A DNA stretch of 64,000 nucleotides, taken from Escherichia phage vB_EcoS_HASG4. The notes under the pieces were generated by a model. The model ran no database searches, was not told where the DNA came from, and saw only the letters and a list, made by a program, of their open reading frames with translations. The stretch lies in the sequence record NC_100331.1. One strand, 5' to 3'. Positions within the stretch are counted from its first letter, which is position 1. Each line of letters begins with the position of its first letter. The translations under genes were made by a program, and so were the position numbers. Shown here in pieces: positions 1-64,000 of this stretch.

Positions 1-124
1 TGCTCACTGCCTCCGGCGGAAATACTTAGTCTGCTAACCGCCACCCTCCGTTACTATTACCATGCTAACTGTTTCACCCTGCAACCATTTTAATTGCAAG
101 GTGAAACAATTTCAACTTTAATTG

Positions 125-859
125 TTAGGCAACTTTTAATTTCTCAATATATTGTTGCGGGCTGCAACTATATTCTGCGCGTTCTTCCTCGGTCATACTT
201 TCCCAACATAATTGCAGGCGGTCGGCTAGAAATTGATAATCATTATCATCCTCAAGAGATTCATCAATAAAGGTTTCACCTATCAATGTAACCCCAATCG
301 ATAGAATATCGTTAATAGCTTGCGCGTCCAGCGTTTTAAATCCGTATGATGCCGCCGCTGATAGTACGCCTTTATGATCATCAATCATCGTAAAATCAGC
401 GTTAGGATATAACTGTTTAAATAGCTCAAAATAATGGCTTTTATAAATAGCGTCTTTACTGTGGTATATTTCGCTAACTTTATCAGCTTCAAAATATTTG
501 TGTAGTGTATCGCGGGAAAACACGCGGATATTGCTTTTATCACGACCGCGCAAGCCTTGTTTGCGCAAGAAATAATAATCCGACTTGCTCATCAATCGAG
601 CGGTGCAAATAATGTTTAACGTGTTAACGTCATTCATGCACTGGCGCATATATGTAACAAGCGGCAATAGTGTATCTTGCATTATTAAATCATGTTTGCA
701 GGCTTCATTTTTATACTTATTTAAATCTAAATTGCCCTCACTATCAAAGCAAGGCGCTACACGATGGAAAGAGTTAATGATAGTGCCATCCAGATCCCAA
801 ATCATGACGCGGGAAATATGTGGGAAGCTGCGGGAAATATTCATAATAGCTTTATTCAT
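125..859 (-). CDS. dmp: HAD-superfamily 5'-nucleotidase (deoxynucleoside-5'-monophosphatase-like)
   Basis: 244 aa; N-terminal DxDGT motif (IWDLDGTI); size and left-end position match T5 dmp as I recall it. Confidence 0.75.
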   Translation of the reverse strand: MNKAIMNISRSFPHISRVMIWDLDGTIINSFHRVAPCFDSEGNLDLNKYKNEACKHDLIMQDTLLPLVTYMRQCMNDVNTLNIICTARLMSKSDYYFLRKQGLRGRDKSNIRVFSRDTLHKYFEADKVSEIYHSKDAIYKSHYFELFKQLYPNADFTMIDDHKGVLSAAASYGFKTLDAQAINDILSIGVTLIGETFIDESLEDDNDYQFLADRLQLCWESMTEEERAEYSCSPQQYIEKLKVA

Positions 860-938
860 TTGTTACGTTCTCCATTAAAGGGATTAGATTAATTCAGCAT
901 TACCCGCTATTTATAAGCGGGTAATAATAAATTAACTA

Positions 939-1334
939 TTAAAGACCATAAGCCAACGCATCAGCGATAAAACTAACATCCTCACCGGATACGCTGGAAC
1001 GAATCCCGGCACAAGTATATACCTTTGCGCTGATCAATTGATCATCGAGGCAAGCGGGGCAAGGCGCAACCACTGCGAAAGCTAAACCGGATTTTACCGC
1101 GTCAATAATAATTGTTTCCTGCTTCATCGTGTCAACATAAACACCTTTTGCTTTAATATGGCTGGTTAGTTTACCTTGCATATATGCAAACGTTGTAACT
1201 TGCATTGCATCATTGAAATCTAACAATTCATCAATAACGTGCCCCGCCTCGACGTGGTAACGTTCACCATTAGAATAAACCAGAACAATGGAAGACTGAG
1301 CGCGGTCAAATGGAATGCGATTAGATTTAGCCAT
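939..1334 (-). CDS. hypothetical protein
   Basis: 131 aa ORF; HVE and PCPAC residues faintly deaminase-like but spacing atypical. Confidence 0.5.
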   Translation of the reverse strand: MAKSNRIPFDRAQSSIVLVYSNGERYHVEAGHVIDELLDFNDAMQVTTFAYMQGKLTSHIKAKGVYVDTMKQETIIIDAVKSGLAFAVVAPCPACLDDQLISAKVYTCAGIRSSVSGEDVSFIADALAYGL

Positions 1335-1371
1335 GTTTATAACTCCAGTTAGTTTAATAAGGGGGTTTAAT

Positions 1372-1629
1372 TTACTTGATAATAATCTGCATTTGATATG
1401 GCGTTAATTCACCATTTACGGGTAAATTATTATCACTCAACCACTCATAAAAAGCGTCATCATCGTCAAAGGGAACAATATCATTATCACGATAATCGAC
1501 CGTAATAATCCCATCTGTATTAGTTTTGGCGGCTAGGATAGGTCCGAAGCTGTAAACTTTATCGGATTCCATTTCATCCGGTGAAATAAATGCTTTTTCG
1601 TCCAGCGTTTTGGGTAATGTAACTTTCAT
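1372..1629 (-). CDS. hypothetical acidic protein
   Basis: 85 aa ORF in compact minus-strand array. Confidence 0.5.
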   Translation of the reverse strand: MKVTLPKTLDEKAFISPDEMESDKVYSFGPILAAKTNTDGIITVDYRDNDIVPFDDDDAFYEWLSDNNLPVNGELTPYQMQIIIK

Positions 1630-1686
1630 TCTAATTTAGCTCCTGTAATAGCGGCTATATTTCAAGCCGCTAGGGGAATAATTTAA

Positions 1687-3351
1687 TTACGCGAAAAATT
1701 TACCATTCTTAAAGTCAATCAAGGTGCGCTGACCGTTTGCATAGGTAATAACATGCGTTTGTGTCCAGCTTGACGCGCCAACGTTATAACCCATGTCCAG
1801 ACTACCAGACACGCCAGCGGTGTATACGCCGCCGTAAATACTGGCGGTATGAGTGTGCCCCGTGTTTAATTTGCCCAATTTCTTAAACTGTTTCGGATTG
1901 CCACGGCTGCCGTTTATGCCGTTGTGACCGTGTACGCCGCATTCAATGCCTGCAATCTTGAAAGATTGATCAGTGGTCAGAAAAATAGCGTTAAACTCAC
2001 AACCTGCAACCTTACGCAGCGCATAATCTAGCACGTTGAAAGTATCGTCTTTTTCTGCAATAGCTCCATAAATCGCAGCATTAAGGCGGTGATATAGTTC
2101 CGCGTTTGCTGGGTCGTCTTTAATGTTAGCATTACGATCATCCAGCCAACGGGATAGCGCCAAATCGTGGTTTGATTCAACAATGATCGTTTGAGCAAAA
2201 TCGCGCTCCATCGATTCCAGCACGCGCCCGGTATCGATAAGATCATCCAGAACTTTATCACGTCCGGCGGCGTATTGTTTCGCTAGGAATACACCGGAGG
2301 CACGATTATGATGATTGCGTGATGTAAAATCATGCACGTCATGGACGAATTGATATTTTGGCTTGAGAATATCAAGCAAGCTATTTTCCCCAGCCCATGA
2401 TGCAACGGCGCAAGCGTCATCCAATTTTTCGGCGTGGACGTCGCCATATTGTAAACCTAAAACGTGCCCCGATGTTTCATAGCATCCGGCGGGAGTAGCG
2501 CAAACATTCAGATCATAAAATACGCCGCTTTCATCCATCGTTTCAAGCTGGCGAACAAAAAATTCTCCGTCTTCGTCGAACTCGACAATAAGCGCACCGA
2601 AGTTATGCAGCGCCTCGGCCTTTTGTCCTGCTTTCTGCTGGATGTAGTTTTTTAACGTTGCCGTTCCGGTTGAATACATACGGCGCACAATTTCACCTTT
2701 TAAAGCTGGCACGCTTTCAGCGGTAATTTTAGCCGCTCCGATTGCCAGACCTTCGAGATTAAGCGCGGTTGCAGTTTCAGCGAATCCAGAAAGCGGATAA
2801 TCTGCGGTGGGCAAAACATTAATTTCAGCCATGAAAGCAAAACGGCGATTGTTTAAAAATACGTTTTTGCTGCAAATATATTTATCAAACGCAGAATCAT
2901 ATTTGATTCCGTCTGCCCCTTCCCCATTTTGAAAACCGTTTTTATTATAAATATACTTAGAAACAAGCAAATCAGCGCCAATAAATTGGGCATATTGTTC
3001 AAGCGAGGCTAAAAAGTTTTTATGCGGGAAAGTATTATTCTGAATCGATGTAATAATAAAGCGTTTGCCTTGTTTTACTTCCCATTGCTCCACCGTGCTA
3101 GAAATAACTCCAGCGGCTTCAGGGCGGTCATCGTTTTTTATGGCTTTTGCTGTTTTTGCCGCTTTTGGTTTCGCTGGTTTATTTGCTTCCAACCAGTCGC
3201 AGATAGCGGTCGAGTGTTTTGTAGTATCGTATACCGCTTTTGATATATCGTCGCAGACTTCCAGTTTAGTAGCGCGCAGACGTTTACCATAGAAATTAAA
3301 GTCAGCGGCAAGGTTGAGAATCTGGGCTTGTTTTTCTGCGGAAATAATCAT
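1687..3351 (-). CDS. A1: A1-like metallophosphoesterase (pre-early host takeover protein candidate)
   Basis: 554 aa; calcineurin-like motifs GDVHAE, VHDVHD, ESNHD, GHNG, GHTH; size/position match T5 A1. Confidence 0.8.
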   Translation of the reverse strand: MIISAEKQAQILNLAADFNFYGKRLRATKLEVCDDISKAVYDTTKHSTAICDWLEANKPAKPKAAKTAKAIKNDDRPEAAGVISSTVEQWEVKQGKRFIITSIQNNTFPHKNFLASLEQYAQFIGADLLVSKYIYNKNGFQNGEGADGIKYDSAFDKYICSKNVFLNNRRFAFMAEINVLPTADYPLSGFAETATALNLEGLAIGAAKITAESVPALKGEIVRRMYSTGTATLKNYIQQKAGQKAEALHNFGALIVEFDEDGEFFVRQLETMDESGVFYDLNVCATPAGCYETSGHVLGLQYGDVHAEKLDDACAVASWAGENSLLDILKPKYQFVHDVHDFTSRNHHNRASGVFLAKQYAAGRDKVLDDLIDTGRVLESMERDFAQTIIVESNHDLALSRWLDDRNANIKDDPANAELYHRLNAAIYGAIAEKDDTFNVLDYALRKVAGCEFNAIFLTTDQSFKIAGIECGVHGHNGINGSRGNPKQFKKLGKLNTGHTHTASIYGGVYTAGVSGSLDMGYNVGASSWTQTHVITYANGQRTLIDFKNGKFFA

Positions 3352-3449
3352 GGTAATAAAACTCCATTAAAGGGATTAAAAAACGTTTGTTATTGGCAAA
3401 TATTGCCAAATATAACGCCTATTATTTGAGGCGTTATAATTTGCAATAT

Positions 3450-3665
3450 TTAACTAATCGGCATCAGGCTAGAACTAACACCACAAGCAACGGCGGCAAT
3501 AAAACAAATAAGACCTAAACGCTTTGCTAACTTAGATTTACGTTTAAAATAATATGAATCCAGATCATTTTGGAAATAAGCAAACAATAACGAGGCCGCT
3601 ACAATAAATAATCCTAGAATGAGGGATTCAGTAGGGTAAAAGATCATTTTAATAACTCCAGTCAA
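3450..3665 (-). CDS. small membrane protein
   Basis: 71 aa, two hydrophobic segments. Confidence 0.4.
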   Translation of the reverse strand: MTGVIKMIFYPTESLILGLFIVAASLLFAYFQNDLDSYYFKRKSKLAKRLGLICFIAAVACGVSSSLMPIS

Positions 3666-3703
3666 AGGAAATTATAGTGGGGAGTATTCCCCACTAATTA
3701 AAT

Positions 3704-4111
3704 TTATTCACCTGCGGCCTGTTTTACTTCATCGGCAACGCCCAATAGTTGCGCCACGGCGTCCAACGTTTCTAATTTTGCGCTTTCCAGTGATGCCAGA
3801 TCGTCAACGTCTTTGATAATACCGGAATCGATGGCATGTTTTGCAATAACGCGCACATAATGCGCTTTGCGGATAGAACTGCCGCCGCCAACCTTGCGAG
3901 GTTTATCGCTTTTCTGATACGCTTTCGCGCTGGTCAATTTTGAGCGAACGGACACGGGAGAAGCCGCACCTACTGCTTTCGCGATCTCTTTCAAGCCGTC
4001 GCTATTTGCGAAATCTAAACCGTTTTCATTGATTAGCTGCTGATACATGGTAACAGCCTGCTGGGTGTTTTCTTCATTCCAAGAAAATTTTACGGTTTTA
4101 ACGTTAGTCAT
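3704..4111 (-). CDS. hypothetical protein (A2-like by size and position)
   Basis: 135 aa ORF downstream of A1-like gene. Confidence 0.55.
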   Translation of the reverse strand: MTNVKTVKFSWNEENTQQAVTMYQQLINENGLDFANSDGLKEIAKAVGAASPVSVRSKLTSAKAYQKSDKPRKVGGGSSIRKAHYVRVIAKHAIDSGIIKDVDDLASLESAKLETLDAVAQLLGVADEVKQAAGE

Positions 4112-4209
4112 GGTAAAAACTCCTATTAGTTTAATTTAAGGGATAAGATTAACATAATGTTAATCGTTATATACCCCGAACTACTGGGGTATATAAAGTT
4201 AACACTAAA

Positions 4210-4461
4210 TTACAAAACAGCTTCCCATTTTTCGTTGCGTTGAACAACCTTTACAACATCGCCGGATTTAACGCGAACGCTAAAAACGGTTTTGCCGTTG
4301 TTACTGCGTTCCGTTTCAGCGTATACCGCGTCGATTGTATCGAACGGCATAAGCGCCGCACCTTTAATGCGTTCGGCCTTTCCGGTTAACTCATCCGTTT
4401 TAGTAACGAAAGGAATAAAAACGGATTGACCAATTTTTGGCGCGGTAATAACGTTTTGCAT
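4210..4461 (-). CDS. hypothetical protein
   Basis: 83 aa ORF. Confidence 0.45.
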   Translation of the reverse strand: MQNVITAPKIGQSVFIPFVTKTDELTGKAERIKGAALMPFDTIDAVYAETERSNNGKTVFSVRVKSGDVVKVVQRNEKWEAVL

Positions 4462-4688
4462 AGTATAAACTCCTAGTTATTTGGGGATTATTCCGCATTA
4501 CCTGCTAGAAGGTAGCAGGTAATAAGTAACAATCCGCTCGCCAGTTTAACCAATTTAAAGAACTCCACGTAGGCCGCTATATCCCAGTTAGGGGGCGGGA
4601 TGCATTATGGTAAGCACCGACCGTCAAATTTTATCAAGTTATCGCTCTTATCGAACTGAGTACATCTTAAAACCTATCGGCTAGGTTG

Positions 4689-4892
4689 TCAAACGGTTTT
4701 TTGCAATTTTTTATGATTTTCTTTCAAGTCAATCATAATATTTCGCCAGATCATTTCTAGACCTTGCTGGCGACCTCTCTTGTACTGCGTGAATCGGTAT
4801 TTTACCGATCTTTGCGCTACTGTCAACAAATTTTTTGTTTTGCTATCTAGTGCCTTAATAGGCTTGCCAGTGATCAATAAAGTTTGTTTCAT
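4689..4892 (-). CDS. hypothetical basic protein
   Basis: 67 aa ORF. Confidence 0.3.
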   Translation of the reverse strand: MKQTLLITGKPIKALDSKTKNLLTVAQRSVKYRFTQYKRGRQQGLEMIWRNIMIDLKENHKKLQKTV

Positions 4893-5080
4893 ATCGTCGA
4901 TTCCTTATAATAGATAAGTTTACCGCCGATAGGCTTTAAGATGTACCCAATTTTTAAAGAGCGTGGCGGTAAACTTCCCGCCGTGTAGTTCGTCATTGCC
5001 GCCCTACGTGATAAATAATAGGGGATTCCCGAAAATGGCGCAACCTTATTTTTGTAAAGAAACGTAAAGACAAAATTCAC
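4889..5080 (-). CDS. hypothetical protein
   Basis: 63 aa ORF, overlaps previous stop. Confidence 0.25.
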   Translation of the reverse strand: MNFVFTFLYKNKVAPFSGIPYYLSRRAAMTNYTAGSLPPRSLKIGYILKPIGGKLIYYKESTI

Positions 5081-5685
5081 CGGACGGCGTGCGGTGACGG
5101 CCTAAAATTAAAAGAAACGGGCGCGCGAATACCACAAAACAAAGCAAATAGGCAAGTAATTTTTTCATTTATATTTGCTTTCCCCTACTTGACAAAATCT
5201 AAAAAGCTCGTGGTAGCGATAAACGGCTTATCCCCTTATGATGGGATGGCTAAAAACTTTATTGCGTTCTAGGGCGTTTTAGGCGGCTCATTTTCGATTT
5301 AACAAATATCTAACAAAAGCAAAATTGAAAAATAGTTGAAAAAGGTCTTGACTTTTAAAAATCAAGGGGCATTGCATTAATTTATAAAATAAATTAATTG
5401 ACTTTTATTTGTTGTTGTGTATTAGAAAGATAGCAAACTAATAATTACTAGAATGATAATCATGCTGGTGGATTGTAACGGCTTAAATTATTAGCAGACT
5501 ACTAATCCCGGAAAATCTCATTAGCCAACTAACTGTTTCATAAGTTATAATATACATATAAATTAATGAGAAATAATAATTATAAGAAAACGTAACCGAT
5601 AGGAATAATAACTATAAAAATAATCACTACTATAATAATAACTATAAGAAACTATCGGCCTAAGTGAGAACCACTATCATTTAAG

Positions 5686-5706
5686 TTATCCACAAAGTTA
5701 TCCACA
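5686..5706 (+). promoter_or_regulatory. two tandem DnaA-box consensus sites (TTATCCACA x2)
   Basis: gttatccacaaagttatccacagc read directly, in AT-rich 1 kb intergenic region. Confidence 0.6.
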
Positions 5707-6060
5707 GCACTTTTTGACTTGACACGATATGCGGCGATACAAGGACTTTTGCTCAGACTTACCCACAGGTTATCCTACTGTATAAATATACAAGGTAAAA
5801 AGATAGTGTTAACAACTGCAATCAATTTTAAGCGGCCTAAATCGCTTTCTAACGAGCAAAACGCTGTAGGGTAATATTAAAGTAAAGCCTCAACGTGTCG
5901 GCCTGGTGGCTTCGCCGTGTTTTGCTCTTTACTATACCGCTGCGCGGTTAGCATAAAAATAAGCGTTAGGCAAGGAAAATAAAAAGGTAAAATAATATTT
6001 GCCCCTAGAAAGAAAATACCTTTATCATTCACTCACCGATTAACGAGGGAGGCCGAACAA

Positions 6061-7053
6061 ATGAGGCTTTATAAACCAGATAACGCAACCGTCTTAAAAG
6101 GTGCATTGCGCAACCTGCTGGATGGTAGCAGAACAACCAGCATTAAACATTTTGTTTTCAATATTGAAACACTTCATCGTAATTTTCTTGATGATTACGA
6201 TGCTTATAATATGAATAGTTTTCTACCGTTATATAATCAAGGGGCAACGCTTGTTTTATATAATCAGGAATCTCACTTGCTTACTAGTCGAGGGCCAGAT
6301 ACTGATTTTATTATAGTGAAAGGCAGTACAGTAAAAGCCTATGATGCGGGGGCGGGCTTAGAAGTTTTCACGATAGAAAATTATGAGCCTTATGATAAGG
6401 ATCTTTATGACGTAGAAAATTTTCTCGATTCATTTTGGCGTTATTTATCAATTGGGTGGAATCGGTCGGATTATGACGGGTATCGTTTTGCGGCTGTAAT
6501 GGCTTTTGATGATAACGGTAATTTTTTGTTACCGTCGGAATTATACCCGTATGTATATAATGATTTAATAGAGGAGGCTGGTTTTACTTTCTGGAAAGAT
6601 GAAGATCAGCCTATTGACAATATAGAAAACCATGCTGTAAATTCTAACACTCAAAGCGTTAACACTCAAACTACTGAAAACAAAGGAAAAAATACCATGA
6701 CCAAGATCGCTAATATCGTTGCCGCTAATAAATCCGCTGTTGTAAATGCTGCAAAACTGGAAGCGGGTAAAATTGCACTGACTCAAATCACGAAAGTAGC
6801 GGCTAAAAAAGCGCCGTTTATGATTAAAGGTTATATTGATACGCCGATTGGTCGTGTAGTGATCGCTAACCTATTGAGTGTAGCGGTTGACCAGTACGCC
6901 CCAACTAACCAAAAGGCAAAAGCGGTAGCAGGCGCGGCTATGGAAGCGGCAATGCTGGAAATGGTGCAAAGTTTTAACATCGCTGAAATGATTGATGAAA
7001 TGGTAAAAGGTATCGATATTTCTACTTTTACCACTAACACCGAAAGCGAGTAA
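6061..7053 (+). CDS. hypothetical protein
   Basis: 330 aa; RBS GAGGGAGG upstream. Confidence 0.65.
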   Translation: MRLYKPDNATVLKGALRNLLDGSRTTSIKHFVFNIETLHRNFLDDYDAYNMNSFLPLYNQGATLVLYNQESHLLTSRGPDTDFIIVKGSTVKAYDAGAGLEVFTIENYEPYDKDLYDVENFLDSFWRYLSIGWNRSDYDGYRFAAVMAFDDNGNFLLPSELYPYVYNDLIEEAGFTFWKDEDQPIDNIENHAVNSNTQSVNTQTTENKGKNTMTKIANIVAANKSAVVNAAKLEAGKIALTQITKVAAKKAPFMIKGYIDTPIGRVVIANLLSVAVDQYAPTNQKAKAVAGAAMEAAMLEMVQSFNIAEMIDEMVKGIDISTFTTNTESE

Positions 7054-7118
7054 TAATATTTAGCGGGGATTATTTCCCCGCTTTACTATTCCCTTGTTAA
7101 CTAATAGGAGGCTAACTA

Positions 7119-7613
7119 ATGGCTGAGGAAAAATACGGCTTCTCGCTAGGGGAAGTGAGCACGGCTAAACACGATATGATCATTTTAGTTGATTGTCATA
7201 CTGGCTATTGCGGGGAAGGGAACACCGAAGAATATTTTGTTCCTGCTGGTACGGATCTGGACGCTTTAGCTCACGAAATGGCTATGGATAATGCTTCTCG
7301 TTTTGGCAGCGATGGCTATGAAGACGAGGATACTGGCGAATGGTATGAAAATGAAAACGTATACGCAAGTCTTTATCATTATCAGTTAAGTAAATCCGGC
7401 ACATATGTAAATGGCGGCGATCCTATTAATTCCGTTGTGAAATTAATTATTAAATATGGTGGCGTCGAGATAATTGATAACAAAGCGGTAATATATGCAA
7501 ACCGATTAAAACAGCTTGTTTATATTCCTGATAATACCCGATGGGAGGAATACGCTGTTTTGCATGACGAATTGAAACGATGTTTCAATATTGAAGCCCT
7601 ACAAGTAGTCTAA
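7119..7613 (+). CDS. hypothetical protein
   Basis: 164 aa; RBS AGGAGG. Confidence 0.65.
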   Translation: MAEEKYGFSLGEVSTAKHDMIILVDCHTGYCGEGNTEEYFVPAGTDLDALAHEMAMDNASRFGSDGYEDEDTGEWYENENVYASLYHYQLSKSGTYVNGGDPINSVVKLIIKYGGVEIIDNKAVIYANRLKQLVYIPDNTRWEEYAVLHDELKRCFNIEALQVV

Positions 7614-7718
7614 TGTAAAGTTTTGTAAAGGTCGCCTTTTATGGTGGCCTTTTTTGTTATAATGCCTTTACACCAAAACGGTGGATTGAAAATTTTCCCA
7701 AAAATTTGGAGGCTTAAA

Positions 7719-7949
7719 ATGGTTGCATACTCTTCTGCTAGTCATCTGTTTACCGCGCAAGGCTGGGTATCTAATCGCGTCATTATTCATGAAATGGTGC
7801 AGGAGTTCGGCATTGCTAAAACGTATAATACCATTCAGGAACTATATAACGCCGATAAAATCGATCAGCAAACGGCTGGCTTTTTGCTGGATACCCTGAA
7901 AGCTGAACATTGCACTAAAAAGCAAGCTGCAAAAATTGTCTTAATGTAA
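7719..7949 (+). CDS. hypothetical protein
   Basis: ORF 7641-7949 trimmed to internal ATG preceded by GGAGG. Confidence 0.5.
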   Translation: MVAYSSASHLFTAQGWVSNRVIIHEMVQEFGIAKTYNTIQELYNADKIDQQTAGFLLDTLKAEHCTKKQAAKIVLM

Positions 7950-7950
7950 T

Positions 7951-7985
7951 TAATAACGGGGGGGGGGTATTATATCCCCCGATAA
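7951..7985 (+). terminator. G10-tract hairpin (terminator-like)
   Basis: aataacggggggggggtattatatccccc; 10 G then 5 C. Confidence 0.4.
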
Positions 7986-8002
7986 CTAGGAGGCTATCAC
8001 AA

Positions 8003-8152
8003 ATGGTTATTTTTCGAGCTATTTTAGCGGGTATCTTGGGCGCTATTTTATCGTTATTTGCAATAGCTTTCGGTGTTCACGCCGTTATTATCGGCGCGGG
8101 TATCGCCGCATTTTCTTATCTGCTGGGCTGCATGACTAGTAAAGGAGAATAA
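8003..8152 (+). CDS. small hydrophobic peptide
   Basis: 49 aa, single TM-like helix, RBS AGGAGG. Confidence 0.45.
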   Translation: MVIFRAILAGILGAILSLFAIAFGVHAVIIGAGIAAFSYLLGCMTSKGE

Positions 8153-8154
8153 AA

Positions 8155-8367
8155 ATGATTCGTAACGTTTCCCTTGCACGTTCGAAAGGCTTTAGGCTGG
8201 TGGACGTTAACACGTTCGAGCGTGAAGATTGTAAAATCGAATATGTAGCACGTAACAAAAATGCCTTTCGTGTTACTGAGAAAAAATTCGACAAGCGCGG
8301 CAACGTGATCGCTGAAACAGTTAAACATTTTGCCACCTTTTATGCTGCGTTTCGTGGGGTATTATAA
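8155..8367 (+). CDS. hypothetical protein
   Basis: 70 aa; RBS AAAGGAGAA. Confidence 0.5.
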   Translation: MIRNVSLARSKGFRLVDVNTFEREDCKIEYVARNKNAFRVTEKKFDKRGNVIAETVKHFATFYAAFRGVL

Positions 8368-8368
8368 A

Positions 8369-8713
8369 ATGGTTATTTATGAAGGCAACCGCTTTGTTAC
8401 TAATTGCCGTCCGGCATTACTAGCAAACTACTTAAATCAGCTTTCCCCAGCTTATAAGGGCGTTATTAATATTTATGAGGGCAAGGCGCATTATAAAATC
8501 AATGCGGTCGTTGCCCGTGAACTAGCGTTTCAATTTTTGACCTTTGCATCTTGTGACGTTCAGGTCATGGGTGAGGCATTAATTGCAGAAAATGAAGATG
8601 ATTTTATTAATATTTTCCGCAAGATATGCACCGAGCGCCTGATCATGAAAGGCGCTTATATTCAATCCACTGCGGATAGTATTGAAACAGCGTTTCGAAA
8701 GGTGGCACAATGA
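8369..8713 (+). CDS. hypothetical protein
   Basis: ORF 8330-8713 trimmed to ATG abutting upstream stop. Confidence 0.5.
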   Translation: MVIYEGNRFVTNCRPALLANYLNQLSPAYKGVINIYEGKAHYKINAVVARELAFQFLTFASCDVQVMGEALIAENEDDFINIFRKICTERLIMKGAYIQSTADSIETAFRKVAQ

Positions 8714-8868
8714 AAAAGTTTTTAATAGCTGGTATGTTTCCTTTGTTGCCTTATGTAATTTGCTGGGCTTTATATGCTCATGGTGCTAGTGTTCCCGGTG
8801 TGGCTTCATTTGGTGTATCGGCTGGTTTTCTAACCGGACTATTGGCAAGCGTATATTTACGCAAATAA
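8710..8868 (+). CDS. small membrane peptide
   Basis: 52 aa hydrophobic; start overlaps upstream stop. Confidence 0.4.
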   Translation: MKKFLIAGMFPLLPYVICWALYAHGASVPGVASFGVSAGFLTGLLASVYLRK

Positions 8869-8886
8869 TTAATAACGGGAGTTATT

Positions 8887-9090
8887 ATGAGCAATAAAAT
8901 TATTGTAACCAAAATCAGTACAATGGTTGATGTTTTTTACGTGCCCGATACGCCGGAGAATCGGCAAGCGGTTGAGCGTGGCGAGTATGATAAAGTGATT
9001 TATGATCACGATGGTTATTATCAGCATTTGGCGGATTCCTACGGGGAGGAGGAAAAAATCACGCATCGACTACCGGAGGAGGATTTATGA
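8887..9090 (+). CDS. hypothetical protein
   Basis: 67 aa; RBS GGGAG. Confidence 0.5.
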   Translation: MSNKIIVTKISTMVDVFYVPDTPENRQAVERGEYDKVIYDHDGYYQHLADSYGEEEKITHRLPEEDL

Positions 9091-9240
9091 AACGATGGTT
9101 TAATCACTGGTATAAACGGTTTTTAGTACGCCGTCGCAAGTCTAGGCATCAAGATGAGTGGAGGGAGTGGGCAAAGCGTAACGGTTGCCCACTACTATAA
9201 TAATCACGGGGCGCAACTAGTAAGAAGTGCCCCCAATTCT

Positions 9241-9770
9241 CAAATGAGAATCATTCTCATTTGACCGCGCCCGCGATGATTAGCCTGCTAATGGTTAGGG
9301 TGTTACGTGTCGCCTTGTGTGATCGTTAGCGTGCTAACTAATTTTCAAGCCTCCTCCAATTTTCCCCTTGTTTTAGTATCCCCGCCAAAATTAAACGCGT
9401 TAGAATGCGATTCAGGACGTTTTAAGCCTATATTAGAATTATTCACTGCATAGGAATACTGTATATTTATACAGTAGAATAACCTGGGGATAAGTCTGTG
9501 GATAACGCTTCAAAATGGCTAGGGTTCTGTCAAGTCAAATCGTGCTGTTGATAAGTCTGTGGATAACTTAAATAACAGTGTTTCTCACTTCCGTTTTTAA
9601 ATGCGAATCATTATCATTCGCATTTCACTAGCTAACCGATAATCACTCCACTTTTTAAATGAGAATCATTTCACTTCTTGAATAGTTCTCATTCCCTTTC
9701 TTAAATGCAAATCATTATCATTCGCATTTCACTTTTTAAATGAGATTGATTCTCATTATCATTCGCATTC
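9241..9770. repeat. family of palindromes (gagaatcattctc / gcgaatcattatcattcgc)
   Basis: inverted repeats at ~9241, 9596, 9655, 9697, 9735 read directly. Confidence 0.7.
9489..9567. promoter_or_regulatory. two copies of gataagtctgtggataac, each with a DnaA-box complement TGTGGATAA
   Basis: 18-bp direct repeat at 9489-9506 and 9550-9567. Confidence 0.6.
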
Positions 9771-9800
9771 AGGCGAGCAAGGCAATTGCCCTGCGCTTTT

Positions 9801-10400
9801 GTGCAAATCCGACATTTGCCCCCATGGATTACGCGTGGGCATGTATGTGCGAATCCGACAATTTTTGGTAGTGTGCAAATCCGACCCGAAAAATTTTTAT
9901 AGTGTGCGAATCCGACAATGAATTTTCCTAAAAACTCCAGCAATCACGAACTGCGTTCGAATCCTGTGGAATTAGCTAGAGTATGTGCAAATCCGACATG
10001 TGTTGAGCTGTGCGAATCCGACAAGATTTTTGTGACTTCGATTGGAGGGTGTGTGATTGTATAGGTTTGAGGAGAAGATGAGAGAGCGAGAGAAATTTTG
10101 GGACTAGAAGGATGTGGGCGCAAGATTGGTGCGGAGCACCTGATTTGCGGGGATTTTGGGGGAGAGTTGAGATAATTTGGGAAGATTTGAGATAGGTGCA
10201 GAAAAAGTAAAATTTTATTAGCTAAATGGAGCAAAATAGCTTGACAAGTGAAAATTCTTGTGGCTCTAAAAACTCAGGCAATCATGGGCCTTCGGCCCGA
10301 AATAATGCTGCTATTTTCAGGAGAGTAAGAGTTCCTAAAAACTTAGGCGTTTGTGCAAATCCGACCATAAATTTCTAGAAACACAGTGTGCAAATCCGAC
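9801..10400 (+). repeat. GTGCRAATCCGAC direct repeats (8 copies; ninth at 12153)
   Basis: copies at 9801, 9847, 9873, 9903, 9985, 10010, 10353, 10388, same orientation, irregular spacing. Confidence 0.8.
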
Positions 10401-10936
10401 AGTAATTTCTGGAAATGTGTTTTCAAAAAATGTCTCCTAGAAATAACCGCCCTCCCTATAACCGCCCTGTATAGGAAAACCGGCCTAGGATATGTAACGT
10501 TAGAGAGAAACTGCCCTAGAATGTGAGAGTTTTCCCAGAAACTTAGGAGTCTAGAAGAAAGTATTGTGCCATCCTAGCAGATGAGCGGCAACAGGTGTAT
10601 CATCTTGAATGTAAATTATGTGGTCAAAAGTTTTACTTTTATTTTAAATATAAGATCCCCCAGGGTTCTCATATAGAGCTTTGCCCCCGCCAGAAGGTCT
10701 CGTGGTGTTTCTAGCAATTTATATTAAATTACTTATTAACTTGTCCTGTCGCTCCGTATCCTCCGCTACAAGTTAGTAATTTTAAATTACTGAACCACCA
10801 CACCTTCTGTGTGGCAACTCTAAATGGTTAATTCTATTAACTCATAGAGTTATGATAACATACATTTAGCTATCTGTCAACGACAGTTTGTATTTGAGTC
10901 TCGGTACAGGTATTGTGCACCGAGACATGCAGAGTA

Positions 10937-11821
10937 CTATAATAATTCTTGGTATGCTTTTTGATATGCCTCAGTATCTGTAGGTGTATCTTTTGCTAAT
11001 GCAATTAGTTCATCCGTTATCTGAATATTCGTATTATAACGTTGGTGGAACTCGTCAGGAATTTCTAGATATCTATTTATGAACGCTGCAGCAAGCGGTG
11101 TAACTAACCCAATTTCTAGAGATAACTTAACTTGTTTCTCATAAATTAAATACTGAGAATCAGATGGGATTGGTGGGGTTACATCAATTTTTTCTGGTTC
11201 TTTTTCTGGAAGCAATGGATTGTTATACAATGCTTCATCTGGAAGTACAGATTTACGTTCCTTAAATATATAAGTTTCTAGATCAGATGCTTTAGATCCT
11301 GAGTAAACAGCGAAGATGCTAGCTTTACCTTGTGATGCCCTAACGGGCAAATAGTTAGTTGGGTAACTCTTTAATGCATCGTGAAATGGACTTCCTGAGT
11401 ATTTGTACGTATCCCCATAGAGATCATCAATATTCATTCTTTCATCTTCAAAGATATGGAAAGAGCTAAATGATGGAATGGTGAAGTATTCCATCTGTAA
11501 CCCATAAACTAAGAAACGATGTGCATATGCACTAATCTTTAAGACTGTAAATGCTTTCTCACCTTCTTTATAAGAATTGCCTTTAGAAGTAACTTGATAA
11601 CGCTTACAGAACATCTCTACTAAACGTTTCTCATTAATATTGAGTGAGGAATATAAACGTCCATTTAGCCCTAGAAGGGCATCAAACATAAATGCTAACT
11701 TATCTTTTTCTTCTTGAGACAGTTCTGGAAATGGTAATACTTTGGCATTAGGAACATTATTGTTCTCCTTAGGTTTTGTTTTACCCGCATTTTGTCTTAG
11801 TTTATCTTTAAAGTTATACAT
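10937..11821 (-). CDS. hypothetical protein
   Basis: 294 aa; RBS GGGAGATAATA. Confidence 0.6.
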   Translation of the reverse strand: MYNFKDKLRQNAGKTKPKENNNVPNAKVLPFPELSQEEKDKLAFMFDALLGLNGRLYSSLNINEKRLVEMFCKRYQVTSKGNSYKEGEKAFTVLKISAYAHRFLVYGLQMEYFTIPSFSSFHIFEDERMNIDDLYGDTYKYSGSPFHDALKSYPTNYLPVRASQGKASIFAVYSGSKASDLETYIFKERKSVLPDEALYNNPLLPEKEPEKIDVTPPIPSDSQYLIYEKQVKLSLEIGLVTPLAAAFINRYLEIPDEFHQRYNTNIQITDELIALAKDTPTDTEAYQKAYQELL

Positions 11822-11900
11822 TATTATCTCCCGTTTTTAAGGTCTGGATGACCTTCTTTTTATTTTAGAGCCTCCGTAGAGGCTCGTGTATTAGGAATTA

Positions 11901-12158
11901 TTAATCCTTTTTACTTTCGTTAATAACAGCCCCTAGTGCTTCAAGGATAGTATCATTTATACCCCCAGGCCTAAGATTATTAAAGTGAGTAACATAGATG
12001 GGGCTTCTAAAACCTTCAGTATCCACAGGTGCTACGCTTTTCATATCAGATTCAAAAGCTTCTTGGGTATGTTTCAACTGTACAGAAGGCCCATAATCTT
12101 CCCCAACTCGATAGGACTGATTAGACGACAGTGTACCACCACATGGAACATTGTGCAA
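11901..12158 (-). CDS. hypothetical protein
   Basis: 85 aa ORF. Confidence 0.4.
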   Translation of the reverse strand: MHNVPCGGTLSSNQSYRVGEDYGPSVQLKHTQEAFESDMKSVAPVDTEGFRSPIYVTHFNNLRPGGINDTILEALGAVINESKKD

Positions 12159-12209
12159 ATCCGACGTTATTTTAGGATTATTATTTAATAGTGCAATACC
12201 ACTTTTTGA

Positions 12210-12506
12210 CTATGGATCACTAACAGTGGTACTGGGGCGGTTCACTTCAGTCTTCATGAGTTTATAGCCAGCATCTATTAATGCGTTAATAAGGTTATCC
12301 GCTGGGATGCGAGCGTTGCCAAAAATCTTACGAGCGTTGTTGAGCCTACCTTCAAAATCTTTACATGCTTTAATATTAGTGTGTGCAAAGGTTAGCTTCA
12401 TAGATTTGAATTGTACAGTAGCAGTTAAATCTTTAAAGCTATAATCCCACGTATTCAGTTCATGATCTGGTACTACTTGAATAGACTGTTGTGCATATAA
12501 AGTCAT
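12210..12506 (-). CDS. hypothetical protein
   Basis: 98 aa. Confidence 0.5.
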   Translation of the reverse strand: MTLYAQQSIQVVPDHELNTWDYSFKDLTATVQFKSMKLTFAHTNIKACKDFEGRLNNARKIFGNARIPADNLINALIDAGYKLMKTEVNRPSTTVSDP

Positions 12507-12691
12507 TATTTATTCTCCAGTTTGTCTAACAGCTTATGAGCTGCTAGATTATATTGTTTAAGTTCACGATTAAGAATTTGGTTCTCACACTTTAACTCTA
12601 AATTCTTATTATTAAGAATATTGCAGACTAGTAGAAGTGCTAGTATAACTAGTAGGGAACCTACAAGCATTAAAAGAAAAAGAGTTTCCAT
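12506..12691 (-). CDS. small membrane/coiled-coil protein
   Basis: 61 aa, N-terminal hydrophobic helix. Confidence 0.45.
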   Translation of the reverse strand: METLFLLMLVGSLLVILALLLVCNILNNKNLELKCENQILNRELKQYNLAAHKLLDKLENK

Positions 12692-13131
12692 TATTTAATC
12701 TCCATTCTTAGCTTTGAAAACTTATTATACCAAACTATATGATTATCGTCAATTACAAATTTATGGTAACATGCTGGTACGGTATAAGTTCCATAATCCG
12801 TGACGCGCTGCACAACCTTGTGTGCACACAGTCGACAACCATGCCCTTCTAAATGAGATCTAGCAGTCTGCCAGTAATAACCATCATGATCTGGACAATA
12901 AATCTCGACTTGCTGCTGCATTGTTTTATAATTTACACGCTCATATCCGAAGAAAGCCCCGTGAGCTGCAACGGCTTTCTTGATAAATATAAGGTTTAGT
13001 GCTTCTTGCTGGAAGTCGGGATGTAGCTGCTTAATCTTAGTTCTATTAATAGATCCATCCGATTTAATGAACCTATTTATTGGAAAGTTGTTAGCTTCCT
13101 CGATTAATAATTCATTTACTTTCTCTCTCAT
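12691..13131 (-). CDS. Cys/His-rich hypothetical protein
   Basis: ORF 12691-13233 trimmed to ATG abutting upstream stop; CPDHDG..HGCRLCAH. Confidence 0.5.
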   Translation of the reverse strand: MREKVNELLIEEANNFPINRFIKSDGSINRTKIKQLHPDFQQEALNLIFIKKAVAAHGAFFGYERVNYKTMQQQVEIYCPDHDGYYWQTARSHLEGHGCRLCAHKVVQRVTDYGTYTVPACYHKFVIDDNHIVWYNKFSKLRMEIK

Positions 13132-13132
13132 A

Positions 13133-13411
13133 TTAAATAGTCTCACAGTTAAGGTAGAAACATTCGTAAGCATCTCCAGTAAACTCTTTATCTTGTAGTA
13201 AACACTTAGCTTGGTCTTCCGGTACTCCAGCATCTAATAATTGTTGTTTACTTGGCTTTTCAGCGAATACTTTTACAAAATACTCACCATCCTGATTATA
13301 CTCATTTATATCTCTGGTAAGGACATATACTTGCATTTGAAGTTCCTTGAAAACATAAAAGGCCAGAACAATTAAGTCCTGGCCTCTAGAATTAGTGAAG
13401 TTGTTTACCAC
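13133..13411 (-). CDS. hypothetical protein
   Basis: 92 aa. Confidence 0.5.
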   Translation of the reverse strand: MVNNFTNSRGQDLIVLAFYVFKELQMQVYVLTRDINEYNQDGEYFVKVFAEKPSKQQLLDAGVPEDQAKCLLQDKEFTGDAYECFYLNCETI

Positions 13412-13763
13412 TTCGTAACATAGTGGCCGTTTCCATAAGACCTAGCGTAGTATCACGCTTATTGATCTGTTTACCAAGTTCATCGGTACGTTTACCAATG
13501 TAAGCGTTAATAGCCATATTCATAGCTGAGGCGAGATCTTCTTTGGTTATCTCTTCGTCATCTAAGGCTAATTTAGCCAAAGAATCAAATGTGCTAGAGA
13601 GTCCTATAAGATCGGAGGTTTCTTTGGCCAAAATAGGATTAATATTATCTACTGTTACTTCTAGCATGGAGTTAACAATATCTTCTCCGTCTACTAGACC
13701 AGATTCAATATTACTCTCCCACTCCTTCATCTGCTCCAATAATGGATTTTTCTTTTCTGTCAT
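13392..13763 (-). CDS. hypothetical acidic protein
   Basis: start moved to internal ATG with GAGGA RBS. Confidence 0.5.
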   Translation of the reverse strand: MTEKKNPLLEQMKEWESNIESGLVDGEDIVNSMLEVTVDNINPILAKETSDLIGLSSTFDSLAKLALDDEEITKEDLASAMNMAINAYIGKRTDELGKQINKRDTTLGLMETATMLRSGKQLH

Positions 13764-14172
13764 GGTAGAGGTTTCCTCTGTCAGTTGGTAAGAAGGATGA
13801 TTGAGCTTTAGGCGGATGTTGTTTAGCAATCCAGTTAAGAATCAGTACACGACTAGGAACAATATCAGTGTTGTACCAGAAATCATGGACCCATTGACGA
13901 GCATCCTCAAACTTACCAAATTTATATGCTTTCTTAAATAATTCAAACCCAAAACAATCTGGTGTAAAGTCTACTTCACGATATTGAACTACTTTAGAAC
14001 CAGTTAGGTCTTGGATCGCTGCATTAATTTCTGTATGCGAGAATTTTGTTTCGTGAAACTTATTAAAGAATCGGTAGTTGAAGCGTCCGTTCGTTTCGAC
14101 AAACAACTGGATGAAGAGATCATTAAATTGGTTATCAAACCAGTAATTCTGTAGTTGTTGTAGTGCTGTCAT
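13711..14172 (-). CDS. hypothetical protein
   Basis: 153 aa. Confidence 0.5.
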   Translation of the reverse strand: MTALQQLQNYWFDNQFNDLFIQLFVETNGRFNYRFFNKFHETKFSHTEINAAIQDLTGSKVVQYREVDFTPDCFGFELFKKAYKFGKFEDARQWVHDFWYNTDIVPSRVLILNWIAKQHPPKAQSSFLPTDRGNLYHDRKEKSIIGADEGVGE

Positions 14173-14369
14173 TTACGAACTCCGTTAATTGCCACGATGA
14201 TGCCTTCGTACATAAAAGGAAGTAGTCCAGAAGTGTAGAAGATATTTTCCGTTATTCCTAGATGTTGAAAAAGTATATTAAATAATGCTGTTAGAAATAC
14301 AATCTGAGGCAGTAATACAAAATACTCAGTTACAATCTTTGGTGCCTGATAAACAAGACGTTTTATCAT
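14169..14369 (-). CDS. small membrane protein
   Basis: 66 aa hydrophobic. Confidence 0.4.
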   Translation of the reverse strand: MIKRLVYQAPKIVTEYFVLLPQIVFLTALFNILFQHLGITENIFYTSGLLPFMYEGIIVAINGVRK

Positions 14370-14468
14370 TGTTTTTAAGTCTCCTTATTACTTTGGCCTG
14401 CTCCACAATAATGAAAACTGCGAGCACTAATAGTGCTATTAGCCCCGCAGTAATTGGTACTAAATCAA

Positions 14469-14795
14469 TCATGGGAGACGCCATACGTAATTAGCTGTCT
14501 GTAGAACCTTAGGTGTGTCATCACGATACATTACTACAGACTTTGGTGAATAACTATCAGCTAGCTCTTTACGAATCATCTTACATTCTTCACCAGTATC
14601 AATATTTTTAACTATCACTTTCATATTAAGTGGTGTTAATACAGAAAGTGGTTTCCAAGAATCCTCAATTTCAATTCCTACCTTTTTCTCGATTAACATG
14701 AGAACTTCTAGCGTATCATCTGGAATGCTAATATTATTATTCACAAACTGTAGTATCTCATGTAAGGTATTTAATTCATTAAAATTAAGCTTCAT
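14469..14795 (-). CDS. hypothetical protein
   Basis: 108 aa. Confidence 0.5.
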   Translation of the reverse strand: MKLNFNELNTLHEILQFVNNNISIPDDTLEVLMLIEKKVGIEIEDSWKPLSVLTPLNMKVIVKNIDTGEECKMIRKELADSYSPKSVVMYRDDTPKVLQTANYVWRLP

Positions 14796-15030
14796 CTTTA
14801 AGAATATCCTCTACCATATCACAAGACTGTTGCAATTCATCAGCAATGCGCTTAACATCTGTTTTTGTTACTTTACCTATTAACATCACCAGTAACATAG
14901 AAAGTATAATAAGTGGAACTGGGATAACAAACAGTGCTACCTTACCTACATTCTTTGGCGTCCATGTGTGGTACTTGGTAACCAGTACACCAACCACAAT
15001 TAGATAAAACGCTAGAATAAACATCATCAT
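14785..15030 (-). CDS. membrane protein
   Basis: 81 aa, two TM-like segments. Confidence 0.5.
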   Translation of the reverse strand: MMMFILAFYLIVVGVLVTKYHTWTPKNVGKVALFVIPVPLIILSMLLVMLIGKVTKTDVKRIADELQQSCDMVEDILKDEA

Positions 15031-15308
15031 TTTTTAATCTCCGTAATTATCTGTGCACGCATTACTTTATTAGGTAATTTTGTATTCCCAGCTATTGCTT
15101 CAATATTATTTAGTTTTTCTTTTAGAATATCTGAGCGTCTCTGTGCTAATTCAATATCTTGCTCTTGCTCTAGCAAACGGTGGTGTAGTCCATCATTAGT
15201 AATAAGCATATTTTCCATGCTTTTTCGTGCATTCACAATCCCAATAACTCCGCCAATCGCTACTAGTGTAGTAAGAACTAGTAACCCAATAAGAATTTCA
15301 ATCAACAT
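15027..15308 (-). CDS. membrane-anchored coiled-coil protein
   Basis: 93 aa, N-terminal TM. Confidence 0.5.
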   Translation of the reverse strand: MLIEILIGLLVLTTLVAIGGVIGIVNARKSMENMLITNDGLHHRLLEQEQDIELAQRRSDILKEKLNNIEAIAGNTKLPNKVMRAQIITEIKK

Positions 15309-15330
15309 TAATTATATACTCCCTTAGTCC

Positions 15331-15600
15331 TTATTTCTTACCTTTCAGTTGCTTAACTTCACGCTCAAAAGATGCTGCACGACGTTCGGCAGTCGCTTGA
15401 TGCTCTTTAGCAAAACGAGCTTCCTGTTTTGCAAGGTTGAACGCCATAGCATTCTTATTCAGAGAATCATACATCTTTTTCATTGCCGGAATAGACATCT
15501 TCATGAGCTGGCCCTCAAAACCCTGCATATCGAGGAGAATTGCCAGAACGTTAGCCATTTCATTTTTAGTCATGTTTTCCATTAGAATTTCCTCTCTCAT
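15331..15600 (-). CDS. hypothetical protein
   Basis: 89 aa; promoter cassette upstream. Confidence 0.5.
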   Translation of the reverse strand: MREEILMENMTKNEMANVLAILLDMQGFEGQLMKMSIPAMKKMYDSLNKNAMAFNLAKQEARFAKEHQATAERRAASFEREVKQLKGKK

Positions 15601-15660
15601 TAATTTATGGACTTATTATACAGAATTTTAAGGCTTAAAGCAACTGAATTTTTTAATTAC

Positions 15661-16092
15661 TTACCAATCGTTAACAACACCAGAGAACTCAGAAGCAAAA
15701 ACTTTCTCAAATTTTTCTGCAATTTCAGGATGATCTTTACAGATTAACTCAATACATGCTTCTGGAGCCATTCCTTCGTCTTCAGGATCACCATAATACT
15801 TGTCCCAAAGATCATCAGGGATGATGTGCTCCGCCAAATCTTGGAAAGAGATTAGCTGATAACGTTCTGCTTCATCGGGGATAAGGATTTCACAAAGATC
15901 TTTATCTATATCACTGCGGTAATCAGCAATTAGCAAGGCATTGCAAGCATGACATTCCCAAACCATCAATCGTTCAGAGATAGGATTAGACTTATCCTGA
16001 ACGTAGGACTGAAACAGGGTTCGGAAAGTAGCTTTAACTTGTTCAAACTTATCTGCTGCTGCAAAAACTAGAGCTTTATCAACTTTGTTCAT
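15661..16092 (-). CDS. hypothetical acidic protein
   Basis: 143 aa; promoter cassette at 16108-16132. Confidence 0.55.
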   Translation of the reverse strand: MNKVDKALVFAAADKFEQVKATFRTLFQSYVQDKSNPISERLMVWECHACNALLIADYRSDIDKDLCEILIPDEAERYQLISFQDLAEHIIPDDLWDKYYGDPEDEGMAPEACIELICKDHPEIAEKFEKVFASEFSGVVNDW

Positions 16093-16107
16093 TTTTACTC
16101 CTTCTCA

Positions 16108-16132
16108 TCAATTTATAAAGTAATTATACAGA
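16108..16132 (-). promoter_or_regulatory. conserved early promoter-leader cassette (example)
   Basis: plus-strand atttataaagtaattatacag; gene orientation TGTATAAT...TTTATAAAT then RBS. Confidence 0.6.
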
Positions 16133-16259
16133 AACTTAGGCATTTTAGCAAATAAAACTTTTAATTAAAATGCCTAATCCTGTACCAATAGTAATACAAA
16201 TGATTATAAGTATTGCTATCGCTTGTATGATTCGTTTAATAATAGCCTCGGCTATATAC

Positions 16260-16853
16260 TTATACATTTATATCGCCACGTAATACAGCAGCTACATCTT
16301 CCCCTATTTGTAATACTTCGCCGGTAGTACAATTAACTACTCTATCATAACTAGTAAACTTACCAGACACAATATCCTCTAGCGGAATTGGAGTTTTACT
16401 CAATTCAAATGAGACATTAATATAACGTGGATCACGTAGGGAAGTAGTATGTACATGTCCGTGAATATTTAGTTTGCCACGAAGTTCATTGGGATGCAAA
16501 GGGCAGTGAGATAGCCAAAACTTTTTGCCACCTCCAGTCTGTTTGCCTAGAGCTTGAATATCGTCATAAACTTCCGCTAAGTCCCTAATACTCAGCCCTT
16601 GACGCTCCGCATCATGATTACCCATAATGAGTTGATTAGGGACATTGTGGATAACCGACTTTAATTTGGCCAGACCTTCACGACCTACTGCAATATCTCC
16701 TAGCAAAATAAGTTTTGTTCGTTTACCAATATGCTTGGACAAAGTATCTAGAATATACTCATCGTGCTCTTTCATGTTCTTAAACCACGGACGGAAACGT
16801 AGTGCTCCAGGGTGGTCTAAGTGCAAGTCTGACCAGAATTTAACCTTCATCAC
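16260..16853 (-). CDS. metallophosphoesterase
   Basis: 197 aa; DLHLD, GDIA, GNHD, GHVH motifs. Confidence 0.75.
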   Translation of the reverse strand: MMKVKFWSDLHLDHPGALRFRPWFKNMKEHDEYILDTLSKHIGKRTKLILLGDIAVGREGLAKLKSVIHNVPNQLIMGNHDAERQGLSIRDLAEVYDDIQALGKQTGGGKKFWLSHCPLHPNELRGKLNIHGHVHTTSLRDPRYINVSFELSKTPIPLEDIVSGKFTSYDRVVNCTTGEVLQIGEDVAAVLRGDINV

Positions 16854-17137
16854 TTACTCCTTTTTTGTATTAAATTATCAACCCAGGTAGTTAATACTCT
16901 AGTTTTAAACTCCTCGGGAGTCTCCCCTTCCTTAAGGTCTACCTCATTAAGATAGGTAGTAAGCCTTGTTTCTATTTCTATTTCAGCAGGAGAATTAAAA
17001 TAAAAATTGACTGCTATTCCAGAATATATTACTCCGGTATCTCCTTTGACGAAAGCATTAACTAATGCCCTCCAACGAAGGGCATCAATACGCATTGCTC
17101 GTAATTCTTCTTGTACTTCTTTCATTCTATCATTCAT
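16850..17137 (-). CDS. hypothetical protein
   Basis: 95 aa. Confidence 0.5.
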   Translation of the reverse strand: MNDRMKEVQEELRAMRIDALRWRALVNAFVKGDTGVIYSGIAVNFYFNSPAEIEIETRLTTYLNEVDLKEGETPEEFKTRVLTTWVDNLIQKRSK

Positions 17138-18012
17138 TAAAGGATCCTCTGTACACCGCAGCTATCATTTTTGTCTGTGGTAAATGTGGTGATTTTGCCA
17201 GTTTCATCGTTAACCTGCGCAACCGTCAACTGCCCGTTGAAAACACCGCCAGTATCTAGGTAAACACGGTTCTGGTATAAAATCGGGTAAGGTACTCCGG
17301 TATGCCCATGAAATACAAAGTCCACTCCATTAACCGGAGGTACTTCTACCATGTATTTTTCTTTAAATCCTGCATAACGCTGGAAATAGGGGTGTTCCTC
17401 ACCATTTTTAGACAAGTGGAAGCCTATTTCTTGGATTACATCTCGATCCCATAAATATGGTTCAACATGGTATCCAGGATGGTCATGTGAGTCTTCCTTA
17501 GCTGCTTCTACGTGTGCAATAAGGTTATCCCATACTGGGGTTTCTACTTCGTTACCACATTCTTTGTACGTGAATGGTACACCACCATGAACAACACCAT
17601 ACTTTTTGCCACGATGCAGCACAGTCAGAAATACTGGAAGTTTTTCAGCCATGTCTTCGGCAATATTTTTAATGGTATCTGCATCTAGTTCATTCATAGC
17701 CCACATACCACCGTTATACATCCAGTTAGCCCAATCTCCTACAATCATAAATTGGTCATGATTACCACGTACACTGATAAAGCGTGGATTGTATAAGAAT
17801 TTGGCTAAAACTTGTAGGTTCTGCGTGCCTCGATCAATTAAATCTCCCACGCATACAACGCAATCTTTCTTACCGTTATAGCCAGCTAATTGTAGTGCAT
17901 CTTCTAGCAAATCGTTGCATCCATGAATATCACCAACAAAGAATAAGTTAACATCATCAGGTACTACTAGTGTTTTATGTACATTAAATTCTTTTTTCAT
18001 AATTATTCCCAA
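17137..18012 (-). CDS. Ser/Thr protein phosphatase (PPP family)
   Basis: 291 aa; GDIHG, GDLIDRG, GNHD, HGG motifs. Confidence 0.8.
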   Translation of the reverse strand: MGIIMKKEFNVHKTLVVPDDVNLFFVGDIHGCNDLLEDALQLAGYNGKKDCVVCVGDLIDRGTQNLQVLAKFLYNPRFISVRGNHDQFMIVGDWANWMYNGGMWAMNELDADTIKNIAEDMAEKLPVFLTVLHRGKKYGVVHGGVPFTYKECGNEVETPVWDNLIAHVEAAKEDSHDHPGYHVEPYLWDRDVIQEIGFHLSKNGEEHPYFQRYAGFKEKYMVEVPPVNGVDFVFHGHTGVPYPILYQNRVYLDTGGVFNGQLTVAQVNDETGKITTFTTDKNDSCGVQRIL

Positions 18013-18248
18013 ATAACATTTAAAATAGTTGTACCATAGTTATTCGATAGTTTGAGAGTATAACCCTCTTTATTGAGGGCTTTTATAGCTTCATAACTAA
18101 TTTCGTCACGATTAAGCTGTACAAAGGAATCTCCAATCTCGACAGAAGATACTATCCTCCGCTTAACCCATCTATACGTTTTCTTTCGGCTCTTAAGGGA
18201 CGCGGCTCTATTTATCCTAGCTAAACGTTTTGCTTGCTCTGCTAACAT
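18003..18248 (-). CDS. hypothetical protein
   Basis: 81 aa. Confidence 0.45.
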   Translation of the reverse strand: MLAEQAKRLARINRAASLKSRKKTYRWVKRRIVSSVEIGDSFVQLNRDEISYEAIKALNKEGYTLKLSNNYGTTILNVIWE

Positions 18249-18345
18249 TTAATCCTCCTATCAATCTATACAAATATTATACCAAAATTTTTAGCAAAAA
18301 GCAAGTAAAATAAAAGCCTGATCCGCTAAGATCAGGCTTGGTTTA

Positions 18346-18663
18346 TTAATCCTCTGGATTATCATCCAGGAAATTTTTAATGGCTTCGTGCATGGTTTCT
18401 TTACGAAGCTGACGTCCAATCAAAATATGATTAGCTTCTACTCGACCATTAGGTAATCGATCCGCCAGAACTACTACAGGAACTTGGCGTACACCAAATT
18501 TCTGCATTAATTCTGTATTATCAGTCTCTTTATGGATTTCCAAATTATAGTCATTGACTACTTTATCAAATACTGGTTCGAAAAGTTTACACGGGTTACA
18601 AGTGGAACCTTTTAATAGATAGACTAATTTAGACATTTTTATTTCCTTTGCTGGCAAACTCAC
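18346..18663 (-). CDS. thioredoxin/glutaredoxin-like protein
   Basis: 105 aa; CNPC redox motif near N-terminus. Confidence 0.6.
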   Translation of the reverse strand: MSLPAKEIKMSKLVYLLKGSTCNPCKLFEPVFDKVVNDYNLEIHKETDNTELMQKFGVRQVPVVVLADRLPNGRVEANHILIGRQLRKETMHEAIKNFLDDNPED

Positions 18664-19135
18664 CGTGGAGTTCTTCTAGTTTTTCATCTCTCCATGCAAT
18701 TGCTTCTTCCAAAGAACTGCACGTTTTCATATAATTGATTCCTGCCCTAGAGATTTTTACTCTAAAAGACTTCCCTCTTTGAGATATATTTTTTAATCCC
18801 AATAGGTTATTTTTATTAGCCGATTTCCTATTAAAAGCATTTTGAGCTTTTGTAGCTTCTCTTAAGTTACCAATACGATTGTTTAGCGTATTGGTATCAT
18901 CATGATCTACTATATCAGGTAAATAGCCTTTGTGCATAAAGAAGATTGCTCTATGCGCAAGTATTCGTTCTCCATCAATAGAGAGCATTAGATAGCCATC
19001 AGCATTAATAGACCCAGCAGGCATATTGTTAAGGCTAGTATTCCAACCTCTTGTACCTTCCGGTCTAGGTTTCCAGGTTAGAGTACCATCTTCGTGGTAC
19101 TCTAGTACCTCTAATAATCTCTCCCTAGTAATCAC
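18629..19135 (-). CDS. HNH homing endonuclease with AP2-like domain
   Basis: 168 aa; HNH-type histidine/asparagine motif and AP2-like C-terminus. Confidence 0.7.
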   Translation of the reverse strand: MITRERLLEVLEYHEDGTLTWKPRPEGTRGWNTSLNNMPAGSINADGYLMLSIDGERILAHRAIFFMHKGYLPDIVDHDDTNTLNNRIGNLREATKAQNAFNRKSANKNNLLGLKNISQRGKSFRVKISRAGINYMKTCSSLEEAIAWRDEKLEELHGEFASKGNKNV

Positions 19136-19560
19136 AATTTATTAATGGCCTCTAAGAAGTTTTTCATAGTTTTTACGGTTGCGGTGCTCAGATCAAGATT
19201 TACACCCAAGCACTCGGTTAATGCTTCCTGATAAGGAGCCTTTAATCTGCCTTCCGGGACTTCTACCTTCTTATATTCTTTATTTTTGACCTTTTTAATC
19301 ATAGTCTCTAGTACAAGAAGTGGTAATTTAGCACCTTCAATATCAGTACCCAAAAGTTCAGTTAAAATTTTATTAAGATCAAGACGAGTTAACTTTTTGC
19401 CTTTAGACATAGGAGCACCTACCTTTGTATCAATAGATTTTTCCGCTTTCTTTTCGAGCTTTTTGTACTCAGGAGAGTCATGATCGCGGAGTGCAATGTT
19501 TAGCTCGTAATGTGGTATACGAAAATGTTCCGCCATTTGAGTGTAGAAACGATCAGACAT
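19132..19560 (-). CDS. hypothetical protein
   Basis: 142 aa. Confidence 0.5.
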   Translation of the reverse strand: MSDRFYTQMAEHFRIPHYELNIALRDHDSPEYKKLEKKAEKSIDTKVGAPMSKGKKLTRLDLNKILTELLGTDIEGAKLPLLVLETMIKKVKNKEYKKVEVPEGRLKAPYQEALTECLGVNLDLSTATVKTMKNFLEAINKL

Positions 19561-19635
19561 AATATATACCTCTCTTAACTAATTTATGTATATATTATAT
19601 AATAACTAGGGCTAAAAGTCAACTACTTTTTTATC

Positions 19636-20052
19636 TTAATCTACTGCATGTATAAATCTTTTCCTAACTAGATACATAGTTATTGGATAAATTGAGTACA
19701 TAAGTATCGGGGAGAAAAGGGTGAAATACGCTGTAACTCCCCCAGCTAACATCAAAGGTATTAATGCTAGAGTAAGGGCCATAAGAATCATACCGAATGA
19801 AACAGCCAAAGCTATGGATATAGGATTCTCTAGTTCCATCCATAACCAACAATATTTCGTATCTCTATGGCAATTGCATTTACAAACGCCGAATGAACCC
19901 ATAATTATATACTCTAGTCCGTGAATAACCTTTATTAATAAGCTATTTCGGGTAGTTAATGCAATGATAGTAAAGACTATCATTAAAACGAATACTACTA
20001 GACTTATTTTCCAGATACCTAGCAGCATCATAGTGAATAGTTCTGCAAACAT
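19636..20052 (-). CDS. integral membrane protein
   Basis: 138 aa, several TM segments. Confidence 0.5.
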   Translation of the reverse strand: MFAELFTMMLLGIWKISLVVFVLMIVFTIIALTTRNSLLIKVIHGLEYIIMGSFGVCKCNCHRDTKYCWLWMELENPISIALAVSFGMILMALTLALIPLMLAGGVTAYFTLFSPILMYSIYPITMYLVRKRFIHAVD

Positions 20053-20129
20053 GGCTTTCTCCTATCTTCAAAAATTATTAAAGCCCCCTTTGCCTAAAAA
20101 GGCGGGAATATTCCCGCCTCAGTTATTAA

Positions 20130-20543
20130 TTAAACTAGTTCGACATGACCGCCATCATAGGTACCACGTTTTATTTCATCGTGATAGTCTCCCGAAGCAT
20201 TCCAATCAGCACCAAAACGAAGTTTAATGCCTAGCTCTTTACCAGCTTGTTCAAAAGCCTTTTTAACTGCCCAAAATGCTTCTAAGTCATTCCAATCAAT
20301 TTTGCCATTAATATATGGAGCAAAATCAATAGCATCCCCAGTAATATGTTTGCTTTTACTAGGATCTTTTAGAAATGAAGTACCATTAGCAATATTCTGG
20401 GCACTTTGTGCTACTGTACGAATACCTTGCACGATTGTGAAATCATACGGAGATAGTTCTAAAGCCCTACGAGCTACTTTTTGTAGTTCGGGCTTAACGG
20501 TAGCTAATTGTTTTTCGCTATTTTTACCAAATTTAAAACTCAT
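20130..20543 (-). CDS. endolysin, M15 zinc peptidase (L-alanyl-D-glutamate peptidase type)
   Basis: 137 aa; H..D..H zinc motif (SKHITGDAID, DGGHVE); size matches T5 endolysin. Confidence 0.8.
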   Translation of the reverse strand: MSFKFGKNSEKQLATVKPELQKVARRALELSPYDFTIVQGIRTVAQSAQNIANGTSFLKDPSKSKHITGDAIDFAPYINGKIDWNDLEAFWAVKKAFEQAGKELGIKLRFGADWNASGDYHDEIKRGTYDGGHVELV

Positions 20544-21196
20544 ATTGACCTACCTAAAGACCTCTGTTGTGGGGAACAGAGCTTTGCTAAATATTCCTTG
20601 AACTGTTCAGAATCAGCTGTATCTACTGGATTATCTTTCCAAGCAATACCAATGTACCCAGCATAGATATTTTTTAGATTGAAGTATGGACAAGTGTATA
20701 TGTAATTAAAAGTAACGTTTTTAAACGCAGGTATATTTAACCCCATATATTTATTTACTCTTACACTTAAATCCGATGCGTAGTTAAAGCCCTCTAAATG
20801 ACGTCTGTATAATTCAGACGTTTTATTTACCGCTTTATCGGCCAAGTCAGCCCTATCTAATTGCGCATTACTTTCCCATGCAATAATATTGGAATAATCA
20901 TTGATAGCATCTGGTTTATACTTGACTACAAAAACAGCATCTGCACCCGTCTGAGAGAAGAGAACCATGCTCTTTTCCCTCGCCACATTAGGGAAGTTAT
21001 CTATCCTCTGGGTTTGTAAATCCTGTAAAACTGCAGACGTGGAAAAAGTCTTTAAGAATGACATCACTTCACTAGTATTACTAACAAATAAGAAAATAAT
21101 GACAGCAACTAAGATAGTTAGCAGACGTTTAAGAAGCGATGCTGGGTCTTTCGCTTCTTGGAGCAGTACTGTTAATAATTGTAAGAACTTTTCCAA
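20540..21196 (-). CDS. holin candidate
   Basis: ORF 20540-21250 trimmed to TTG after GAGGAGG RBS (218 aa); TM segment; immediately upstream of endolysin. Confidence 0.6.
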   Translation of the reverse strand: MEKFLQLLTVLLQEAKDPASLLKRLLTILVAVIIFLFVSNTSEVMSFLKTFSTSAVLQDLQTQRIDNFPNVAREKSMVLFSQTGADAVFVVKYKPDAINDYSNIIAWESNAQLDRADLADKAVNKTSELYRRHLEGFNYASDLSVRVNKYMGLNIPAFKNVTFNYIYTCPYFNLKNIYAGYIGIAWKDNPVDTADSEQFKEYLAKLCSPQQRSLGRSI

Positions 21197-21352
21197 TTTG
21201 TAACCTCCTCTAACCAGTACCATTATACTAATTTTGGAGGAAAATTTCAATGGGTTTTTAAATGTTACACTTGGAGCACAAAATTATGTCGTTGTCAAGA
21301 AGAATTTTAGATAAAAGAAAAGCCAGGGTACTTAACCCTGGCTTAAAATTAC

Positions 21353-21952
21353 TTACTCTTCGTTGTGCTCCTCGGATTGAGGTAACTGAGCTTTATTATA
21401 TTGCTCAGATCGATATTTTGCCAAGATTTCAATACGCTTATGAATTTCCTTGCTATCTAGATAGATATTTTTGTTGTCTTTTACCATCTCGTCGATTTCA
21501 TCTATTGAGAAGAACGGATAGTAGACATCTAGCATCATATCTTCTACGAACTTGTTGTAAGATTCATAGGCTTTCTTGATTTCTTGACCTTTCTCACAGA
21601 ACCCACCAGAGAACGTGTGTCCCATTAGCGTAGCATGTGGATGTACTACCCATCCATGACAAGATAGGAAAATTGTGCAGTAAGCAGAAGCACTAGGACC
21701 AATCAGGTGTCCTATAACTGTTCCACGGCAATTAGCAATTAAGTTAGATAACTGTGCGGCAGTATCAACATAACCACCAGGGCCATTAATCATCAGATTA
21801 ATTTCGTCGTCCTCATTTGCCTGCATAAGTACCATTGATAGATCACGGTATTCATCCGGTGGACCGAGTTCTTCATCAAAGAAAAAGGTATACTCGTTAG
21901 ATTGGCGAATGGAGTGGAACAGGTTAGTCTTTTCTTCTTTTTTATTAGTCAT
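21353..21952 (-). CDS. ClpP-like serine protease
   Basis: 199 aa; INGPGG and GPSASA motifs resembling ClpP. Confidence 0.6.
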   Translation of the reverse strand: MTNKKEEKTNLFHSIRQSNEYTFFFDEELGPPDEYRDLSMVLMQANEDDEINLMINGPGGYVDTAAQLSNLIANCRGTVIGHLIGPSASAYCTIFLSCHGWVVHPHATLMGHTFSGGFCEKGQEIKKAYESYNKFVEDMMLDVYYPFFSIDEIDEMVKDNKNIYLDSKEIHKRIEILAKYRSEQYNKAQLPQSEEHNEE

Positions 21953-21964
21953 AGCGATCCTTGA

Positions 21965-22717
21965 TTATCCAACTAGTGGTTCTAGCTCTAAGTCACAGAA
22001 GTTATACACTTCTAGTTTAAGGTTATTGATACCATCGAATTTATTAACTAATTCGTGAGTAATATATTTTGCAGGAATACCACTTTCAGATGGATGATCT
22101 GATTTAATAGTGAACTTCTGCTCAGCGGGCACTACATTTATTAGTAAAGAATCCATATCTAAATGGTTTGTTTCTCTGAGTAACTCTCCTTCATTGGGGA
22201 ATCTCACATCTGTTATTACGGCGACATCTGGGTCGTCTTTAGCGATGGATTGCTCCAGAATTATGAGCCAAATGCGTTCATGTACCAGCTGCCTTCCTAG
22301 CTCTGTTCCTACGAGCTGTAACATTTTTCTCGGAGAAATAAATAAACTATAAAGTCCGTCTTCTTTATTCTCTGAGATAAGTTGTTGAGGATTAAGATAT
22401 TTTCCCTCAAAAATCGGCCAAACGTACGAGAAGTCTTCAAACTTATCGATACCGTATTTAAACCATACGTCTCTAGCTCGCTCCAATTGAGATTGTGTGA
22501 CCGTAAACCATTGGTCAATCTCTTTCCCCCTGCGCTCTCCTAGAAACTCTGGAGTTACACCGAGGATTACAGATGCAAGTTCATAAACGGGCTTGGCAAA
22601 ACTGTAACGACGTGGTAAACACGTTGGATACGTGTCGTTACACCAATCGATAATTAATTTTGCAACGGTATCTTTTCCCGAACCAGCTTCACCATGCAGA
22701 CCTACTAATACTGACAT
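21965..22717 (-). CDS. deoxynucleoside monophosphate kinase
   Basis: 250 aa; P-loop GEAGSGKDT at N-terminus. Confidence 0.7.
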   Translation of the reverse strand: MSVLVGLHGEAGSGKDTVAKLIIDWCNDTYPTCLPRRYSFAKPVYELASVILGVTPEFLGERRGKEIDQWFTVTQSQLERARDVWFKYGIDKFEDFSYVWPIFEGKYLNPQQLISENKEDGLYSLFISPRKMLQLVGTELGRQLVHERIWLIILEQSIAKDDPDVAVITDVRFPNEGELLRETNHLDMDSLLINVVPAEQKFTIKSDHPSESGIPAKYITHELVNKFDGINNLKLEVYNFCDLELEPLVG

Positions 22718-23070
22718 TAATCTTTCCTATTGTTAATGGGTGGATAGTAAACTAAGCAACGTTTTTCTTGTAAATCTTGGCGATAGAAGCAAACCATACT
22801 AGTCAGTCGTGAGATATATGAATATTCTGCCTCGCGGCATTTTGCTAACATATTCCAATCTTTATATGGTACAACAACTACTACGCCATCTTCGCCATTT
22901 GTAGCTAATTTCTTTTCGAACTTAAAGTCAAAGCTACAAGGTTGAAGCCCTTTAGGCCAATCTACGTGGGCTGTTGGTAGCTCATGTGTAGGTTCTGGCT
23001 TTATTTCTTGTGCACAGCCTGTGATTGTGATTGCGGCTGCGAGCAGTATTCCAAGTTTCCAGTTAAACAT
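22717..23070 (-). CDS. lipoprotein (o-spanin-like)
   Basis: 117 aa; signal peptide with lipobox ITGC; start embedded in upstream gene. Confidence 0.55.
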   Translation of the reverse strand: MFNWKLGILLAAAITITGCAQEIKPEPTHELPTAHVDWPKGLQPCSFDFKFEKKLATNGEDGVVVVVPYKDWNMLAKCREAEYSYISRLTSMVCFYRQDLQEKRCLVYYPPINNRKD

Positions 23071-23444
23071 GCTAATCTTTCCTCGAACTCCTTACTCTGC
23101 TTTTTAGCAATTAATGTAACCAATCCAGGCTTTGCAGCTATAATATCTTGACGACTAAGAGCTTTATCAAGCTGGGAGATCTTCTTATCAAGATCTTGTT
23201 GGGAAATATTATGGAAAGTGAAATATTGATTCATACGTGTTTCACGTTGTTCACTTTCAACTTTAATCTTGTTTAAGGAAGTTTCTAGAGTAGAGATCTT
23301 TTTAGTAGCTACTGCAAGATCACCTGATAGAGTCTCAACCTTATTAACTAAGTGATAAGCACCGAATCCGATGCCTATCGCTAGACCTGCTCCCAGGATA
23401 TACCATTTACCTTGCCATAGAGAACTAATAAAGTTTTTTATCAT
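23001..23444 (-). CDS. i-spanin-like membrane protein
   Basis: 147 aa; N-terminal TM then coiled-coil; overlaps lipoprotein gene by 70 nt out of frame. Confidence 0.55.
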   Translation of the reverse strand: MIKNFISSLWQGKWYILGAGLAIGIGFGAYHLVNKVETLSGDLAVATKKISTLETSLNKIKVESEQRETRMNQYFTFHNISQQDLDKKISQLDKALSRQDIIAAKPGLVTLIAKKQSKEFEERLACLTGNLEYCSQPQSQSQAVHKK

Positions 23445-24121
23445 CTTTTCATATTCCTGAATGACGTAACCGTATCAAATCCATGTGCTGCTAGGCGGTC
23501 TTTATCTGATACAGTAATCATATCAGGCTCACCAGTTCCTAATACACCGAAGATATACTGTTCGAGAACTTGGTGCAAACGGTATAAGTTACTTTCAATT
23601 TCCTGCCACGGAATACCTGATAGGTGTAGACGCGGATTAGTTATAACCTTGAAGTATTTATTGTTATCTTTATCATTTGGAACTAATGAATCTAGAACTA
23701 CTAATGGTACTCTTAGCTCAGATAAGGCTTCTTTAGCTTTCGGGGTAACTTCTTCTTGCCACGATAAGATAGACTCTTTTGGCTTCCCTCTATTTATGTC
23801 TAGCAAAGAAAACCCTGTTGACCACCCATTCTCCTCTAAAATTTCTAACGCCTCGTCCAGGCTGAAGGTTTTTACTTGGGTATCTAGCACGTCAATGTGG
23901 TATAACCAGTAAATCTCTCCGGCTAGGAAGAAAGGCAAAATTTTAAAGTAGCCAATCTTTCCCTCAATACGAGCAATCCTACGTTCTTGCATGATCATAT
24001 AGTTGCCATCATCTGGGGCTTTTATTGTTAGCTCTTCAGTTTTACGTTCCCAAACACGATCTGCATCGAATAAACTGTTCTGCAAATCATACACATCTGC
24101 AAATTTAGAAATGATTCTCAT
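23441..24121 (-). CDS. hypothetical protein
   Basis: 226 aa; promoter cassette upstream. Confidence 0.55.
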   Translation of the reverse strand: MRIISKFADVYDLQNSLFDADRVWERKTEELTIKAPDDGNYMIMQERRIARIEGKIGYFKILPFFLAGEIYWLYHIDVLDTQVKTFSLDEALEILEENGWSTGFSLLDINRGKPKESILSWQEEVTPKAKEALSELRVPLVVLDSLVPNDKDNNKYFKVITNPRLHLSGIPWQEIESNLYRLHQVLEQYIFGVLGTGEPDMITVSDKDRLAAHGFDTVTSFRNMKR

Positions 24122-24275
24122 ATTTAATCCTCTTGCCTCAATCTATGAATATATTATACAAAAGTTTGGGCATCTATGCAACTAAAATTTTATTACAAAA
24201 ATAGCCCAGTCGCAAAAGTGCAGGCTGGGCTTTGTCATTATTTGCTTTTGCTAGTAAGTTGACTTAGTGTCAATC

Positions 24276-24656
24276 TTATGTAATATTAGTTTCTCTAGCT
24301 TTGCGTAGTACCCCTGCATTTCTCCATAACTTAATATCGTCTACTGTTTCTTTATAAGGAGCTATGGTAAAACCTAGTGGGCCAGCACTAAATAATCCTA
24401 AGAATCCTATTGCACGCATATAGAATAAACATTCTTCGCCTGTCATTTCTTCAACTGCTTTTCTTTGTTTTTCGTTTTCAAACTCGTGATCCTTGTTGTC
24501 TATACGAAGGTGTTTAATGAACCATTCAGCAGAGTATTCGTCCAAATGTCTAATAATAGTTATTGCATACCCAGCACCTATTAAAAACCAAGTTGCAACA
24601 AGAATTAGTAATATAGTCATATCATCTCCAGTTAGGGCTAGCAGCCACCTCACCAC
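24276..24656 (-). CDS. membrane protein
   Basis: 126 aa, two TM segments. Confidence 0.5.
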   Translation of the reverse strand: MVRWLLALTGDDMTILLILVATWFLIGAGYAITIIRHLDEYSAEWFIKHLRIDNKDHEFENEKQRKAVEEMTGEECLFYMRAIGFLGLFSAGPLGFTIAPYKETVDDIKLWRNAGVLRKARETNIT

Positions 24657-24730
24657 TTACCGCACTAAGGGGCACGACTCCCTTATCCGTAACAGTTGCA
24701 GGTGACGCAACTCGGTCCTACGCGAGTTCT

Positions 24731-25015
24731 TTAAGTATTCTGCATTTCTGCTCTAAATTTTTTCATATTACGAGTTTTTCGGTAATAGAAAAATACAGAT
24801 GCTGGTCCTAGCAGAATATCCATAATAAATATCACAGACATACCACATCTGAATAGTGTTTTATCATCAAGAGGTGCTAGATCTAGTGGACGTGTTTTAT
24901 GTATAACATATAAAAGTACGTCTTTGTTCTTAGAGATATACAGATCATCAATCAAGCTGTAAATAGCAACTATAGACCCAATGACGAACCAAAGAGCAAA
25001 TGGAGAGATAATCAT
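24731..25015 (-). CDS. membrane protein
   Basis: 94 aa. Confidence 0.45.
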   Translation of the reverse strand: MIISPFALWFVIGSIVAIYSLIDDLYISKNKDVLLYVIHKTRPLDLAPLDDKTLFRCGMSVIFIMDILLGPASVFFYYRKTRNMKKFRAEMQNT

Positions 25016-25308
25016 TTCAGATCCTTTTCATTAATTAAAATATTAGTAAACAGAGGGGCAAATCCTAAACTCATAGTAGGTCCAAATGTTTTCATGGCTA
25101 TCCATAGCTGCATAGTAATCATGCCATCTTTAATTTCTGGATCTTTGTATTCCCCAATACGGGTTTTGGCAAAAGCCACTATATCTGGATTATTTTTATT
25201 TTCCTGAATATAGTCATGCCAAAATTGTGTATTCTCACTACGTAGGAATGTTAAAACATCCTTAGTTGCTGGAATCTGCACTGTGCTGTTGATGTTTAGT
25301 CTTTTCAC
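25012..25308 (-). CDS. hypothetical protein
   Basis: 98 aa. Confidence 0.45.
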   Translation of the reverse strand: MKRLNINSTVQIPATKDVLTFLRSENTQFWHDYIQENKNNPDIVAFAKTRIGEYKDPEIKDGMITMQLWIAMKTFGPTMSLGFAPLFTNILINEKDLK

Positions 25309-25681
25309 GTTCTTCTCTCCGACGTTTGCGTTCTTTCATCATATGAGCTGCTACAACTTCGTGGTAGTAGTCATTAATATTATCTTCTGGCAAGAAATGC
25401 TTAATAGTCTCTAGCTGACAAATAACTCGATGAAGATGGTTATTTGGTAGGCATAATTTCATACCCGCAACAAACCCAGAGAAGCCTGGAACACTGAACA
25501 TGGGTTGGGCTTCTACCCTACCTTCATAGTTGATATTAAGCTCAATTGAGATACCCATTTTCATGCTGTAAAGCTGGCAGTATTCCCCATTACCAGATCT
25601 TGACCAAATAGTGAAGTCTTCATCAATTTGATCTTGGATTTCTGTAATTGCAAATTTAATTCTAGGATCTAAATTATTCAT
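25262..25681 (-). CDS. hypothetical protein
   Basis: ORF 25262-25705 trimmed to internal ATG. Confidence 0.45.
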   Translation of the reverse strand: MNNLDPRIKFAITEIQDQIDEDFTIWSRSGNGEYCQLYSMKMGISIELNINYEGRVEAQPMFSVPGFSGFVAGMKLCLPNNHLHRVICQLETIKHFLPEDNINDYYHEVVAAHMMKERKRRREEREKTKHQQHSADSSN

Positions 25682-25973
25682 CTTCACCTTCAAAGTCGCA
25701 ATCATAACGACAAGTAAAAGAACTAGAGCTATTAGTACGTTGAGTAGTTATCTCACCACGTTTGCTAACAGTAACAGCCGGAGTAGAGAAGTTTTTATTA
25801 GTATATATTTCTACTCTGCCGTTACGTTCCTTAACATCACGAACTTTACCATACTCAGTAATAATGCCGTTCTGTTGGACTTTAACATTACCATTTTTCA
25901 TAAAAACTTTGGTAGATGCTAGAGAACCGAAACTAACTGCCGAAACCATCAGTGCAATAATAAACTTATTCAT
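25674..25973 (-). CDS. secreted protein
   Basis: ORF 25674-26084 trimmed to ATG starting a signal peptide (MNKFIIALMVSAVSFGSLA). Confidence 0.5.
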   Translation of the reverse strand: MNKFIIALMVSAVSFGSLASTKVFMKNGNVKVQQNGIITEYGKVRDVKERNGRVEIYTNKNFSTPAVTVSKRGEITTQRTNSSSSFTCRYDCDFEGEDE

Positions 25974-26247
25974 CAGTATCTTCCTCATTACAGTCACGGC
26001 ATACATCATAATCATTAAAGGAATGTTCGTGAGCTTCACACCACCAAGAACAAGAATCGCAGAGGAATATTTCGGTTTTCTCAAGTGCTTGGCCTAAAAG
26101 ATCATCAGCTTCATCAGCAGTAATCTTCAATCCACATACATCTGCCACACGTTCTTTAATTAAGCGACCTGCCTCATGGTAAGACATACAGGTTCCCGCA
26201 ACATCATGTTCAAGAACATGAATGGCACAGTCTAGGCGATTTTTCAT
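25966..26247 (-). CDS. Cys-rich zinc-ribbon-like protein
   Basis: 93 aa; CDSCSWWC and CRDC pairs. Confidence 0.5.
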   Translation of the reverse strand: MKNRLDCAIHVLEHDVAGTCMSYHEAGRLIKERVADVCGLKITADEADDLLGQALEKTEIFLCDSCSWWCEAHEHSFNDYDVCRDCNEEDTDE

Positions 26248-26263
26248 TTCAAACCTCTCTCAT

Positions 26264-26286
26264 CAATTTATAAATATATTATAGCA
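26264..26286 (-). promoter_or_regulatory. conserved early promoter-leader cassette (example)
   Basis: plus-strand caatttataaatatattatagc. Confidence 0.6.
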
Positions 26287-26323
26287 AGAAAAGAGAGGTT
26301 TAGCAAATGAATTATTTCAGAAA

Positions 26324-26671
26324 TTAGTTATAGCACCACCATAATCCACGCTTACGCATGTCATGATCGCGATTATAGTCATAATTTTCTGGATCTTTCA
26401 TCACGCGGTGGAGTTCTTGACGATTCCCTTGACGAACCATTTTATTAGAATGCCACTTAACATTCTTACTAACAGAATTCCAGCTATAACCATCCTTTTT
26501 CTCATTACGAATGGTTGCTTCTTCCATTTCCTGTTCTACCTCATCCCAGGATTTAGCATAAGTAACACGAATCCAGTAGCCACTTACTTTGAGGAAAGTA
26601 TATTCCTGGGTGTAATTAGCTTTAGACTTCCACCACTGATCACCAGATTGTTTACGATAAGTACGGCTCAT
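26324..26671 (-). CDS. hypothetical protein
   Basis: 115 aa, Trp-rich. Confidence 0.5.
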   Translation of the reverse strand: MSRTYRKQSGDQWWKSKANYTQEYTFLKVSGYWIRVTYAKSWDEVEQEMEEATIRNEKKDGYSWNSVSKNVKWHSNKMVRQGNRQELHRVMKDPENYDYNRDHDMRKRGLWWCYN

Positions 26672-26792
26672 ATTACCTCCATTAAGTCTTTTGAATTAAC
26701 CTAATGTGGGTGAATTTTATTATACATAAATTATTTACCTGTATATAGAAAAACCCCAGACTACTTATTCAATAGCTGGGGTTTGTTATTAA

Positions 26793-27107
26793 TTACAGAT
26801 CGGGGCGTTCATCTTCGAAACAGCCTGAGCTAATTCCTTCTCCGAATCCTACAAAGCCATCAAATTCATCATTTGAGATGCCCATAATCATTGCTTCCAT
26901 TTTCCTAATCTCCGAAATTTTCATGCCTGCTTTACTATTCTTATAATACTTGCGAGGGTTCCCACACATCCAACAAGAACAGATGCAAGGAGTAGTAGTG
27001 ATAATACCTAATCGCTTAGGGCTTTCTTCATGTGGAAAGACTGTCCAATACTTCTTGCGGTTGTTCTTCACACGTTGCCGGTGATGGCGTCTTAATGCTC
27101 GATCCAC
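26793..27107 (-). CDS. Cys-rich hypothetical protein
   Basis: 104 aa; CICSCWMC. Confidence 0.45.
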   Translation of the reverse strand: MDRALRRHHRQRVKNNRKKYWTVFPHEESPKRLGIITTTPCICSCWMCGNPRKYYKNSKAGMKISEIRKMEAMIMGISNDEFDGFVGFGEGISSGCFEDERPDL

Positions 27108-27188
27108 ACATTTCTCCTAAAACTTGGGAGATAAATGGAATTTGCTCGACTACCTCACGTAGTTCGGAGAAATCGTATCCAAACCCCA

Positions 27189-27557
27189 TTACATCGCCTG
27201 AGTAAATGTACGACTAATAACGTCGTTCTGCTGTTCACGAGTCAGTGCATTAAAACGTACAGCGTACCCTGAAACACGGATAGTTAATTGAGGGTATTTT
27301 TCAGGATGTTTCTGTGCATCCAAAAGCTGATCACGGCTTAATACATTGACATTTAGGTGCTGACCGCCTTCGATTTGAGGGGCGACTTCCACTTTGACTT
27401 CACGGAAGGCTTCGGGATCGAATTGTGGTGTGATACCTTCTAGATCTTCAACTAGAACTTTCTGTTTAAGTTCACCATTGTCGGAGTATAGCTGAATAAT
27501 CTGATTTTCATGAACAAGGTTAATTACGCCAGATTTAAGATTTTGATATGCTTTCAT
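27189..27557 (-). CDS. grcA: autonomous glycyl-radical cofactor (GrcA/YfiD-like)
   Basis: 122 aa; C-terminus [11 protein letters not shown]...[19 protein letters not shown] matches PFL/GrcA glycyl-radical domain. Confidence 0.8.
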
Positions 27558-27599
27558 TAGATCTCCCAGATGTTAGAATTTGGCTCAGCTATTTATTCT

Positions 27600-27794
27600 T
27601 TATACTTTTCCATAGTATACGGAAACTGTCTTACCAGTTTGGTTCATGACATATGCTACTTCATCTTCTTTTAAAAAGATGGCTTGGTCTACTCCAACTA
27701 TAGCCAATCTTTTATTTCTAGGATTAAAGCTTACACTTTTGCCTGTATGAATCTGTTCCCCATTCTTGGCTGACATTATTTTAATTGTTAACAT
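27600..27794 (-). CDS. hypothetical protein
   Basis: 64 aa; RBS AGGAG. Confidence 0.45.
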   Translation of the reverse strand: MLTIKIMSAKNGEQIHTGKSVSFNPRNKRLAIVGVDQAIFLKEDEVAYVMNQTGKTVSVYYGKV

Positions 27795-27831
27795 AGCTGC
27801 TCCTAAAGTTAGCTATCTCTAGCTCTTTTAA

Positions 27832-27907
27832 TGGTAGTTAGTAGTGGATTTGAACCACTGTAGTCGCTCCGTATGAAGGAGGTGCATAACCACTCTGCCA
27901 ACTAACT
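27832..27907 (-). tRNA. tRNA with CAT anticodon (Met or Ile-lysidine type)
   Basis: hand fold: acceptor AGTTAGT/ACTAACT, loop TTCATAC, T-arm GTGGTTCAAATCCAC, CCA encoded. Confidence 0.75.
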
Positions 27908-28003
27908 ATTATGTTTTATTAGACTAAGTAAGTATTCTTTATACTCTTTGGACCAATTAGCTTTTTTAAACTTTCCTGGACGCATAGTCTTAATTCCTAA
28001 ATT

Positions 28004-28080
28004 TGGTACTCCGGGAGGGATTTAAACCCTCGATCTCTCGGTTATCAGCCGAGTGCTTTAGATCGCTAAGCTACCGAAGC
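28004..28080 (-). tRNA. tRNA-Ile (GAT)
   Basis: anticodon arm CTCGG-CTGATAA-CCGAG; T-arm GAGGGTTTAAATCCCTC; CCA encoded. Confidence 0.8.
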
Positions 28081-28081
28081 A

Positions 28082-28261
28082 TTAACATTTAATTGCAGAA
28101 CGTTTACCGTTTCTAGGCGCACCTGGAAGTCGTGCACGTTCTGCCATTCTTCGCTTAATCTTTGAGATATTTTCTAGTGTTTGTTTTTCAGGTTTAATAC
28201 CTGAAACACTACACCACTGATTACCATCCCATGCGGTAATGATCATAACACCATTGCTCAT
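28082..28261 (-). CDS. small hypothetical protein
   Basis: 59 aa ORF below track cutoff; stop abuts tRNA-Ile 5' end. Confidence 0.3.
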   Translation of the reverse strand: MSNGVMIITAWDGNQWCSVSGIKPEKQTLENISKIKRRMAERARLPGAPRNGKRSAIKC

Positions 28262-28287
28262 GATCTTTTCTGTGAAAGTAATCCTAA

Positions 28288-28581
28288 TTATAGCAACTCA
28301 TCTAAGCAAGAGGTATATTTAAGTTTACCATCTTTATCTACTTTGATTTCGACTTCCGCTCGTGGTACTTGACGAACTACACCATGAATCATCTTATAGC
28401 GAATGCCTTTAGCTGGTTCATGCTCTTTTGGAAATACTTGCTTAACCGTTACTACCTTGAAACCCTCACGCGGTGTTAACACTACTACTTGATCACCTTC
28501 TTTGATCTTCCAAGAGCTGGGAAATTCATAGGTATAGCGTTGACCACCAGTTTGGAACACAACAGAAAGATAACGTTTCAT
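28288..28581 (-). CDS. hypothetical protein
   Basis: 97 aa; promoter cassette upstream. Confidence 0.5.
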   Translation of the reverse strand: MKRYLSVVFQTGGQRYTYEFPSSWKIKEGDQVVVLTPREGFKVVTVKQVFPKEHEPAKGIRYKMIHGVVRQVPRAEVEIKVDKDGKLKYTSCLDELL

Positions 28582-28648
28582 TTGGTTTCCCTCTCATTAA
28601 TTTATATAAATATTATAACAAGAAATAAGAGAGAAAGCAAATGAATTT

Positions 28649-28816
28649 TTAATAAAGTTTAGTCACTTCATAAACTATACTACGAGATTCTTTATTACGT
28701 TCTATTAAATTAGCGTATGCTTTTTCAGCTTCATTTTTAGTATTAAAGTCTATAACGTGGGAGGTATTAGCTCTGTTTGATTGACTATACCAGATAACTA
28801 CTAGGAGTTTAAACAT
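28649..28816 (-). CDS. hypothetical protein
   Basis: ORF 28649-28843 trimmed to internal ATG (RBS AAGGA) to avoid tRNA overlap. Confidence 0.4.
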   Translation of the reverse strand: MFKLLVVIWYSQSNRANTSHVIDFNTKNEAEKAYANLIERNKESRSIVYEVTKLY

Positions 28817-28830
28817 ACTAGTCCTTAAAT

Positions 28831-28917
28831 TGGTGCTGGGCACAGGATTCGAACCTGCAACGGGGTTACTCCTCCTGATTACAAATCAGGTGCATTCAAC
28901 CATTCTGCCAACCCAGC
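28831..28917 (-). tRNA. tRNA, anticodon loop TTTGTAA (reads TGT, Thr?) with long variable arm
   Basis: 87 nt; acceptor GCTGGGT/GCCCAGC; 3-bp D-stem; ~15-nt variable region; T-arm GCAGGTTCGAATCCTGT. Confidence 0.55.
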
Positions 28918-29082
28918 AGAACCCGTTATTTCAACGGGATTTCTTTTTCAATAACAGGAGACTTATCAGTCATAACTGTCATTGCCATTTGTTGTAGAAA
29001 TTCAAAGGTGAAGGCAACACGTTCTTCACCAATCTCTACTTCTACACGTTTCTTTTGTTTGTCGATCTTGACTTTTAGGTTA

Positions 29083-29334
29083 TCAGCCATTAGAGAGTAT
29101 AGTACTGGTAGTTGGCAATATTACAGATGAAGCAACAGTGTTTAAATGCTTTCTCCAGTCTAGGTTAAATTGTTTTCGAAACTCTTCATAAGGTTCTTCT
29201 GGATAAAAGCTAAAACCTCCTTTCTCATCATTCAGGATGACAGAGCCGTCAGTTTGTTCGTATGCTCGGTATGTTTCTCCAATAACAATAACTCGTTTAT
29301 CGGTACTTTTATTACGAAACTCAAAAACGTGCAT
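29083..29334 (-). CDS. hypothetical protein
   Basis: 83 aa; RBS AAGGA. Confidence 0.5.
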   Translation of the reverse strand: MHVFEFRNKSTDKRVIVIGETYRAYEQTDGSVILNDEKGGFSFYPEEPYEEFRKQFNLDWRKHLNTVASSVILPTTSTILSNG

Positions 29335-29341
29335 AACGTTT

Positions 29342-29417
29342 CCTTAAAGTTGGAGCGGCTAGAGGGAATCGAACCCTACTCAGCGAGGCTTGGAAGGCCT
29401 GCGACACAACCCGTGTG
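29342..29417 (-). tRNA. tRNA-Gly (TCC)
   Basis: loop CTTCCAA; 3' end GCCGCTCCA and T-arm GGGTTCGATTCCC as in bacterial Gly(UCC). Confidence 0.7.
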
Positions 29418-29425
29418 CTTAACCG

Positions 29426-29501
29426 CTTATTGTTTGGCTGGAGAAGGAGGAATCGAACCTACCATTAACGGAGTCAAAGGCCGTTGTGCTAACCGTTACA
29501 C
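29426..29501 (-). tRNA. tRNA-Gln (TTG)
   Basis: starts TGGAG, ends CCAGCCA (U1-A72, G73); loop centre TTG. Confidence 0.7.
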
Positions 29502-29507
29502 TACTCT

Positions 29508-29583
29508 CCAATTGTTTGGCTGGAGTGCCTGGGATCGAACCAGGAACCTTCGGAGTCAGAGGCCGACGATCTGCCAATTGATC
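29508..29583 (-). tRNA. tRNA-Gln (CTG)
   Basis: paralog of previous; loop CTCTGAC. Confidence 0.7.
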
Positions 29584-29601
29584 TACACTCCAAAAATGCT
29601 A

Positions 29602-29838
29602 TTAATTAGACGCTGTCTCTACTGGCTGAGATACAGCAGGCTGTTCTAACGTATCTGGTGCTGATACGGAGAAAAGAGCTTGTAATGCTGCAATATCACG
29701 CTCGTAAGTATCAATACGAGTAGTAAGAGTATCTACCATCTGTTTATGATAGGCTAAGTTATTCTGAGATTCATCTCGAAGAGTTTGCAGTTCTGCAAGA
29801 CGTGTTAACATAATTTCACTAATTAAAGCATTACTCAT
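29602..29838 (-). CDS. hypothetical coiled-coil protein
   Basis: 78 aa. Confidence 0.45.
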   Translation of the reverse strand: MSNALISEIMLTRLAELQTLRDESQNNLAYHKQMVDTLTTRIDTYERDIAALQALFSVSAPDTLEQPAVSQPVETASN

Positions 29839-30028
29839 TTGTTTCTCCTAAATTTTCCGGTTCTTCTAAACGTTTGCCTTCATGATCTACTCGAATAACT
29901 CCGCATCCTTCGCAAATCACAACTGCACCATAACCTTCTTTGACTTCGGCTTCTGTAATCAAACCAGAAAGATCACCAGTATCTCTGCCCCACATATCAA
30001 TGGAGCATTGTTTGCAGAAATCAGCCAT
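29831..30028 (-). CDS. small Cys-containing protein
   Basis: 65 aa; CxxC...CEGC. Confidence 0.45.
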   Translation of the reverse strand: MADFCKQCSIDMWGRDTGDLSGLITEAEVKEGYGAVVICEGCGVIRVDHEGKRLEEPENLGETNE

Positions 30029-30053
30029 ATTTTATTTCCTATTTAAGTTAATT

Positions 30054-30130
30054 TGGGGTGGCTAGTGGAATTCGAATCCACATAGGCCTGATTCACAATC
30101 AGGATCATTAACCAATTATGATATAGCCAC
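30054..30130 (-). tRNA. tRNA-His (GTG)
   Basis: anticodon arm CCTGA-TTGTGAA-TCAGG; T-arm GTGGATTCGAATTCCAC. Confidence 0.8.
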
Positions 30131-30360
30131 AATTGAAAACTCGCAGGGTTAGCGAAACCATCCTCAATTAGCATGTTCTAGAATACTAATCAAGTTATCT
30201 CCTATTGCACGCAGCTCAAGACGAGTACGAATTTTCAATTATGGCGGCTCTCAGAAACTCTTCTATTCTAGCCTCAGAAGCTTACCCCCGAACGCATGTC
30301 GGGAAAGTCTTTCCAAGCGCATCAAATAGCACCGTTACACTTTGAGCCATTGATGTATCA

Positions 30361-30460
30361 AGGAATAGAAGGACTTGAACCTTCATGAGTTAGACCATTT
30401 AACTCAACCGCTTTTAAGGTATATTTCTAGGAGTGGATGTTCCTAGTAAACCTATTCGGC
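30361..30460 (-). ncRNA. tRNA-like element with Leu-type T-arm (atypical; boundaries uncertain)
   Basis: GAAGGTTCAAGTCCTTC T-arm and two 6-bp hairpins; could not be folded into a canonical cloverleaf. Confidence 0.3.
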
Positions 30461-30691
30461 AGTCCCGTCTACCAATTCCGGCATATTCCAAGAATTTTTA
30501 TAAACCAGCAGAAGCCTCATTTAAAGCATCAACAATAGCTTCACGCTGGGTCATTCCATACCCGGTGGAATCTAGGTGTGGCAAATAAGCCATCCATCCC
30601 TTATCTGTTTCATGAAGACATGCTTTAAATTTCTTACCATCCTTCATTGTTACAGTAACTGTTTCGCTCATAAGATTTCCTTATAGTTAAT

Positions 30692-30781
30692 TGGCAGAAG
30701 ATAATGGAGTCGAACCATCACCGTATCGCTACAGCGGGCTGGTTTTCAAGACCAGTTACGTACCACTACGTCCTATCTTCT
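30692..30781 (-). tRNA. tRNA-Ser (TGA)
   Basis: 90 nt type II; acceptor AGAAGAT/ATCTTCT; anticodon arm CTGGT-CTTGAAA-ACCAG. Confidence 0.8.
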
Positions 30782-30794
30782 AGTATTTATTATA

Positions 30795-31142
30795 CTAATA
30801 GTCACTTGTACTAGTGAAGTTTTCTACTTTTCCACAGATTTTACAAGTCCTACGATGATAGTAGGTAATTTTTACTTTAGACCAGCCATCGTGATCATTA
30901 CCTAGATTTTCTGTTACTCCCCAAGTATGAGAACACTCATTTTCAATTTGCTTAGTAAGAGCGTTATAGCGAGTATAAAACTCCTCCTGAGCAATAGCAA
31001 ATTCTTTCTGTAGTTTATCACGAGCAATAATAGCACGTTCCAGATATGTTAAATCAGGCATTCCAGCTTTTTCAGCAGCATCTATAATCTTATCTTCATC
31101 TAAAGATGCTAAAAACTCTAGAGCTTTATCTTTTGCTAGCAT
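30795..31142 (-). CDS. hypothetical protein with C-terminal zinc-ribbon-like CxxC pair
   Basis: 115 aa. Confidence 0.5.
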   Translation of the reverse strand: MLAKDKALEFLASLDEDKIIDAAEKAGMPDLTYLERAIIARDKLQKEFAIAQEEFYTRYNALTKQIENECSHTWGVTENLGNDHDGWSKVKITYYHRRTCKICGKVENFTSTSDY

Positions 31143-31161
31143 TATTATTACCTCAAGTGTT

Positions 31162-31252
31162 TGGCGGAAGAGGAGAGATTTGAACTCTCAAGCCGTTTTA
31201 CCAGTCAGCCACTTTCCAAGCGGTTTTCGTCGCCAATTCGATTTGCTCTTCC
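31162..31252 (-). tRNA. tRNA-Ser (GGA)
   Basis: 91 nt type II; starts GGAAGAG; loop TTGGAAA; T-arm GAGAGTTCAAATCTCTC. Confidence 0.75.
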
Positions 31253-31364
31253 AATAATAAGATGATGCCTCTATCACACCAGGCAGTTACGCCTCGCTGG
31301 GATTCGAACCCATTAAAACAGCTCAACCGAGATAGTAGGTTTAATTTACTCTGACCATCAAATT

Positions 31365-31441
31365 TGGTGCGTGACAAGGGATTCGAACCCTCAAAACCCG
31401 ACTTCTAAGGACGGTATGTATGCCAATTCCATCAATCACGC
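31365..31441 (-). tRNA. tRNA, anticodon loop CTTAGAA (reads TAG; Leu-decoding?)
   Basis: 77 nt; acceptor GCGTGAT/GTCACGC; T-arm GAGGGTTCGAATCCCTT; short variable loop. Confidence 0.55.
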
Positions 31442-31446
31442 GTATT

Positions 31447-31525
31447 TGGTGGAGAATAACGGAATCGAACCGTTCTGATGTCCTCGGTGCAAGCGAGGTG
31501 TCCACTCCATGCAGACCCATTCCCC
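31447..31525 (-). tRNA. tRNA-Ala (TGC)
   Basis: acceptor GGGGAAT with G3-U70 wobble; anticodon arm CCTCG-CTTGCAC-CGAGG. Confidence 0.8.
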
Positions 31526-31748
31526 AAATTCTTTAGTTTACTAAGGCTATTAGCTCGGCGTAACTACAGCACCTTCGCTTCGGGCGGAAGGAACTGCGTC
31601 ATCTCGCAAACCCAATACACTATTCAGTTGCCGCTGAATCTAGTGGACCAATCTAGAACTTCTCCCGAATCATGGGGATCGTGCTTTTTGGCAGCCAGTC
31701 CTAGGTCGAGCTAATACCTTAGTGAACTATGATGAGGATCTCTCCTCA
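31526..31748 (-). ncRNA. candidate non-coding RNA region downstream of a promoter cassette
   Basis: 223 nt without ORF; cassette at ~31749-31780 points into it; hairpin ccttcgcttcgggcggaagg. Confidence 0.3.
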
Positions 31749-31784
31749 TCAATTTATATAAATATTATAACAAGAAATTAAGCA

Positions 31785-32153
31785 TTAAGCAAGTACATTT
31801 TTAGCGATTTCTTGTAGTTCCTTTACATCACGAACGTAAAGGTAATCAGAGCTTCCAGAGTGCATACTTTGCATAACCACACCTTCATCTGGTGCATTAT
31901 CCTTCAAAGTAATTCCTAACCAGAACTCGGCAAAACTAGGTGTTACCTCACCTTGACTTGCCTTGAATACATCATATTCTGTAAGTTCTTGACCAGTAGA
32001 TAATCCCAAATAGACAGAACTAAGATCAATCTCTTTATGAGACTCATAAAATTCCGATAGATCTTTTTCCATATCCCAGCCATGCTGTAACGCGAACTCC
32101 ATTGTCACATGACCGAAATAACCTTGAATCTTGCTTGATAATTGCATTTGCAA
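31785..32153 (-). CDS. hypothetical protein
   Basis: 122 aa; RBS AAGGAA. Confidence 0.5.
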   Translation of the reverse strand: MQMQLSSKIQGYFGHVTMEFALQHGWDMEKDLSEFYESHKEIDLSSVYLGLSTGQELTEYDVFKASQGEVTPSFAEFWLGITLKDNAPDEGVVMQSMHSGSSDYLYVRDVKELQEIAKNVLA

Positions 32154-32172
32154 TTCCTTATTTTGAGTTAAT

Positions 32173-32246
32173 TGGTACTCGGTGATAGAATCGAACTATC
32201 GCAACCGCCGTGTAAAGACGGGGTTCTCCCATTAAACTAACCGAGC
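32173..32246 (-). tRNA. tRNA-Val (TAC)
   Basis: anticodon arm CCGTC-TTTACAC-GGCGG; T-arm GATAGTTCGATTCTATC. Confidence 0.75.
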
Positions 32247-32250
32247 AATT

Positions 32251-32329
32251 TGGTAGATCGCCTGGGACTCGAACCCAGAACCTTCCGATTAAAAGTCGGA
32301 TGCTACTGAACCTATTGAGCTAGCGATCT
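32251..32329 (-). tRNA. tRNA-Lys (TTT)
   Basis: anticodon arm TCCGA-CTTTTAA-TCGGA; T-arm CTGGGTTCGAGTCCCAG. Confidence 0.8.
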
Positions 32330-32518
32330 ATTAGTAACCATTGTATACTTCTTTAATAGAGTGAACTTTCAAGTAGGGGTGATTAGTATTAAACTCTACC
32401 ATTACTTCATCCCAATTTTTACCATAATGAGCGAGTAAGGATTTTGATGTATTCTTACCTAAACGTTTGTCACTTACTACTAATCGAAATACTTTCATTT
32501 CGAAATCCTCTATTAAAA

Positions 32519-32596
32519 TGGGAGCGGGTGCAGGAATCGAACCTACCTCTTTCTAGCTTATGAGACTAGCGATCTCTACCAGAGATCTAACCCGCA
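32519..32596 (-). tRNA. tRNA with CAT anticodon (Met-type)
   Basis: loop CTCATAA; 1-72 mismatch; T-arm GTAGGTTCGATTCCTGC. Confidence 0.7.
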
Positions 32597-32602
32597 ATTG
32601 TT

Positions 32603-32680
32603 TGGTCTCCGTGGGAGGATTTGAACCCCCGACCCTATCGCCCCAAACGAAACGCTCTGGCCAAACTGAGCTACACGGAG
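32603..32680 (-). tRNA. tRNA-Pro (TGG)
   Basis: D-stem GCTC/GAGC; loop TTTGGGG; T-arm GGGGGTTCAAATCCTCC. Confidence 0.75.
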
Positions 32681-32684
32681 AATA

Positions 32685-32843
32685 TTATTTCTTCAACCAC
32701 AACAAAGATAAGCCCAGCATACTAAAGCCGCTAACTAATCCGATACATTTTTCTTCTGTAGTAAAAGTATCTAGATTAAATGCTGTTATAGCTATTGGCA
32801 TACACCATAATGCCATAAAAACTTGAGCTATCTTGTGTTTCAT
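32685..32843 (-). CDS. small membrane peptide
   Basis: 52 aa ORF below track cutoff; promoter cassette and RBS directly upstream. Confidence 0.35.
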   Translation of the reverse strand: MKHKIAQVFMALWCMPIAITAFNLDTFTTEEKCIGLVSGFSMLGLSLLWLKK

Positions 32844-33054
32844 TTTGCTTTCCTTCTCTTCACTTTATAAAATATATTATACAGAGAATTAAGCATAATA
32901 GCAAATGAATTTTTAATAAATTTACTTATTGTGTAGGCCACCTGGAGGCTACCAACCCCACGGCTGACAAAGAAGTTTGCGAGACCCCTCTTAAATGCCA
33001 GAATAGACCCGCCGATCTATCGGAACCTACATAATAAGTAAACTTTATAGTGTC

Positions 33055-33174
33055 ATTCTAGACAGGACTCGAACCTGTTATCACTTGTGCGGACTTACGA
33101 GAACCATTCTTTCACTCGAATCGAACGAGCTTCTGCCCTCGCCAAGCTGGTTTCCCCATCAACCACGCTAGAAT
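33055..33174 (-). ncRNA. tRNA-like RNA of atypical length (~120 nt)
   Basis: perfect 7-bp acceptor-like pairing ATTCTAG/CTAGAAT; T-arm ACAGGTTCGAGTCCTGT; second T-like hairpin; too long for a tRNA. Confidence 0.35.
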
Positions 33175-33296
33175 GTTTGATTGTTTTCAGTGCAAGAGTC
33201 CGAGTCTTGGACACGACCGCTTCGCAAATACATAGGCAGCTTATCATGAGTCAGCACTTCCGAATTGCTAGCTCCGTGTTCTGCACTGAAATTTTA

Positions 33297-33644
33297 TTAG
33301 TTTAACCGTAAAGTATTATCTACTTCACCATTAATTGTTCGGCATTCCTCAGGGATTGCTGGTGTAGTCTTATACTCCCACCATTCAGAACCATCATATT
33401 CACCACGTTCTAACCAAGTTCCGTCAGTAAACCATACGTTACCATAAAGCAATTGTCCACCGAAACCAGAATCATATTTAAAGTCTAGATTATTTAGAAA
33501 ATCTTCAATATCTTTTTCTGTATAACCTACGGGTAATACCCAAACTTCTTTGTCCCCATAATAACCGAATTCTATCTTAATACACTTAACTTCAGACTTA
33601 GTATTCTTTAGGGCAAGTAACAACTCTTCTTTAGCATTAATCAT
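33297..33644 (-). CDS. hypothetical protein
   Basis: 115 aa. Confidence 0.5.
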   Translation of the reverse strand: MINAKEELLLALKNTKSEVKCIKIEFGYYGDKEVWVLPVGYTEKDIEDFLNNLDFKYDSGFGGQLLYGNVWFTDGTWLERGEYDGSEWWEYKTTPAIPEECRTINGEVDNTLRLN

Positions 33645-33670
33645 AGCATATTTCTCGTACTAGTTTAGTT

Positions 33671-33746
33671 TGGTACACCCACTAGGACTTGAACCTAGAA
33701 CCCTCCGCTTAAGAGGCGGTAGCTCTAACCATTGAGCTATGGATGT
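33671..33746 (-). tRNA. tRNA-Lys (CTT) candidate
   Basis: acceptor ACATCCA/TGGGTGT; D-stem GCTC/GAGC; loop CTCTTAA; T-arm CTAGGTTCAAGTCCTAG. Confidence 0.6.
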
Positions 33747-33929
33747 ATATTTGAAGAATCTCTCGTAAGAATTTCTTCAAATACCCTCTCCTGTGAAAAA
33801 GGGGGGTTTGCTTAATTATTGTGGCTAGGGCGCGGTAAAGTAGCTTTCTAGTCGGAAGCCCCAGAGCATATCCGTCTAAAGACCATATGTGACCTCCCCT
33901 ATCTTTACCTACTCTGTACCATAATTGTT

Positions 33930-34006
33930 TGGCGCGACCGATGGGATTTGAACCCACATTCCCTCCCGTGACAGGGGAGTACCATTACCAAGCCAGCCCC
34001 GGTCGC
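33930..34006 (-). tRNA. tRNA-Asp (GTC)
   Basis: anticodon arm CTCCC-CTGTCAC-GGGAG; T-arm TGGGTTCAAATCCCA. Confidence 0.8.
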
Positions 34007-34015
34007 ATAATTCAT

Positions 34016-34201
34016 TTACTCAGCTTTGAGTTTTTCAATAGCTGCATTAAGTTCTTTAAGAAACTCTTTTCGTACATTAAGACGATTAAGACTTACTAGT
34101 ATATCCTGTTTAAGTTCTTCGATGTATTTCTTCTCAACTTCAATATTGTTGATAGTGCTATCACGATGAACTTCTAACTGTGCAATTACATTCTTGGACA
34201 T
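34016..34201 (-). CDS. small coiled-coil protein
   Basis: 61 aa. Confidence 0.4.
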   Translation of the reverse strand: MSKNVIAQLEVHRDSTINNIEVEKKYIEELKQDILVSLNRLNVRKEFLKELNAAIEKLKAE

Positions 34202-34303
34202 GACTGTTTCCTCAGTTATTAATGAAAATGGTATCTGTGGCTGAATTCGATATCAGCAATGATAGCTGGTTGGCTACCGGTTTACTTAACTCTACACAGA
34301 ATT

Positions 34304-34386
34304 TGGCGGGCCGTGTAGGATTCGAACCTACGTTGTCTTTCGACATGGATTAACAGTCCACCGCCAAACCGCTTGGCTAACGACCC
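34304..34386 (-). tRNA. tRNA-Asn (GTT) candidate with extended variable arm
   Basis: 83 nt; anticodon arm GTGGA-CTGTTAA-TCCAT; ~13-nt variable hairpin GTC-GAAA-GAC. Confidence 0.65.
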
Positions 34387-34396
34387 TAAATTTATA

Positions 34397-34536
34397 TTGC
34401 TGACTAGGATTTTCACCTAGACGGAGTTAGCACCGTAGCGTGTAGCGGCATACCTCTCCAAACCGTGCCTCATCTTTCAATTACGGAGACAGTGTTCCTA
34501 CGCGTGCCTGAATTGATTTAACAATTCTTTCAGCAA
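34397..34536 (-). ncRNA. tRNA-like RNA of atypical length (~140 nt)
   Basis: 7-bp acceptor-like pairing TTGCTGA/TCAGCAA; T-arm-like hairpin CTAGG-TGAAAAT-CCTAG next to the 3' strand. Confidence 0.3.
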
Positions 34537-34538
34537 AT

Positions 34539-34614
34539 TGGACGACCGCATGAGATTTGAACTCACATAAAAAGGATTTGCAATCCTTCGCCTAAGCCAT
34601 TCAGCCAACGGTCG
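34539..34614 (-). tRNA. tRNA-Cys (GCA)
   Basis: anticodon arm AAGGA-TTGCAAA-TCCTT; discriminator U; T-arm GTGAGTTCAAATCTCAT. Confidence 0.8.
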
Positions 34615-34686
34615 ATTTATCTTGTTCTGTCATGTTGCTTCTCCAGTTCAATTTATGTAATTATTATTATACAGAACTTTTGGAAA

Positions 34687-34974
34687 CTAAGCAACTACAT
34701 TTTTTAAGAATTTGATGCCTTTCTTTTTCTTCTTATATTTCCACGTTAAGGGATTCTGTCGATTATGAACGCTTGAGATCTTCGTCTCGTCAAAGTTCTT
34801 CAATATCATGTAATCACAAGATAATTGTTCTAATGGAATGTGATCACCGTCAAAAGCATATACATAAGGCTGTTGACTAGCACGATAATGATAGACTTTG
34901 TTAATTCTACGTTTCAGCGACTTATCAGCGCAGTAAATAAAGAAGTTTTCAGGATGCATCAGCAGCTCCTTCAA
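34687..34974 (-). CDS. hypothetical protein
   Basis: 95 aa. Confidence 0.5.
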   Translation of the reverse strand: MKELLMHPENFFIYCADKSLKRRINKVYHYRASQQPYVYAFDGDHIPLEQLSCDYMILKNFDETKISSVHNRQNPLTWKYKKKKKGIKFLKNVVA

Positions 34975-34976
34975 TT

Positions 34977-35051
34977 TGGTGCACCCTGTTCGTATCGAAC
35001 GAACCTCTCAAGCTCTTCAGGCAAGCGCTAATCCATCTCAGCTAAAGGTGC
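34977..35051 (-). tRNA. tRNA-Phe (GAA) candidate
   Basis: loop CTGAAGA; T-arm GTTCGTTCGATACGAAC; anticodon stem imperfect. Confidence 0.65.
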
Positions 35052-35057
35052 AAATTT

Positions 35058-35128
35058 TGGCAGGGGTAAAGGTATTCGAAACCTTTTCATGGGTTTTGGA
35101 GGCCCATTTGCAACCTATGCGTACCCCA
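35058..35128 (-). tRNA. tRNA-Trp (CCA), short D-arm
   Basis: 71 nt; loop CTCCAAA and 3' end CCCCTGCCA resemble bacterial tRNA-Trp. Confidence 0.65.
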
Positions 35129-35137
35129 ATTGTTAAT

Positions 35138-35212
35138 TGGCACACCCACGGAGAATTGAACTCCGATTCTCAGATTGAAATCCTGATGTCCTGGCCATTA
35201 GACGATAGGTGC
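35138..35212 (-). tRNA. tRNA-Glu (TTC)
   Basis: D-arm GTCTAATGGCCAGGAC resembles bacterial tRNA-Glu; anticodon arm TCAGG-ATTTCAA-TCTGA. Confidence 0.75.
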
Positions 35213-35220
35213 ATTAAATT

Positions 35221-35308
35221 TGGTGGGCGTTAATGGAGTCGAACCACTCGAGTCGCAATGACCAGGGATTTACAATCCCCTCCGCTACCACTTACGGAAT
35301 AAACGCCC
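35221..35308 (-). tRNA. tRNA-Tyr (GTA)
   Basis: 88 nt type II; anticodon arm GGGGA-TTGTAAA-TCCCT. Confidence 0.8.
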
Positions 35309-35436
35309 ATATTTAGAAGCATTCAAATACTTGTTTAAACACTTTTAAATATGTTTCCAAATTAGATAACTATTATACCAAGTTTTAAGGCACTGAGCAA
35401 GTCAAATTTTGAAGAACTTGCTCAGTGCTGTATTAG

Positions 35437-35712
35437 TTAGTCGAACTTAGGAGTGACAGCTAAGGAGAACGGAAGTTCAAAAACTTCTTCCCCCTCATTA
35501 CTAACGGTAACTACACGACCTTTAAGTTCAGACATTAAAATATCAATATCAGCTTTTGCATCTGGAGCCATGCCAGCTTCAATACATTTAGCTTTAACTT
35601 CTGGTAAAAGCTCTACGTTATAGAGATAGAGCCACTCAATCTCACCTTCCCAGTCTTCCCAGGATTTGCAGATTGCACTTTCAATACCAGTTGCTACAAC
35701 ACGATTTTGCAT
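35437..35712 (-). CDS. hypothetical acidic protein
   Basis: 91 aa; promoter cassette upstream. Confidence 0.5.
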   Translation of the reverse strand: MQNRVVATGIESAICKSWEDWEGEIEWLYLYNVELLPEVKAKCIEAGMAPDAKADIDILMSELKGRVVTVSNEGEEVFELPFSLAVTPKFD

Positions 35713-35802
35713 TAATTAACTCCTTCATCAATTTATACAACTATTATATCAGAAATTTAAAGCAAAAGGCAAGTACATTTTTAAAAATTCTATTCGGAGG
35801 AG

Positions 35803-36009
35803 CTAAACTCCAGATTCTTCAGCTAAGTCTAGGCTAATAAGAGTTATAGCCATAATTGCTGCACCGTGTTCTTTTTCTCCGGTGTTTTTAGCAGAGTCTA
35901 TAATAGTCTTAATCTGTTCGTAATAGCCTTTTACTTCTTGTTCAATACCTGCCTCGGCTATCATGCCTTTAGTCATGATTCGTTGCATAGTAATTTCACG
36001 GTTAGCCAT
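35803..36009 (-). CDS. small hypothetical protein
   Basis: 68 aa. Confidence 0.4.
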   Translation of the reverse strand: MANREITMQRIMTKGMIAEAGIEQEVKGYYEQIKTIIDSAKNTGEKEHGAAIMAITLISLDLAEESGV

Positions 36010-36198
36010 GTTGTTTCTCCAGCTTCATTTTTAATAGTTTACAAATGAAATCAACGTCTTCATCTGTACCTAGATCTCTATCTTCAAGGGTTGCCTTGAA
36101 ATTTTTCGTTAGTTCCATAAGAATAACTTCCCTAGAACGACGTGTTGGCGGAGGTGGATGTCTATACATCTTAATTCCTTAATTTGGTAGGGATTATA

Positions 36199-36882
36199 TC
36201 ATCTACTTTTCTTAATACTTTTAGGATCTTTCCCTGTTAGGGACTTATACCTTTTCCTTAATCCAGTATCAGACAATCCTAGTTCTTTGGAGGCACGAAT
36301 CCAGGAATATTTAGATACCCAGTACTCTATTTGCTCCACAGTAATATCTGGATTTATAGTTATCTCTTTAGGAGTACATGATTTACAGTGTGTTGCTCTT
36401 GAACTAATTTCGCAGTGACAAATAGCACACGTATTTACAGTTCTTTCTGTATACCTGCCAATATTTTTGCCTGCATGAGTAGGTGTTAGTGCATGGCAAT
36501 TTGGACATAGGAGGGCTAAGTTATCCCATTCATTATTATAGTGATTTCCATCCTTGTGTTCGAGTTCTAAAGGAATTGGTTTGTCTAACCAACTTTCTAA
36601 GCCACAACTCTCACACTTATGTGGTTTTAGCCCCTCGTTAAGAATTTTATTCTTTAGTTTATAGGAAGAAATAGGGCTGCCGTTATATAAATACTCTGTT
36701 GCAGACTTATATTTATTATCATACTGCCTATTCGCAGGAATAACTACTATTCCTAGTTTTCCTAAATATGCTTCCAAAGTGTTCGAGGAGCAGGATAGCA
36801 TTCTTGCTATCTCTGCTTTAGATTTTCCCTGAGCTATCCACTGAGCTATTTCTTCCTTTCTATCTAGTATATCAGTTCTCAT
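36199..36882 (-). CDS. HNH homing endonuclease with N-terminal HTH
   Basis: 227 aa; CESCG...HKDGNHYNNEWDNLALLCPNCH zinc/HNH motif. Confidence 0.7.
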   Translation of the reverse strand: MRTDILDRKEEIAQWIAQGKSKAEIARMLSCSSNTLEAYLGKLGIVVIPANRQYDNKYKSATEYLYNGSPISSYKLKNKILNEGLKPHKCESCGLESWLDKPIPLELEHKDGNHYNNEWDNLALLCPNCHALTPTHAGKNIGRYTERTVNTCAICHCEISSRATHCKSCTPKEITINPDITVEQIEYWVSKYSWIRASKELGLSDTGLRKRYKSLTGKDPKSIKKSR

Positions 36883-36905
36883 AGTTTATGACTTTATAAT
36901 TAAGT

Positions 36906-36983
36906 TGGTGGCTCCCCGAGGATTCGAACCTACGTACCTTCCGGTTATGAGCCGGGTGCTCATACCATATGAGCTTGAGAACC
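36906..36983 (-). tRNA. tRNA with CAT anticodon (third copy)
   Basis: acceptor GGTTCTC/GGGAGCC; anticodon arm CCGG-CTCATAA-CCGG. Confidence 0.7.
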
Positions 36984-36989
36984 AAAATC

Positions 36990-37079
36990 TGGCGGAAGAA
37001 GTGGGAATCGAACCCACAAGGCTATATTTCAAACCGACAGATTAGCAATCTGCTGCAATACCGTTATGCTATTCTTCCG
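36990..37079 (-). tRNA. tRNA-Ser (GCT)
   Basis: 90 nt type II; starts GGAAGAA; anticodon arm GCAGA-TTGCTAA-TCTGT; promoter cassette abuts 5' end. Confidence 0.8.
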
Positions 37080-37099
37080 AATTTATAAGATATATTATA

Positions 37100-37618
37100 T
37101 TAGAAATTTAGCTTCATAGCAAGAAAATTTTTCAAGTTTTCGGTAGACATCTCATCCACATCTACGGGAGAAACAAATCCATTTAATTGTCTAGCAAACT
37201 TTTCACCAGCAGGATCATTGTCCCCAACAGCTACCAATTTAAAAGGTAGTAATTTCAGTTGCTTTAATAACGCTTTTCCTGGAGAAGAACCCAACATTGC
37301 CAGGGCTGGATAACCAGCATTATGTAACGCAACTGCCTTAAATACAGATTCAGCAATCAATACTACTTTTTCATCTCCATTGAGAGTTTCTAGTCCCCAT
37401 ACACACTGGGTAGTAGAATAAGTAAAATATTTAGCTTCAAAGGGGCACTTACCATGACCTTTTGGAGCAGAAGGATTATAAGTTTGATAGCCCCTCAACA
37501 TCCCAGAGAAGTCATACAACGGGACTGTTAGCCATCCTTCCGGACTTAACCAGCAATGATATTTATCTGTATCAAATCCTCTAGATAAGAGGTGCTGTGT
37601 TAGCTCATCAACATTCAT
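37100..37618 (-). CDS. TOPRIM-like domain protein
   Basis: ORF 37100-37669 trimmed (track start read through promoter cassette); IAESVF...GDNDPAGEKFA resembles TOPRIM. Confidence 0.5.
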   Translation of the reverse strand: MNVDELTQHLLSRGFDTDKYHCWLSPEGWLTVPLYDFSGMLRGYQTYNPSAPKGHGKCPFEAKYFTYSTTQCVWGLETLNGDEKVVLIAESVFKAVALHNAGYPALAMLGSSPGKALLKQLKLLPFKLVAVGDNDPAGEKFARQLNGFVSPVDVDEMSTENLKNFLAMKLNF

Positions 37619-37633
37619 ATTTGGTTCCTCTCT

Positions 37634-37658
37634 CAAATTTATAGATATATTATACAGA
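37634..37658 (-). promoter_or_regulatory. conserved early promoter-leader cassette (example)
   Basis: plus-strand caaatttatagatatattatacaga. Confidence 0.6.
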
Positions 37659-37793
37659 GAATTTAGCATTCAAGCAATCAAATTTTTTAACTTTTTAGAG
37701 GAAAATCATAGGGCACTTAAGGGTAGCAGATAAGTGGTGAGGACCAAAATTTGTGACCCAACTAAAAATCCGGGGGCAATTTTTAAAGACCCC

Positions 37794-37822
37794 TTGACAT
37801 TTTCGCGGGGGTAGTGTAAAGT
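37794..37822 (+). promoter_or_regulatory. host sigma70-type promoter (TTGACA-17-TAAAGT)
   Basis: ttgaca at 37794-37799, 17-bp spacer, taaagt at 37817-37822; differs from the phage cassette used by neighbours. Confidence 0.65.
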
Positions 37823-37884
37823 ATATGTTATGGATGAGTGATCAAAGAGACACACATTTTCTATATACTAGGAGGTGTCAAAAA

Positions 37885-47044: not shown

Positions 47045-47521
47045 TCACATCTCAGCAAGTTCTTGCTCAGTAATAACTGTATTACATAGTGCATCTACAG
47101 CTTCATTACCACTAATACCAGAATGTCCTTTAACCTTAATAAAGGTAGGATTAGTATTATGAAAGTTGATATACTGCTGTGTTAATTTAAATGCTTCCTG
47201 CCAAAGTTCTAGATTAAGAGGAACTTCACCATCTGCTTTCTTCCAGCCTTTCCTTTGCCAAGAAAACATCCAACTTTCCATACCGTTTTTGCAATAAGCA
47301 GAATCAGTATAGATAACAATTGGTCTATTATCTTTTTTAACTGACCAACGTAGAGCCTCTACAATAGCCGTGAGTTCCATCTCATTATTTGTAGTTTTAG
47401 GACTATAACCAGATTTAGAACCTAAACGATCATCGTTATCATCATAGACAATAAATCCCCAAGCACCTGGACCTGGGTTAGACTTACAAGCACCATCTGT
47501 GTAAATGTGGAAAACCGACAT
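47045..47521 (-). CDS. rnhA: ribonuclease H (RNase HI type)
   Basis: 158 aa; YTDGAC and TNNEMEL motifs. Confidence 0.85.
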   Translation of the reverse strand: MSVFHIYTDGACKSNPGPGAWGFIVYDDNDDRLGSKSGYSPKTTNNEMELTAIVEALRWSVKKDNRPIVIYTDSAYCKNGMESWMFSWQRKGWKKADGEVPLNLELWQEAFKLTQQYINFHNTNPTFIKVKGHSGISGNEAVDALCNTVITEQELAEM

Positions 47522-47790
47522 TATTTGCTCCAGTCAATTTCAAGCCAAAAACCTTCACGCTGCTCATACTTAGCTTCTACGACATAGCCTAGTTTAGTGA
47601 GTCGTTGCATAACGCTGTTTCTGGCGCTTTCTGAATATTCAGTTAACCCCTGAATATGGCAGTTAAATTCTTTTTCTTTGATTGCTTTATCAATCTCTAC
47701 GGCAATAAGTGACTCTAGATTAAGTACTTCCTGTTTAATAACAGCAATAGTATTTTGTTTTGCTTCTAAAGCAGATAAAAGAATAGACAT
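47521..47790 (-). CDS. hypothetical protein
   Basis: 89 aa. Confidence 0.5.
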   Translation of the reverse strand: MSILLSALEAKQNTIAVIKQEVLNLESLIAVEIDKAIKEKEFNCHIQGLTEYSESARNSVMQRLTKLGYVVEAKYEQREGFWLEIDWSK

Positions 47791-48044
47791 TAGTTTTCGC
47801 CTTCTATAATTACCCTAGTCGCTGGAGGAATTGGCGGCATAGGAGGAATACATGGATGACCTCTCTGTGCATCATTTGGTACTCTTGGCGGTTCAGGTCT
47901 AGTTGCCTTTAATTCCTTTTCTAGGAATTGTTCTAACGCCCGTTCTACAAAATGATCGAAAGGTAAGTGATAATACTGAGACAGAGCTAAGAACCTACGT
48001 TCTTGACTTTGTGTTAAATAAACTTTCTTTTTAAAGAGTCCCAT
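47790..48044 (-). CDS. hypothetical protein
   Basis: ORF 47790-48086 trimmed (track start read through promoter cassette); RBS GGAG. Confidence 0.5.
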   Translation of the reverse strand: MGLFKKKVYLTQSQERRFLALSQYYHLPFDHFVERALEQFLEKELKATRPEPPRVPNDAQRGHPCIPPMPPIPPATRVIIEGEN

Positions 48045-48136
48045 AGTTGTCTCCGATTTATAAAATATATTATATCTAAATTTCACTCAGTAAGCAAATG
48101 AAATTTAAATATAATAGCCCCGAAGGGCTATTTGAG

Positions 48137-48976
48137 TTAGGAAGACATTTTAGCTTTAAGAGCTGGGTGAGGATCATACCCTTCCAAATGGAATGACCAA
48201 GCTGCCGTATTATTTTCTAGCAAGTCGTAAAGATCTACAAACTCTGGCATTATTAGAGTTGGCAGAGGGCGTGGCTTGCGTTTTACCTGTTCTTCTACCT
48301 GTTCCATGTGGTCATTATAGATATGAGTATCCCCGCCACTAAAGATAAGATAACGAGGTTTTAATCCTGTCAGTTTTGCTAATATATGCGTTAATAAAGC
48401 ATAACTAGCAATATTGAAAGGTAAACCGAGGAAACAATCCACAGAGCGTTGTGTCCATTTAAGATCTAGGTATCCATCGTTACTTACATAGCACTGGAAG
48501 CCGTAGTGACAAGGTGGTAATGCCATTTTATCAAGTTCAGCTACGTTCCATGCAGAAACTAGATGTCTGCGGCCATGAGGATTATTCTTGAGTCCTTCAA
48601 TAAGTTCTAGAATCTGATCTCGCCCACCAAAGTTACGCCACTGTTTACCATATACTGGTCCTAGATTACCCTTATCATACCCCATACTTATAGCTTGGTC
48701 TTCATAATTTGGAGTCCAGATGGTCCACTGTCCTTCGTCACGACCAAATGTGAATACACGTAGATCATGAAGATTTGTGGAACCAGACAAGAACCATAAA
48801 AGTTCTCCTACTACTGATTTCCAGGCCAGGCGTTTAGTAGTTACAGCCGGGAACCCTTCACGTAGGTCAAACTTAGCATAGGAATCAAAAATTGAAACTG
48901 TGCCTGTTCCTGTACGGTCATTACGGGGTTCACCTAGTAAAATTACATCTGTCAAAATTTTTAAGTATTGTTGCAT
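48137..48976 (-). CDS. thyA: thymidylate synthase
   Basis: 279 aa; RTGTGT and PPCH motifs; no intron evident. Confidence 0.9.
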   Translation of the reverse strand: MQQYLKILTDVILLGEPRNDRTGTGTVSIFDSYAKFDLREGFPAVTTKRLAWKSVVGELLWFLSGSTNLHDLRVFTFGRDEGQWTIWTPNYEDQAISMGYDKGNLGPVYGKQWRNFGGRDQILELIEGLKNNPHGRRHLVSAWNVAELDKMALPPCHYGFQCYVSNDGYLDLKWTQRSVDCFLGLPFNIASYALLTHILAKLTGLKPRYLIFSGGDTHIYNDHMEQVEEQVKRKPRPLPTLIMPEFVDLYDLLENNTAAWSFHLEGYDPHPALKAKMSS

Positions 48977-49509
48977 TAATAAGTAACCAATTCCTGTACA
49001 AATCGCAGGCTGTTATCACTGTTTGCGCCAACTGCATAGACTAATCGAGTGGATTCATAGTTATAATCCAGTATCATACTATCTAGGTGTATATCTGCCT
49101 CTAGCTTCTGCTCGCTAAAGATTGTAGATACAAAAGCACTTTCAATATGCCCATGTTGGTACATTTCTAGAAGAAGATTAGCTCCACCTAGAACTACTGT
49201 TTGCTGATCTTTTAGAAAAGTAGGTAATGTATCACCTATCATTGATATGGGAGTGTAAATATCGTGTGTAATATCATCTGGCAGTGGACGATCAGCACGA
49301 ATAAATAGGTCAGAAGCTCCAATCATACGTTCCCTAACGGCGTATGGAAGGGCTAAATAAGTACCTGCCCCAATAATAATATTATCAGGATTTAGTACAT
49401 CTAATTGTGAATAAAAAGCATCTAGTTCTTCTTTAAAAGAACCCCAGGGAAGCTTACCTCGGAGGCCGAACTCCCCATTCGGCCCAACTGCATACATTGC
49501 TGTAATCAT
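48976..49509 (-). CDS. folA: dihydrofolate reductase
   Basis: 177 aa; LPW motif. Confidence 0.85.
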   Translation of the reverse strand: MITAMYAVGPNGEFGLRGKLPWGSFKEELDAFYSQLDVLNPDNIIIGAGTYLALPYAVRERMIGASDLFIRADRPLPDDITHDIYTPISMIGDTLPTFLKDQQTVVLGGANLLLEMYQHGHIESAFVSTIFSEQKLEADIHLDSMILDYNYESTRLVYAVGANSDNSLRFVQELVTY

Positions 49510-50651
49510 AGGAAATCTCCAAATTCATTGCCCAGATCTTTCAGAGTATCAGTAGAGGTCTCAGTTACCTGACCTACACGGTAAGCTGCACCAATCTGGA
49601 TTTCTTGTGGAGCAGGCTGTAGAGAAGTAGTATCCAACCAGTTCATGATCCACGGAATAGGGTTTTTGGTGATTACTGGTAAGTGACTAGGCCATTCTAC
49701 ACCAATGTGCATAAATGCGTTACGTCCCACAAAGTACAAGTATTCTTCTAGAAGTTCTGCATTCAAACCAATCAGACTACGACCTTTGAAGATGAAATGA
49801 CCCCATTCAATTTCAGTTTTCAGAGTTTTCAGGAGCTGTGCTGGTGCTTTAGCCACTGCTTCATCTACCAGATCTTTGTCAAACTGCTGGAACATAATCT
49901 GGATGATTGTTTTAGACATCTGAGTATGTAGGGCTTCATCTTTAGCAATCAATTGCAGATTTTTAGCAATACCTTGCAGAATATCGTTCTCTGCTAACGC
50001 AAAGGTACATGCAAAGGATGCGTAGAACTGCATTGCTTCCAGACCGTAGATTGCAAAATAAGCATCTAACAGTTTAGCCTGAGTTTCACGCTTAACTTCA
50101 GGGAACTCAGTTTCTGGATACGTATTGTCACCACGATGATCACGTACTGCAATGAAATACTGACCTAACTGGTACAGTTCATCAAACAGTTCAACAGAAT
50201 CTGCGATACGTGCAAATGCTTCTTGGTTTTTAGTTACAGAATCAATAAATTCTGCCGGATCAGTCAGCACATTACGGATAATGTTGCTATACGCACGGCT
50301 ATGCAGGTCTTCGAAGTAGCTCCACTGTTTTAGCATTCCTTCCAGTTCAGGGCGGCTTACAAGCGGCATAATAGCTGCTTCAGGCGCTCGACTGATAAAG
50401 GAATCAGTTTGAGTCTGCCATGCTAAGTTCAGGAGTGTAATTTCCTGAATTTCACGTGGGAGGTTAGGCCATTGTTTCTTATCTGCTTCCAGACTGATTT
50501 CAGTTTCAGTCCAAAATTGAGAGCGTTGCAGAAGTGCCAGACGCTCTAATTCTGGATGTGCTACACGTACATAATCTGCGATACCTAGAGAATCGCCCAG
50601 GAAAAGATCAGCGTTAGTATGATCCCAATTCAGGTTTAGTAAAGTAGTCAT
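49506..50651 (-). CDS. nrdB: ribonucleotide reductase class Ia small subunit
   Basis: 381 aa; ferritin-like di-iron/tyrosyl radical protein features. Confidence 0.85.
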   Translation of the reverse strand: MTTLLNLNWDHTNADLFLGDSLGIADYVRVAHPELERLALLQRSQFWTETEISLEADKKQWPNLPREIQEITLLNLAWQTQTDSFISRAPEAAIMPLVSRPELEGMLKQWSYFEDLHSRAYSNIIRNVLTDPAEFIDSVTKNQEAFARIADSVELFDELYQLGQYFIAVRDHRGDNTYPETEFPEVKRETQAKLLDAYFAIYGLEAMQFYASFACTFALAENDILQGIAKNLQLIAKDEALHTQMSKTIIQIMFQQFDKDLVDEAVAKAPAQLLKTLKTEIEWGHFIFKGRSLIGLNAELLEEYLYFVGRNAFMHIGVEWPSHLPVITKNPIPWIMNWLDTTSLQPAPQEIQIGAAYRVGQVTETSTDTLKDLGNEFGDFL

Positions 50652-50757
50652 TGATTTTCCTCTTTCTCACTATTTCAGGAATATTATAGCAAATCTGATA
50701 GCGATTAGCAAGTAAAATTTCAAAGAAAAAGGAGACCCGAAGATCTCCTTGTTTTTA

Positions 50758-53088
50758 TTAAATAGTACAACCGCCTGATGCACAACCGGCTGCTTCTTCT
50801 CCAGCACCTCCACCATTTGCAGTGTTGAAGTTAGCATAATACCAAGTTTTCCACCCGTATTTAACAGCAGTCATGAAATCACGAACTACTACTGGGCCAG
50901 GAATAATTTCATTCTCAAACTTGGTGTAGTCATAGTACATATTCGTACTGATAGACTGACTGAAGAATTTCTGCATAGTTGCTACCCATTTGATCCACTC
51001 GATACGATCTACATCATAAGCCAGTTTATAGCTCATTAACGTTTCCCAATCGGTTGCACCTGGAGCAATTGCAATTACTTTATTCACTGCACTACCCTTG
51101 ATAGATACAATCTTACGAGGTGGTTCAATAGAGTTAGTAACGCCTAACAGAACAGAGGAACTTTCTCCCGGCATCTGCGCAGTCAGAACAGAGTTACGCA
51201 TACCGTATTTAAGAATATCTGCACGCAGAGATTCCCAATCCATTTCTAGACCTACGGATACCAGCTCATCAACAGTTTTCTTATACGTGTCGATTACCAG
51301 AACTCCTTTGGAGGGTTTAGTACGATTAAACCATTCACATGCACCTTGTTCTTTAGCCAGACGTACAGAGGCTTTATGTAGGAAGTAAGACAGTTTTTCA
51401 GCCTCACGATGAATCCAGTTACGTGCTTCAACGCCTTCGTAGGCCAAACCTTCCGCCGCCATTGCACCTGCTGCGTTCATCAGACCAATACCAACATTAC
51501 GACGTTTCTTAGCCGTATATTCCATAGTTGGGAACGGATAATCCTGAATTTCAATGATGGTATCAACGAATTTCAGAAGAATATAGCAAGTCTTTTCCCA
51601 CTCAGCCAGAGATTCCATGCGTCCTAGTACAACACCACCTAAGTTACACAGAGATACTTCCCCAATATCCTCCGGCTTCATTTGATCAAGTTGTTCTTTT
51701 GTTTTATACAGTTCCGTGATATGATGGAACGGGCGTGTAGGCTGAGTAATTTCAACACAAAGGTTTGTCATACGGATCGGATCAAGGAAGTTACCGTGAC
51801 GATTAGATTCCCCGATGTGGTGAGCATACATACGTCCTGTTTCCATTCGGATACGTAGCCAAGTATCTAGGATTTCTTTTGCAGAGACTTTAGGAGCTGC
51901 TGGAACTGTTTTTCCTTCGTGGTCGATCTTTGTAAGAGATGCCACACGTTTCTCCGCTGCCACATAGATTTCTTCAAATTTAGCCTCGTCATCACTATAA
52001 AACGCTTCATGAACTTCTGGAGCATAGAAGTATGACATTAGCGTAATATCTTCATTTTTCAGATAACGTTTTAACAAAAGATTGTTGAAGCTCAGAGAAT
52101 AATCCATCTTATCGATTTTATTCTCGTCTGTAGCACGTTGTTGCTTAACCTGCATCAACTGGATGATTTCAGGGTCAAAGTATGGATAAGACACTGTAGC
52201 AGAACCACCACGAGTTTGCTGAGTATTGGCCTTTACTGAGCGGTCAATGTGTCGATAATATGGCAGTTTTCCGGAATGCGGGAATGCCCCATTTCGCACC
52301 GGATCAGCAATTGATCGGCTTTCAAGATGATACCCGATTCCCGCTCTGGCTGCAACCATTTTGAAGACGATGTGTTCGGCCGTGTCGATTGAATCCAATG
52401 TGTCAGTGGAATCAACGAGGCAACAACTAGCAAATCCACGATCACTAGAGCGTAAGCCAACCAATGGCGGCGTGGGAACGTTGATTTTGTGTAGCGACAT
52501 TGCGTTGTAGAGGTCGATTGCATCTAGAATTGTCCAATTAGGTTGAGATAACATTGCCATTGCCATACCCATATAGGCGAATTGCGGAGTTTCGTAAATT
52601 TCTCCAGTTGCTATATTACGGCGAGAATACTTATCAAAGAATTGTTTCAGTCCTCCACTAGTGAAAAGACGGTCACGATCATGGTCAATAACCTGATTCA
52701 AAGCCTCAAACTGCTCATCGGTAATCCATGCACTCATGTCTTCCCATGCACCTACACTAACCATATGATCATGGAAGAAGCGTAGAGAAGGTGGTTCAAA
52801 GGAATCATAAAGGCGTTTACGCATCTGCGCAAGACGTAATTCCTTTGCTGGCACGTCGTATGCTGGATTATCTTTGATAAGACTTTCAGCAGCTTTAATT
52901 AAAGCATCCATCAGAGTGTCGGAATCTACAACCCCTTTAGGCAGAGTTTTTTGAGCAGCCATAGTAATGGCTGACCAACTTACATCAACTGTTTTGCAAC
53001 CATACTCTGCCCAACCATTGAGTTTTTCAGGAGCAAAGTCTTCTACAGTACCGTCACGTTTAATTACTTTTTCAATGCGATGGCTCAT
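50758..53088 (-). CDS. nrdA: ribonucleotide reductase class Ia large subunit
   Basis: start set at ATG for MSHRIEKVIKRDG (ATP-cone, RBS AAGGA); track ORF extends to 53193. Confidence 0.9.
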   Translation of the reverse strand: MSHRIEKVIKRDGTVEDFAPEKLNGWAEYGCKTVDVSWSAITMAAQKTLPKGVVDSDTLMDALIKAAESLIKDNPAYDVPAKELRLAQMRKRLYDSFEPPSLRFFHDHMVSVGAWEDMSAWITDEQFEALNQVIDHDRDRLFTSGGLKQFFDKYSRRNIATGEIYETPQFAYMGMAMAMLSQPNWTILDAIDLYNAMSLHKINVPTPPLVGLRSSDRGFASCCLVDSTDTLDSIDTAEHIVFKMVAARAGIGYHLESRSIADPVRNGAFPHSGKLPYYRHIDRSVKANTQQTRGGSATVSYPYFDPEIIQLMQVKQQRATDENKIDKMDYSLSFNNLLLKRYLKNEDITLMSYFYAPEVHEAFYSDDEAKFEEIYVAAEKRVASLTKIDHEGKTVPAAPKVSAKEILDTWLRIRMETGRMYAHHIGESNRHGNFLDPIRMTNLCVEITQPTRPFHHITELYKTKEQLDQMKPEDIGEVSLCNLGGVVLGRMESLAEWEKTCYILLKFVDTIIEIQDYPFPTMEYTAKKRRNVGIGLMNAAGAMAAEGLAYEGVEARNWIHREAEKLSYFLHKASVRLAKEQGACEWFNRTKPSKGVLVIDTYKKTVDELVSVGLEMDWESLRADILKYGMRNSVLTAQMPGESSSVLLGVTNSIEPPRKIVSIKGSAVNKVIAIAPGATDWETLMSYKLAYDVDRIEWIKWVATMQKFFSQSISTNMYYDYTKFENEIIPGPVVVRDFMTAVKYGWKTWYYANFNTANGGGAGEEAAGCASGGCTI

Positions 53089-53232
53089 TTGGTTTTCCTT
53101 TTTATAATTATCAGGATTTAGGAAATAGTTTACTTTATTCTCAGTCATTTGGCAAATAAAATTTTCTGATAGAAAAGGCCCGAGTATTTTCATACCCAGG
53201 CCTTCTGTGTTGTCAGTCTAGTTTTTGGCCAC

Positions 53233-53430
53233 TTAAGTTCTCAGCAGAATATCTATTGAGGTACTTAGTTCATTATAATTGAAGGGCCGATTTGGATTTG
53301 AGGTTACAATTTTCCACGCTAGGGTAGTCTTAGGACTTTCTTCCCCTTCCTTACGTGTAATCATATTAGCAGCACTCAATGAGGTACGGTGAATTTTAGT
53401 TTTACGGTGTAGATGTACGACGTTTCCCAT
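53233..53430 (-). CDS. small hypothetical protein
   Basis: ORF 53233-53499 trimmed to ATG abutting PhoH stop. Confidence 0.35.
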   Translation of the reverse strand: MGNVVHLHRKTKIHRTSLSAANMITRKEGEESPKTTLAWKIVTSNPNRPFNYNELSTSIDILLRT

Positions 53431-53431
53431 A

Positions 53432-54193
53432 TTACACCTTCCCCATGTCTTTAAAAATATCGTAGAATGCTTTAGACTCAGCAGAACGAACGTTATCAAT
53501 CAATTCGATCATTGAGAATGGAGCATTTTCATATTTCTCATAAACTTCCATAAGAAGTGCTAGACCTGAGTCACCTTTAATGTCTTTCTGAGCTATATCT
53601 CCGCAGATAATTAAACGGCAGTCTTGTCCTACACGAGTTAGGAGACAAACCATTGCCTCAACGGAAATATTCTGAGCTTCATCGACAATTACATAGGAGT
53701 TGTTGAAAGTTCTGCCACGAGCATGTTCTATAGCCAAAAATTTAATTTTCTGACGTTCGACATATCCCTTATAGGCATGATCACCGATGGCCCATTTCAT
53801 ACCATCAGCTATTGGCTCCAACCAAGGCTCTAGCTTTTCTGCTAGATCACCAGGAAGCATACCAAGAGACTTACCTAGAGGTTCATTAGGACGTACGAGA
53901 ATCACTTGCTCAATATCTGAGTGAATGTCTACGAGTTCCTGAGCTGCAAGAACGGACGGGATAAAGGTTTTACCGGTACCTGGCTCACCAATGCCCACAG
54001 TCACTGTGTTGTTCTTGATCATATTGATATATGATTTTTGCTCTCGGTTTTTACCTACTAGGGATTTAGCAACTGGGTTAGCGTAATCATTAGAAAAATC
54101 AGCCTGAATTACGTTATTCTCATATTTGTTGCCACGCTTTCTTGAACCATTGCGGTTCTCTCTTTTTTGACGTGCTTTTCCCATAAATAACAC
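53432..54193 (-). CDS. phoH: PhoH-like ATPase
   Basis: 253 aa; Walker A GEPGTGKTF. Confidence 0.85.
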   Translation of the reverse strand: MLFMGKARQKRENRNGSRKRGNKYENNVIQADFSNDYANPVAKSLVGKNREQKSYINMIKNNTVTVGIGEPGTGKTFIPSVLAAQELVDIHSDIEQVILVRPNEPLGKSLGMLPGDLAEKLEPWLEPIADGMKWAIGDHAYKGYVERQKIKFLAIEHARGRTFNNSYVIVDEAQNISVEAMVCLLTRVGQDCRLIICGDIAQKDIKGDSGLALLMEVYEKYENAPFSMIELIDNVRSAESKAFYDIFKDMGKV

Positions 54194-54496
54194 TCCTATA
54201 GTGTACTTCGCTAACAGAGGATCAACAAAAAGATCTTGTTTATCAACTTACAAATATATTATACCAGTATATGCAGTAAAAAGCAACTACAATTTTAAAT
54301 AAGCCTATGATATTGCATTTAAATAAAAAATTTGCTTGCTTTTAACTGGAAATGTATGGTATTAGATAATCATTTTATACCGCGTACATAGGCGCGTGAT
54401 TATACTATTTTAAGTACAAAATAGCAAATAAATTTTTTAACAATTTGCTAACTTTTTAGCACAGATCAAAATACAATATCTAAGAGAAAAATTATA

Positions 54497-54525
54497 TTGA
54501 CATTTGCCCTTGAATAAGCTATAAT
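54497..54525 (+). promoter_or_regulatory. consensus sigma70 promoter (TTGACA-17-TATAAT)
   Basis: ttgaca 54497-54502, tataat 54520-54525, then RBS AAAGGAGGG. Confidence 0.75.
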
Positions 54526-54554
54526 AGTAGTCTTAGTTAGAAAAGGAGGGTATA

Positions 54555-56429
54555 ATGAATCGCAATGATGAACTAAAATACAAGGAAATGCAGTCCTTGA
54601 TTAGAAACTGCAAAGAAATTATTGAGGGTTCTGCTGATGAAGAGCTCCTCTTTAATAATGCGAATAAACCCTCTGAGCGTTTCCCTACACAAAGGGATAT
54701 GCTTGCAGGGGAATTGAGTAAATATCTGATTCTAGAAGAAATGCCAATTCAGATTCGAAATGCTCATATGATTGGCGATATTCACTTTCATGATGCTGAT
54801 TACGCTGCTTTAGGCATGACTAACTGTTGCCTAGTAGCCCTGGAAGATATGTTGAAAAATGGTATGAAAGTTGGTAATGCTGAAATTAGCACTCCAAACT
54901 CTATCACTACTGCGGCGGCTATTACTGCTCAGATTATCACTCAGGTTAGCTCCCATCAGTATGGTGGTACTTCTGTAGATCGCCTTGATGAAGTATTAGC
55001 CCCTTATGTTCGTAAGTCCTATGATAAAAATCATGCGTTTGCAAAACGTTGGACTAAGGATGAAGCTAAAGCATCTGTAATGGCTACGGAGATGACTGAA
55101 AAAGAAGTCTATGATGCTTGTCAGGGTCTAGAGTATGAAATCAATACGATGTTCAACTCTAATGGTCAGAGTCCATTTATTACCTTTGGTTTTGGTCTAG
55201 GAACTTCTTGGGAAGCACGTCTAGTACAGAAAGCAATACTGAAAGTACGTATGGATGGCTTAGGTATCAATAAACGTACAGCTATCTTTCCGAAACTGGT
55301 GTTTGTTCTGCGTGATGGCGTAAATATGAAGCCAGGGGATGTTAACTATGACATCAAGAAGTTAGCTATGAAATGTACTGCTGAACGTATGTATCCAGAC
55401 TATATCAGCTATGATAAGGTTGTGGAAGTTACTGGTGACTATAAAGTTTCTATGGGCTGCCGTTCATTCCTAGCTGCTGCAGAAGATGGTGAAACTGCCG
55501 GTCGTAATAACTTAGGTGTTGTTTCTGTAAACTTGCCTAGAATTGCTATCGAAGCTGAAGGAAATATTGATCTATTCTTTGATTTGCTTGAGCTACGTGT
55601 TGATACAGCGTTAAAAGCGTTGGAGTGGAGAGTTGATCGCTTAAAATACATTCAAGCTAAAGCCGCGCCCATCCTCTATATGTCAGGGGCCTTTGGGTTA
55701 CGCTTAGGGCCTGATGAATATGTATTCGATCATTTCTATAACCGTGCTTCTGTATCTCTGGGGTATATTGGTTGCCATGAAATGCTACAGTTCATGTTTG
55801 GCAAAGATGTAGATACAATGTCAGATACCTGTATTAAGTTTGTACAACGTGTTCTACAGTATATGCGGGATAGAGTGGACCAGAAGAAGGAAGAGACTCA
55901 GTTAGGTTATAGCCTGTATGCTACACCATCAGAATCCCTATGTGATCGCTTTTGTCGCCTAGACCGTGAATATTTCCCGGAACATGAAGATATTATGTCC
56001 AAAGGTTACTACACTAACTCACACCACCTCGATGTGGAGCGTAAGGTTGCTCCAAACGTGAAGTTTGATTATGAATCTAATTTTACTCCAATTGCATCTG
56101 GTGGGTGTATTTCCTACGTGGAATTACCAGACATGAAACGATTCCCGGATGCACTGGAATGGGTTATTAACTATGCTGCTAGTAAGGTTCATTACTTTGG
56201 TATTAATACTCCAGTGGATTCTTGTGGTAAATGTGGGTTCTTGGGTGAGACAGTAGCTTCTGAAGATGGATTTAAGTGCCCTATCTGTGGTAATCATGAC
56301 CCTGAAACTCTTGAAGTAACTCGTCGAGTTTGTGGGTATCTTGGAAATCCAGGCGCTCGTCCGTTTAACCCAGGCAAACAACATGAGGTTATGGGCAGGG
56401 TGAAACATCAGGATATTCGAGCTAAATAA
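54555..56429 (+). CDS. nrdD: anaerobic ribonucleotide reductase (class III) large subunit
   Basis: 624 aa; C-terminal glycyl-radical motif RVCGYLG and Cys-rich zinc site. Confidence 0.9.
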   Translation: MNRNDELKYKEMQSLIRNCKEIIEGSADEELLFNNANKPSERFPTQRDMLAGELSKYLILEEMPIQIRNAHMIGDIHFHDADYAALGMTNCCLVALEDMLKNGMKVGNAEISTPNSITTAAAITAQIITQVSSHQYGGTSVDRLDEVLAPYVRKSYDKNHAFAKRWTKDEAKASVMATEMTEKEVYDACQGLEYEINTMFNSNGQSPFITFGFGLGTSWEARLVQKAILKVRMDGLGINKRTAIFPKLVFVLRDGVNMKPGDVNYDIKKLAMKCTAERMYPDYISYDKVVEVTGDYKVSMGCRSFLAAAEDGETAGRNNLGVVSVNLPRIAIEAEGNIDLFFDLLELRVDTALKALEWRVDRLKYIQAKAAPILYMSGAFGLRLGPDEYVFDHFYNRASVSLGYIGCHEMLQFMFGKDVDTMSDTCIKFVQRVLQYMRDRVDQKKEETQLGYSLYATPSESLCDRFCRLDREYFPEHEDIMSKGYYTNSHHLDVERKVAPNVKFDYESNFTPIASGGCISYVELPDMKRFPDALEWVINYAASKVHYFGINTPVDSCGKCGFLGETVASEDGFKCPICGNHDPETLEVTRRVCGYLGNPGARPFNPGKQHEVMGRVKHQDIRAK

Positions 56430-56471
56430 GCTAATCAGCCAGGTTGCTAGTCGACCTGGCTTTTATTTTAT

Positions 56472-56500
56472 TTGCTTTCAGCTAAAAATTTATGTATAAT
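56472..56500 (+). promoter_or_regulatory. T5-type early promoter (TTGCTT-17-TATAAT) with conserved leader
   Basis: ttgctt 56472-56477, tataat 56495-56500, leader agatttataaatttgagagg. Confidence 0.7.
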
Positions 56501-56528
56501 AGATTTATAAATTTGAGAGGAGAAGACT

Positions 56529-56906
56529 ATGAAAGTAAAACCCTATATCATTGTTTCAACCTGTGGGAGCTACCAATTAGCAGTAGAAACCATAGAAGAA
56601 GCTATTTTTGCTGCTACGGGTGATTATTCTCGTCTTGAGGGGGTTGGTTATCCTAGCATTATGGGTAATTGGGTGGAAACTAATTTAGATGTTAATCCAT
56701 ATAATTCTGATTATGAAGATGAAGAAGAGGTACGGAATAACATTGAATTTGTATATAAAAGAATCTTAAGTATCTATGAGTATCAGGGCAGCCCTACTGA
56801 GTATGTGGATATTACTGAAGTAGCTAAGAAGCGCCTTAAATACGTTTATGCCAATTTTTCAAATGAAGACCTGGAAACAGTTGCAGTGGAGTTTAATAAT
56901 GACTAA
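56529..56906 (+). CDS. hypothetical acidic protein
   Basis: 125 aa; RBS GAGAGGAG. Confidence 0.55.
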   Translation: MKVKPYIIVSTCGSYQLAVETIEEAIFAATGDYSRLEGVGYPSIMGNWVETNLDVNPYNSDYEDEEEVRNNIEFVYKRILSIYEYQGSPTEYVDITEVAKKRLKYVYANFSNEDLETVAVEFNND

Positions 56907-57105
56907 GAATGTGAAACACCTTAAATATCGCTTAATCTATAACGGACGTATGGAAACAGAAGAGCTAGCTCAATTAGCTATTAACTCTAATGAGGTTATG
57001 GTGCGTGCGCTAGCAATTGAAAAGTTGCGGGCTTCTTATGAAAGTCGTATTATGGAACTAGAGGAGAAACTTTATGGCATTCTCGAAGCCGATGCTGCCC
57101 GATAA
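56899..57105 (+). CDS. hypothetical protein
   Basis: ORF 56848-57105 trimmed to ATG overlapping upstream stop. Confidence 0.45.
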   Translation: MTKNVKHLKYRLIYNGRMETEELAQLAINSNEVMVRALAIEKLRASYESRIMELEEKLYGILEADAAR

Positions 57106-57295
57106 TGGCTTAAATGCTGCACTGGAAAATGCATTGATGCAGCAGTGGGAGGCTGGATATAAGGATGGGGTTGAATCTTGTGCAAAAATAATGGATATTA
57201 TGGCTAATTCTGTAGTTGGGAAAGCCCATCCAGAAGTATCTGATATACTCCATAACCTTAGTAAAAACTTCAGAGAACAGGTGAAAAATGCGTAG
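57074..57295 (+). CDS. hypothetical protein
   Basis: 73 aa. Confidence 0.45.
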   Translation: MAFSKPMLPDNGLNAALENALMQQWEAGYKDGVESCAKIMDIMANSVVGKAHPEVSDILHNLSKNFREQVKNA

Positions 57296-58109
57296 ATTAA
57301 TTATTATTAGCGGTGCAGGTTTGAGTGTTGAAAGTGGTGTACGAGCCTTCCGTACTGATACTGCTAGTGGTAAAGCATTGTGGGATGATTATGACTTAGA
57401 AGAGGTATGTAATATTCATGCCTTTCGTGGTAATTTTTATCATAAAACTCATATGTTTTACAACAAGCGTCGTGAAGAGCTAAAAACTGTTGAACCCAAT
57501 CTTGCACACTTGCGTATTGGTGAATGGTATAAGAAATATCCAGGTCAAGTAGTAAACTTGACTACCAACGTTGATGACCTTATTGAGCGTGCTGGAGTAC
57601 CAAAAGAAGACATACTCCATATTCATGGGTACCTGAAAGAAATTATCGTAGAGCACGCATTCGACCAGACACATGATATTATTGATATTGGATATAGTTC
57701 TATTGACCCCGATGACTTTGACTGGGTTAAACCTAATGTAATTTTCTTTGGGGAACATGCTCCAGCGTACAAAACAATGTATGAGATTTTTGATGGCATT
57801 ACCAGTCAAGATATGATCATTGTGGTTGGTTGCTCTAACCAAGTAATTAACTTCTACTGGGAATTATTTCCTGTTCTTAATCTGACTGCTGCAAAACTTA
57901 TGGTAGTTAACTACTATGATAGTGCCCTAGCAGCGGAACCAGGCTATCAAGGTATGACTCGTAGTGAGATGTACCAGTTGGAAGAACGTGGGATCCCTTA
58001 CTGGAGTAAAGGTGCGGTGGATGCTTTTAGTGACCCGGGTTTTATTGCTCGTGTAGAAGCTCATCTAGAGGGTAGACCTTATATGCCGGGGAAACAAATA
58101 TGTCCATAA
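57288..58109 (+). CDS. Sir2-like (sirtuin family) protein
   Basis: 273 aa; N-terminal GAGLSVESGVRAFR matches Sir2 NAD-binding motif. Confidence 0.7.
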   Translation: MRRLIIISGAGLSVESGVRAFRTDTASGKALWDDYDLEEVCNIHAFRGNFYHKTHMFYNKRREELKTVEPNLAHLRIGEWYKKYPGQVVNLTTNVDDLIERAGVPKEDILHIHGYLKEIIVEHAFDQTHDIIDIGYSSIDPDDFDWVKPNVIFFGEHAPAYKTMYEIFDGITSQDMIIVVGCSNQVINFYWELFPVLNLTAAKLMVVNYYDSALAAEPGYQGMTRSEMYQLEERGIPYWSKGAVDAFSDPGFIARVEAHLEGRPYMPGKQICP

Positions 58110-58282
58110 TTAAATCTGTGTATACACACCCTGATGATATATTTGTATGGGCGGACGGTAGTTGGTGCTATCGCTGTGAGCTGTGGGAAATGGACTATAA
58201 ATCCGATGACTATGGTGTCATATATGTTGATACGGTTGAGTATGATACGTTCTTAGAAAGGGACAAAAGTGGAAATAAGTAA
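58100..58282 (+). CDS. small hypothetical protein
   Basis: 60 aa. Confidence 0.4.
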   Translation: MSIIKSVYTHPDDIFVWADGSWCYRCELWEMDYKSDDYGVIYVDTVEYDTFLERDKSGNK

Positions 58283-58775
58283 TACTCCGATTATTTTTCT
58301 AGACATTGATGGAGTGCTCAATTCGAGCATCTCCCACCATCATGCACCTGATGATGAAAAGATTTTCTTTGGAAGTGACTGGGTTTTCAAACCGCTTCTC
58401 AAGGCTTTTCAGGACTTTATTCGTCCTTCTCCGATAATGATTGTTGGAGTATCCTCATGGTTCTCTGTCAGGAATGAGGTGGAGAACGTTCACATTATGA
58501 CCGGATTAGGTCTTATCGATCGTTTTCTAGGTACAACGGATTTTACGGGGGGTGGATTATCTAGGGGTAATTCTGTTCTTCGTTTCGTTGAAAAGCATAA
58601 GCTCAAACATTGGTGTGTGCTGGATGACGCTGGTGCTATGATGTATCAGTATCCAACAGTTATAGTCAATGGTAGGACTGGGATAAATCTTCAAGATTTA
58701 AAAGCTGTTAGCTATATGCTAGAATTTAGCCCAGATCTTGAAATGTGTAAATCCTTACAACAATTTAAGGTGTAA
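58269..58775 (+). CDS. HAD-like phosphatase candidate
   Basis: 168 aa; N-terminal FLDIDGVLN (DxDG motif). Confidence 0.55.
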   Translation: MEISNTPIIFLDIDGVLNSSISHHHAPDDEKIFFGSDWVFKPLLKAFQDFIRPSPIMIVGVSSWFSVRNEVENVHIMTGLGLIDRFLGTTDFTGGGLSRGNSVLRFVEKHKLKHWCVLDDAGAMMYQYPTVIVNGRTGINLQDLKAVSYMLEFSPDLEMCKSLQQFKV

Positions 58776-58777
58776 AT

Positions 58778-59206
58778 ATGTTCAATAATGTATTCTCTAA
58801 AGAAGCTAACCCAATTTTGGTTAACTTTTGGCGTACTCTCCCGGCTAGCCTGTATAATGAGGCTATTAACTCCTTGAAAATATGGTGTGAGAATAACGAA
58901 ATCTCCTTTGCTTTTAAAGATGATATTGATGAGGCTCCCTGTATTGGTTTAATTGTTCAGGTAGAGGAGGGTCTTGAAGAAATTGTCGGCTGGAAAGAGT
59001 TAGATGAAATGGGCTTAGTTTTTGCGTTAAACTATAAGCTGTTTATGCCTGCTAAGCATCGCCTCGTTGTTAACTATAAAACTAGTGAATCTCCTGGTTT
59101 TCAGGTTAATGAACGTTACGGTTGGTCTTACTCACCGGAAGAAGTGAATGAGGGGATTCAGAAACTTCGACGTTTCGGGTATATGATCCCAGGTTTAACT
59201 GCTTAA
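58778..59206 (+). CDS. hypothetical protein (paralog family member 1)
   Basis: 142 aa; shares ELDW/EMGL..ALN..LF.P pattern with next ORF. Confidence 0.55.
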   Translation: MFNNVFSKEANPILVNFWRTLPASLYNEAINSLKIWCENNEISFAFKDDIDEAPCIGLIVQVEEGLEEIVGWKELDEMGLVFALNYKLFMPAKHRLVVNYKTSESPGFQVNERYGWSYSPEEVNEGIQKLRRFGYMIPGLTA

Positions 59207-59215
59207 GGAGGCAGA

Positions 59216-59608
59216 ATGGAACAAGTATATTGGCGTCAGATTGACCCTAGTTTGGTGAAACGTGCGGAGAAGCTGCTACAACGTTGGTTGGGGGTAAGAC
59301 AAGCCTCCTTCACTTTTCCGGAGCAGCAAATAGACGATCCTTGTGTTGGTGTTTTCCTATCAGGCTACGCTAGGGAATGGGAATTGGATTGGAATGAATT
59401 GTCTGCTATGGGTTTAATTGTTGCACTAAATTTCTCTTTGTTCCATCCCCGTGGTTTGGCCATATGTCGTGTGCCTGATGACGGTTGTTCGCCCCATCTT
59501 TTACAGATGGAAGATGATATTTGGGAGTACACTCCAGATATTCTCAAAGAAGCTAAAGAACAATTAAATCGTGTTGGAATCTATGTTCTGGGGCTAAATG
59601 ATGAATAA
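59216..59608 (+). CDS. hypothetical protein (paralog family member 2)
   Basis: 130 aa; RBS AAGGAGG. Confidence 0.55.
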   Translation: MEQVYWRQIDPSLVKRAEKLLQRWLGVRQASFTFPEQQIDDPCVGVFLSGYAREWELDWNELSAMGLIVALNFSLFHPRGLAICRVPDDGCSPHLLQMEDDIWEYTPDILKEAKEQLNRVGIYVLGLNDE

Positions 59609-59795
59609 GGGATTTTGGAAAATAAAAGGTAAAATTTCTAAGTGGAATACTACAGGGAAAATTAGTAAGTCTCTAGAGATAGAGATAGCTAGAATGTTTA
59701 CTGATCCTGATTTTGATATAGGAAAACTAAGTAAAATAGATGCTAAAAAAGTAGATAAGTATATAGAAGAGATTAGAAGTATTTTAAGTGTCTAA
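59598..59795 (+). CDS. small hypothetical protein
   Basis: 65 aa. Confidence 0.4.
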   Translation: MMNKGFWKIKGKISKWNTTGKISKSLEIEIARMFTDPDFDIGKLSKIDAKKVDKYIEEIRSILSV

Positions 59796-59804
59796 TACAC
59801 ATAA

Positions 59805-59828
59805 CCGAGTCATTTTGGCTCGGTTTTA
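59805..59828 (+). terminator. rho-independent terminator
   Basis: ccgagtcattttggctcgg followed by tttt. Confidence 0.7.
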
Positions 59829-59871
59829 TCCGTACTCAAGACCAATGATAGCATTCTCTTTAAAAATTTAC

Positions 59872-59900
59872 TTGCACGATGCTCAAAATCTTGATATAAT
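59872..59900 (+). promoter_or_regulatory. sigma70-type promoter (TTGCAC-17-TATAAT)
   Basis: ttgcac 59872-59877, tataat 59895-59900. Confidence 0.6.
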
Positions 59901-60399
59901 AGTTATATTGAATTGAGAGACATTAGTAAAAATTGATTTTGCTAATTTTTCTTGTTTACAATCCGCGATACGGAACAGTTAGGCTGCCCCATTAAGGGTT
60001 GTTTTAACTGTTACGTGTTAGTTTTTAAACAAATAATTAATAGAATACTTAGCGATCTACACCCCGTAGGAACCCTGGTAAGGCCTCGAAGCAACCTAGT
60101 GTGAGGTGGTTGTGAAGTGAGACGGGAAGAGTGAAAAACTCTGAGAAGTGATGACGTAAGGTATACTGCATCTAGTATGAGCTAGTACATGAAGCATTAG
60201 GTGAGCAAATCTGGCTTAGCGGCCATCCTCAAGGATTTGTGCGGTATAGTGAAGCGGCAGTGTAGCGTGAAAGTGGAAGTTGCCACCCCACTTCAGTATT
60301 TGCAATTAATTTGTTGAGAAATTGACAGTAACAGTTGTTCTATTCTTTCTGAATAGTCCTAAAGAAAACTTATTTCATTTCCAACACAGGAGTATTGTT

Positions 60400-63189
60400 G
60401 TGTTTTCAATCCTACAAGGTCATGCAGGATTTCATCGCGATTTAGCCACAGGCAATTGGCGAGAAGTTAAAGCAGAAGACTATCTTTTTGCTAAAAGATT
60501 TTCCTCAAAGCATCCTGAAGGTAAACCAGCTTCAATGCCCTTCAAGTTTGATGTAATTGACGAAATTGATCCTCAAACCCTAGTAGAAATGCTTCCTCTT
60601 ATGAGACGTTTAACGTCTGACCCTCATATCGTTGCGGTACGAGGTCGATGTCTTGCACCTAAAAATAATGTGCGACGTAAGAAGGGCAACTTTAATGTAT
60701 CTAATCCAAGTCATATAATCGCAATGGATGTGGATGGTATTGTAGATACAGGAGGTTGTAACAAGTTTGATCTTGTTGGTATGGCTCGACATATTATTAG
60801 GATGTTAAATAGTATTAGTGAGGATATGTTTCCTCTTGATGCAGGGTTTATTGCTCATGCATCATCTTCGGCTGGCCTAAAACCAGGTATCCGAATGCAC
60901 TTAATACTAGAATCTAATGTTAAAGTTACACAGGGTCAGATCAAGTTCTTATTTACATCTATCAACGAAAGTAGTAGACAAAAGTATGGCTTTGATATTG
61001 CCGACTTAGCTTATTACTCCTCCGTACAGCTTCATTACTTTGCAGATCCTTTATTTATTGATGGTATAGTCGATCCGTTTAAAGCGGAGGGTGCTTCACG
61101 TCTGGTATTTGTTAAGGGTTCGAAGGTAAATTTGCCTAATAATCTAGTTGACTATGAAACAACTAGAGGTGAGTTTAAGGAGGAGTTCTATTCTTTACTC
61201 GACCAAATTAAAGGTAAAAAAGCTGCCTCTGATAAAGTAGAGGAAACTATCAGCGAACTAGAAGAAGCTGAGGATGGAGTGTATCTACGTATTATTCCAA
61301 AGCTATATCACCGAGCGCTAGAGGATGGAGTAGATTTTGGTTGGCTAGAAAAAGAAATCCGCCCAGCTTTATCAGAATATATTGCAACTAAAGATAATAG
61401 CCGTAATATTCAGGATTATTTCAATAACGGACGGAAGCAGGCATTAAAAGCCTTTGTGAATAACTCTAAGCGTGAGATCCCTGAAGTATTAAAAGGTATC
61501 CCCCTTAAAAAGCTAGAAACTAATTCACTAGAGACCGACAACTTCTTGAAATTAAATACTGTACCACCAGAAGGTTATATGACTTTTGTAAAAGCAAGTC
61601 TAGGTACAGGTAAAACTACGGCGGTTGTGCGTTGGTTAGATTCAGGAGTTATTAAGGGTAATTTCTTAGCAATTACCAATACTCGAGCACTGGTATCTTC
61701 AAATGCTAAGAAATTTAGTGCAGGACAATATGATAAGTCTGTAGATATGCTTAATTTTAAGCGTGGTGCTATTGACCGTATGTCCACAACTATTCACTCT
61801 TTGCATAAGTTCAAGAGTTTTATTGGTCAAATTGATGCAATCTTTATCGATGAATGTGATGCAGTAATGAATGACCTATTATTCGCCCCAGTTGTTAAGC
61901 AACGTCGTGAGTGTATTCAGGTTCTTCGTGATATTCTTGCAACTGCAAAAATCATTATACTATCAGATGGTGATATTAGTGCTGAAACAATTGAAGCATA
62001 TGGTTCTTTAATTGAGTTCGATAAACCAGTAGCATTTTACAATCATCACCGTAAAATGCTGTCAAAAGCTCATGCTTATGAGTTCCCTGATGAGTCCAGT
62101 ATTTGGGTTGCACTTCAGACTTCTCTAGAGATGGGTGAGAAATCTATTCTAGTATCTGATTGTGGCCCTGATGAGCTTAATGAGAAGGGTATGGCACTAC
62201 GTCGTAATACGGGTGCATTAGTTAAGGAAATCCATTCAAACTCTACCTCAGATGTGGATATTCGACGTATTCTGGATTACACAACTAATGAGTTAATTGA
62301 TCAACAAATTGATTGCTTATTATGTAGTCCATCCGTAACGAGTGGAGTTGACTTCAACTATTTTGATAACGTATTTGTTATTACTAGAACCAGTAATCAA
62401 GCGCCAAACATGCGTTTCCAAGCAATCAGGCGCGACCGTGGTGCTCAGAATATCTATTATTTTATTGATAAATCCACTAGTGGATTCTCCGCAGGTTCTG
62501 AACAGTATAACATTGATGAGGGTTGGCTGGAGTTAGCACAGCAATTATACGCACGTCGCAGGGAGCTGGAATCTAGGAACTATACTAGTACTTTACGTTA
62601 TTACTTGCTTGATCAGGGTGCAACTATTGATATTTTCAGCGAAAGCTGGGGAACTATTGAAGGTGCTGGTAAAGAGTACACAGAAGAGCGAATTAAAGCT
62701 ATTCTACATTCAACTCCGGATTATTGTGCTCCACGTCATGCGGATGCGTATGAAGCTAAGCTACTTCTTGTTCGCTATTATCATCTTGAGTCTATTAAAG
62801 ATGTAACAGTTGAGCATGTTGAACAATATATCAAGGATAAACCGAATGATCGAGCAGCATTCTTCCATAAAATGCACGCGATGTTCTGGGAAGATATTAA
62901 GAAGTGTTCAAATGTCACTATCAAACCTTTCATAGAAGCTCTGAAAGGTAAGAAGAAAGATTTCTTCCTTAAAACAGGTCAGAGTGCTAACCCAAAATAT
63001 GCGAGAATGTATCTTGGTATGATGGGTATTGGTAAGGATATGAACACTGAAAATATTGTAGACTGGTACAGAACCTATTGTAAAATCGAGTGTATGCCAA
63101 TTCCTTATAAGTTCATGACTGACGAGGAAAAACATATGCATGATGAAGCAATGTCAGAGCTAGGTGCTAGAAATGACAGTGAAGAATAA
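60400..63189 (+). CDS. SF2-type helicase-like protein (replication-origin-binding-like)
   Basis: start set at GTG 60400 after AGGAG (track uses TTG 60322); Walker A GTGKTT, Walker B IFIDECD; ~929 aa. Confidence 0.75.
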   Translation: MFSILQGHAGFHRDLATGNWREVKAEDYLFAKRFSSKHPEGKPASMPFKFDVIDEIDPQTLVEMLPLMRRLTSDPHIVAVRGRCLAPKNNVRRKKGNFNVSNPSHIIAMDVDGIVDTGGCNKFDLVGMARHIIRMLNSISEDMFPLDAGFIAHASSSAGLKPGIRMHLILESNVKVTQGQIKFLFTSINESSRQKYGFDIADLAYYSSVQLHYFADPLFIDGIVDPFKAEGASRLVFVKGSKVNLPNNLVDYETTRGEFKEEFYSLLDQIKGKKAASDKVEETISELEEAEDGVYLRIIPKLYHRALEDGVDFGWLEKEIRPALSEYIATKDNSRNIQDYFNNGRKQALKAFVNNSKREIPEVLKGIPLKKLETNSLETDNFLKLNTVPPEGYMTFVKASLGTGKTTAVVRWLDSGVIKGNFLAITNTRALVSSNAKKFSAGQYDKSVDMLNFKRGAIDRMSTTIHSLHKFKSFIGQIDAIFIDECDAVMNDLLFAPVVKQRRECIQVLRDILATAKIIILSDGDISAETIEAYGSLIEFDKPVAFYNHHRKMLSKAHAYEFPDESSIWVALQTSLEMGEKSILVSDCGPDELNEKGMALRRNTGALVKEIHSNSTSDVDIRRILDYTTNELIDQQIDCLLCSPSVTSGVDFNYFDNVFVITRTSNQAPNMRFQAIRRDRGAQNIYYFIDKSTSGFSAGSEQYNIDEGWLELAQQLYARRRELESRNYTSTLRYYLLDQGATIDIFSESWGTIEGAGKEYTEERIKAILHSTPDYCAPRHADAYEAKLLLVRYYHLESIKDVTVEHVEQYIKDKPNDRAAFFHKMHAMFWEDIKKCSNVTIKPFIEALKGKKKDFFLKTGQSANPKYARMYLGMMGIGKDMNTENIVDWYRTYCKIECMPIPYKFMTDEEKHMHDEAMSELGARNDSEE

Positions 63190-63406
63190 AAAATGGGAAA
63201 CAAGGAAGTTTCCAGTAAAAGAGCGTAAAGTTCCTGTTTATGATACTTCGGAGAAGCTATGTAGGGTGGTACCGCACAGATTAGCTGGCATCCCTAACAT
63301 ATCCGAATGGTTACTTAAACAACGGAGGACTAGCGTATCCCTTCGCATAGGGTTTGAGTTAGATAAAGTATATGCTGAACTTTCTTCTTTGCTCAAGGAA
63401 TCGTAA
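63173..63406 (+). CDS. small hypothetical protein
   Basis: ORF 63164-63406 trimmed; overlaps helicase stop. Confidence 0.35.
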   Translation: MTVKNKKWETRKFPVKERKVPVYDTSEKLCRVVPHRLAGIPNISEWLLKQRRTSVSLRIGFELDKVYAELSSLLKES

Positions 63407-63414
63407 AAATTTAT

Positions 63415-63443
63415 TTGCATAGTTCAAAAAATTTCTGTATAAT
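63415..63443 (+). promoter_or_regulatory. T5 PN25-like early promoter
   Basis: ttgcat-17-tataat with leader agattcataaatttgagagaggag; recognised from memory as near-identical to T5 PN25. Confidence 0.75.
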
Positions 63444-63474
63444 AGATTCATAAATTTGAGAGAGGAGTTTAAAT

Positions 63475-64000
63475 ATGGCCGGTTCTCGCAGAAAGAAACA
63501 TATCCATGAAATCCCGGATGAAGTCTTTAAAAAGGTTATAGAGCATCTGGAGAACGGTGGTACCAAGAAAGCAGCTTGTGAAATGATCGGCGTATCATCC
63601 AATCCGACTATGGAAAGGATGATAGAAGAGTGGCAAGATCGCCAAATTCAAGTTGCCGAGATGAAGAAAAAGAAACGTGGTACACTCATTGAAGGTATTG
63701 AGTTGGCCAACGTTATTGAACAATATCTATCTGGTGATTCTTTTGAAGAGATTGCCGATCGTAATTACCGCTCTGTAGCAATGGTTAAATCTGTTCTGGA
63801 ACGCTATGGCGCTCTGCTTCGTTTGAATGATATTGTAGATCCATTGAATCCACCAATTATTCCTGATGATGCTGTAGCAGAAGAATTTGAGGTTGGAGAA
63901 CTTGTTTGGGTTCCTGGATACCAGTGTATCGGTGAAATCAAAAAAGCAATGGATAATCCTGTTGGTTGCTATCGTGTATGGCTTCTATCGGAAGGCAAAC
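63475..64000 (+). CDS. hypothetical protein, 3'-truncated by window end
   Basis: ATG at 63475 after GAGAGGAG; open to window end; MAGSRRKKHIHEIPDEVFKK. Confidence 0.6.
   Translation, partial: MAGSRRKKHIHEIPDEVFKKVIEHLENGGTKKAACEMIGVSSNPTMERMIEEWQDRQIQVAEMKKKKRGTLIEGIELANVIEQYLSGDSFEEIADRNYRSVAMVKSVLERYGALLRLNDIVDPLNPPIIPDDAVAEEFEVGELVWVPGYQCIGEIKKAMDNPVGCYRVWLLSEGK

What the first reader, a model, noticed from the sequence alone, without database searches (positions are those of the whole stretch)
22717..23444. Embedded spanin-like gene pair separated from holin and endolysin
A 147-aa type-II membrane coiled-coil protein (23001-23444) overlaps out of frame with a 117-aa lipoprotein carrying an ITGC lipobox (22717-23070), the classic Rz/Rz1 arrangement. 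The pair is separated from the holin/endolysin genes by dNMP kinase and a ClpP-like gene. The lipoprotein is long for an o-spanin, so it could instead be an exclusion lipoprotein.
Basis: partly seen in the sequence, partly recalled or inferred. Interest (0 to 1): 0.5.

Follow-up and report, generated by a model that had tools for sequence, protein, structure and literature searches.

The report
Phage T5 spanin gene pair
These two overlapping genes are the already catalogued inner- and outer-membrane spanins of a T5-like coliphage, which break the host's outer membrane in the last step of lysis; the finding is correct but ordinary.

Summary
A 147-aa ORF (23001-23444, minus strand) has an N-terminal membrane helix and a heptad-rich periplasmic part. 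It overlaps by 70 nt, out of frame, a 117-aa ORF (22717-23070, minus strand) with an ITGC lipobox (Cys19, Ala at +2). The window is 100% identical to Escherichia phage vB_EcoS_EASG3, a Tequintavirus. The lipoprotein is 100% identical to phage T5 T5p043, and the membrane protein is 86% identical to T5p044. Kongari et al. [quoted passage not shown] Both proteins hit PHROGs 739 and 812 ("Rz-like spanin"), as do T4 PseT.3 and PseT.2, which were shown to complement lambda Rz/Rz1. The two PseT.2 cysteines essential for lysis align with invariant C94 and C105 here. The pair shows no sequence similarity to lambda Rz/Rz1 or to the T5 exclusion lipoprotein Llp. The architecture is overlapped, not embedded. 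The order spanins, dNMP kinase, Clp protease, terminator, holin, endolysin is conserved across Demerecviridae. Verdict: already known, low interest. Side points: the matching GenBank record omits the o-spanin gene, and I found no direct lysis experiment on the T5 pair.

The parts
23001..23444 (-). i-spanin gene (147 aa; homologue of T5 T5p044 and T4 PseT.3). Type II inner-membrane protein with a periplasmic coiled-coil region, a KPGL hinge and a C-terminal CX7C motif.
   Evidence: ORF confirmed. PHROG 739 'Rz-like spanin', E 6e-37. 85.7% identical to T5p044. BLASTP against T4 PseT.3, E 4e-5. Annotated i-spanin or Rz-like spanin in relatives.
23349..23405 (-). Codons 14-32 of the i-spanin: the single N-terminal transmembrane helix (WYILGAGLAIGIGFGAYHL).
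   Evidence: Kyte-Doolittle maximum 1.55 at residue 15. Two Lys and no acidic residue before it. An equivalent helix is present in the T5, Klebsiella and Proteus phage homologues.
23043..23069 (-). Codons 126-134 of the i-spanin: conserved C-L-T-G-N-x-x-x-C motif. It is encoded inside the overlap and is absent from T4 PseT.3.
   Evidence: Present in T5, KEY, K7_rec9 and Stubb, and in the split-pair variant. PseT.3 has no cysteine.
22717..23070 (-). o-spanin gene (117-aa precursor, 99-aa mature outer-membrane lipoprotein; equals T5 T5p043, homologue of T4 PseT.2).
   Evidence: ORF confirmed. PHROG 812 'Rz-like spanin', E 3.5e-30. 100% identical to T5. BLASTP against PseT.2, E 4e-8. AF2 model (pLDDT 83) matches phage o-spanins and PseT.2 in BFVD.
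23014..23070 (-). Signal peptide of the o-spanin (codons 1-18) with lipobox ITGC (codons 16-19, 23014-23025). Cys19 is the lipidated first residue of the mature protein and is followed by Ala.
   Evidence: 22 of 24 family members satisfy a PROSITE PS51257-type rule; the other two are N-terminally truncated. None has Asp at +2.
23001..23070 (-). 70-nt dual-coding overlap: the i-spanin C-terminus in one frame and the o-spanin signal peptide in the other.
   Evidence: Reduced diversity without a third-position excess. 'The T5 spanins overlap by 70 bp' (PMC6139136).
22756..22791 (-). Codons 94-105 of the o-spanin: C-F-Y-R-x-D-L-x-E-x-R-C motif. Its two cysteines align with T4 PseT.2 C87 and C98.
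   Evidence: Invariant in alignment A1 and at least 90% conserved in A3. C87 and C98 are essential for lysis in T4 (PMC6139136). Alignment.
23077..23084 (-). Shine-Dalgarno-like GAGGAAAG, 6 nt upstream of the o-spanin ATG, inside the i-spanin coding sequence.
   Evidence: Read from the sequence.
24187..24215 (-). Promoter-like site upstream of the 226-aa ORF that precedes the i-spanin; probable start of the transcription unit holding the spanins.
   Evidence: Consensus scan, 9 of 12 matches. T5 record annotates a putative promoter at the equivalent place. This is a pattern match only.
21320..21344 (-). Intrinsic-terminator-like hairpin after the Clp protease gene. It separates the spanin-dnk-clp unit from the holin-endolysin unit.
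   Evidence: 10-bp stem, 6 G-C pairs, T run. Annotated as a terminator in MK373799.
20130..21196 (-). Partner lysis genes: T4 T-type holin (20540-21196) and M15 L-alanyl-D-glutamate peptidase endolysin (20130-20543), with their own promoter-like site at 21222-21250.
   Evidence: PF11031, E 3e-112; PF13539; PHROG 860 and 465. Annotation. Promoter scan.

Best explanation
The two genes encode the two-component spanin of a T5-like phage (Tequintavirus). The 147-aa protein is anchored in the inner membrane by one N-terminal helix (N-in, C-out) and extends a largely helical, coiled-coil-prone domain into the periplasm. The 117-aa precursor is processed at the ITGC lipobox, lipidated on Cys19 and sent to the inner leaflet of the outer membrane, because it lacks the Asp(+2) retention signal. 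The C-terminal parts of the two proteins bind each other, forming a bridge across the periplasm that is caged by the peptidoglycan mesh. When the T-type holin fires and the M15 peptidase endolysin removes the peptidoglycan, the complexes are freed and destroy the outer membrane, most probably by fusing it with the inner membrane. That completes lysis. Disulfide-linked o-spanin dimers through C94 and C105 are expected to be required, as for the homologous cysteines of T4 PseT.2. What is shown here: the gene structure, the targeting signals, identity to the T5 genes, homology to the T4 spanins, and conservation and synteny. What is inferred from lambda and T4 work: complex formation, disulfide chemistry, membrane fusion and the lysis phenotype.
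For: Identity. The window is 100% identical to a Tequintavirus genome. The o-spanin is 100% and the i-spanin 86% identical to T5 T5p043 and T5p044.

Prior cataloguing. The T5 i- and o-spanin families, overlapped with a 70-bp overlap, are listed in PMC6139136. The T5-like lysis cassette with inner- and outer-membrane spanins is described in PMC4342426. Relatives are annotated i-spanin and o-spanin.

Family assignment. PHROG 739 (E 6e-37) and 812 (E 3.5e-30). T4 PseT.3 and PseT.2 hit the same two PHROGs, with BLASTP E 4e-5 and 4e-8. PseT.3/PseT.2 complement a lambda Rz-am Rz1-am lysogen, and PseT.2 C87 and C98 are essential. These align with invariant C94 and C105.

Signals. Lipobox rule met, no Asp at +2, single N-terminal TMD. 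Heptad pattern in residues 34-61 is exceeded by 0 of 500 shuffles.

Structure. AF2 model of the o-spanin (pLDDT 83) matches predicted structures of phage o-spanins, 'Rz1' and PseT.2.

Conservation. The pair and its synteny (pair-dnk-clp-holin-endolysin) are kept in Erwinia, Klebsiella and Proteus Demerecviridae at 25-47% identity. The overlap shows a dual-coding signature.
Against: I found no direct experiment on the T5 pair (complementation, knockout or lipid labelling) in the searchable literature, so function rests on homology to T4 and on topology. The genes sit in an early-region operon with nucleotide-metabolism genes, not in a late lysis cassette. That is also true of the T4 spanins (legend of Fig. 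8 of the paper). Promoter and terminator calls are consensus matches only, and the number of promoter-like sites is no higher than in shuffled sequence. The pair has extra conserved cysteines that the T4 pair lacks (CX7C in the i-spanin, C45 and C78 in the o-spanin), so details of the disulfide pathway may differ.
Confidence: 0.93

Rival explanations
1. The 117-aa lipoprotein is a superinfection-exclusion or receptor-blocking lipoprotein like T5 Llp or phi80/N15 Cor, and only happens to overlap a membrane protein gene.
For: It is a lipoprotein of a T5-like phage, is expressed from the early region, and is longer than lambda Rz1. T5 does make an exclusion lipoprotein.
Against: T5 Llp is a different 77-aa protein encoded next to the receptor-binding protein gene oad, about 80 kb away. 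BLASTP gives no alignment between the two at E <= 100. Llp falls in PHROG 1119 (Cor exclusion) while this protein falls in PHROG 812 (spanin) with T4 PseT.2. The protein always occurs with its i-spanin partner. The fold search finds o-spanins, and no PDB chain reached E <= 0.001, so none of any Llp structures held there matched.
Confidence: 0.02
2. The pair forms an envelope-spanning complex with a main role other than lysis, for example an early-infection function tied to its early-operon position. The resemblance to spanins would then be topological only.
For: The genes are co-transcribed with dnk and clp, apart from holin and endolysin. No direct lysis phenotype is reported for T5.
Against: Sequence homology, not only topology, links both proteins to the experimentally validated T4 spanins, including the cysteines essential for lysis. 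The T4 spanin genes are also remote from t and e. According to the spanin model in PMC6139136, spanins accumulate harmlessly until the peptidoglycan is removed, so early expression is compatible with a lysis role.
Confidence: 0.04
3. The 117-aa ORF is a chance open frame and not a gene, as its absence from the GenBank annotation of the identical genome might suggest.
For: MK373799 annotates no CDS there.
Against: The ORF is intact in every relative examined, down to 25% identity, with lipobox and cysteines kept. Its substitution pattern shows purifying selection (428 synonymous against 136 non-synonymous). HMM match E 3.5e-30. It has a Shine-Dalgarno-like site and a stop-start overlap with dnk. 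Without it, 283 nt between annotated genes would be non-coding.
Confidence: 0.01

Closest known systems
[quoted passage not shown] 2018, SpaninDataBase)
   Same: Same genes. The o-spanin is 100% identical and the i-spanin 86% identical. Same 70-nt overlap, same frame relation, same neighbours (dnk, clp, holin, endolysin).
   Different: T5 has an HNH endonuclease gene (T5p045) directly upstream of the i-spanin; it is missing here. The i-spanin N-terminus and mid coiled-coil are diverged (56-77% nt identity in places), whereas the C-terminal third, the overlap and the 5' half of the o-spanin gene are 98-100% identical and its 3' half 92-96%.
Phage T4 PseT.3 / PseT.2 two-component spanin
   Same: Remote homologues: same PHROGs 739 and 812, BLASTP E 4e-5 and 4e-8. 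Shared KPGL hinge in the i-spanin. Shared W-P, P-Y/F and C-x-Y-R-x-x-L-x-E-x-x-C motifs in the o-spanin. The two cysteines essential in T4 are conserved. Both pairs are unlinked from the T-type holin's own cassette.
   Different: The T4 genes count as 'separated' (they abut with a 4-nt overlap), not overlapped by 70 nt. PseT.3 has no cysteine and lacks the C-terminal CX7C extension. PseT.2 lacks the C45/C78 pair. Identity is only 24-29%.
Lambda Rz / Rz1
   Same: Same functional class and topology: a type II inner-membrane protein with a helical periplasmic domain, plus an outer-membrane lipoprotein. The lipoprotein gene starts inside the other gene in another frame. Both have periplasmic cysteines.
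   Different: No detectable sequence similarity (E 0.97 and 10). Rz1 is fully embedded and in the other relative frame (offset mod 3 = 1 against 2). Rz1 is 40 aa when mature, proline-rich and unstructured, whereas this o-spanin has a 99-aa mature form with a predicted hairpin-plus-helix domain. The lambda genes sit directly after S and R.
T5 Llp / Cor-type exclusion lipoproteins
   Same: Small phage-encoded outer-membrane lipoproteins.
   Different: No sequence similarity, a different PHROG (1119), a different genomic place (next to the receptor-binding protein gene) and no membrane-protein partner.

Membership tests
Two-component spanin (functional class, criteria of Summer 2007 / Kongari 2018) | i-spanin: one N-terminal transmembrane domain, with the rest periplasmic and predicted helical or coiled-coil | tested here: met
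   Hydrophobic helix at residues 14-32. Lys residues on the N-terminal side. Heptad pattern beyond all 500 shuffles. Crude in-house measures, not TMHMM or COILS.
Two-component spanin (functional class, criteria of Summer 2007 / Kongari 2018) | o-spanin: signal peptidase II signal with a lipobox and no inner-membrane retention residue (Asp) at +2 | tested here: met
   ITGC, Cys19, Ala at +2. A PS51257-type rule (recalled from memory, coded by me) is satisfied. 22 of 24 family members pass, and the other two are truncated. LipoP and SignalP were not available.
Two-component spanin (functional class, criteria of Summer 2007 / Kongari 2018) | The two genes are adjacent, overlapped or embedded, in a phage of a Gram-negative host that also has a holin and an endolysin | tested here: met
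   70-nt overlap. Escherichia Tequintavirus. Holin and endolysin lie 1.5 kb downstream.
Two-component spanin (functional class, criteria of Summer 2007 / Kongari 2018) | Periplasmic cysteines near the C-terminal interaction region | tested here: met
   i-spanin C126 and C134. o-spanin C45, C78, C94 and C105. Conserved.
Two-component spanin (functional class, criteria of Summer 2007 / Kongari 2018) | Required for outer-membrane disruption; complements a lambda Rz/Rz1 defect | not testable with these tools
   Needs an experiment. None was found for T5 in the searchable literature. It has been shown for the T4 homologues.
T5 spanin families (Kongari 2018: at least 40% identity over at least 40% of the periplasmic domain) | Sequence identity to T5 i- and o-spanin above the family threshold | tested here: met
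   86% and 100% over full length. DT57C, a listed member, is 95% identical at DNA level.
T4 PseT.3/PseT.2-type spanins (PHROG 739 / 812) | Significant match to the family profiles that contain the T4 proteins | tested here: met
   E 6e-37 and 3.5e-30 for the window proteins. E 1.3e-37 and 5e-42 for PseT.3 and PseT.2.
T4 PseT.3/PseT.2-type spanins (PHROG 739 / 812) | The two C-terminal o-spanin cysteines shown to be essential in T4 (C87, C98) | tested here: met
   They align with C94 and C105, which are invariant in A1 and at least 90% conserved in A3.
Lambda Rz/Rz1 family | Sequence homology to Rz and Rz1 | tested here: not met
   BLASTP E 10 and 0.97.
Lambda Rz/Rz1 family | o-spanin gene wholly embedded in the i-spanin gene | tested here: not met
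   Only 70 of 354 nt lie inside the i-spanin gene. Lambda Rz1 is fully inside Rz.
Llp / Cor exclusion lipoproteins | Sequence homology to Llp/Cor (PHROG 1119) | tested here: not met
   No BLASTP alignment with T5 Llp. The window protein does not hit PHROG 1119.
Llp / Cor exclusion lipoproteins | Gene next to the receptor-binding protein gene | tested here: not met
   In T5, llp is next to oad at 102 kb. This gene lies between an unknown ORF and dnk at 23 kb.

The most novel reading that the evidence does not exclude
The T5-type spanin may be a mechanistic variant of the T4 type. It adds a conserved CX7C motif at the i-spanin C-terminus, encoded within the overlap but kept even where the genes are split. 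It also adds a second cysteine pair (C45/C78) in the o-spanin. These could support a different disulfide scheme, for example a stapled i-spanin tip or a heterotypic i-o disulfide, instead of the o-spanin-only homodimer linkage shown for T4. Nothing here tests this; it rests on conservation alone.
Probability: 0.15. Interest if true: 0.3.

Novelty: already known. Interest (0 to 1): 0.08.

Why it matters
It matters little beyond correct annotation. The pair completes the lysis gene set of this T5-like phage: T-type holin, M15 peptidase endolysin and two-component spanin. The GenBank record identical to the window leaves the o-spanin unannotated and calls the i-spanin hypothetical, and several relatives carry truncated o-spanin calls. 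A correct call is useful for phage-therapy genome curation. The clear homology between the T5 and T4 spanins also allows T4 mutational data, such as the essential cysteines, to be transferred to T5-like phages. That homology is captured by PHROGs but split into separate families in the 2018 spanin census.

Tried and rejected
1. Pfam-A and NCBIfam scans gave nothing meaningful for either protein. The big protein collection carries a precomputed tag PF26831 for the o-spanin homologues, but that model is not in the local Pfam copy, so I could not read what it is.

2. Sequence search of the PDB found no relatives for either protein. Foldseek against the PDB gave no hit with E <= 0.001, so there is no solved structure to lean on.

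3. The first AF2 run, with a 6-sequence alignment, gave pLDDT 47 and was discarded. A 24-sequence alignment gave pLDDT 83.

4. The search for related loci with the diverse alignment A1 failed because no conserved stretch was long enough. The single-protein scan returned only close T5-like loci.

5. The word-indexed homologue search returned only 5 clusters. The exhaustive search found 21 representative clusters (at 50% identity) at E <= 0.001 among 1.84 billion proteins, so the family has few sequence-detectable relatives.

6. I first recalled lambda Rz/Rz1 coordinates wrongly. The record shows offset 220 (mod 3 = 1), so the relative frame differs from the one here.

7. The Llp-type exclusion lipoprotein reading was rejected.

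8. The chance-ORF reading was rejected.

9. Literature searches for a direct T5 spanin experiment found none. Summer et al. 2007 is not in the searchable library and was not read.
Full report
**What is there**

Two ORFs lie on the minus strand at exactly the reported coordinates.
- ORF 23001-23444 encodes 147 aa. It has one hydrophobic helix at residues 14-32 (WYILGAGLAIGIGFGAYHL), preceded by two lysines.
  - Residues 34-61 show a strong heptad pattern that none of 500 shuffles reaches.
  - A KPGL hinge follows near residue 105, then a C-terminal C-L-T-G-N-L-E-Y-C motif.
- ORF 22717-23070 encodes 117 aa and begins MFNWKLGILLAAAITITGC-A. This is a basic residue, a hydrophobic core and the lipobox ITGC, with Cys19 followed by Ala. 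The mature lipoprotein would therefore be 99 aa and would be sorted to the outer membrane.
- The genes share 70 nt (23001-23070). The second gene starts 374 nt into the first, so it is out of frame (374 mod 3 = 2).
- A GAGGAAAG Shine-Dalgarno-like element lies 6 nt before the second ATG.
- The first ATG overlaps the upstream stop (ATGA). The second gene's stop overlaps the start of the dNMP kinase gene (TAATG).

**Where the window comes from**

Region 20000-24200 is 100% identical to Escherichia phage vB_EcoS_EASG3 (MK373799, Demerecviridae, Tequintavirus). It is 93-98% identical to many T5-like Escherichia and Salmonella phages.
- The lipoprotein is 100% identical to T5 T5p043 (orf14c). The membrane protein is 85.7% identical to T5p044.
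- Sister records annotate the two genes as o-spanin and i-spanin, or as 'Rz-like spanin'.
- MK373799 itself calls the membrane protein hypothetical and has no CDS at all for the lipoprotein.

**Is it real rather than chance?**

I analysed 28 IMG/VR loci and 6 GenBank loci (two of the GenBank loci).
- Both ORFs are intact in all of them.
- 26 have the same 70-nt overlap and the same frame relation.
- Three more distant Demerecviridae have overlaps of 40, 88 and 34 nt in the same relative frame: Erwinia phage KEY, Klebsiella phage K7_rec9 and Proteus phage Stubb, at 25-47% o-spanin identity.
- Three IMG/VR loci have the pair split by 666 nt. This matches the Shivani/phiR201 arrangement, where a homing endonuclease gene lies between the two spanin genes.

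The substitution pattern fits two real genes. These figures come from 26 distinct sequences of the 728-nt unit.
- Nucleotide diversity is 0.102 in the i-only part, 0.096 in the o-only part and 0.047 in the overlap.
- The overlap lacks the third-position excess seen in each single-coding part, which is what dual coding predicts.
- Outside the overlap, the o-spanin shows 428 synonymous against 136 non-synonymous codon differences.

**What it is**

- Both proteins match PHROG profiles annotated 'Rz-like spanin': 739 for the membrane protein (E 6e-37) and 812 for the lipoprotein (E 3.5e-30).
- Kongari et al. 2018 (PMC6139136) list a T5 i-spanin family and a T5 o-spanin family under 'overlapped'. 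Members include T5, EPS7, SPC35, AKFV33, FFH1, DT57C, Stitch, My1, and the separated variants Shivani and phiR201. The paper states that 'the T5 spanins overlap by 70 bp'.
- The Shivani genome announcement also describes a T5-like lysis cassette with inner- and outer-membrane spanins. The Sugarland and OSYSP papers say the same for their phages.

The finding is therefore already in the literature and in databases.

**Link to experimentally tested spanins**

A weak tblastn hit fell in a T4-like Citrobacter phage, on two genes between alc and pseT that were annotated with PHROGs 739 and 812. That led me to T4 itself.
- T4 PseT.3 and PseT.2 hit the same two PHROGs (E 1.3e-37 and 5e-42).
- They align with the window proteins at BLASTP E 4e-5 and 4e-8.
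- Shared motifs are KPGL in the i-spanin, and H-x-x-W-P, P-Y/F and C-x-Y-R-x-x-L-x-E-x-x-C in the o-spanin.
- Kongari et al. showed that pseT.3 and pseT.2 complement a lambda Rz-am Rz1-am lysogen. They also showed that PseT.2 C87 and C98 are both essential.
- These two cysteines align with C94 and C105 of the window protein. Both are invariant in a 9-sequence alignment spanning T5-like, Klebsiella, Proteus and T4-like phages. Both are at least 90% conserved in a 24-sequence alignment of representative clusters.
- There is no detectable similarity to lambda Rz or Rz1.

So this is a homologue of the T4 spanins and only an analogue of the lambda ones.

**Is the lipoprotein too long, and could it be an exclusion lipoprotein?**

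The family is narrow. Only 21 representative clusters (at 50% identity) reach E <= 0.001 among 1.84 billion proteins, and they are 94-124 aa long.
- 22 of the 24 aligned members satisfy a lipoprotein rule. The other two are N-terminally truncated. None has Asp at +2.
- An AlphaFold2 model built on this alignment has mean pLDDT 83. It shows an extended tether (residues 20-48), a beta-hairpin (50-66) and a long helix (69-96).
- Foldseek finds nothing significant in the PDB.
- In BFVD it finds predicted structures named 'outer membrane lipoprotein o-spanin', 'outer membrane lipoprotein Rz1' (a Shigella T4-like phage), 'PseT.2' and 'O-spanin'.
- T5's real exclusion lipoprotein, Llp, is a 77-aa protein next to the receptor-binding protein gene, about 80 kb away in T5. 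It has no alignable similarity to the window protein. It belongs to PHROG 1119, 'Cor superinfection exclusion protein'.

The exclusion reading is rejected. The length is simply typical of the T5/T4-type o-spanin, which has a small folded domain, unlike the 40-aa proline-rich Rz1.

**Genomic context and expression**

The order is: 226-aa unknown ORF, i-spanin, o-spanin, dNMP kinase, ClpP-like protease, terminator hairpin (21320-21344), promoter-like site (21222-21250), T-type holin, M15 peptidase endolysin.
- This order is conserved in T5, KEY, K7_rec9 and Stubb.
- The spanins thus appear to be in a transcription unit separate from holin and endolysin. The T5 record places putative promoters at the equivalent positions.
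- The promoter scan by itself is not significant: 13 sites against 13.7 expected.
- Separation of spanin genes from the holin and endolysin genes is also the T4 situation. It is compatible with the spanin model, in which complexes accumulate harmlessly until the peptidoglycan is degraded.

**Mechanism (inferred)**

1. The i-spanin is anchored N-in, C-out in the inner membrane.
2. The o-spanin is lipidated at Cys19 and moved by Lol to the outer membrane.
3. The C-terminal regions of the two proteins bind across the periplasm, with o-spanin dimers linked through C94 and C105.
4. After the holin triggers and the endolysin acts, the freed complexes fuse or disrupt the two membranes.

The targeting signals, the homology and the conservation are shown here. 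Complex formation, disulfides, fusion and the phenotype are inferred from lambda and T4 work.

**Differences worth noting**

- The architecture is overlapped, not embedded.
- The relative frame differs from lambda's (offset mod 3 = 2 here, against 1 in lambda).
- The T5-type i-spanin has a conserved C-terminal CX7C that T4 PseT.3 lacks. It is kept even in the split variants, whose tails differ after the motif.
- The o-spanin has an additional conserved pair, C45 and C78, that is absent from T4-likes.

These give a small chance of a variant disulfide scheme. That is the only mildly novel angle.

**Verdict**

The feature is already known and of low interest. The practical outcome is an annotation fix for MK373799 and a few relatives.

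Noticed in passing
window 22717-23070 (MK373799 22678-23031): The GenBank record that is 100% identical to the window has no CDS for the o-spanin: there is a 283-nt unannotated gap between EASG3_00044 and EASG3_00045. It also labels the i-spanin 'hypothetical protein'.
   Followed up: yes
L006:3501-3830 (PQ569735) and L007:3501-3812 (NC_048086, Proteus phage Stubb): The o-spanin start is mis-called in these relatives. One record has a 51-aa fragment. The other has a 95-aa product whose note says the lipobox was not picked up. The full ORFs start upstream and carry ASGC and LVGC lipoboxes.
   Followed up: yes
window 22717-23444 compared with L004:2627-3354 (T5): Mosaic identity to T5 within the pair. 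The first 52 nt of the i-spanin are 56% identical and nt 157-260 are 71-77% identical. Nt 313-468 (C-terminal third of the i-spanin, the overlap and the o-spanin signal) are 100% identical. This suggests recombination inside the i-spanin gene, or faster change of its membrane-proximal coil, while the part facing the o-spanin stays fixed.
   Followed up: partly
L022, L023, L025 (IMG/VR); L002:3945-4442 and L004:2130-2627: Homing endonuclease traffic around the pair. Three IMG/VR loci have 666 nt inserted between the i- and o-spanin genes, as in Shivani/phiR201. T5 and GEC_vB_N5 have an HNH endonuclease gene directly upstream of the i-spanin; it is absent from the window.
   Followed up: partly
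window about 22520-22550 (inside dnk, 21965-22717): The sequence around the site annotated in T5 as a 'major DNA single-chain interruption' (nick) is conserved exactly in the window (GGAGAGCGCAGGGGGAAAGAG on the gene strand).
   Followed up: no
window 20540-21250: The mechanical ORF list extends the holin to a TTG at 21250 (236 aa). Records annotate the ATG at 21196 (218 aa). The promoter-like site at 21222-21250 lies inside the extension, which favours the ATG start. The holin is a T4 T-type (PF11031, E 3e-112), so both holin and spanins of this phage are T4-type, whereas the endolysin is an M15 peptidase.
   Followed up: partly
window 19636-20052 (minus strand): A 138-aa ORF rich in hydrophobic stretches (equivalent to T5p038, 'hypothetical membrane protein') lies just downstream of the endolysin, after a terminator. 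Its position next to a T-type holin cassette raises the question of a lysis-regulatory role. This was not examined.
   Followed up: no
window 23441-24121 (minus strand): The 226-aa ORF that is translationally coupled to the i-spanin (ATGA overlap) has no Pfam or NCBIfam match. It hits only PHROG 4243 (unknown function). It keeps this position in T5, KEY and K7_rec9.
   Followed up: no

What the first reader, a model, noticed from the sequence alone, without database searches (positions are those of the whole stretch)
27189..27557. GrcA-like glycyl-radical spare-part protein
The C-terminal ~60 residues, including RVSGYAVRF, closely resemble the glycyl-radical domain of pyruvate formate-lyase and GrcA/YfiD. 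Together with nrdD this indicates investment in anaerobic host metabolism.
Basis: partly seen in the sequence, partly recalled or inferred. Interest (0 to 1): 0.5.

Follow-up and report, generated by a model that had tools for sequence, protein, structure and literature searches.

The report
T5-type phage GrcA-like spare-part protein
A T5-like phage carries a small, well-conserved gene for a stand-alone copy of the radical-bearing tail of the host's pyruvate formate-lyase, most likely to repair that oxygen-damaged enzyme during infection; this kind of gene is already known from phage T4 and E. coli, so the finding is correct but ordinary.

Summary
Window 27189-27557 (minus strand) is an intact 122-aa ORF. 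Residues 61-122 form a glycyl-radical domain: Pfam PF01228 E 3.7e-18, and 79-84% identity to the C-termini of E. coli PflB and TdcE and to GrcA. The motif RVSGYAVRF is exact, with the radical glycine at G97.

The window is a T5-like phage, 99.99% identical to Escherichia phage vB_EcoS_EASG3. The gene is the ortholog of T5.056 and a full-length homolog (52% identity) of T4 vs.6/Y06I. Y06I is one of only two biochemically validated spare parts for oxygen-cleaved pyruvate formate-lyase.

The gene is under strong purifying selection (dN/dS 0.07; 0.017 in the radical domain). It has phage-like base composition and occurs in about as many T5-like records (432) as nrdA (446). The phage encodes no activase, and the protein has no cysteine. 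It must therefore use host PflA and dock onto host PFL; this step is inferred, not shown.

It misses NCBI's GrcA equivalog cut-off because its N-terminal half has diverged. Public records already annotate it as GrcA-like, or mislabel it "pyruvate formate-lyase". Novelty is low and the T5-type protein itself is untested.

The parts
27189..27557 (-). CDS of the GrcA-like stand-alone glycyl-radical protein (122 aa plus stop). It is the ortholog of T5.056 and EASG3_00056.
   Evidence: ORF. It is 100% nt-identical to EASG3_00056, 95% aa-identical to T5.056, and matches PHROG 1209 over its full length, E 8e-48. dN/dS is 0.068 over 29 alleles.
27192..27377 (-). C-terminal glycyl-radical domain, residues 61-122 ([12 protein letters not shown]...RVSGYAVRF...TFTQAM).
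   Evidence: Pfam PF01228. Matches PflB 698-759 at E 5e-27 and GrcA 6owr at E 1.4e-30. Identity is 79-84% to GrcA, PflB and TdcE. dN/dS is 0.017. The model's C-domain matches 6owr and PFL structures.
27252..27278 (-). Motif RVSGYAVRF, residues 94-102. The predicted radical glycine G97 is the GGG codon at 27267-27269.
   Evidence: Read directly from the sequence. The motif is invariant in all 32 homologs aligned and in PflB, TdcE, GrcA and T4 Vs.6.
27378..27557 (-). Divergent N-terminal half, residues 1-60. It is phage-type and begins MKAYQ, as in T4 Vs.6.
   Evidence: BLASTP finds no alignment to GrcA residues 1-50, but the alignment to T4 Vs.6 is full length. Profile-profile comparison against bacterial GrcA N-halves gives probability 76%, E 2.3e-5, colinear. 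dN/dS is 0.11. AlphaFold predicts four beta strands with pLDDT about 77.
27563..27567 (-). Shine-Dalgarno-like GGGAG, 5 nt upstream of the ATG.
   Evidence: Read from the sequence. This is a consensus match only.
28586..28652 (-). Likely promoter of the transcription unit. It is the homolog of the promoter annotated as P11 in the T5 record.
   Evidence: 95.5% identical over 67 nt to T5 28597-28671 and contains TTGCTT...TATAAT. Its function is inferred from the T5 annotation. The generic promoter scan was not above chance.
26749..26781 (-). Rho-independent terminator that closes the unit, after the T5.055 homolog.
   Evidence: 100% identical to the terminator annotated in T5. It is a CCCCAG...CTGGGG hairpin followed by TTTTT, with RNAfold -19 kcal/mol. 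EASG3 also annotates it.
26793..27107 (-). Downstream co-transcribed ORF, the T5.055 homolog (about 103 aa, Cys-rich CICSCWMC). Function unknown.
   Evidence: ORF. No Pfam hit; matches PHROG 4499 and 6828. dN/dS in this frame is 0.03-0.13.
27600..27794 (-). Upstream 64-aa ORF in the same predicted unit. It is absent at this position in T5.
   Evidence: ORF. Matches PHROG 3909 at E 6e-34, function unknown. In T5, tRNA-Met abuts T5.056 directly.
27832..28080 (-). tRNA-Met(CAT) at 27832-27907 and tRNA-Ile(GAT) at 28004-28080, upstream in the same predicted unit. This is the 3' edge of the phage tRNA cluster.
   Evidence: ARAGORN and the EASG3 and T5 annotations.
54555..56429 (+). Context only: phage nrdD (class III anaerobic ribonucleotide reductase), the second glycyl-radical protein of the window. 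It has its own RRVCGYLG radical site.
   Evidence: Pfam NRDD E 1e-171 and Gly_radical E 7e-23, scored on the EASG3 nrdD (L003), which is 100% nt-identical to the window ORF. The window ORF is 54% identical to E. coli NrdD. C-terminal sequence. No similarity to the GrcA-like protein (BLASTP E 5.7).

Best explanation
The gene encodes a phage version of the 'autonomous glycyl radical cofactor' (GrcA/YfiD-type spare part). It is expressed early in infection from a sigma-70 promoter, within a unit that also carries phage tRNAs. The 122-aa protein has no cysteine and no catalytic core. Its C-terminal 62 residues copy the piece of host pyruvate formate-lyase that carries the radical glycine. The proposed mechanism has three steps. 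(1) Host PFL-activating enzyme PflA, a radical-SAM enzyme that the phage lacks, abstracts a hydrogen from G97 within RVSGYAV. (2) When oxygen cleaves host PflB (or TdcE) at its own glycyl radical, Gly734, the phage protein docks into the damaged enzyme, helped by its N-terminal half. (3) It supplies a new radical glycine next to the host catalytic cysteines and so restores conversion of pyruvate to acetyl-CoA and formate, with ATP made via acetate kinase. T5 degrades host DNA early, so the host cannot resynthesise PflB or GrcA. A phage-encoded spare part would keep fermentative energy supply running in micro-oxic gut conditions. The sequence, conservation, phylogeny and absence of an activase are shown here. 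Activation by PflA, docking to cleaved PFL and any benefit to the phage are inferred from the T4 and E. coli homologs.
For: - **Domain identity.** Pfam Gly_radical E 3.7e-18. Gapless match to PflB 698-759 (E 5e-27) and to GrcA 6owr (E 1.4e-30). Identity to GrcA, PflB and TdcE is 48, 49 and 51 of 61, with RVSGYAVRF invariant.
- **Link to a validated spare part.** Full-length homology to T4 Vs.6/Y06I, 52% identity, E 5e-39. PMC8683613 states that Y06I and YfiD are the two validated spare parts: PFL-AE installs the radical on them and they restore activity to O2-cleaved PFL.
- **Structure.** The AlphaFold C-domain matches YfiD and PFL structures.
- **A functional gene.** dN/dS is 0.068 overall and 0.017 in the radical domain.
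- **A long-resident, near-core gene.** GC 40.7% and GC3 31.7% resemble phage genes, not host grcA or pflB. It is found in 432 T5-like records against 446 for nrdA.
- **Cannot act alone.** The sequence has no cysteine, and the window and the rest of the EASG3 genome have no PflA or NrdG homolog (tblastn).
- **Host target present.** All 5426 E. coli genomes gave a match, and pflB is the feature under every best hit listed.
- **Transcription signals.** The T5-annotated promoter and terminator that bracket the unit are conserved.
- **Host shut-off.** T5 triggers rapid host DNA degradation (abstract of bioRxiv 10.64898/2026.04.02.716235, listed).
Against: - No experiment on the T5-type protein was found.
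- It scores below NCBI's equivalog cut-offs for GrcA (121 against 170), GrcA3 and GrcA2.
- In YfiD the N-terminal half is needed for binding cleaved PFL and for efficient activation (PMC8683613). Here that half is only about 26% identical to GrcA, and its homology is only moderately supported (hhalign probability 76%).
- AlphaFold predicts a beta-sheet N-half, whereas YfiD's is disordered by NMR, so the binding mode could differ.
- No benefit to the phage has been demonstrated, even for T4.
Confidence: 0.8

Rival explanations
1. It is a spare part, or radical donor, for the phage's own anaerobic ribonucleotide reductase NrdD, which is also cleaved by oxygen at its glycyl radical, rather than for host PFL.
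For: nrdD lies in the same window. Both genes occur in about 400 T5-like records. T4 also carries both nrdD and vs.6 (T4 nrdD is from general knowledge).
Against: The two proteins show no detectable similarity (BLASTP E 5.7). NrdD has a different radical site, RRVCGYLGNP, next to a Zn-ribbon. The GrcA-like domain is about 80% identical to PflB and TdcE. The two genes lie 27 kb apart in different transcription units.
Confidence: 0.04
2. It acts against the host as a decoy. It would soak up PflA activity or occupy PFL without restoring catalysis, shutting down or redirecting host fermentation.
For: The divergent N-terminal half could change what the protein binds. Phage early genes often inhibit host enzymes (general knowledge).
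Against: The radical loop and every position invariant in functional spare parts and in PFL are retained, under very strong constraint (dN/dS 0.017). A decoy would not need this. The T4 homolog restores rather than inhibits PFL activity (PMC8683613).
Confidence: 0.05
3. It preferentially serves another host glycyl-radical enzyme, such as TdcE (2-ketobutyrate formate-lyase), rather than PflB.
For: The C-domain is marginally closest to TdcE: 51/61 identical, against 49/61 for PflB and 48/61 for GrcA. The last 20 residues, [20 protein letters not shown], resemble TdcE most.
Against: A difference of 2-3 residues in 61 is within noise. In trees, the T5-type groups with the stand-alone proteins and is split from both E. 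coli PflB and TdcE C-termini with 98-100% bootstrap support. Other host GREs score far lower: YbiW 50 bits against 97 for PflB.
Confidence: 0.08
4. It is a non-functional remnant of a captured host pflB or grcA 3' end.
For: Only the C-terminal 62 residues match host genes at the DNA level, 74.7% to pflB.
Against: The ORF is intact in all 32 T5-like genes examined (30 IMG/VR loci, T5 and the window), with dN/dS 0.068, and even the N-half is constrained at 0.11. Composition is phage-like. There is a full-length phage family, PHROG 1209. Homologs occur in 1583 phage records.
Confidence: 0.01

Closest known systems
T4 Vs.6 (= Y06I), the phage T4 autonomous glycyl radical cofactor
   Same: It is a stand-alone protein of about 120 aa in a virulent coliphage. 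The alignment is full length (52% identity, E 5e-39) and both begin MKAYQ. The RVSGYAVRF loop is identical. Both fall in the same PHROG-type family. PMC8683613 states that Y06I is activated by PFL-AE and rescues O2-cleaved PFL.
   Different: T4's C-domain is 97% identical to E. coli GrcA, while the T5-type is only 79% identical to either. The T5-type forms its own clade with 94-100% bootstrap support. The N-half has extra residues (VINLV..., ELKQK) relative to T4. The T5-type has not been tested biochemically.
E. coli GrcA/YfiD (PDB 6owr; NCBIfam TIGR04365)
   Same: Similar size (127 against 122 aa). The C-terminal radical domain is 79% identical. The model's C-domain superposes on 6owr with TM 0.76 normalised to the target. 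The N-half is probably homologous and colinear (hhalign E 2.3e-5).
   Different: The score is below the equivalog cut-off (121 against 170 bits), and only residues 50-122 match. The conserved bacterial N-terminal motifs (GIQIT, NSxWLLD, EARC) are absent. Full-length trees exclude it from the bacterial GrcA core with 96% support. The phage lineage has Q at the position 'DAQ', where bacteria have V or I.
[quoted passage not shown]
   Same: Residues 61-122 are 80-84% identical to the last 62 residues of PflB and TdcE.
   Different: The protein is 122 aa, not about 760 aa. It has no catalytic Cys-Cys pair (no cysteine at all) and no barrel. TIGR01255 scores 86 bits against a cut-off of 994. It is not a formate-lyase, so labels such as 'pyruvate formate-lyase', '2-ketobutyrate formate-lyase', 'acetyltransferase-related' and 'ribonucleotide reductase subunit' are misnomers.

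Membership tests
Autonomous glycyl radical cofactor (GrcA/YfiD/Y06I spare-part proteins) | Small stand-alone protein (about 120-130 aa) without the catalytic core of a glycyl radical enzyme | tested here: met
   The ORF is 122 aa and contains no cysteine. Only the last 62 residues match PFL.
Autonomous glycyl radical cofactor (GrcA/YfiD/Y06I spare-part proteins) | C-terminal domain homologous to the last ~60 residues of PFL, with the radical glycine in RVSGYAV | tested here: met
   Pfam PF01228 E 3.7e-18. 49/61 identical to Pfl[10 protein letters not shown] is exact, with G97 at the PflB G734 position.
Autonomous glycyl radical cofactor (GrcA/YfiD/Y06I spare-part proteins) | Score above NCBIfam's curated equivalog cut-off for GrcA (TIGR04365), GrcA2 or GrcA3 | tested here: not met
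   121 against 170, 90.7 against 145 and 117 against 158 bits; only residues 50-122 align. It is therefore not an equivalog of bacterial GrcA by that criterion.
Autonomous glycyl radical cofactor (GrcA/YfiD/Y06I spare-part proteins) | N-terminal half homologous to that of GrcA (needed in YfiD for binding cleaved PFL) | tested here: inconclusive
   BLASTP gives no alignment. Profile-profile comparison gives probability 76%, E 2.3e-5, 41 colinear columns from residue 1. Identity is about 26%.
Autonomous glycyl radical cofactor (GrcA/YfiD/Y06I spare-part proteins) | Full-length homology to an experimentally validated member | tested here: met
   52% identity over residues 1-122 to T4 Vs.6/Y06I, E 5e-39. 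Y06I is described as validated in PMC8683613.
Autonomous glycyl radical cofactor (GrcA/YfiD/Y06I spare-part proteins) | Glycyl radical installed by PFL-activating enzyme, and activity restored to O2-cleaved PFL | not testable with these tools
   This needs EPR and enzyme assays. Indirect support only: the phage has no activase of its own, and every E. coli genome gave a match, with pflB under all the best hits listed.
Formate C-acetyltransferase (PflB/TdcE), as annotated in many phage records | Protein of about 760 aa with a ten-stranded barrel and the catalytic Cys418/Cys419 pair; TIGR01255 score of at least 994 | tested here: not met
   122 aa, no cysteine. TIGR01255 scores 85.9 bits, covering model positions 683-744 only.
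Class III ribonucleotide reductase (NrdD) radical domain | Sequence similarity to the NrdD C-terminus (RVCGY site and Zn ribbon) | tested here: not met
   BLASTP against the window's own NrdD gives E 5.7. The NrdD motif RRVCGYLG differs.

The most novel reading that the evidence does not exclude
The T5-type protein may represent a phage-specific lineage of spare parts. It forms its own clade, carries the 'DAQ' signature shared with jumbo-phage versions, and has an N-terminal half predicted to form a beta sheet rather than YfiD's disordered tail. That half could have evolved to recognise damaged host PFL differently. For example, it could repair faster, out-compete host GrcA, or prefer TdcE, at a time when host protein synthesis is off. 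If so, spare-part repair would be a widespread phage strategy, since homologs occur in about 3% of sequenced phage genomes, and not a T4 curiosity.
Probability: 0.2. Interest if true: 0.4.

Novelty: already known. Interest (0 to 1): 0.2.

Why it matters
This is a clean example of a virulent phage carrying a repair part for a host energy-metabolism enzyme that it cannot re-express once host DNA is destroyed. It suggests that T5-like phages are adapted to replicate in oxygen-fluctuating, mostly anaerobic gut habitats. The kind is already known from T4 Y06I and E. coli YfiD, and this exact gene is already flagged as GrcA-like in public records. The practical value is therefore limited to three points:
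- It corrects widespread mis-annotation as 'pyruvate formate-lyase', '2-ketobutyrate formate-lyase', 'acetyltransferase' or 'ribonucleotide reductase subunit'.
- It shows the gene is close to a core gene of E. coli and Salmonella T5-like phages and is under strong purifying selection.
- It shows the T5-type is a distinct, untested lineage with a divergent N-terminal half.

Tried and rejected
- **Activase search.** I looked for a phage-encoded activase using tblastn of E. coli PflA and NrdG against the window and the rest of the EASG3 genome, plus a CxxxCxxC motif scan. No homolog was found. The only motif hit is CICSCWMC in the 104-aa T5.055 homolog, which is far too small to be a radical-SAM enzyme and has no Pfam hit.
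- **NrdD spare part.** Rejected because there is no sequence similarity.
- **Recent capture of a host gene.** Rejected on composition, on trees that split the stand-alone proteins from PflB and TdcE, and on only 74.7% nt identity to pflB over half the gene.
- **Generic promoter and terminator scan around the gene.** Not above shuffled expectation. I used homology to T5's annotated P11 promoter and terminator instead.
- **Literature searches.** Searches for T5.056, phage GrcA, and formate-lyase in T5-like phages found no study of this protein. Two earlier searches failed on term length.
- **Phylogeny.** Deep branching among the phage lineages is unresolved; for example, T5-like plus Vibrio phage D479 has only 27-34% support.
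- **Closest host paralog.** The TdcE versus PflB versus GrcA question differs by only 2-3 residues in 61, so it is not decisive.

Full report
**1. Observation**

A GGGAG Shine-Dalgarno-like sequence lies 5 nt upstream of the ATG. The motif RVSGYAVRF is residues 94-102, and the glycine that aligns with the radical site is G97 (codon 27267-27269). The protein matches Pfam Gly_radical PF01228 at E 3.7e-18, 66 bits against a cut-off of 22.

Against solved structures, the best matches are E. coli YfiD/GrcA (6owr, E 1.4e-30, residues 46-121) and E. coli PFL (1h16 and related entries, E 5e-27). The PFL match is a gapless alignment of residues 61-122 to PflB 698-759.

**2. What the window is**

The gene is 100% identical at the nucleotide level to EASG3_00056 of Escherichia phage vB_EcoS_EASG3, a Tequintavirus of the Demerecviridae. 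The window is 99.99% identical to that genome over 15189-64000. The T5 ortholog is T5.056, annotated as 'putative acetyltransferase-related protein, IPR001150', and is 95% identical in amino acids.

At megablast sensitivity the gene is found in 432 phage records, almost all of them Salmonella or Escherichia T5-like phages. The same kind of search finds nrdA in 446 records and nrdD in 406. The gene is thus close to a core gene of this group, although the counts were not matched record by record.

Annotations in these records include 'hypothetical', 'pyruvate formate-lyase', '2-ketobutyrate formate-lyase', 'acetyltransferase-related', 'ribonucleotide reductase subunit' and 'grcA: autonomous glycyl radical cofactor'. 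The EASG3 record itself notes an 'incomplete conserved domain PRK11127 autonomous glycyl radical cofactor GrcA'.

**3. Anatomy and relatives**

I aligned the protein with sequences taken from annotated records: E. coli grcA, pflB and tdcE, T4 vs.6 and T5.056.

| Compared with the window protein | C-domain identity (61 residues from IEGGQ) | N-terminal half identity |
|---|---|---|
| E. coli TdcE | 51/61 | 16% |
| E. coli PflB | 49/61 | 16% |
| E. coli GrcA | 48/61 | 26% |
| T4 Vs.6 | 48/61 | 33% |

BLASTP against GrcA aligns only residues 51-122. BLASTP against T4 Vs.6 aligns the full length at 52% identity, E 5e-39, and both proteins begin MKAYQ. PHROG 1209, a 121-position phage family labelled 'unknown function', matches end to end at E 8e-48.

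A profile-profile comparison restricted to the N-terminal ~50 residues set phage types against bacterial GrcA. It gave probability 76%, E 2.3e-5, with 41 colinear columns starting at residue 1. The N-half is therefore probably a diverged homolog of GrcA's, but this is not proven.

NCBIfam places the protein below the equivalog cut-offs for GrcA (121 against 170), GrcA3 (117 against 158) and GrcA2 (91 against 145). It is far below the cut-off for formate C-acetyltransferase (86 against 994).

Neighbour-joining trees with bootstrap gave these results:
- The T5-like proteins form one clade (94-100%).
- All stand-alone proteins are split from the E. coli PflB and TdcE C-termini (98-100%).
- The bacterial GrcA core excludes the T5-type (96%, full length).
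- Deeper relations among the phage lineages are unresolved.

A tblastn search finds homologs in 1583 of 50,697 phage records. These include T4-like phages, jumbo phages (K64-1, SE_PL, fHe-Yen9-03), and Vibrio, Aeromonas and Providencia phages.

**4. Is it a working gene?**

Among 29 distinct alleles (30 IMG/VR loci, T5 and the window), every copy is intact. Nei-Gojobori dN/dS is 0.068 overall, 0.111 for codons 1-60 and 0.017 for codons 61-122, and only 4 of the 20 variable positions fall in the C-domain. GC is 40.7% and GC3 is 31.7%. These resemble the phage's nrd genes (GC3 33-35%), not E. coli grcA (41%) or the pflB 3' end (57%). The gene is therefore a long-resident, selected phage gene and not a recent capture or a remnant.

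**5. Structure**

AlphaFold2 was run on a 32-sequence alignment and gave mean pLDDT 71.7. It predicts four beta strands in residues 2-37 (pLDDT about 77). In the C-domain it predicts the helix, beta hairpin and helix typical of the radical domain. Foldseek against the PDB returns YfiD 6owr first (E 2e-5, TM 0.76 normalised to the target), then E. coli PFL (rmsd 2.7 A over about 50 columns) and other glycyl radical enzymes. Nothing in the PDB matches the N-half. Confidence is moderate, so the 'folded N-half' is a lead and not a result.

**6. Context**

By homology to features annotated in the T5 record, the gene lies in one early transcription unit. The unit reads as follows:
- Promoter P11: 95.5% conserved at 28586-28652 (minus strand), containing TTGCTT...TATAAT.
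- Two small ORFs.
- tRNA-Ile at 28004-28080.
- tRNA-Met at 27832-27907.
- A 64-aa ORF at 27600-27794.
- The GrcA-like gene.
- The T5.055 homolog at 26793-27107.
- A terminator that is 100% conserved at 26749-26781, with a hairpin of -19 kcal/mol.

A generic promoter and terminator scan of the region was not above chance, so these signals rest on the T5 annotation.

The window also carries nrdD at 54555-56429 (+), with its own RRVCGYLG radical site and Zn ribbon. NrdD shows no similarity to the GrcA-like protein (E 5.7). Neither the window nor the rest of the EASG3 genome encodes a PflA- or NrdG-like activase. Both phage glycyl-radical proteins must therefore rely on host activases; this is an inference.

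**7. Mechanism (best explanation, confidence about 0.8)**

The protein has no cysteine, so it cannot perform thiyl-radical chemistry itself. It retains exactly the segment of PFL that carries the radical. PMC8683613 summarises what is known for the homologs:
- YfiD and T4 Y06I receive their glycyl radical from PFL-AE.
- They bind PFL that oxygen has cleaved at Gly734 and restore its activity.
- YfiD's residues 1-60 aid binding and activation but are not needed for catalysis.

By homology, the T5-type protein should be activated at G97 by host PflA and should rescue O2-cleaved PflB, and possibly TdcE. T5 rapidly degrades host DNA (abstract listed), so the host cannot replace damaged PflB or make its own GrcA. 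That gives a rationale for a phage-encoded copy. Every biochemical step for the T5-type protein is inferred, and I found no publication on it.

**8. Rival explanations**

- **Spare part for phage NrdD:** no sequence basis.
- **Inhibitory decoy:** hard to reconcile with near-absolute conservation of the functional radical domain and with the rescuing activity of the T4 homolog.
- **Preference for TdcE:** possible, but it rests on 2-3 residues.
- **Pseudogene or remnant:** refuted.

**9. Comparison with the known, and novelty**

The protein works like GrcA and Y06I and is a full-length homolog of Y06I. It fails NCBI's equivalog threshold for bacterial GrcA because its N-half has diverged. It is certainly not a formate-lyase. 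The kind has been known since the T4 and E. coli work, and public records already flag this exact gene as GrcA-like. I therefore rate it 'already known', with interest about 0.2.

What remains open is modest: whether the distinct T5-type lineage, with its different and possibly folded N-terminal half, behaves differently from YfiD and Y06I, and whether any phage spare part gives a measurable fitness benefit.

Noticed in passing
window 27028-27189 (-) versus 26793-27107 (-): The EASG3 record annotates a 53-aa ORF that starts in a TAATG overlap with the stop of the GrcA-like gene. The T5 record instead annotates the overlapping 103-aa T5.055. Both ORFs are open in all relatives examined. In the 80-nt overlap, however, dN/dS is 0.03 in the T5.055 frame and about 1.0 in the 53-aa ORF's frame. 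The unique 5' part of the small ORF shows only weak constraint (0.31). The T5-style annotation is therefore better supported.
   Followed up: partly
window 26793-27107 (-): The T5.055 homolog lies immediately downstream in the same predicted unit. It is a conserved, basic, Cys-rich small protein (CICSCWMCGNP) with no Pfam hit. It matches only PHROG families of unknown function. Whether it has any functional link to the spare part is unknown.
   Followed up: partly
window 54555-56429 (+), and whole EASG3 genome (L001, L003, L011, L012): The phage encodes NrdD (class III RNR) but no NrdG-like activase anywhere in the genome (tblastn E<=1). It presumably depends on host NrdG. T4, by contrast, is known to carry its own nrdG (from general knowledge).
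   Followed up: partly
L005:7558-7920 (T4 vs.6) compared with L007:67-450 (E. coli grcA): T4 Vs.6 looks mosaic. Its C-domain is 59/61 identical to E. coli GrcA, while its N-half is phage-type (29% identical to GrcA; MKAYQ start shared with T5-type). This suggests relatively recent recombination or gene conversion with the host grcA in the T4 lineage. Bootstrap support for grouping the C-domain with E. coli GrcA is weak (31%).
   Followed up: partly
window 27600-27794 (-): A 64-aa ORF (PHROG 3909, function unknown) sits between tRNA-Met and the GrcA-like gene. In T5, tRNA-Met directly abuts T5.056. This is a small indel difference within the tRNA-cluster edge.
   Followed up: no
window 57288-59206 (+): Downstream of nrdD there is a run of early genes that includes a SIR2-family protein (273 aa), a HAD_SAK_2 domain protein (168 aa) and a DUF7415 protein (142 aa). 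The Pfam hits were obtained on the near-identical EASG3 copies of these genes. They were not examined further.
   Followed up: no
window 1-15239: The left end of the window, the terminal-repeat and pre-early region, is only 98.0% identical to EASG3, with 30 gaps. The rest of the window is 99.99% identical. The window therefore comes from a very close relative of the deposited record, or a differently assembled copy, and not from the record itself.
   Followed up: no
phage records H49 (Salmonella phage 1-19), P0033 (Citrobacter phage YZU-L1) and many others: Orthologs of this gene are mislabelled in GenBank as 'ribonucleotide reductase subunit', 'pyruvate formate-lyase', '2-ketobutyrate formate-lyase' or 'acetyltransferase-related protein'. 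PHROG 1209 still lists the family as 'unknown function'.
   Followed up: yes

What the first reader, a model, noticed from the sequence alone, without database searches (positions are those of the whole stretch)
28831..34386. tRNAs whose architecture does not match their apparent anticodon
By hand folding, 28831-28917 has a type-II layout (3-bp D-stem, ~15-nt variable arm) but a Thr-like loop TTTGTAA; 34304-34386 (GTT, Asn) has a 13-nt variable hairpin; 31365-31441 is type-I sized but its loop reads TAG (Leu codons). These are either non-canonical phage tRNAs with altered identity elements or folding errors on my part.
Basis: seen in the sequence. Interest (0 to 1): 0.45.

Follow-up and report, generated by a model that had tools for sequence, protein, structure and literature searches.

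The report
Phage tRNAs with swapped structural class
Three transfer-RNA genes of this T5-like phage really have the "wrong" shape for their anticodon (long-armed Thr and Asn, short-armed Leu) yet keep every feature the matching charging enzymes need, so they are working tRNAs in an unusual body, possibly one that host anti-phage tRNA-cutting enzymes fail to recognise.

Summary
The window is Escherichia phage vB_EcoS_EASG3, a T5 relative. ARAGORN and Rfam call all three genes at the stated coordinates with the architectures described:
- an 87-nt tRNA-Thr(UGU) with a class-II body;
- an 83-nt tRNA-Asn(GUU) with a 13-nt variable hairpin;
- a 77-nt tRNA-Leu(UAG) with a 5-nt variable loop.

They are not folding errors. 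Identity elements are not altered: each keeps the E. coli determinants that match its anticodon.

Phage T5 itself carries canonical-size alleles in the same slots, so these are replacement cassettes. Identical or near-identical copies in Salmonella phage 5 and BF23 carry GenBank notes that CUA-anticodon versions act as amber suppressors, so the bodies work in E. coli translation.

The pattern is general. In one small IMG/VR phage sample, 15 of 21 tRNA-Leu were short-armed, and short-armed Leu also fills dense bacterial tRNA arrays. Long-armed Asn, Thr(UGU), Ile, Met, Cys and Trp recur with covarying hairpins. Ser and Tyr keep their arms.

Thr(UGU) and Asn(GUU) are targets of the PARIS AriB nuclease, and Thr(UGU) of P2 OLD. 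Escape through the altered body is a plausible but untested reason for the shape.

The parts
28831..28917 (-). tRNA-Thr(UGU), 87 nt, with a class-II-like body. Layout: acceptor GCUGGGU/GCCCAGC, A73, CCA; D stem GCA/UGC; D loop GAAUGGUUGAA; anticodon arm CCUGA-UUUGUAA-UCAGG.
   Evidence: ARAGORN. Rfam 58.9 bits. It is 86/87 identical to Salmonella phage 5 tRNAT, whose CUA-anticodon version is noted as an 'effective amber suppressor'. Covariation across 16 relatives gives 97% of cells paired.
28859..28873 (-). Variable arm of tRNA-Thr (tRNA nt 45-59, AGGAGUAACCCCGUU). It has one 5' nt, a GGA(G)/(C)CC stem with a GUAA-type loop, and a 4-nt 3' tail. In this phage the third pair is A.C; in most relatives it is A-U.
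   Evidence: ARAGORN fold. Alignments A1 and A3 show GGA/UCC, GAC/GUC, UGC/GCA, GGU/ACC and GGG/CCC stems at the same place. All 3 pairs show changes on both sides. The single C/U difference from phage 5 is shown.
31365..31441 (-). tRNA-Leu(UAG), 77 nt, type-I size. It keeps the Leu-type D arm (AUG/CAU stem, D loop GAAUUGGCAUA), A73 and CCA. There is a U.U mismatch in the anticodon stem (canonical positions 30 and 40).
   Evidence: ARAGORN. Rfam 47.5 bits. It is 77/77 identical to phage 5 tRNAL1 and 100% identical to BF23 (H170). The BF23 tRNAL1 note reads 'effective amber suppressor'.
31393..31397 (-). 5-nt variable loop GUUUU of tRNA-Leu, where a 10-18-nt arm would normally sit. The last U is U48, partner of A15.
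   Evidence: ARAGORN fold. U48 and A15 are invariant in 74/74 distinct short Leu tRNAs of the same layout.
34304..34386 (-). tRNA-Asn(GUU), 83 nt. It has a class-I core (4-bp D stem, 7-nt D loop) plus an extra hairpin, with G73 and CCA. Positions 36-41 read U36 A A U C C41.
   Evidence: ARAGORN. Rfam 59 bits. The MFE fold equals the cloverleaf plus hairpin. It is 83/83 identical to phage 5 tRNAN, noted as an amber suppressor after the CUA swap.
34332..34344 (-). Variable hairpin of tRNA-Asn (tRNA nt 43-55): GUC-GAAA-GAC followed by a 3-nt tail AAC.
   Evidence: Among 93 distinct long-arm Asn tRNAs from IMG/VR, 89% have a stem of at least 3 bp, against 61% of shuffled sequences. GNRA loops account for 38 of the 83 hairpins.
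32251..32329 (-). tRNA-Lys(UUU), 79 nt. This is context, not part of the original finding. It is the third member of the set of anticodons cut by PARIS AriB, and it is also a replaced allele (70% identical to T5's).
   Evidence: PARIS targets are taken from PMC12409363.

Best explanation
These are three genuine elongator tRNA genes of a T5-like phage. Their bodies have changed structural class, but their aminoacylation determinants still match their anticodons.

The three tRNAs:
- tRNA-Thr(UGU) has a complete class-II body: 3-bp D stem, 11-nt D loop and a variable-arm hairpin.
- tRNA-Asn(GUU) has a class-I core with a GNRA-capped hairpin inserted in the variable region.
- tRNA-Leu(UAG) keeps the Leu-type D arm but has lost the long arm.

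Proposed mechanism:
- Host ThrRS, AsnRS and LeuRS charge them.
- They decode ACA, AAC/AAU and CUA-family codons during infection.
- They are alternative alleles that replaced T5-type canonical tRNAs by cassette exchange in the homing-endonuclease-rich tRNA region.

Shown:
- The genes exist, and their architecture is conserved and covaries.
- The cognate determinants are retained.
- The bodies function in E. coli translation, according to GenBank notes on suppressor tests.

Inferred:
- The amino acid attached is the cognate one.
- The altered body is favoured because it changes recognition by tRNA-targeting nucleases (PARIS AriB for Thr(UGU) and Asn(GUU); P2 OLD for Thr(UGU)).
- The Leu arm is lost because LeuRS does not need it.

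I put about 0.8 on 'functional, cognately charged, class-swapped tRNAs' and about 0.3-0.35 on nuclease escape as the selective reason.
For: Architecture
- ARAGORN and Rfam agree on all three folds.

Thr
- It carries G1-C72 and C2-G71 plus G35 and U36.
- In alignment A3 (15 class-II-like Thr plus one Trp), pair 1-72 is G-C in 14 rows and pair 2-71 is C-G in 15 rows.
- 97% of cells pair, and the variable helix changes on both sides in all 3 pairs. Slid controls reach only 31-43%.
- Discriminators vary (U, A, G, C), as expected for Thr and not for Leu.

Asn
- The anticodon is GUU, and G73 is present in 84 of 93 long-arm relatives.
- Hairpins are enriched over shuffles and are GNRA-capped.

Leu
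- Among 74 distinct short Leu tRNAs, A73, A14, A15 and U48 are each present in 74/74, G18 in 73/74, G19 in 72/74 and A20a in 71/74. Stems pair at 99% with many pair types.
- These are the E. coli LeuRS determinants. The long arm is dispensable for that enzyme (PMC9976931).

Internal control
- Ser (59/60) and Tyr (41/42) keep their arms in the same contigs. [quoted passage not shown]
- Leu is short in 41 of 93 in those contigs, and in 15 of 21 in a sample not selected on these features.

Function in E. coli (GenBank notes)
- Phage 5 Thr (86/87 identical): 'effective amber suppressor'.
- Phage 5 Asn (83/83 identical): 'amber suppressor'.
- BF23 Leu1 (identical): 'effective amber suppressor'.

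Allele replacement
- T5 has a 75-nt Thr, a 78-nt Asn and an 85-nt type-II Leu in the same slots.
- 9 of 21 syntenic tRNA pairs are only 56-73% identical, while 10 are at least 96% identical.

Nuclease link
- AriB cleaves E. coli Lys(UUU), Thr(UGU) and Asn(GUU) (PMC12409363).
- P2 OLD degrades Thr(UGU) (PMC12445682).
- Long-arm Thr is exclusively UGU: 10 of 39 UGU against 0 of 25 for the other Thr anticodons.
- Bas33 (HildyBeyeler) carries the 87-nt Thr and an 86-nt long-arm Asn but no Lys(UUU). It was rescued from PARIS by T5 tRNA-Lys alone, whereas T7 needed Lys plus Thr.
Against: - No aminoacylation or cleavage data exist for these exact molecules.
- Amber suppression shows function but not which amino acid is inserted. 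BF23's 75-nt canonical Thr is also an effective suppressor.
- E. coli LeuRS failed to charge the type-I tRNA-Leu(CAA) of S. coelicolor and is described there as charging only type II (PMC6614811).
- ThrRS and AsnRS are class II synthetases, which face the variable-region side of tRNA (my own knowledge), so a long arm could hinder them.

Against nuclease escape specifically:
- The Thr keeps the AriB site U36AAUC|A41 and the OLD motif C28UG/C40AG with a 5-bp stem. The Asn keeps U36AAUC|C41. These are host-like sequences, and the published resistance determinants are sequence changes there.
- Long arms also occur on isotypes with no known nuclease (Cys, Trp, His).
- Long-arm Asn and Thr were 0/13 each in the unselected sample.
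- No nuclease specific for the long arm of tRNA-Leu was found in the literature.
Confidence: 0.75

Rival explanations
1. Neutral structural drift. The arm insertions (Thr, Asn) and the arm loss (Leu) are tolerated because the relevant synthetases, EF-Tu and the ribosome do not read the variable region. They spread by hitch-hiking on tRNA cassettes moved by homing endonucleases. They have no role in defence evasion.
For: - LeuRS does not need the arm, and short Leu is the commonest form in an unselected phage sample (15/21).
- Long arms appear on many isotypes with no known nuclease.
- The Thr and Asn keep host-like cleavage-site sequences.
- The tRNA region is mosaic and carries an HNH gene.
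Against: - The hairpins are maintained by compensatory change and carry GNRA caps, which argues for selection on the arm itself.
- Long-arm Thr is restricted to the UGU isoacceptor, the one attacked by AriB and OLD.
- The Bas33 rescue pattern fits resistance.
- Long-arm versions keep UAAUC more often than short ones: Asn 50% against 22%. This comparison is confounded by sampling.
Confidence: 0.3
2. Identity-switched or dual-identity tRNAs. The class-II body would recruit an anticodon-blind synthetase: LeuRS for the A73 'Thr' tRNA, and SerRS for the G73 'Asn' tRNA. ACA and AAY codons would then be partly read as Leu and Ser.
For: - The Thr has A73, A14, A15, U48 and G18G19, together with a long arm.
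- The Asn has G73, G1-C72, G2-C71 and an extra hairpin. [quoted passage not shown]
- Both become amber suppressors when the anticodon, a major ThrRS/AsnRS determinant, is replaced. T5's canonical Thr and Asn do not.
Against: - The Thr lacks A20a (it has U there), and G18G19 sit one position earlier than in Leu.
- Relatives have U, G or C at position 73 but conserve G1-C72 and C2-G71.
- The Asn arm is only 3 bp with a 3-nt 3' tail, on a class-I D arm. Most long-arm Asn relatives start with U1, not G1G2.
- The full cognate determinant sets are present.
- CUA-anticodon suppressors are often charged by GlnRS or LysRS (my own knowledge). BF23's canonical 75-nt Thr is also a suppressor.
Confidence: 0.06
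3. Non-translational tRNA-like RNAs. They would act as decoys or sponges that bind host tRNA nucleases or other factors, or they would be decaying pseudogenes.
For: - The same region holds several tRNA-like stable RNAs of unknown function, annotated in T5, phage 5 and BF23.
- The PARIS authors raise competition with host tRNAs as a possibility.
- The host-like cleavage-site sequences are retained.
Against: - The CUA-anticodon versions suppress amber codons, so the bodies are processed, charged and used on the ribosome.
- CCA is encoded, the determinants are conserved, and pairing reaches 97-99% across distant relatives.
Confidence: 0.05
4. Folding or annotation artefact. The tRNAs would be ordinary, and the odd architecture would be a mis-parse.
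For: Hand folding is error-prone. The MFE folds of Thr and Leu are not cloverleaves.
Against: ARAGORN and Rfam agree on the folds. The gene lengths (87, 83 and 77 nt) by themselves force the variable-region sizes. Covariation supports every helix, including the extra arm.
Confidence: 0.01

Closest known systems
[quoted passage not shown]
   Same: Same phage genus, same genomic slots and same anticodons. They are thought to replace host tRNAs destroyed by AriB.
   Different: The T5 molecules are canonical in size (75 and 78 nt) and differ from the host around the cleavage site, for example UAAG instead of UAAU. The alleles here are about 60% identical to them. They keep the host-like site and differ in body architecture instead. 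Neither paper's main text mentions a variable arm.
Phage tRNA-Thr(UGU) variants that rescue P2-OLD toxicity (PMC12445682)
   Same: Phage-encoded Thr(UGU) that replaces thrU.
   Different: Published resistance needs an altered CNG motif together with a shortened anticodon stem. The tRNA here has C28UG/C40AG intact and a 5-bp stem.
Type-I tRNA-Leu(CAA) of Streptomyces coelicolor, and mitochondrial tRNA-Leu (PMC6614811)
   Same: A tRNA-Leu without the long variable arm that coexists with, or replaces, type-II Leu.
   Different: The Streptomyces tRNA does not use A73 and is not charged by E. coli LeuRS. The phage family conserves A73, A15-U48, G18G19 and A20a. An identical copy works as an effective suppressor in E. 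coli.
Canonical bacterial class-II tRNAs (Leu, Ser, Tyr, Sec)
   Same: The Thr has the 3-bp D stem, the long D loop and a stem-loop variable arm.
   Different: The isotype is wrong for the class. The arm is short (3 bp) and has a 3-4-nt 3' tail, against mostly 0-1 nt in Leu/Ser/Tyr of the same contigs. The Asn has the arm on a class-I core.
Long tRNA arrays (L-arrays, tRNA array units) of bacteria and their plasmids (PMC8421152, PMC4758250, PMC12803027)
   Same: Dense, horizontally moving tRNA sets next to homing endonucleases, proposed to back up translation under stress or defence. Short Leu tRNAs of the same layout fill these arrays (186 of 203 in the scanned loci).
   Different: Those papers do not describe the class swap. 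Long-arm Asn and Thr are rare in the arrays sampled (1/47 and 3/59).

Membership tests
Bacterial-type tRNA (Rfam RF00005) | Cloverleaf with a 7-bp acceptor stem, 5-bp anticodon and T stems, a 7-nt anticodon loop with U33, U8, A14, G18G19 and a T loop UUCGAAU | tested here: met
   Scores of 58.9, 59.0 and 47.5 bits against a threshold of 29. ARAGORN folds. CCA is encoded in all three.
Class II (type II) tRNA | Variable region of at least 10 nt that forms a stem-loop | tested here: met
   Met for Thr (15 nt) and Asn (13 nt, GUC-GAAA-GAC). Not met for Leu (5 nt), the isotype that should have it.
Class II (type II) tRNA | 3-bp D stem with an enlarged D loop | tested here: met
   Met for Thr and for the short Leu (3 bp, 11-nt loop). 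Not met for this Asn (4 bp, 7-nt loop). The Bas33 Asn allele does have it.
Class II (type II) tRNA | In bacteria, the isotype is restricted to Leu, Ser, Tyr and Sec | tested here: not met
   The anticodons are UGU (Thr) and GUU (Asn).
E. coli tRNA-Thr identity set | G1-C72 and C2-G71 in the acceptor stem plus anticodon G35 and U36; the discriminator is not strongly used | tested here: met
   The sequence reads GCUGGGU...GCCCAGC-A with UGU. In A3, G-C is found at pair 1-72 in 14 of 16 rows and C-G at pair 2-71 in 15 of 16. The general statement comes from PMC9976931. The exact pairs come from my own knowledge of Hasegawa et al. 1992.
E. coli tRNA-Asn identity set | Anticodon G34, U35, U36 plus discriminator G73 | tested here: met
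   G73 is present in 84 of 93 long-arm relatives.
E. coli tRNA-Leu identity set | A73, U8:A14, the A15-U48 Levitt pair, G18G19, A20a and intact D/T-loop contacts; the long arm is not required | tested here: met
   All are present in the window's tRNA and nearly invariant in 74 relatives. The determinants are taken from PMC9976931. Actual charging by E. coli LeuRS could not be tested here.
E. coli tRNA-Ser identity (considered for the long-arm Asn) | Long variable arm in the Ser orientation, on the characteristic class-II tertiary core, with G73 and G1-C72/G2-C71 | tested here: inconclusive
   G73, G1-C72 and G2-C71 are present. However, the arm is only 3 bp with a 3-nt tail, on a 4-bp D stem. 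The phage's own Ser tRNAs have 4-5-bp arms.
PARIS-resistant phage tRNAs | Same anticodon as an AriB target (Lys UUU, Thr UGU, Asn GUU) | tested here: met
PARIS-resistant phage tRNAs | Substitutions at or around the 40|41 cleavage site (U36AAUC|A41) or at U16 | tested here: not met
   The Thr reads UAAUCA and the Asn reads UAAUCC, identical to the E. coli targets as quoted. The Thr keeps U16 but has no U17.
PARIS-resistant phage tRNAs | Resistance to AriB cleavage and rescue of PARIS toxicity | not testable with these tools
   There is only indirect evidence. Bas33, which carries these allele types, needs just T5 tRNA-Lys for rescue.
P2-OLD-resistant phage tRNA-Thr | An altered CNG pseudo-palindrome together with a shortened anticodon stem | tested here: not met
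   C28UG30/C40AG42 are retained, and the C27-G43 pair is intact.
tRNA array / phage tRNA cluster | Many tRNA genes at high density, with neighbouring homing endonuclease genes | tested here: met
   23 ARAGORN calls plus 3 further tRNA-like genes lie within 27832-41271. An HNH gene sits at 36199-36882.

The most novel reading that the evidence does not exclude
Changing the structural class of a tRNA would be a second, architecture-level route by which phages and mobile tRNA arrays make decoders invisible to tRNA-targeting immune nucleases. The change means adding a variable-arm hairpin to Thr(UGU), Asn(GUU) and others, or removing it from Leu. This route would be distinct from the anticodon-stem-loop substitutions described so far. 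It is available only where the cognate synthetase ignores the variable region, which would explain why Ser and Tyr never switch.
Probability: 0.3. Interest if true: 0.8.

Novelty: new variant of a known kind. Interest (0 to 1): 0.58.

Why it matters
Textbooks restrict long variable arms in bacteria to Leu, Ser, Tyr and Sec. Here, a model-phage lineage that infects E. coli carries Thr and Asn tRNAs with such arms and Leu tRNAs without one. The same swaps recur across uncultivated phages and bacterial tRNA arrays.

If the bodies are charged cognately, they are natural experiments on what ThrRS, AsnRS, LeuRS, EF-Tu and the ribosome tolerate. They would also be ready-made scaffolds for tRNA engineering.

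If the altered body blocks AriB, OLD or similar nucleases, it reveals a new layer of the tRNA arms race. It would also give direct handles for mapping how these nucleases read tRNA shape. Every step can be tested with existing E. coli systems: PARIS plus Ocr, P2 OLD plus Gam, and phage Bas33.

Tried and rejected
- BLAST of the 87-nt Thr against 5,426 E. coli genomes at E up to 10 found nothing. No host tRNA is close enough to name a source. I did not repeat this for Asn and Leu.
- Single-sequence MFE folding was uninformative for Thr and Leu.
- I looked for a bacterial nuclease specific for type-II tRNAs that could explain loss of the Leu arm. Bacterial Schlafen and Cash papers show anticodon-arm or T-loop cleavage with no class-II preference, so I dropped this idea.
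- I tested whether T5-type sequence changes and the long arm are strict alternatives. Long-arm Thr and Asn keep UAAUC more often than short ones, but not exclusively, and the samples are confounded. I keep this only as a weak hint.
- Bas34 does not inform on the long-arm Asn, because its Asn is a 77-nt canonical allele.
- Supplementary tables of the PARIS and OLD papers, which would show whether the 87-nt Thr was in the rescue screens, are not held.
- Ten literature searches found no paper describing class-swapped phage tRNAs. Older Russian-language or subscription papers from the Pushchino T5 group are not in the library and may discuss them.
- A covariance model of the class-II-like Thr family was built (R1) but not used for searching, because the ARAGORN parses already gave the needed sets.
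- tRNAscan-SE isotype-specific models could not be run.

Full report
**What the window is.** The 8 kb around the finding is 100% identical to Escherichia phage vB_EcoS_EASG3 (MK373799.1), a Tequintavirus. Window coordinates equal record coordinates plus 39. The finding lies in the tRNA region typical of T5-like phages. ARAGORN tRNA genes between 27832 and 41271, all on the minus strand. Rfam and folding reveal three more tRNA-like genes.

**Checking the observation.** ARAGORN places tRNA-Thr(tgt), tRNA-Leu(tag) and tRNA-Asn(gtt) at exactly the coordinates given.

- The Thr gene (87 nt) reads GCUGGGU-UG-GCA-GAAUGGUUGAA-UGC-A-CCUGA-UUUGUAA-UCAGG-AGGAGUAACCCCGUU-GCAGG-UUCGAAU-CCUGU-GCCCAGC-A-CCA. 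It has a 3-bp D stem, an 11-nt D loop and a 15-nt variable region containing a short hairpin.
- The Asn gene (83 nt) has a normal 4-bp D stem and 7-nt D loop. Its 13-nt variable region is GUC-GAAA-GAC-AAC.
- The Leu gene (77 nt) has the 3-bp D stem and 11-nt D loop (GAAUUGGCAUA) typical of Leu tRNAs, but only a 5-nt variable loop, GUUUU.

Rfam's general tRNA model scores them at 58.9, 59.0 and 47.5 bits against a threshold of 29. The minimum-energy fold of Asn alone reproduces the cloverleaf with the extra hairpin. The Thr and Leu minimum-energy folds are not cloverleaves, which is common for single tRNA sequences.

**Identity elements.** The E. coli determinant sets come from a 2023 review (PMC9976931).

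- Thr identity rests on acceptor-stem pairs and the anticodon. The tRNA has G1-C72, C2-G71, G35 and U36. The specific pairs are from my own knowledge of the primary literature.
- Asn identity rests on the anticodon and G73. Both are present.
- Leu identity rests on A73, A14, the A15-U48 pair, G18G19 and A20a, and explicitly not on the long arm. All of these are present.

The architecture therefore disagrees with the anticodon, but the determinants do not.

**T5 itself is canonical at these positions.** In the T5 reference genome the same slots hold a 75-nt Thr(UGU), a 78-nt Asn(GUU) and an 85-nt type-II Leu(UAG). Pairwise comparison of 21 syntenic tRNA genes between EASG3 and T5 gives two groups. 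Ten pairs are at least 96% identical. Nine are only 56-73% identical: Thr, Leu, Asn, Ala, Lys(UUU), Pro, both Gln, and Glu. In several cases at least one flank remains well conserved. The three odd tRNAs are thus replacement alleles in a mosaic region that also carries an HNH endonuclease gene.

Allele types assort independently among relatives:

| Phage | Thr | Asn | Leu |
|---|---|---|---|
| T5 | 75 nt | 78 nt | 85 nt type II (UAG) |
| BF23 | 75 nt | 78 nt | 77 nt (UAG) |
| Salmonella phage 5 | 87 nt | 83 nt | 77 nt (UAG), 77 nt (UAA) |
| EASG3 (this window) | 87 nt | 83 nt | 77 nt (UAG) |
| Bas33 | 87 nt | 86 nt, long arm on a 3-bp D stem | 77 nt (UAG), 77 nt (UAA) |
| Bas34 | none | 77 nt | none |

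**Experimental evidence already in GenBank.** Two tRNA-region records deposited with detailed experimental notes (AJ604531 and NC_042564) carry results of anticodon-swap suppressor tests.

- The phage 5 Thr gene is 86/87 identical to the window's. The single difference turns the A.C in the variable stem into A-U. Its note reads that replacement of the anticodon with CUA 'converts this tRNA into effective amber suppressor'.
- The phage 5 Asn gene is 83/83 identical and is noted as an amber suppressor.
- The phage 5 Leu1 gene is 77/77 identical and is stated to equal the BF23 gene, whose note reads 'effective amber suppressor'. One search confirms BF23 at 100% identity.
- The type-I-size Leu(UAA) of phage 5 is also an effective suppressor.

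All three bodies are therefore processed, charged by some synthetase and used by the E. coli ribosome. The tests do not say which amino acid is inserted. T5's canonical Thr and Asn are noted as not becoming suppressors, but BF23's canonical 75-nt Thr does. The contrast therefore cannot be attributed to the arm.

**Relatives and covariation of the Thr.** The 87-nt Thr occurs in about 100 T5-like genomes and, at 77% identity, in T4-like Aeromonas phages as an 85-nt form. An 87-nt tRNA-Trp(CCA) of Erwinia phage pEp_SNUABM_01 shares the same D arm, variable arm and T arm. Its acceptor is a Trp-type AGGGAGG...G73 with its own anticodon stem. This looks like identity remoulding on a conserved class-II-like scaffold.

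I aligned 15 class-II-like Thr tRNAs from GenBank, IMG/VR and bacterial contigs, plus the Trp. In that alignment 97% of cells pair, against 68% in shuffles and 31-43% with slid partners. Twenty of 23 pairs change on both sides. This includes all three pairs of the variable helix, even in an alignment that takes no account of structure.

**The same swaps elsewhere.** I scanned IMG/VR for Asn anticodon loops followed by a long gap before the T arm. The scan returned 93 distinct long-arm Asn tRNAs.

- 84 of them have G73.
- 89% have a hairpin of at least 3 bp, against 61% of shuffles.
- 38 of 83 loops are GNRA.

In those contigs long arms also occur on other isotypes:

| Isotype | Long-arm / total |
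|---|---|
| Ile(UAU) | 10/22 |
| Thr(UGU) | 10/39 |
| Other Thr anticodons | 0/25 |
| Met(CAU) | 14/64 |
| Cys | 7/33 |
| Trp | 5/36 |
| His | 5/39 |
| Ser | 59/60 |
| Tyr | 41/42 |

In the same contigs 41 of 93 Leu are short. In a second IMG/VR sample chosen only by a T-loop-plus-CCA pattern, 15 of 21 Leu are short, while long-arm Asn and Thr are 0/13 each.

A scan of one genome per bacterial species for the short-Leu(UAG) pattern hit Acidobacteria, Cyanobacteria, Planctomycetes, Actinobacteria and others. Most hits lie in dense arrays of up to 37 tRNAs per 8 kb. There, 186 of 203 Leu are short, while Ser (77/78) and Tyr (30/30) keep their arms.

Across 74 distinct short Leu tRNAs of identical layout:

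- A73, A14, A15 and U48 are invariant.
- G18 is present in 73/74, G19 in 72/74 and A20a in 71/74.
- Stems pair at 99%, with up to six pair types per position.

Leu, whose synthetase ignores the arm, loses it. Ser and Tyr keep theirs; SerRS relies on the arm, and bacterial TyrRS also uses it (my own recollection). That is what selection for cognate charging predicts.

**Why the odd bodies? This part is inference.** Two Toprim nucleases of phage-borne defence systems attack the isoacceptors involved.

- PARIS AriB cleaves E. coli Lys(UUU), Thr(UGU) and, less efficiently, Asn(GUU) between positions 40 and 41 (U36AAUC|A41). A second, inactive monomer is modelled on D-loop U16-U17. T5's three tRNAs together neutralise PARIS (PMC12409363).
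- P2 OLD cuts both strands of the anticodon stem of Thr(UGU) at a paired CNG motif. Phage Thr(UGU) genes rescue the cells, and resistance requires a changed CNG plus a shortened stem (PMC12445682).

The window's Thr keeps U36AAUCA41, C28UG/C40AG and a full 5-bp stem. Its Asn keeps U36AAUCC41. By the published sequence rules they look sensitive. T5's canonical alleles differ at exactly these positions (UAAG...). If the EASG3-type tRNAs resist, the cause must be the body: the variable arm emerges three nucleotides after the cut site, and the D loop is rebuilt.

Indirect support comes from Bas33 (HildyBeyeler, PMC11619597). It carries the 87-nt Thr and a long-arm Asn but only Lys(CUU). The PARIS authors report that T5 tRNA-Lys(UUU) alone rescues Bas33, whereas T7 needs Lys plus Thr. 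Long-arm Thr being confined to the UGU isoacceptor points the same way. So does the higher retention of UAAUC in long-arm versions, although that comparison is confounded by sampling.

Evidence against this reading:

- No cleavage data exist for these molecules.
- Long arms also occur on isotypes with no known nuclease.
- I found no nuclease that would explain loss of the Leu arm.
- Neutral tolerance plus cassette mobility remains a serious alternative.

**Caveats on cognate charging.**
- E. coli LeuRS did not charge the type-I Leu of S. coelicolor (PMC6614811). That tRNA uses different determinants.
- ThrRS and AsnRS are class II enzymes that face the variable side of tRNA (my own knowledge).
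- The Asn combines G73, G1-C72 and G2-C71 with an extra hairpin, which overlaps serine determinants.
- The Thr combines A73, A15-U48 and G18G19 with a class-II body, which overlaps leucine determinants, although it lacks A20a.

I rate significant mischarging as unlikely, at about 0.06. It is the most disruptive possibility and is easy to test.

**Known or new.** The genes themselves are not new. They are annotated as plain tRNA-Thr, tRNA-Leu and tRNA-Asn in hundreds of records. GenBank notes on the phage 5 and BF23 tRNA-region records report that they were functionally tested. That phage tRNAs replace nuclease-damaged host tRNAs is established.

What I could not find in the searchable literature is any statement of three points (ten searches):

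- that these phage tRNAs have swapped structural class;
- that type-I Leu was the commonest Leu form in the one unselected phage sample I drew, and dominates the mobile tRNA arrays I scanned;
- that the PARIS and OLD target isoacceptors exist in a class-II form with host-like cleavage sites.

Subscription-only and older papers are outside the library, so prior description cannot be excluded. I class the finding as a new variant of a known kind.

**Verdict.** The best explanation is functional, cognately charged tRNAs carried as alternative cassettes. An architecture-level route of nuclease evasion is the most interesting open possibility.

Noticed in passing
window 36906-36983 (-), 29351-29427 (-), 31165-31258 (-): Three tRNA-like genes missed by ARAGORN. 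The first is an Ile2/Met-type CAU tRNA with CCA (Rfam 40.3 bits), at the slot of T5 tRNAI2. The second is a Gly(UCC)-like gene with a weak anticodon stem, which Rfam scores only as Sec-like at 30.9 bits. The third is a Ser(GGA)-like class-II gene that looks degenerate here but is annotated in T5, phage 5 and Bas33.
   Followed up: partly
window 41198-41271 (-): ARAGORN calls a 74-nt 'tRNA-Ser(act)' with an 8-bp acceptor stem, a 3-nt variable loop and no CCA. This is another mismatch between architecture and anticodon. The same call appears in T5 and Bas33, inside what the T5 record annotates as stable 'RNAX'. It is probably a tRNA-like element rather than a Ser tRNA.
   Followed up: partly
window 30360-30500, 33050-33190, 34220-34300 (-): tRNA-like stretches with T-arm motifs. 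They correspond to the 'RNA1', 'RNA2' and 'RNA3' tRNA-like stable RNAs of unknown function annotated in T5, phage 5 and BF23. One of them scores 23.9 bits on the tRNA model.
   Followed up: no
window 27832-40696 compared with L002 (T5): Nine of 21 syntenic tRNA genes are non-orthologous replacements (56-73% identity): Thr, Leu, Asn, Ala, Lys(UUU), Pro, both Gln, and Glu. Tyr is 80% identical. Ten others are at least 96% identical. The replaced set includes every known target of PARIS, and Tyr is the Retron-Eco7 target.
   Followed up: partly
L004:292-378 (Erwinia phage pEp_SNUABM_01): An 87-nt tRNA-Trp(CCA) shares the D arm, variable arm and T arm of the T5-like class-II Thr. Its acceptor stem (A1-U72, G2-C71, G3-C70, G73) and anticodon arm are Trp-type. 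Identity seems to have been remoulded on one scaffold.
   Followed up: partly
IMG/VR loci L012-L131 (e.g. L012:291, L036:7585, L025:582): tRNA-Ile(UAU) genes of 90-96 nt with 20-25-nt variable arms make up 10 of 22 distinct Ile(UAU). There are also long-arm Met(CAU), Cys, Trp, His, Lys and Pro tRNAs. In contrast, there were none among 41 Ala(UGC) or 25 Arg(UCU).
   Followed up: partly
bacterial loci L133-L252 (e.g. L137, L142, L135): Dense tRNA arrays (up to 37 genes per 8 kb) occur in Planctomycetes, Acidobacteria, Cyanobacteria and Actinobacteria. In them nearly every Leu isoacceptor (UAG, UAA, CAA, GAG) is type-I sized, while Ser and Tyr stay class II.
   Followed up: partly
window 28865 (tRNA-Thr nt 53): EASG3 has C where phage 5, Bas33 and most relatives have U. 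This turns the innermost variable-stem pair A-U into A.C. Only 3 of 113 records are at least 99% identical to the EASG3 version.
   Followed up: yes
window 31447-31525 (-) and 32251-32329 (-): tRNA-Ala(UGC) is 79 nt, with a 7-nt variable loop and an 11-nt D loop; G3.U70 is present. tRNA-Lys(UUU) is 79 nt and reads U36AAUC|G41, so it differs from the E. coli AriB site only at position 41. T5's Lys differs at positions 39 and 41.
   Followed up: no
L005:301-387 (Salmonella phage STG2): The STG2 copy of the class-II Thr has A43 opposite C27, which shortens the anticodon stem. The OLD paper reports the same kind of change (U43A) as one half of P2-OLD resistance.
   Followed up: no

What the first reader, a model, noticed from the sequence alone, without database searches (positions are those of the whole stretch)
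33055..34536. tRNA-like RNAs of atypical length within the tRNA cluster
Two elements (33055-33174, ~120 nt; 34397-34536, ~140 nt) have perfect 7-bp acceptor-like terminal pairing and a T-arm hairpin but are far too long for a tRNA. They resemble the RNase-P-processed stable RNAs that some phages encode beside their tRNAs. A Leu-type T-arm element at 30361-30460 and unresolved T-arm motifs at 31253-31364 and 41199-41270 may be related or degenerate tRNAs.
Basis: seen in the sequence. Interest (0 to 1): 0.6.

Follow-up and report, generated by a model that had tools for sequence, protein, structure and literature searches.

The report
Phage T5-type tRNA-shaped small RNAs
Two over-long "tRNAs" in this T5-like phage's tRNA cluster are real, conserved tRNA-shaped RNAs that cannot decode: one is the long-known T5 "RNA2", and the other is an unannotated relative in design that also occurs in an unrelated phage family; what either does is unknown.

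Summary
The window is Escherichia phage vB_EcoS_EASG3, a T5-like phage. Both elements exist as described, on the minus strand.

Element 1 (33054-33174) is 98% identical to T5 RNA2, which GenBank annotates as a "tRNA-like stable RNA with unknown functions". It is already known.

Element 2 (34396-34536) is absent from T5, unannotated in every record sampled, and has no Rfam match. It occurs in about 218 phage genomes, including Mydovirus myoviruses of a different family.

Covariation supports a tRNA-shaped fold for both. Each has a 7-bp acceptor stem, a D-like arm and a T arm, and a 52-70-nt structured insert replaces the anticodon loop. In element 2, 97% of pair positions form standard pairs and 15 pairs changed on both sides, against 0-2 in shifted controls. 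In RNA2 the figures are 94% and 19 pairs, against 2-4.

Neither element is protein-coding, an ordinary tRNA, a tmRNA or an intron-bearing tRNA. Both are dispensable: T5 and DT57C lack element 2, and viable T5 deletion mutants lack RNA2.

The most likely reading is that they are co-transcribed with the tRNAs, matured by tRNA-processing enzymes, and carry a conserved insert with an accessory role. The processing route is inferred and the role is unknown.

The side claims resolve as follows: 30361-30460 lies in T5 RNA1; 41199-41270 is a degenerate tRNA inside RNAX; 31253-31364 stays unresolved.

The parts
34396..34536 (-). Element 2: a 141-nt tRNA-shaped RNA gene (acceptor 5' end to discriminator U). 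Unannotated and absent from T5. Starts 2 nt after the CCA of tRNA-Cys and ends 9 nt before tRNA-Asn.
   Evidence: Model R1 scores 172 bits. Covariation. Sequence and sub-feature coordinates verified.
34530..34536 (-). Element 2 acceptor-like stem, 5' strand UUGCUGA. Pairs with 34397-34403 (UCAGCAA).
   Evidence: Four of 7 pairs changed on both sides and 100% of cells pair (helix 1).
34510..34527 (-). Element 2 D-like arm GAAUUG-UUAAAU-CAAUUC (6 bp; the loop has no GG).
   Evidence: Five of 6 pairs changed on both sides (helix 2).
34429..34508 (-). Element 2 central domain. A long helix (GGCAC-G-CGUAG / CUACG-GUGCU) takes the place of the anticodon arm. It encloses hairpin A (34466-34491), hairpin B (34446-34465) and the invariant linker CUACACG (34439-34445).
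   Evidence: Two pairs of the central helix and two of hairpin A covary. The 19-nt core AUGCCGCUACACGCUACGG is invariant in all clades.
34404..34420 (-). Element 2 T arm CUAGG-UGAAAAU-CCUAG, with a non-canonical T loop.
   Evidence: One pair is compensatory (A-U to U-A) and the loop is invariant.
33054..33174 (-). Element 1: the homologue of T5 RNA2 (the T5-annotated bounds map to 33051-33175). A 121-nt class-I tRNA-shaped RNA with a 52-nt insert replacing the anticodon loop.
   Evidence: 98% identity to AY543070 rna2. Model R2 scores 147.5 bits. Covariation.
33083..33147 (-). RNA2 central domain. Helix GCUUGGC / GC(A)CAAGU plus GGGC/GUCC, an inner hairpin with a T-loop-like loop GCUCG-UUCGAUU-CGAGU (33114-33130), and a single-stranded stretch GAAAGAAUGGUUCUCGUAA (33095-33113).
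   Evidence: Five of 11 central-helix pairs changed on both sides. The inner stem is wholly replaced (UACGG/CCGUA) around a conserved loop. CUCGUAA is invariant in 14 sequences.
33062..33078 (-). RNA2 T arm ACAGG-UUCGAGU-CCUGU (canonical T loop).
   Evidence: Two of 5 pairs changed on both sides.
30349..30492 (-). Homologue of T5 RNA1 ('tRNA-like stable RNA'). Leu-like D loop, long variable arm, T arm AAGG-UUCAAGU-CCUU, and a roughly 40-nt insert in the anticodon region.
   Evidence: 98% identity to AY543070 rna1. Diverged copies show compensatory changes.
41199..41270 (-). Degenerate tRNA-like sequence inside the homologue of T5 RNAX (about 40697-41333).
   Evidence: Rfam tRNA 36.8 bits; ARAGORN 'Ser(act)'. 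Other records label it RNAX, tRNA-OTHER, tRNA-Ser or nothing.
31253..31364 (-). Unresolved structured spacer with an internal T-arm-like hairpin. No T5 counterpart (T5 has the endonuclease gene hegC here).
   Evidence: Only copies above 97% identity were seen, so covariation could not be tested.

Best explanation
Both elements are genes for tRNA-shaped RNAs that do not decode. They sit in the phage's polycistronic tRNA cluster. Each keeps the parts of a tRNA that the cell's maturation machinery recognises: a 7-bp acceptor stem, a T arm and a D-like arm. In place of the 7-nt anticodon loop, each carries a long helix with a conserved, structured insert of 52 nt (RNA2) or about 70 nt (element 2).

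Shown here: the folds are maintained by compensatory evolution. Element 1 is T5 RNA2. Element 2 is a distinct family shared with an unrelated phage family, and the homology stops at the element's own boundaries. Neither is coding. Both are dispensable.

Inferred: they are co-transcribed with the flanking tRNAs, cut at the 5' end by RNase P, and trimmed and given CCA at the 3' end like phage tRNAs. The tRNA body would then give defined ends and stability, and the insert would be the working part.

Guessed: the insert binds or distracts a host or defence factor that handles tRNA. That would give an accessory advantage on some hosts rather than an essential function.
For: Identity of the window: 100% match to Escherichia phage vB_EcoS_EASG3, genus Tequintavirus.

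Element 1: 98% identical to the T5 gene rna2, annotated 'tRNA-like stable RNA with unknown functions'.

Structure of element 2: 11 distinct sequences, 97% of cells paired, 15 pairs changed on both sides against 0-2 in slid controls, and no shuffle out of 500 reached the observed score.

Structure of RNA2: 14 sequences from Tequintavirus, Epseptimavirus, Sugarlandvirus, Erwinia phage KEY and Pectobacterium phage DU_PP_V. 94% of cells pair and 19 pairs changed on both sides against 2-4. All 7 acceptor pairs covary.

Spread across families: element 2 occurs at 74% identity in Vequintavirinae/Mydovirus, between two tRNA-Ser genes, and the similarity is confined to the element.

Processing context: element 2 starts 2-4 nt after the 3' CCA of an upstream tRNA in all four clades. 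No minus-strand terminator lies between tRNA-Cys, element 2 and tRNA-Asn. RNA2 copies in INF11 and the Sugarland-type phages are followed by an encoded CCA in register. Ordinary tRNAs score 10-25 bits against the RNA2 model.

Not coding: the only ORFs are 44 aa or shorter, and those overlapping element 2 also run into the flanking tRNA genes. Substitutions follow the stems.

Accessory: T5 and DT57C lack element 2, and DT57C also lacks RNA2. The viable T5 deletions T5Mos and T5123 remove RNA2 and RNA1 (PMC11464382).

Phage-specific: no match in 5,426 E. coli genomes.
Against: No transcript data were available here. Stability, the exact ends, CCA addition and RNase P cleavage are all inferred. 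For RNA2 they rest on a GenBank label whose primary papers I could not read.

Element 2's T loop (UGAAAAU) and D loop (no GG) lack the usual elbow contacts, so recognition by RNase P or the CCA-adding enzyme may be weaker than for a tRNA.

Element 2's diversity amounts to four clades, so several 'compensatory' counts trace back to few evolutionary events, and the alignments were fitted to the model structure.

Nothing here identifies a binding partner. The decoy idea is untested. The anticodon-loop-like heptamer seen in RNA2 is not conserved at the equivalent site of RNA1.

Frequent natural loss could also mean the benefit is weak.
Confidence: 0.75

Rival explanations
1. They are decaying tRNA genes, disrupted by insertions, that persist as neutral remnants without a function of their own.
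For: The tRNA cluster is full of mobile endonuclease genes and degenerate tRNAs: 41199-41270, a 77-nt Leu(UAG) that one record calls a pseudo-tRNA, and T5.069 replacing element 2. Both elements are dispensable and often absent.
Against: Helices inside the insert, not just the tRNA-derived arms, are kept by compensatory changes. The insert holds invariant runs of 19 nt (element 2) and 7-8 nt (RNA2) across phage genera and families at 74-79% overall identity. Element 2 moved between phage families as a discrete unit.
Confidence: 0.07
2. They act only in cis, as processing punctuation. The tRNA-like shape recruits RNase P and 3' nucleases to cut the long early transcript and to release or stabilise neighbouring tRNAs and small mRNAs. 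The excised RNA itself has no role.
For: The spacing to flanking tRNAs is tight. All the other T5-type misc_RNA homologues in the window are also closed by a terminal helix, and some have CCA-like tails. tRNA-like punctuation is an established principle in mitochondria and for MALAT1/mascRNA (general knowledge).
Against: An acceptor/T-arm minihelix would be enough for punctuation. That would not explain the conserved, covarying 52-70-nt insert or its invariant single-stranded motifs. Adjacent tRNAs already provide RNase P sites.
Confidence: 0.1
3. They are functional tRNAs. They either carry an intervening sequence that is removed, or they decode with an unusual anticodon arm.
For: RNA2 has an invariant CUCGUAA heptamer, like a Thr(CGU) anticodon loop, directly 5' of a stem strand. 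Some RNA2 copies encode CCA.
Against: There is no Rfam group I or group II intron match, and the inserts are far too short for self-splicing. The heptamer sits at the end of an 11-bp helix, not a 5-bp one. Acceptor sequences and the discriminator base vary freely, so no synthetase identity set is conserved. Element 2 has no anticodon-like loop. The equivalent motif in RNA1 is not conserved.
Confidence: 0.03
4. Element 2 is a tiny tmRNA-like or peptide-coding RNA. It contains GGAGAGG followed by a 12-codon AUG...UGA frame, and the Mydovirus copy keeps that frame.
For: The frame AUGCCGCUACACGCUACGGUGCUAACUCCGUCUAGGUGA and its stop are kept in both clades.
Against: ARAGORN finds no tmRNA. The acceptor has G3-C70 or A3-U70, not the G3-U70 needed for alanine charging. 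The first seven codons are invariant at the nucleotide level, third positions included. Downstream changes are non-synonymous and match stem covariation. The purine run lies only 1-2 nt from the AUG.
Confidence: 0.02

Closest known systems
Bacteriophage T5 RNA2 and RNA1 (GenBank AY543070 genes rna2 and rna1, 'tRNA-like stable RNA with unknown functions')
   Same: Element 1 is RNA2 (98% identity, same position). 30349-30492 is RNA1. Element 2 shares their design: acceptor stem, D-like arm and T arm, with a structured insert in place of the anticodon loop, located inside the tRNA cluster.
   Different: Element 2 is absent from T5, and neither model detects the other family (R1 does not hit RNA2, R2 does not hit element 2). 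Its T loop and D loop are non-canonical, whereas those of RNA1 and RNA2 are canonical.
Bacteriophage T4 species 1 and species 2 RNAs (rnaC, 139 nt; rnaD, 119 nt)
   Same: Small stable RNAs encoded at the end of a phage tRNA cluster. Their sizes are almost the same as elements 2 and 1. rnaC has a canonical T arm near its 3' end. Their roles are still unknown (PMC3014915).
   Different: No sequence or covariance-model similarity. The resemblance is analogy or very remote ancestry, not demonstrated homology.
tRNA-like domain of tmRNA
   Same: An acceptor stem plus T arm with a reduced D region, joined to a non-tRNA domain.
   Different: ARAGORN detects no tmRNA. There is no G3-U70, no tag reading frame under coding selection, and the element is 141 nt rather than about 360 nt.
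Bacterial Y-RNA-like YrlA and other tRNA mimics (general knowledge, not tested beyond Rfam)
   Same: Non-coding RNAs in bacteria and phages that copy the tRNA shape and are handled by tRNA enzymes.
   Different: In YrlA the RNA termini form the Ro-binding stem and the tRNA-like module is distal. Here the termini form the acceptor stem. The Rfam scan at E<=10 gave no match to any family at these loci.
Engineered tRNA scaffolds for expressing RNA inserts (general knowledge)
   Same: The layout is the same: an insert replaces the anticodon loop so that the tRNA body provides processing and nuclease resistance.
   Different: That is a laboratory device. Nothing here shows that nature uses the same logic.

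Membership tests
Canonical tRNA (Rfam RF00005 / ARAGORN) | Detected by tRNA covariance or heuristic models | tested here: not met
   No ARAGORN call and no RF00005 match at 33054-33174 or 34396-34536, even at E<=10.
Canonical tRNA (Rfam RF00005 / ARAGORN) | 7-bp acceptor stem followed directly by a 5-bp T stem with a 7-nt loop | tested here: met
   Present in both elements and supported by covariation. Element 2's T-loop sequence is atypical (UGAAAAU).
Canonical tRNA (Rfam RF00005 / ARAGORN) | 5-bp anticodon stem closing a 7-nt loop with an anticodon | tested here: not met
   Replaced by a 10-11-bp helix that encloses inserts of 52 nt (RNA2) or about 70 nt (element 2).
T5 RNA2 (AY543070 rna2) | Sequence homology and the same position in the cluster (between the T5.067 homologue and RNAIV/promoter P13a) | tested here: met
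   Element 1 is 98% identical over 151 nt, and the flanks are collinear at 97% over 453 nt.
T5 RNA2 (AY543070 rna2) | Accumulates as a stable transcript in infected cells | not testable with these tools
   Known only from the GenBank label. The primary papers were not in the library.
T5 RNA2 family, applied to element 2 | Match to the RNA2 covariance model | tested here: not met
   R2 gives no hit at 34396-34536. R1 gives no hit at RNA2 or RNA1.
T5 RNA1 (AY543070 rna1), applied to 30361-30460 | Sequence homology and position downstream of tRNA-His, RNAIII and RNAI | tested here: met
   98% identity across 367 nt that cover rnaIII, rnaI and rna1.
T4 species 1/2 RNAs (rnaC/rnaD) | Sequence or structural homology | tested here: not met
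   Pairwise alignments show no meaningful similarity. R1 and R2 give no significant hit on the T4 locus beyond its ordinary tRNAs.
tmRNA | Detected by ARAGORN; G3-U70 alanine identity pair; tag reading frame | tested here: not met
   One search finds none. Pair 3:70 is G-C or A-U. The short frame shows no coding-type conservation.
Intron-containing tRNA (group I) | Group I intron core inside the anticodon loop | tested here: not met
   No intron family match in Rfam. Inserts of 52-70 nt are far below group I size.
RNase P substrate class (any tRNA-like precursor) | Cleaved by RNase P at the 5' end of the acceptor stem | not testable with these tools
   The architecture and the 2-4-nt spacing after an upstream CCA are compatible. 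No cleavage data exist.

The most novel reading that the evidence does not exclude
Element 2, and perhaps RNA2, is a natural tRNA-scaffolded decoy. The tRNA body gets it processed and stabilised, and the invariant insert traps or inhibits a host factor that acts on tRNAs, such as an anticodon-arm nuclease of an anti-phage defence system. Phage tRNA clusters would then carry dedicated RNA anti-defence genes in addition to replacement tRNAs. Hints, none of them tests: T5 tRNAs are already known to counter PARIS and retron defences, and the authors of one study raise the possibility that viral tRNAs also inhibit the nuclease AriB (PMC12409363). RNA2 displays an invariant Thr(CGU)-like loop with the UAA(U) motif next to a stem. 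Element 2 has been exchanged between unrelated phages of enterobacteria as a discrete module.
Probability: 0.15. Interest if true: 0.8.

Novelty: new member of a known kind. Interest (0 to 1): 0.4.

Why it matters
Phage tRNA clusters have recently become important because individual T5 tRNAs neutralise tRNA-cleaving defence systems. The non-tRNA RNAs in the same clusters have had no assigned function for about forty years, and standard annotation pipelines miss them. Element 2 was unannotated in every record sampled out of about 218 genomes.

This work gives element 2 and RNA2 covariation-supported structures, exact boundaries, searchable models, and natural presence/absence contrasts. It also shows that element 2 moves between phage families as a unit. 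Together these make the question of what these RNAs do directly testable, by deletion and by plating on hosts that carry defence systems.

If they prove to be only processing by-products, the practical gain is better annotation of T5-like therapeutic phage genomes.

Tried and rejected
2. A known Rfam family: no match at E<=10.
3. Homology of element 2 to T5 RNA1/RNA2 or to T4 rnaC/rnaD: alignments and both covariance models were negative.
4. Bacterial origin: scanning 185,579 species genomes with the 17-nt core gave 43 hits in unrelated GC-rich genomes. My arithmetic gives about 70 expected by chance, so these are uninformative. E. coli genomes gave nothing.
5. Finding more distant element-2 relatives. 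The gapped pattern CGCGTAGG...ATGCCGC returned more than 120 chance matches. The T-arm pattern added only L073. The metagenome scan returned the same clades plus two chance hits.
6. Pseudoknot UGGAG x CUCCG in element 2: mixed result, with one compensatory pair, one consistent pair and one broken pair. Left as a possibility (helix 6).
7. Anticodon-loop mimicry as a shared rule: RNA2's CUCGUAA is invariant, but RNA1's CUUAAAA is not conserved. Not adopted as a general rule.
8. Protein-coding reading: no credible ORF.
9. MAFFT misaligned the Mydovirus acceptor strand, so model-guided alignments were used. They lean towards the given structure, although the compensatory changes are also visible in ungapped raw sequence.
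10. The primary 1980s papers on T5 stable RNAs could not be found in the library.
Full report
**Source and setting**

The window is 100% identical to Escherichia phage vB_EcoS_EASG3 (MK373799.1; Demerecviridae, Tequintavirus). Window coordinate equals record coordinate plus 39. ARAGORN finds 23 tRNA genes between 27.8 and 41.3 kb, all on the minus strand. Rfam at gathering threshold agrees and adds one more at 36909-36983. Neither tool, nor Rfam at E<=10, reports anything at the two loci of the finding.

**Observation**

Read on the minus strand, 33055-33174 has the terminal pairing AUUCUAG/CUAGAAU and the T arm ACAGG-UUCGAGU-CCUGU. 34397-34536 has UUGCUGA/UCAGCAA and the T arm CUAGG-UGAAAAU-CCUAG. 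Single-sequence folding energy is not exceptional (z = -0.94 and -2.11), so the sequence alone does not show that these exceed chance. The comparative data do.

**Element 1 is T5 RNA2**

The T5 record AY543070 annotates eight misc_RNA genes in its tRNA region: rnaIII, rnaI, rna1, rna2H, rnaIV, rna2, rna3 and rnaX. Its rna1 (144 nt) and rna2 (125 nt) are labelled "tRNA-like stable RNA with unknown functions" (AY692264 carries the same genes).

Element 1 aligns to rna2 at 98% identity, and the flanks are collinear. The window holds homologues of all eight T5 RNAs.

About 480 phage records contain an RNA2-like sequence, 407 of them covering at least 80% of the query. Almost none annotates it.

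**Structure of RNA2**

I collected 14 distinct copies, from Tequintavirus, Epseptimavirus (gmork, Yersinia phiR2-01), Salmonella phage INF11, Sugarlandvirus, Erwinia phage KEY and Pectobacterium phage DU_PP_V.

RNAalifold and a covariance model (R2) give a class-I tRNA shape:
- a 7-bp acceptor stem;
- a 5-bp D stem with a GG-containing loop;
- a central helix GCUUGGC/GC(A)CAAGU, extended by GGGC/GUCC;
- a 4-nt variable loop;
- a canonical T arm.

Where the anticodon loop should be, there is a 52-nt insert. It contains a hairpin with a T-loop-like loop (GCUCG-UUCGAUU-CGAGU) and a single-stranded stretch with the invariant motifs AAUGG and CUCGUAA.

Pair counting gives 94% of cells paired and 19 pairs changed on both sides, against 2-4 when partners are slid by 1-3 columns. 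No shuffle out of 500 reached the observed covariation score. All seven acceptor pairs covary. The inner hairpin's stem is wholly replaced (UACGG/CCGUA) around the same loop in the diverged group.

INF11 and the Sugarland-type copies are followed by an encoded CCA in register. Ordinary tRNAs score 10-25 bits against R2, which confirms the tRNA-like body.

**Element 2 is a separate, unannotated family**

T5 has no copy. Between its tRNA-Cys and tRNA-Asn it carries ORF T5.069 instead. That ORF has a T5orf172/MUG113 domain, which I recall as a fold related to GIY-YIG nucleases and typical of mobile endonuclease genes. A natural isolate, DT57C, also lacks element 2. One T5-like genome (L060) has the 5' half of the element replaced by other sequence.

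Element 2 is present in 218 phage records, 215 of them covering at least 80% of the query. In the 45 rows listed, the only annotated features under the match are the neighbouring tRNAs or short "hypothetical proteins".

The copies fall into four clades: Tequintavirus; a Yersinia phiR2-01 type; Sugarlandvirus; and Klebsiella myoviruses of Vequintavirinae/Mydovirus (NDO71, P8734, BIS47). The last group belongs to a different phage family. There the element lies between two tRNA-Ser genes at 74% identity. In the reciprocal search the similarity covers only the element itself (query positions 7-152 of a 166-nt query centred on it). It therefore behaves as a discrete, transferable gene.

**Structure of element 2**

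A hand-built structure, checked in Python, was made into model R1 and used to re-align 11 distinct copies. The structure is:
- a 7-bp acceptor stem;
- a 6-bp D-like arm with loop UUAAAU (no GG);
- a long central helix GGCAC-G-CGUAG / CUACG-GUGCU, enclosing hairpin A, hairpin B (CGGU/GCCG with the purine-rich loop UUGGAGAGGUAU) and the invariant linker CUACACG;
- an 8-nt variable region;
- a T arm with the unusual loop UGAAAAU;
- discriminator base U.

Counting gives 97% of cells paired and 15 pairs changed on both sides, against 0-2 in slid controls. No shuffle out of 500 reached the observed score. Per helix, the pairs changed on both sides are 4 of 7 (acceptor), 5 of 6 (D-like), 2 of 10 (central), 2 of 6 (hairpin A) and 1 of 5 (T arm).

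The main compensatory changes are visible in raw, ungapped sequence:
- acceptor: UUGCUGA/UCAGCAA, UUACUGA/UCAGUAA, UUGUCUA/UAGACAA;
- T stem: CUAGG/CCUAG, CUUGG/CCAAG.

A possible pseudoknot (UGGAG x CUCCG) gets mixed support (helix 6). A 19-nt core, AUGCCGCUACACGCUACGG, is invariant in all clades.

Two caveats apply. Four clades mean few independent events, and the alignment was fitted to the model.

R1 does not detect RNA2, RNA1 or T4 rnaC/rnaD. It is also silent on Erwinia KEY, Pectobacterium DU_PP_V and the INF11 region. Scans of viral, genome and metagenome collections added no new clade. E. coli genomes have no match.

**What it is not**

- It is not protein-coding. ORFs are 44 aa or shorter, those overlapping element 2 also run into the flanking tRNA genes, and substitutions follow the stems.
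- It is not a tmRNA (no ARAGORN call; pair 3:70 is G-C or A-U).
- It is not an intron-bearing tRNA. No intron family matches, the inserts are too short, and the would-be anticodon arm is 10-11 bp long.
- A specific aminoacyl-tRNA synthetase is unlikely to charge it, because acceptor sequences and the RNA2 discriminator base vary freely.

**How it probably works**

Shown: these are conserved, tRNA-shaped, non-decoding RNA genes embedded in the tRNA cluster.

Inferred: they are co-transcribed and matured by the tRNA pathway. The evidence is as follows.
- Element 2 begins 2-4 nt after the CCA of an upstream tRNA in every clade.
- No minus-strand terminator intervenes.
- All the other T5-type misc_RNA homologues in the window are also closed by a terminal helix, and some have CCA-like tails (rnaI ends ...GAGCC-G-CCA; rna3 ends ...ACCA).

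The tRNA body would then provide defined ends and stability, and the conserved insert would be the functional part.

The role is accessory, because natural and laboratory phages without these RNAs are viable (T5Mos deletion 30661-38625 and T5123 deletion 29191-32442, PMC11464382).

Guessed: the insert acts as a decoy or inhibitor for a tRNA-handling host or defence factor. T5 tRNAs are known to counter the PARIS nuclease AriB, which recognises a UAAU motif at the junction of anticodon loop and stem, and those authors raise possible inhibition by viral tRNAs (PMC12409363). RNA2's invariant CUCGUAA(U/G/A)UCC resembles a Thr(CGU) loop in that context. However, the equivalent site of RNA1 is not conserved, and nothing was tested.

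**Comparison with known systems**

The closest are T5 RNA1 and RNA2 (identity for element 1; the same design but a different family for element 2) and T4 species 1 and 2 RNAs. The T4 RNAs share the setting and nearly the same sizes, and their roles are still unknown (PMC3014915). No homology to them was detected.

**Side claims**

- 41199-41270 is a degenerate tRNA-like sequence inside RNAX. Records label it inconsistently.
- 31166-31252 is a tRNA-Ser(GGA) that ARAGORN missed.
- 31253-31364 folds into a closed structure with an internal T-arm-like hairpin. It has no T5 counterpart, and only near-identical copies were seen, so it stays unresolved.

**Verdict**

Element 1 is already known. Element 2 is a new member of a known kind. 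Interest is moderate: the existence of such RNAs is old knowledge, but element 2 is a well-supported, overlooked RNA family that is mobile between phage families, and it sits in a locus that is now central to the contest between phages and tRNA-targeting defences.

Noticed in passing
window 31166-31252 (-): A tRNA-Ser(GGA) that ARAGORN and the EASG3 record both miss: acceptor GGAAGAG/CUCUUCC, anticodon loop UUGGAAA, long variable arm. It is about 71% identical to T5 tRNA-Ser2(GGA), and at least one other record annotates it as tRNA-Ser.
   Followed up: partly
window 36909-36983 (-): Rfam calls a tRNA here (40.3 bits) that ARAGORN and the EASG3 annotation miss. It sits just downstream of tRNA-Ser(GCU), where T5 has tRNA-Ile2(CAU).
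   Followed up: partly
window 29354-29427 (-): A weak tRNA-clan match (30.9 bits, below threshold) just upstream of the two tRNA-Gln genes, at the position where T5 has tRNA-Gly(UCC). It may be a degenerate or atypical tRNA-Gly.
   Followed up: no
window 31253-31364 (-): A structured spacer closed by GAUGGU/AUCAUC and CCU(A)CUAUC/GAUAGAGG, with an internal T-arm-like hairpin UGGG-UUCGAAU-CCCA. It is absent from T5, which has the endonuclease gene hegC here. Only copies above 97% identity were found.
   Followed up: partly
window 31365-31441 (-): The tRNA-Leu(UAG) here is only 77 nt and has no long variable arm, which is unusual for a bacterial-type tRNA-Leu. It did not match T5's 85-nt tRNA-Leu1 in a BLAST comparison. 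The Yersinia phiR2-01 record labels its copy 'tRNA-Pseudo-TAG'.
   Followed up: no
L073 about 4184-4248 (-) (IMGVR_UViG_3300032312_001269): In an unrelated phage contig, directly after tRNA-Gly, lies an uncalled mini tRNA-like element of about 65 nt plus CCA: GCGGAAA...UUUCCGC-U-CCA. It has the same odd T arm as the Mydovirus copy of element 2 (GUCUUGGUGAAAAUCCAAGU). R1 scores it 20.9 bits. The UGAAAAU T-loop variant may mark a wider class of phage tRNA mimics.
   Followed up: partly
L003 8007-8525 (T5 ORF T5.069); L060 about 1055-1500: In T5 the place of element 2 is taken by an ORF with a T5orf172/MUG113 domain. In another T5-like genome (L060) the 5' half of element 2 is replaced by other sequence carrying small ORFs. 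The element is a hotspot for replacement.
   Followed up: partly
window 30132-30348, 31545-31716, 32930-33032, 34229-34301 (-): The homologues of T5 rnaIII, rnaI, rna2H, rnaIV and rna3 are all closed by a 5'/3' terminal helix. Some are followed by CCA-like tails (rnaI ...GAGCC-G-CCA; rna3 ...ACCA). This suggests that the whole set of T5 'stable RNAs' is matured like tRNAs.
   Followed up: no
window 33095-33101 (-); L069, L054, L070: RNA2 carries an invariant heptamer CUCGUAA (Thr(CGU)-anticodon-loop-like) directly 5' of a stem strand in all 14 sequences. Copies in INF11 and the Sugarland-type phages encode a 3' CCA in register, whereas T5 and EASG3 have ACA.
   Followed up: partly
window 34413-34451 (-): Element 2 contains a 12-codon AUG...UGA frame preceded by GGAGAGG, and the Mydovirus copy keeps it. 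The conservation pattern fits RNA structure, not coding.
   Followed up: partly
window 33747-33929: A 183-nt unannotated spacer between tRNA-Lys(CUU) and tRNA-Asp. It has no T5 counterpart and contains a GC-rich hairpin (CCCCCCUUUUUCACAGGAGAG on the minus strand). tRNA-Lys(CUU) itself is also absent from T5.
   Followed up: no
window 40697-41333 (-): Homologue of T5 RNAX, annotated in T5 as a 719-nt 'stable RNA with unknown functions' directly after tRNA-Arg(UCU). It contains the degenerate tRNA at 41199-41270. It has no Rfam match and is a large uncharacterised RNA.
   Followed up: no
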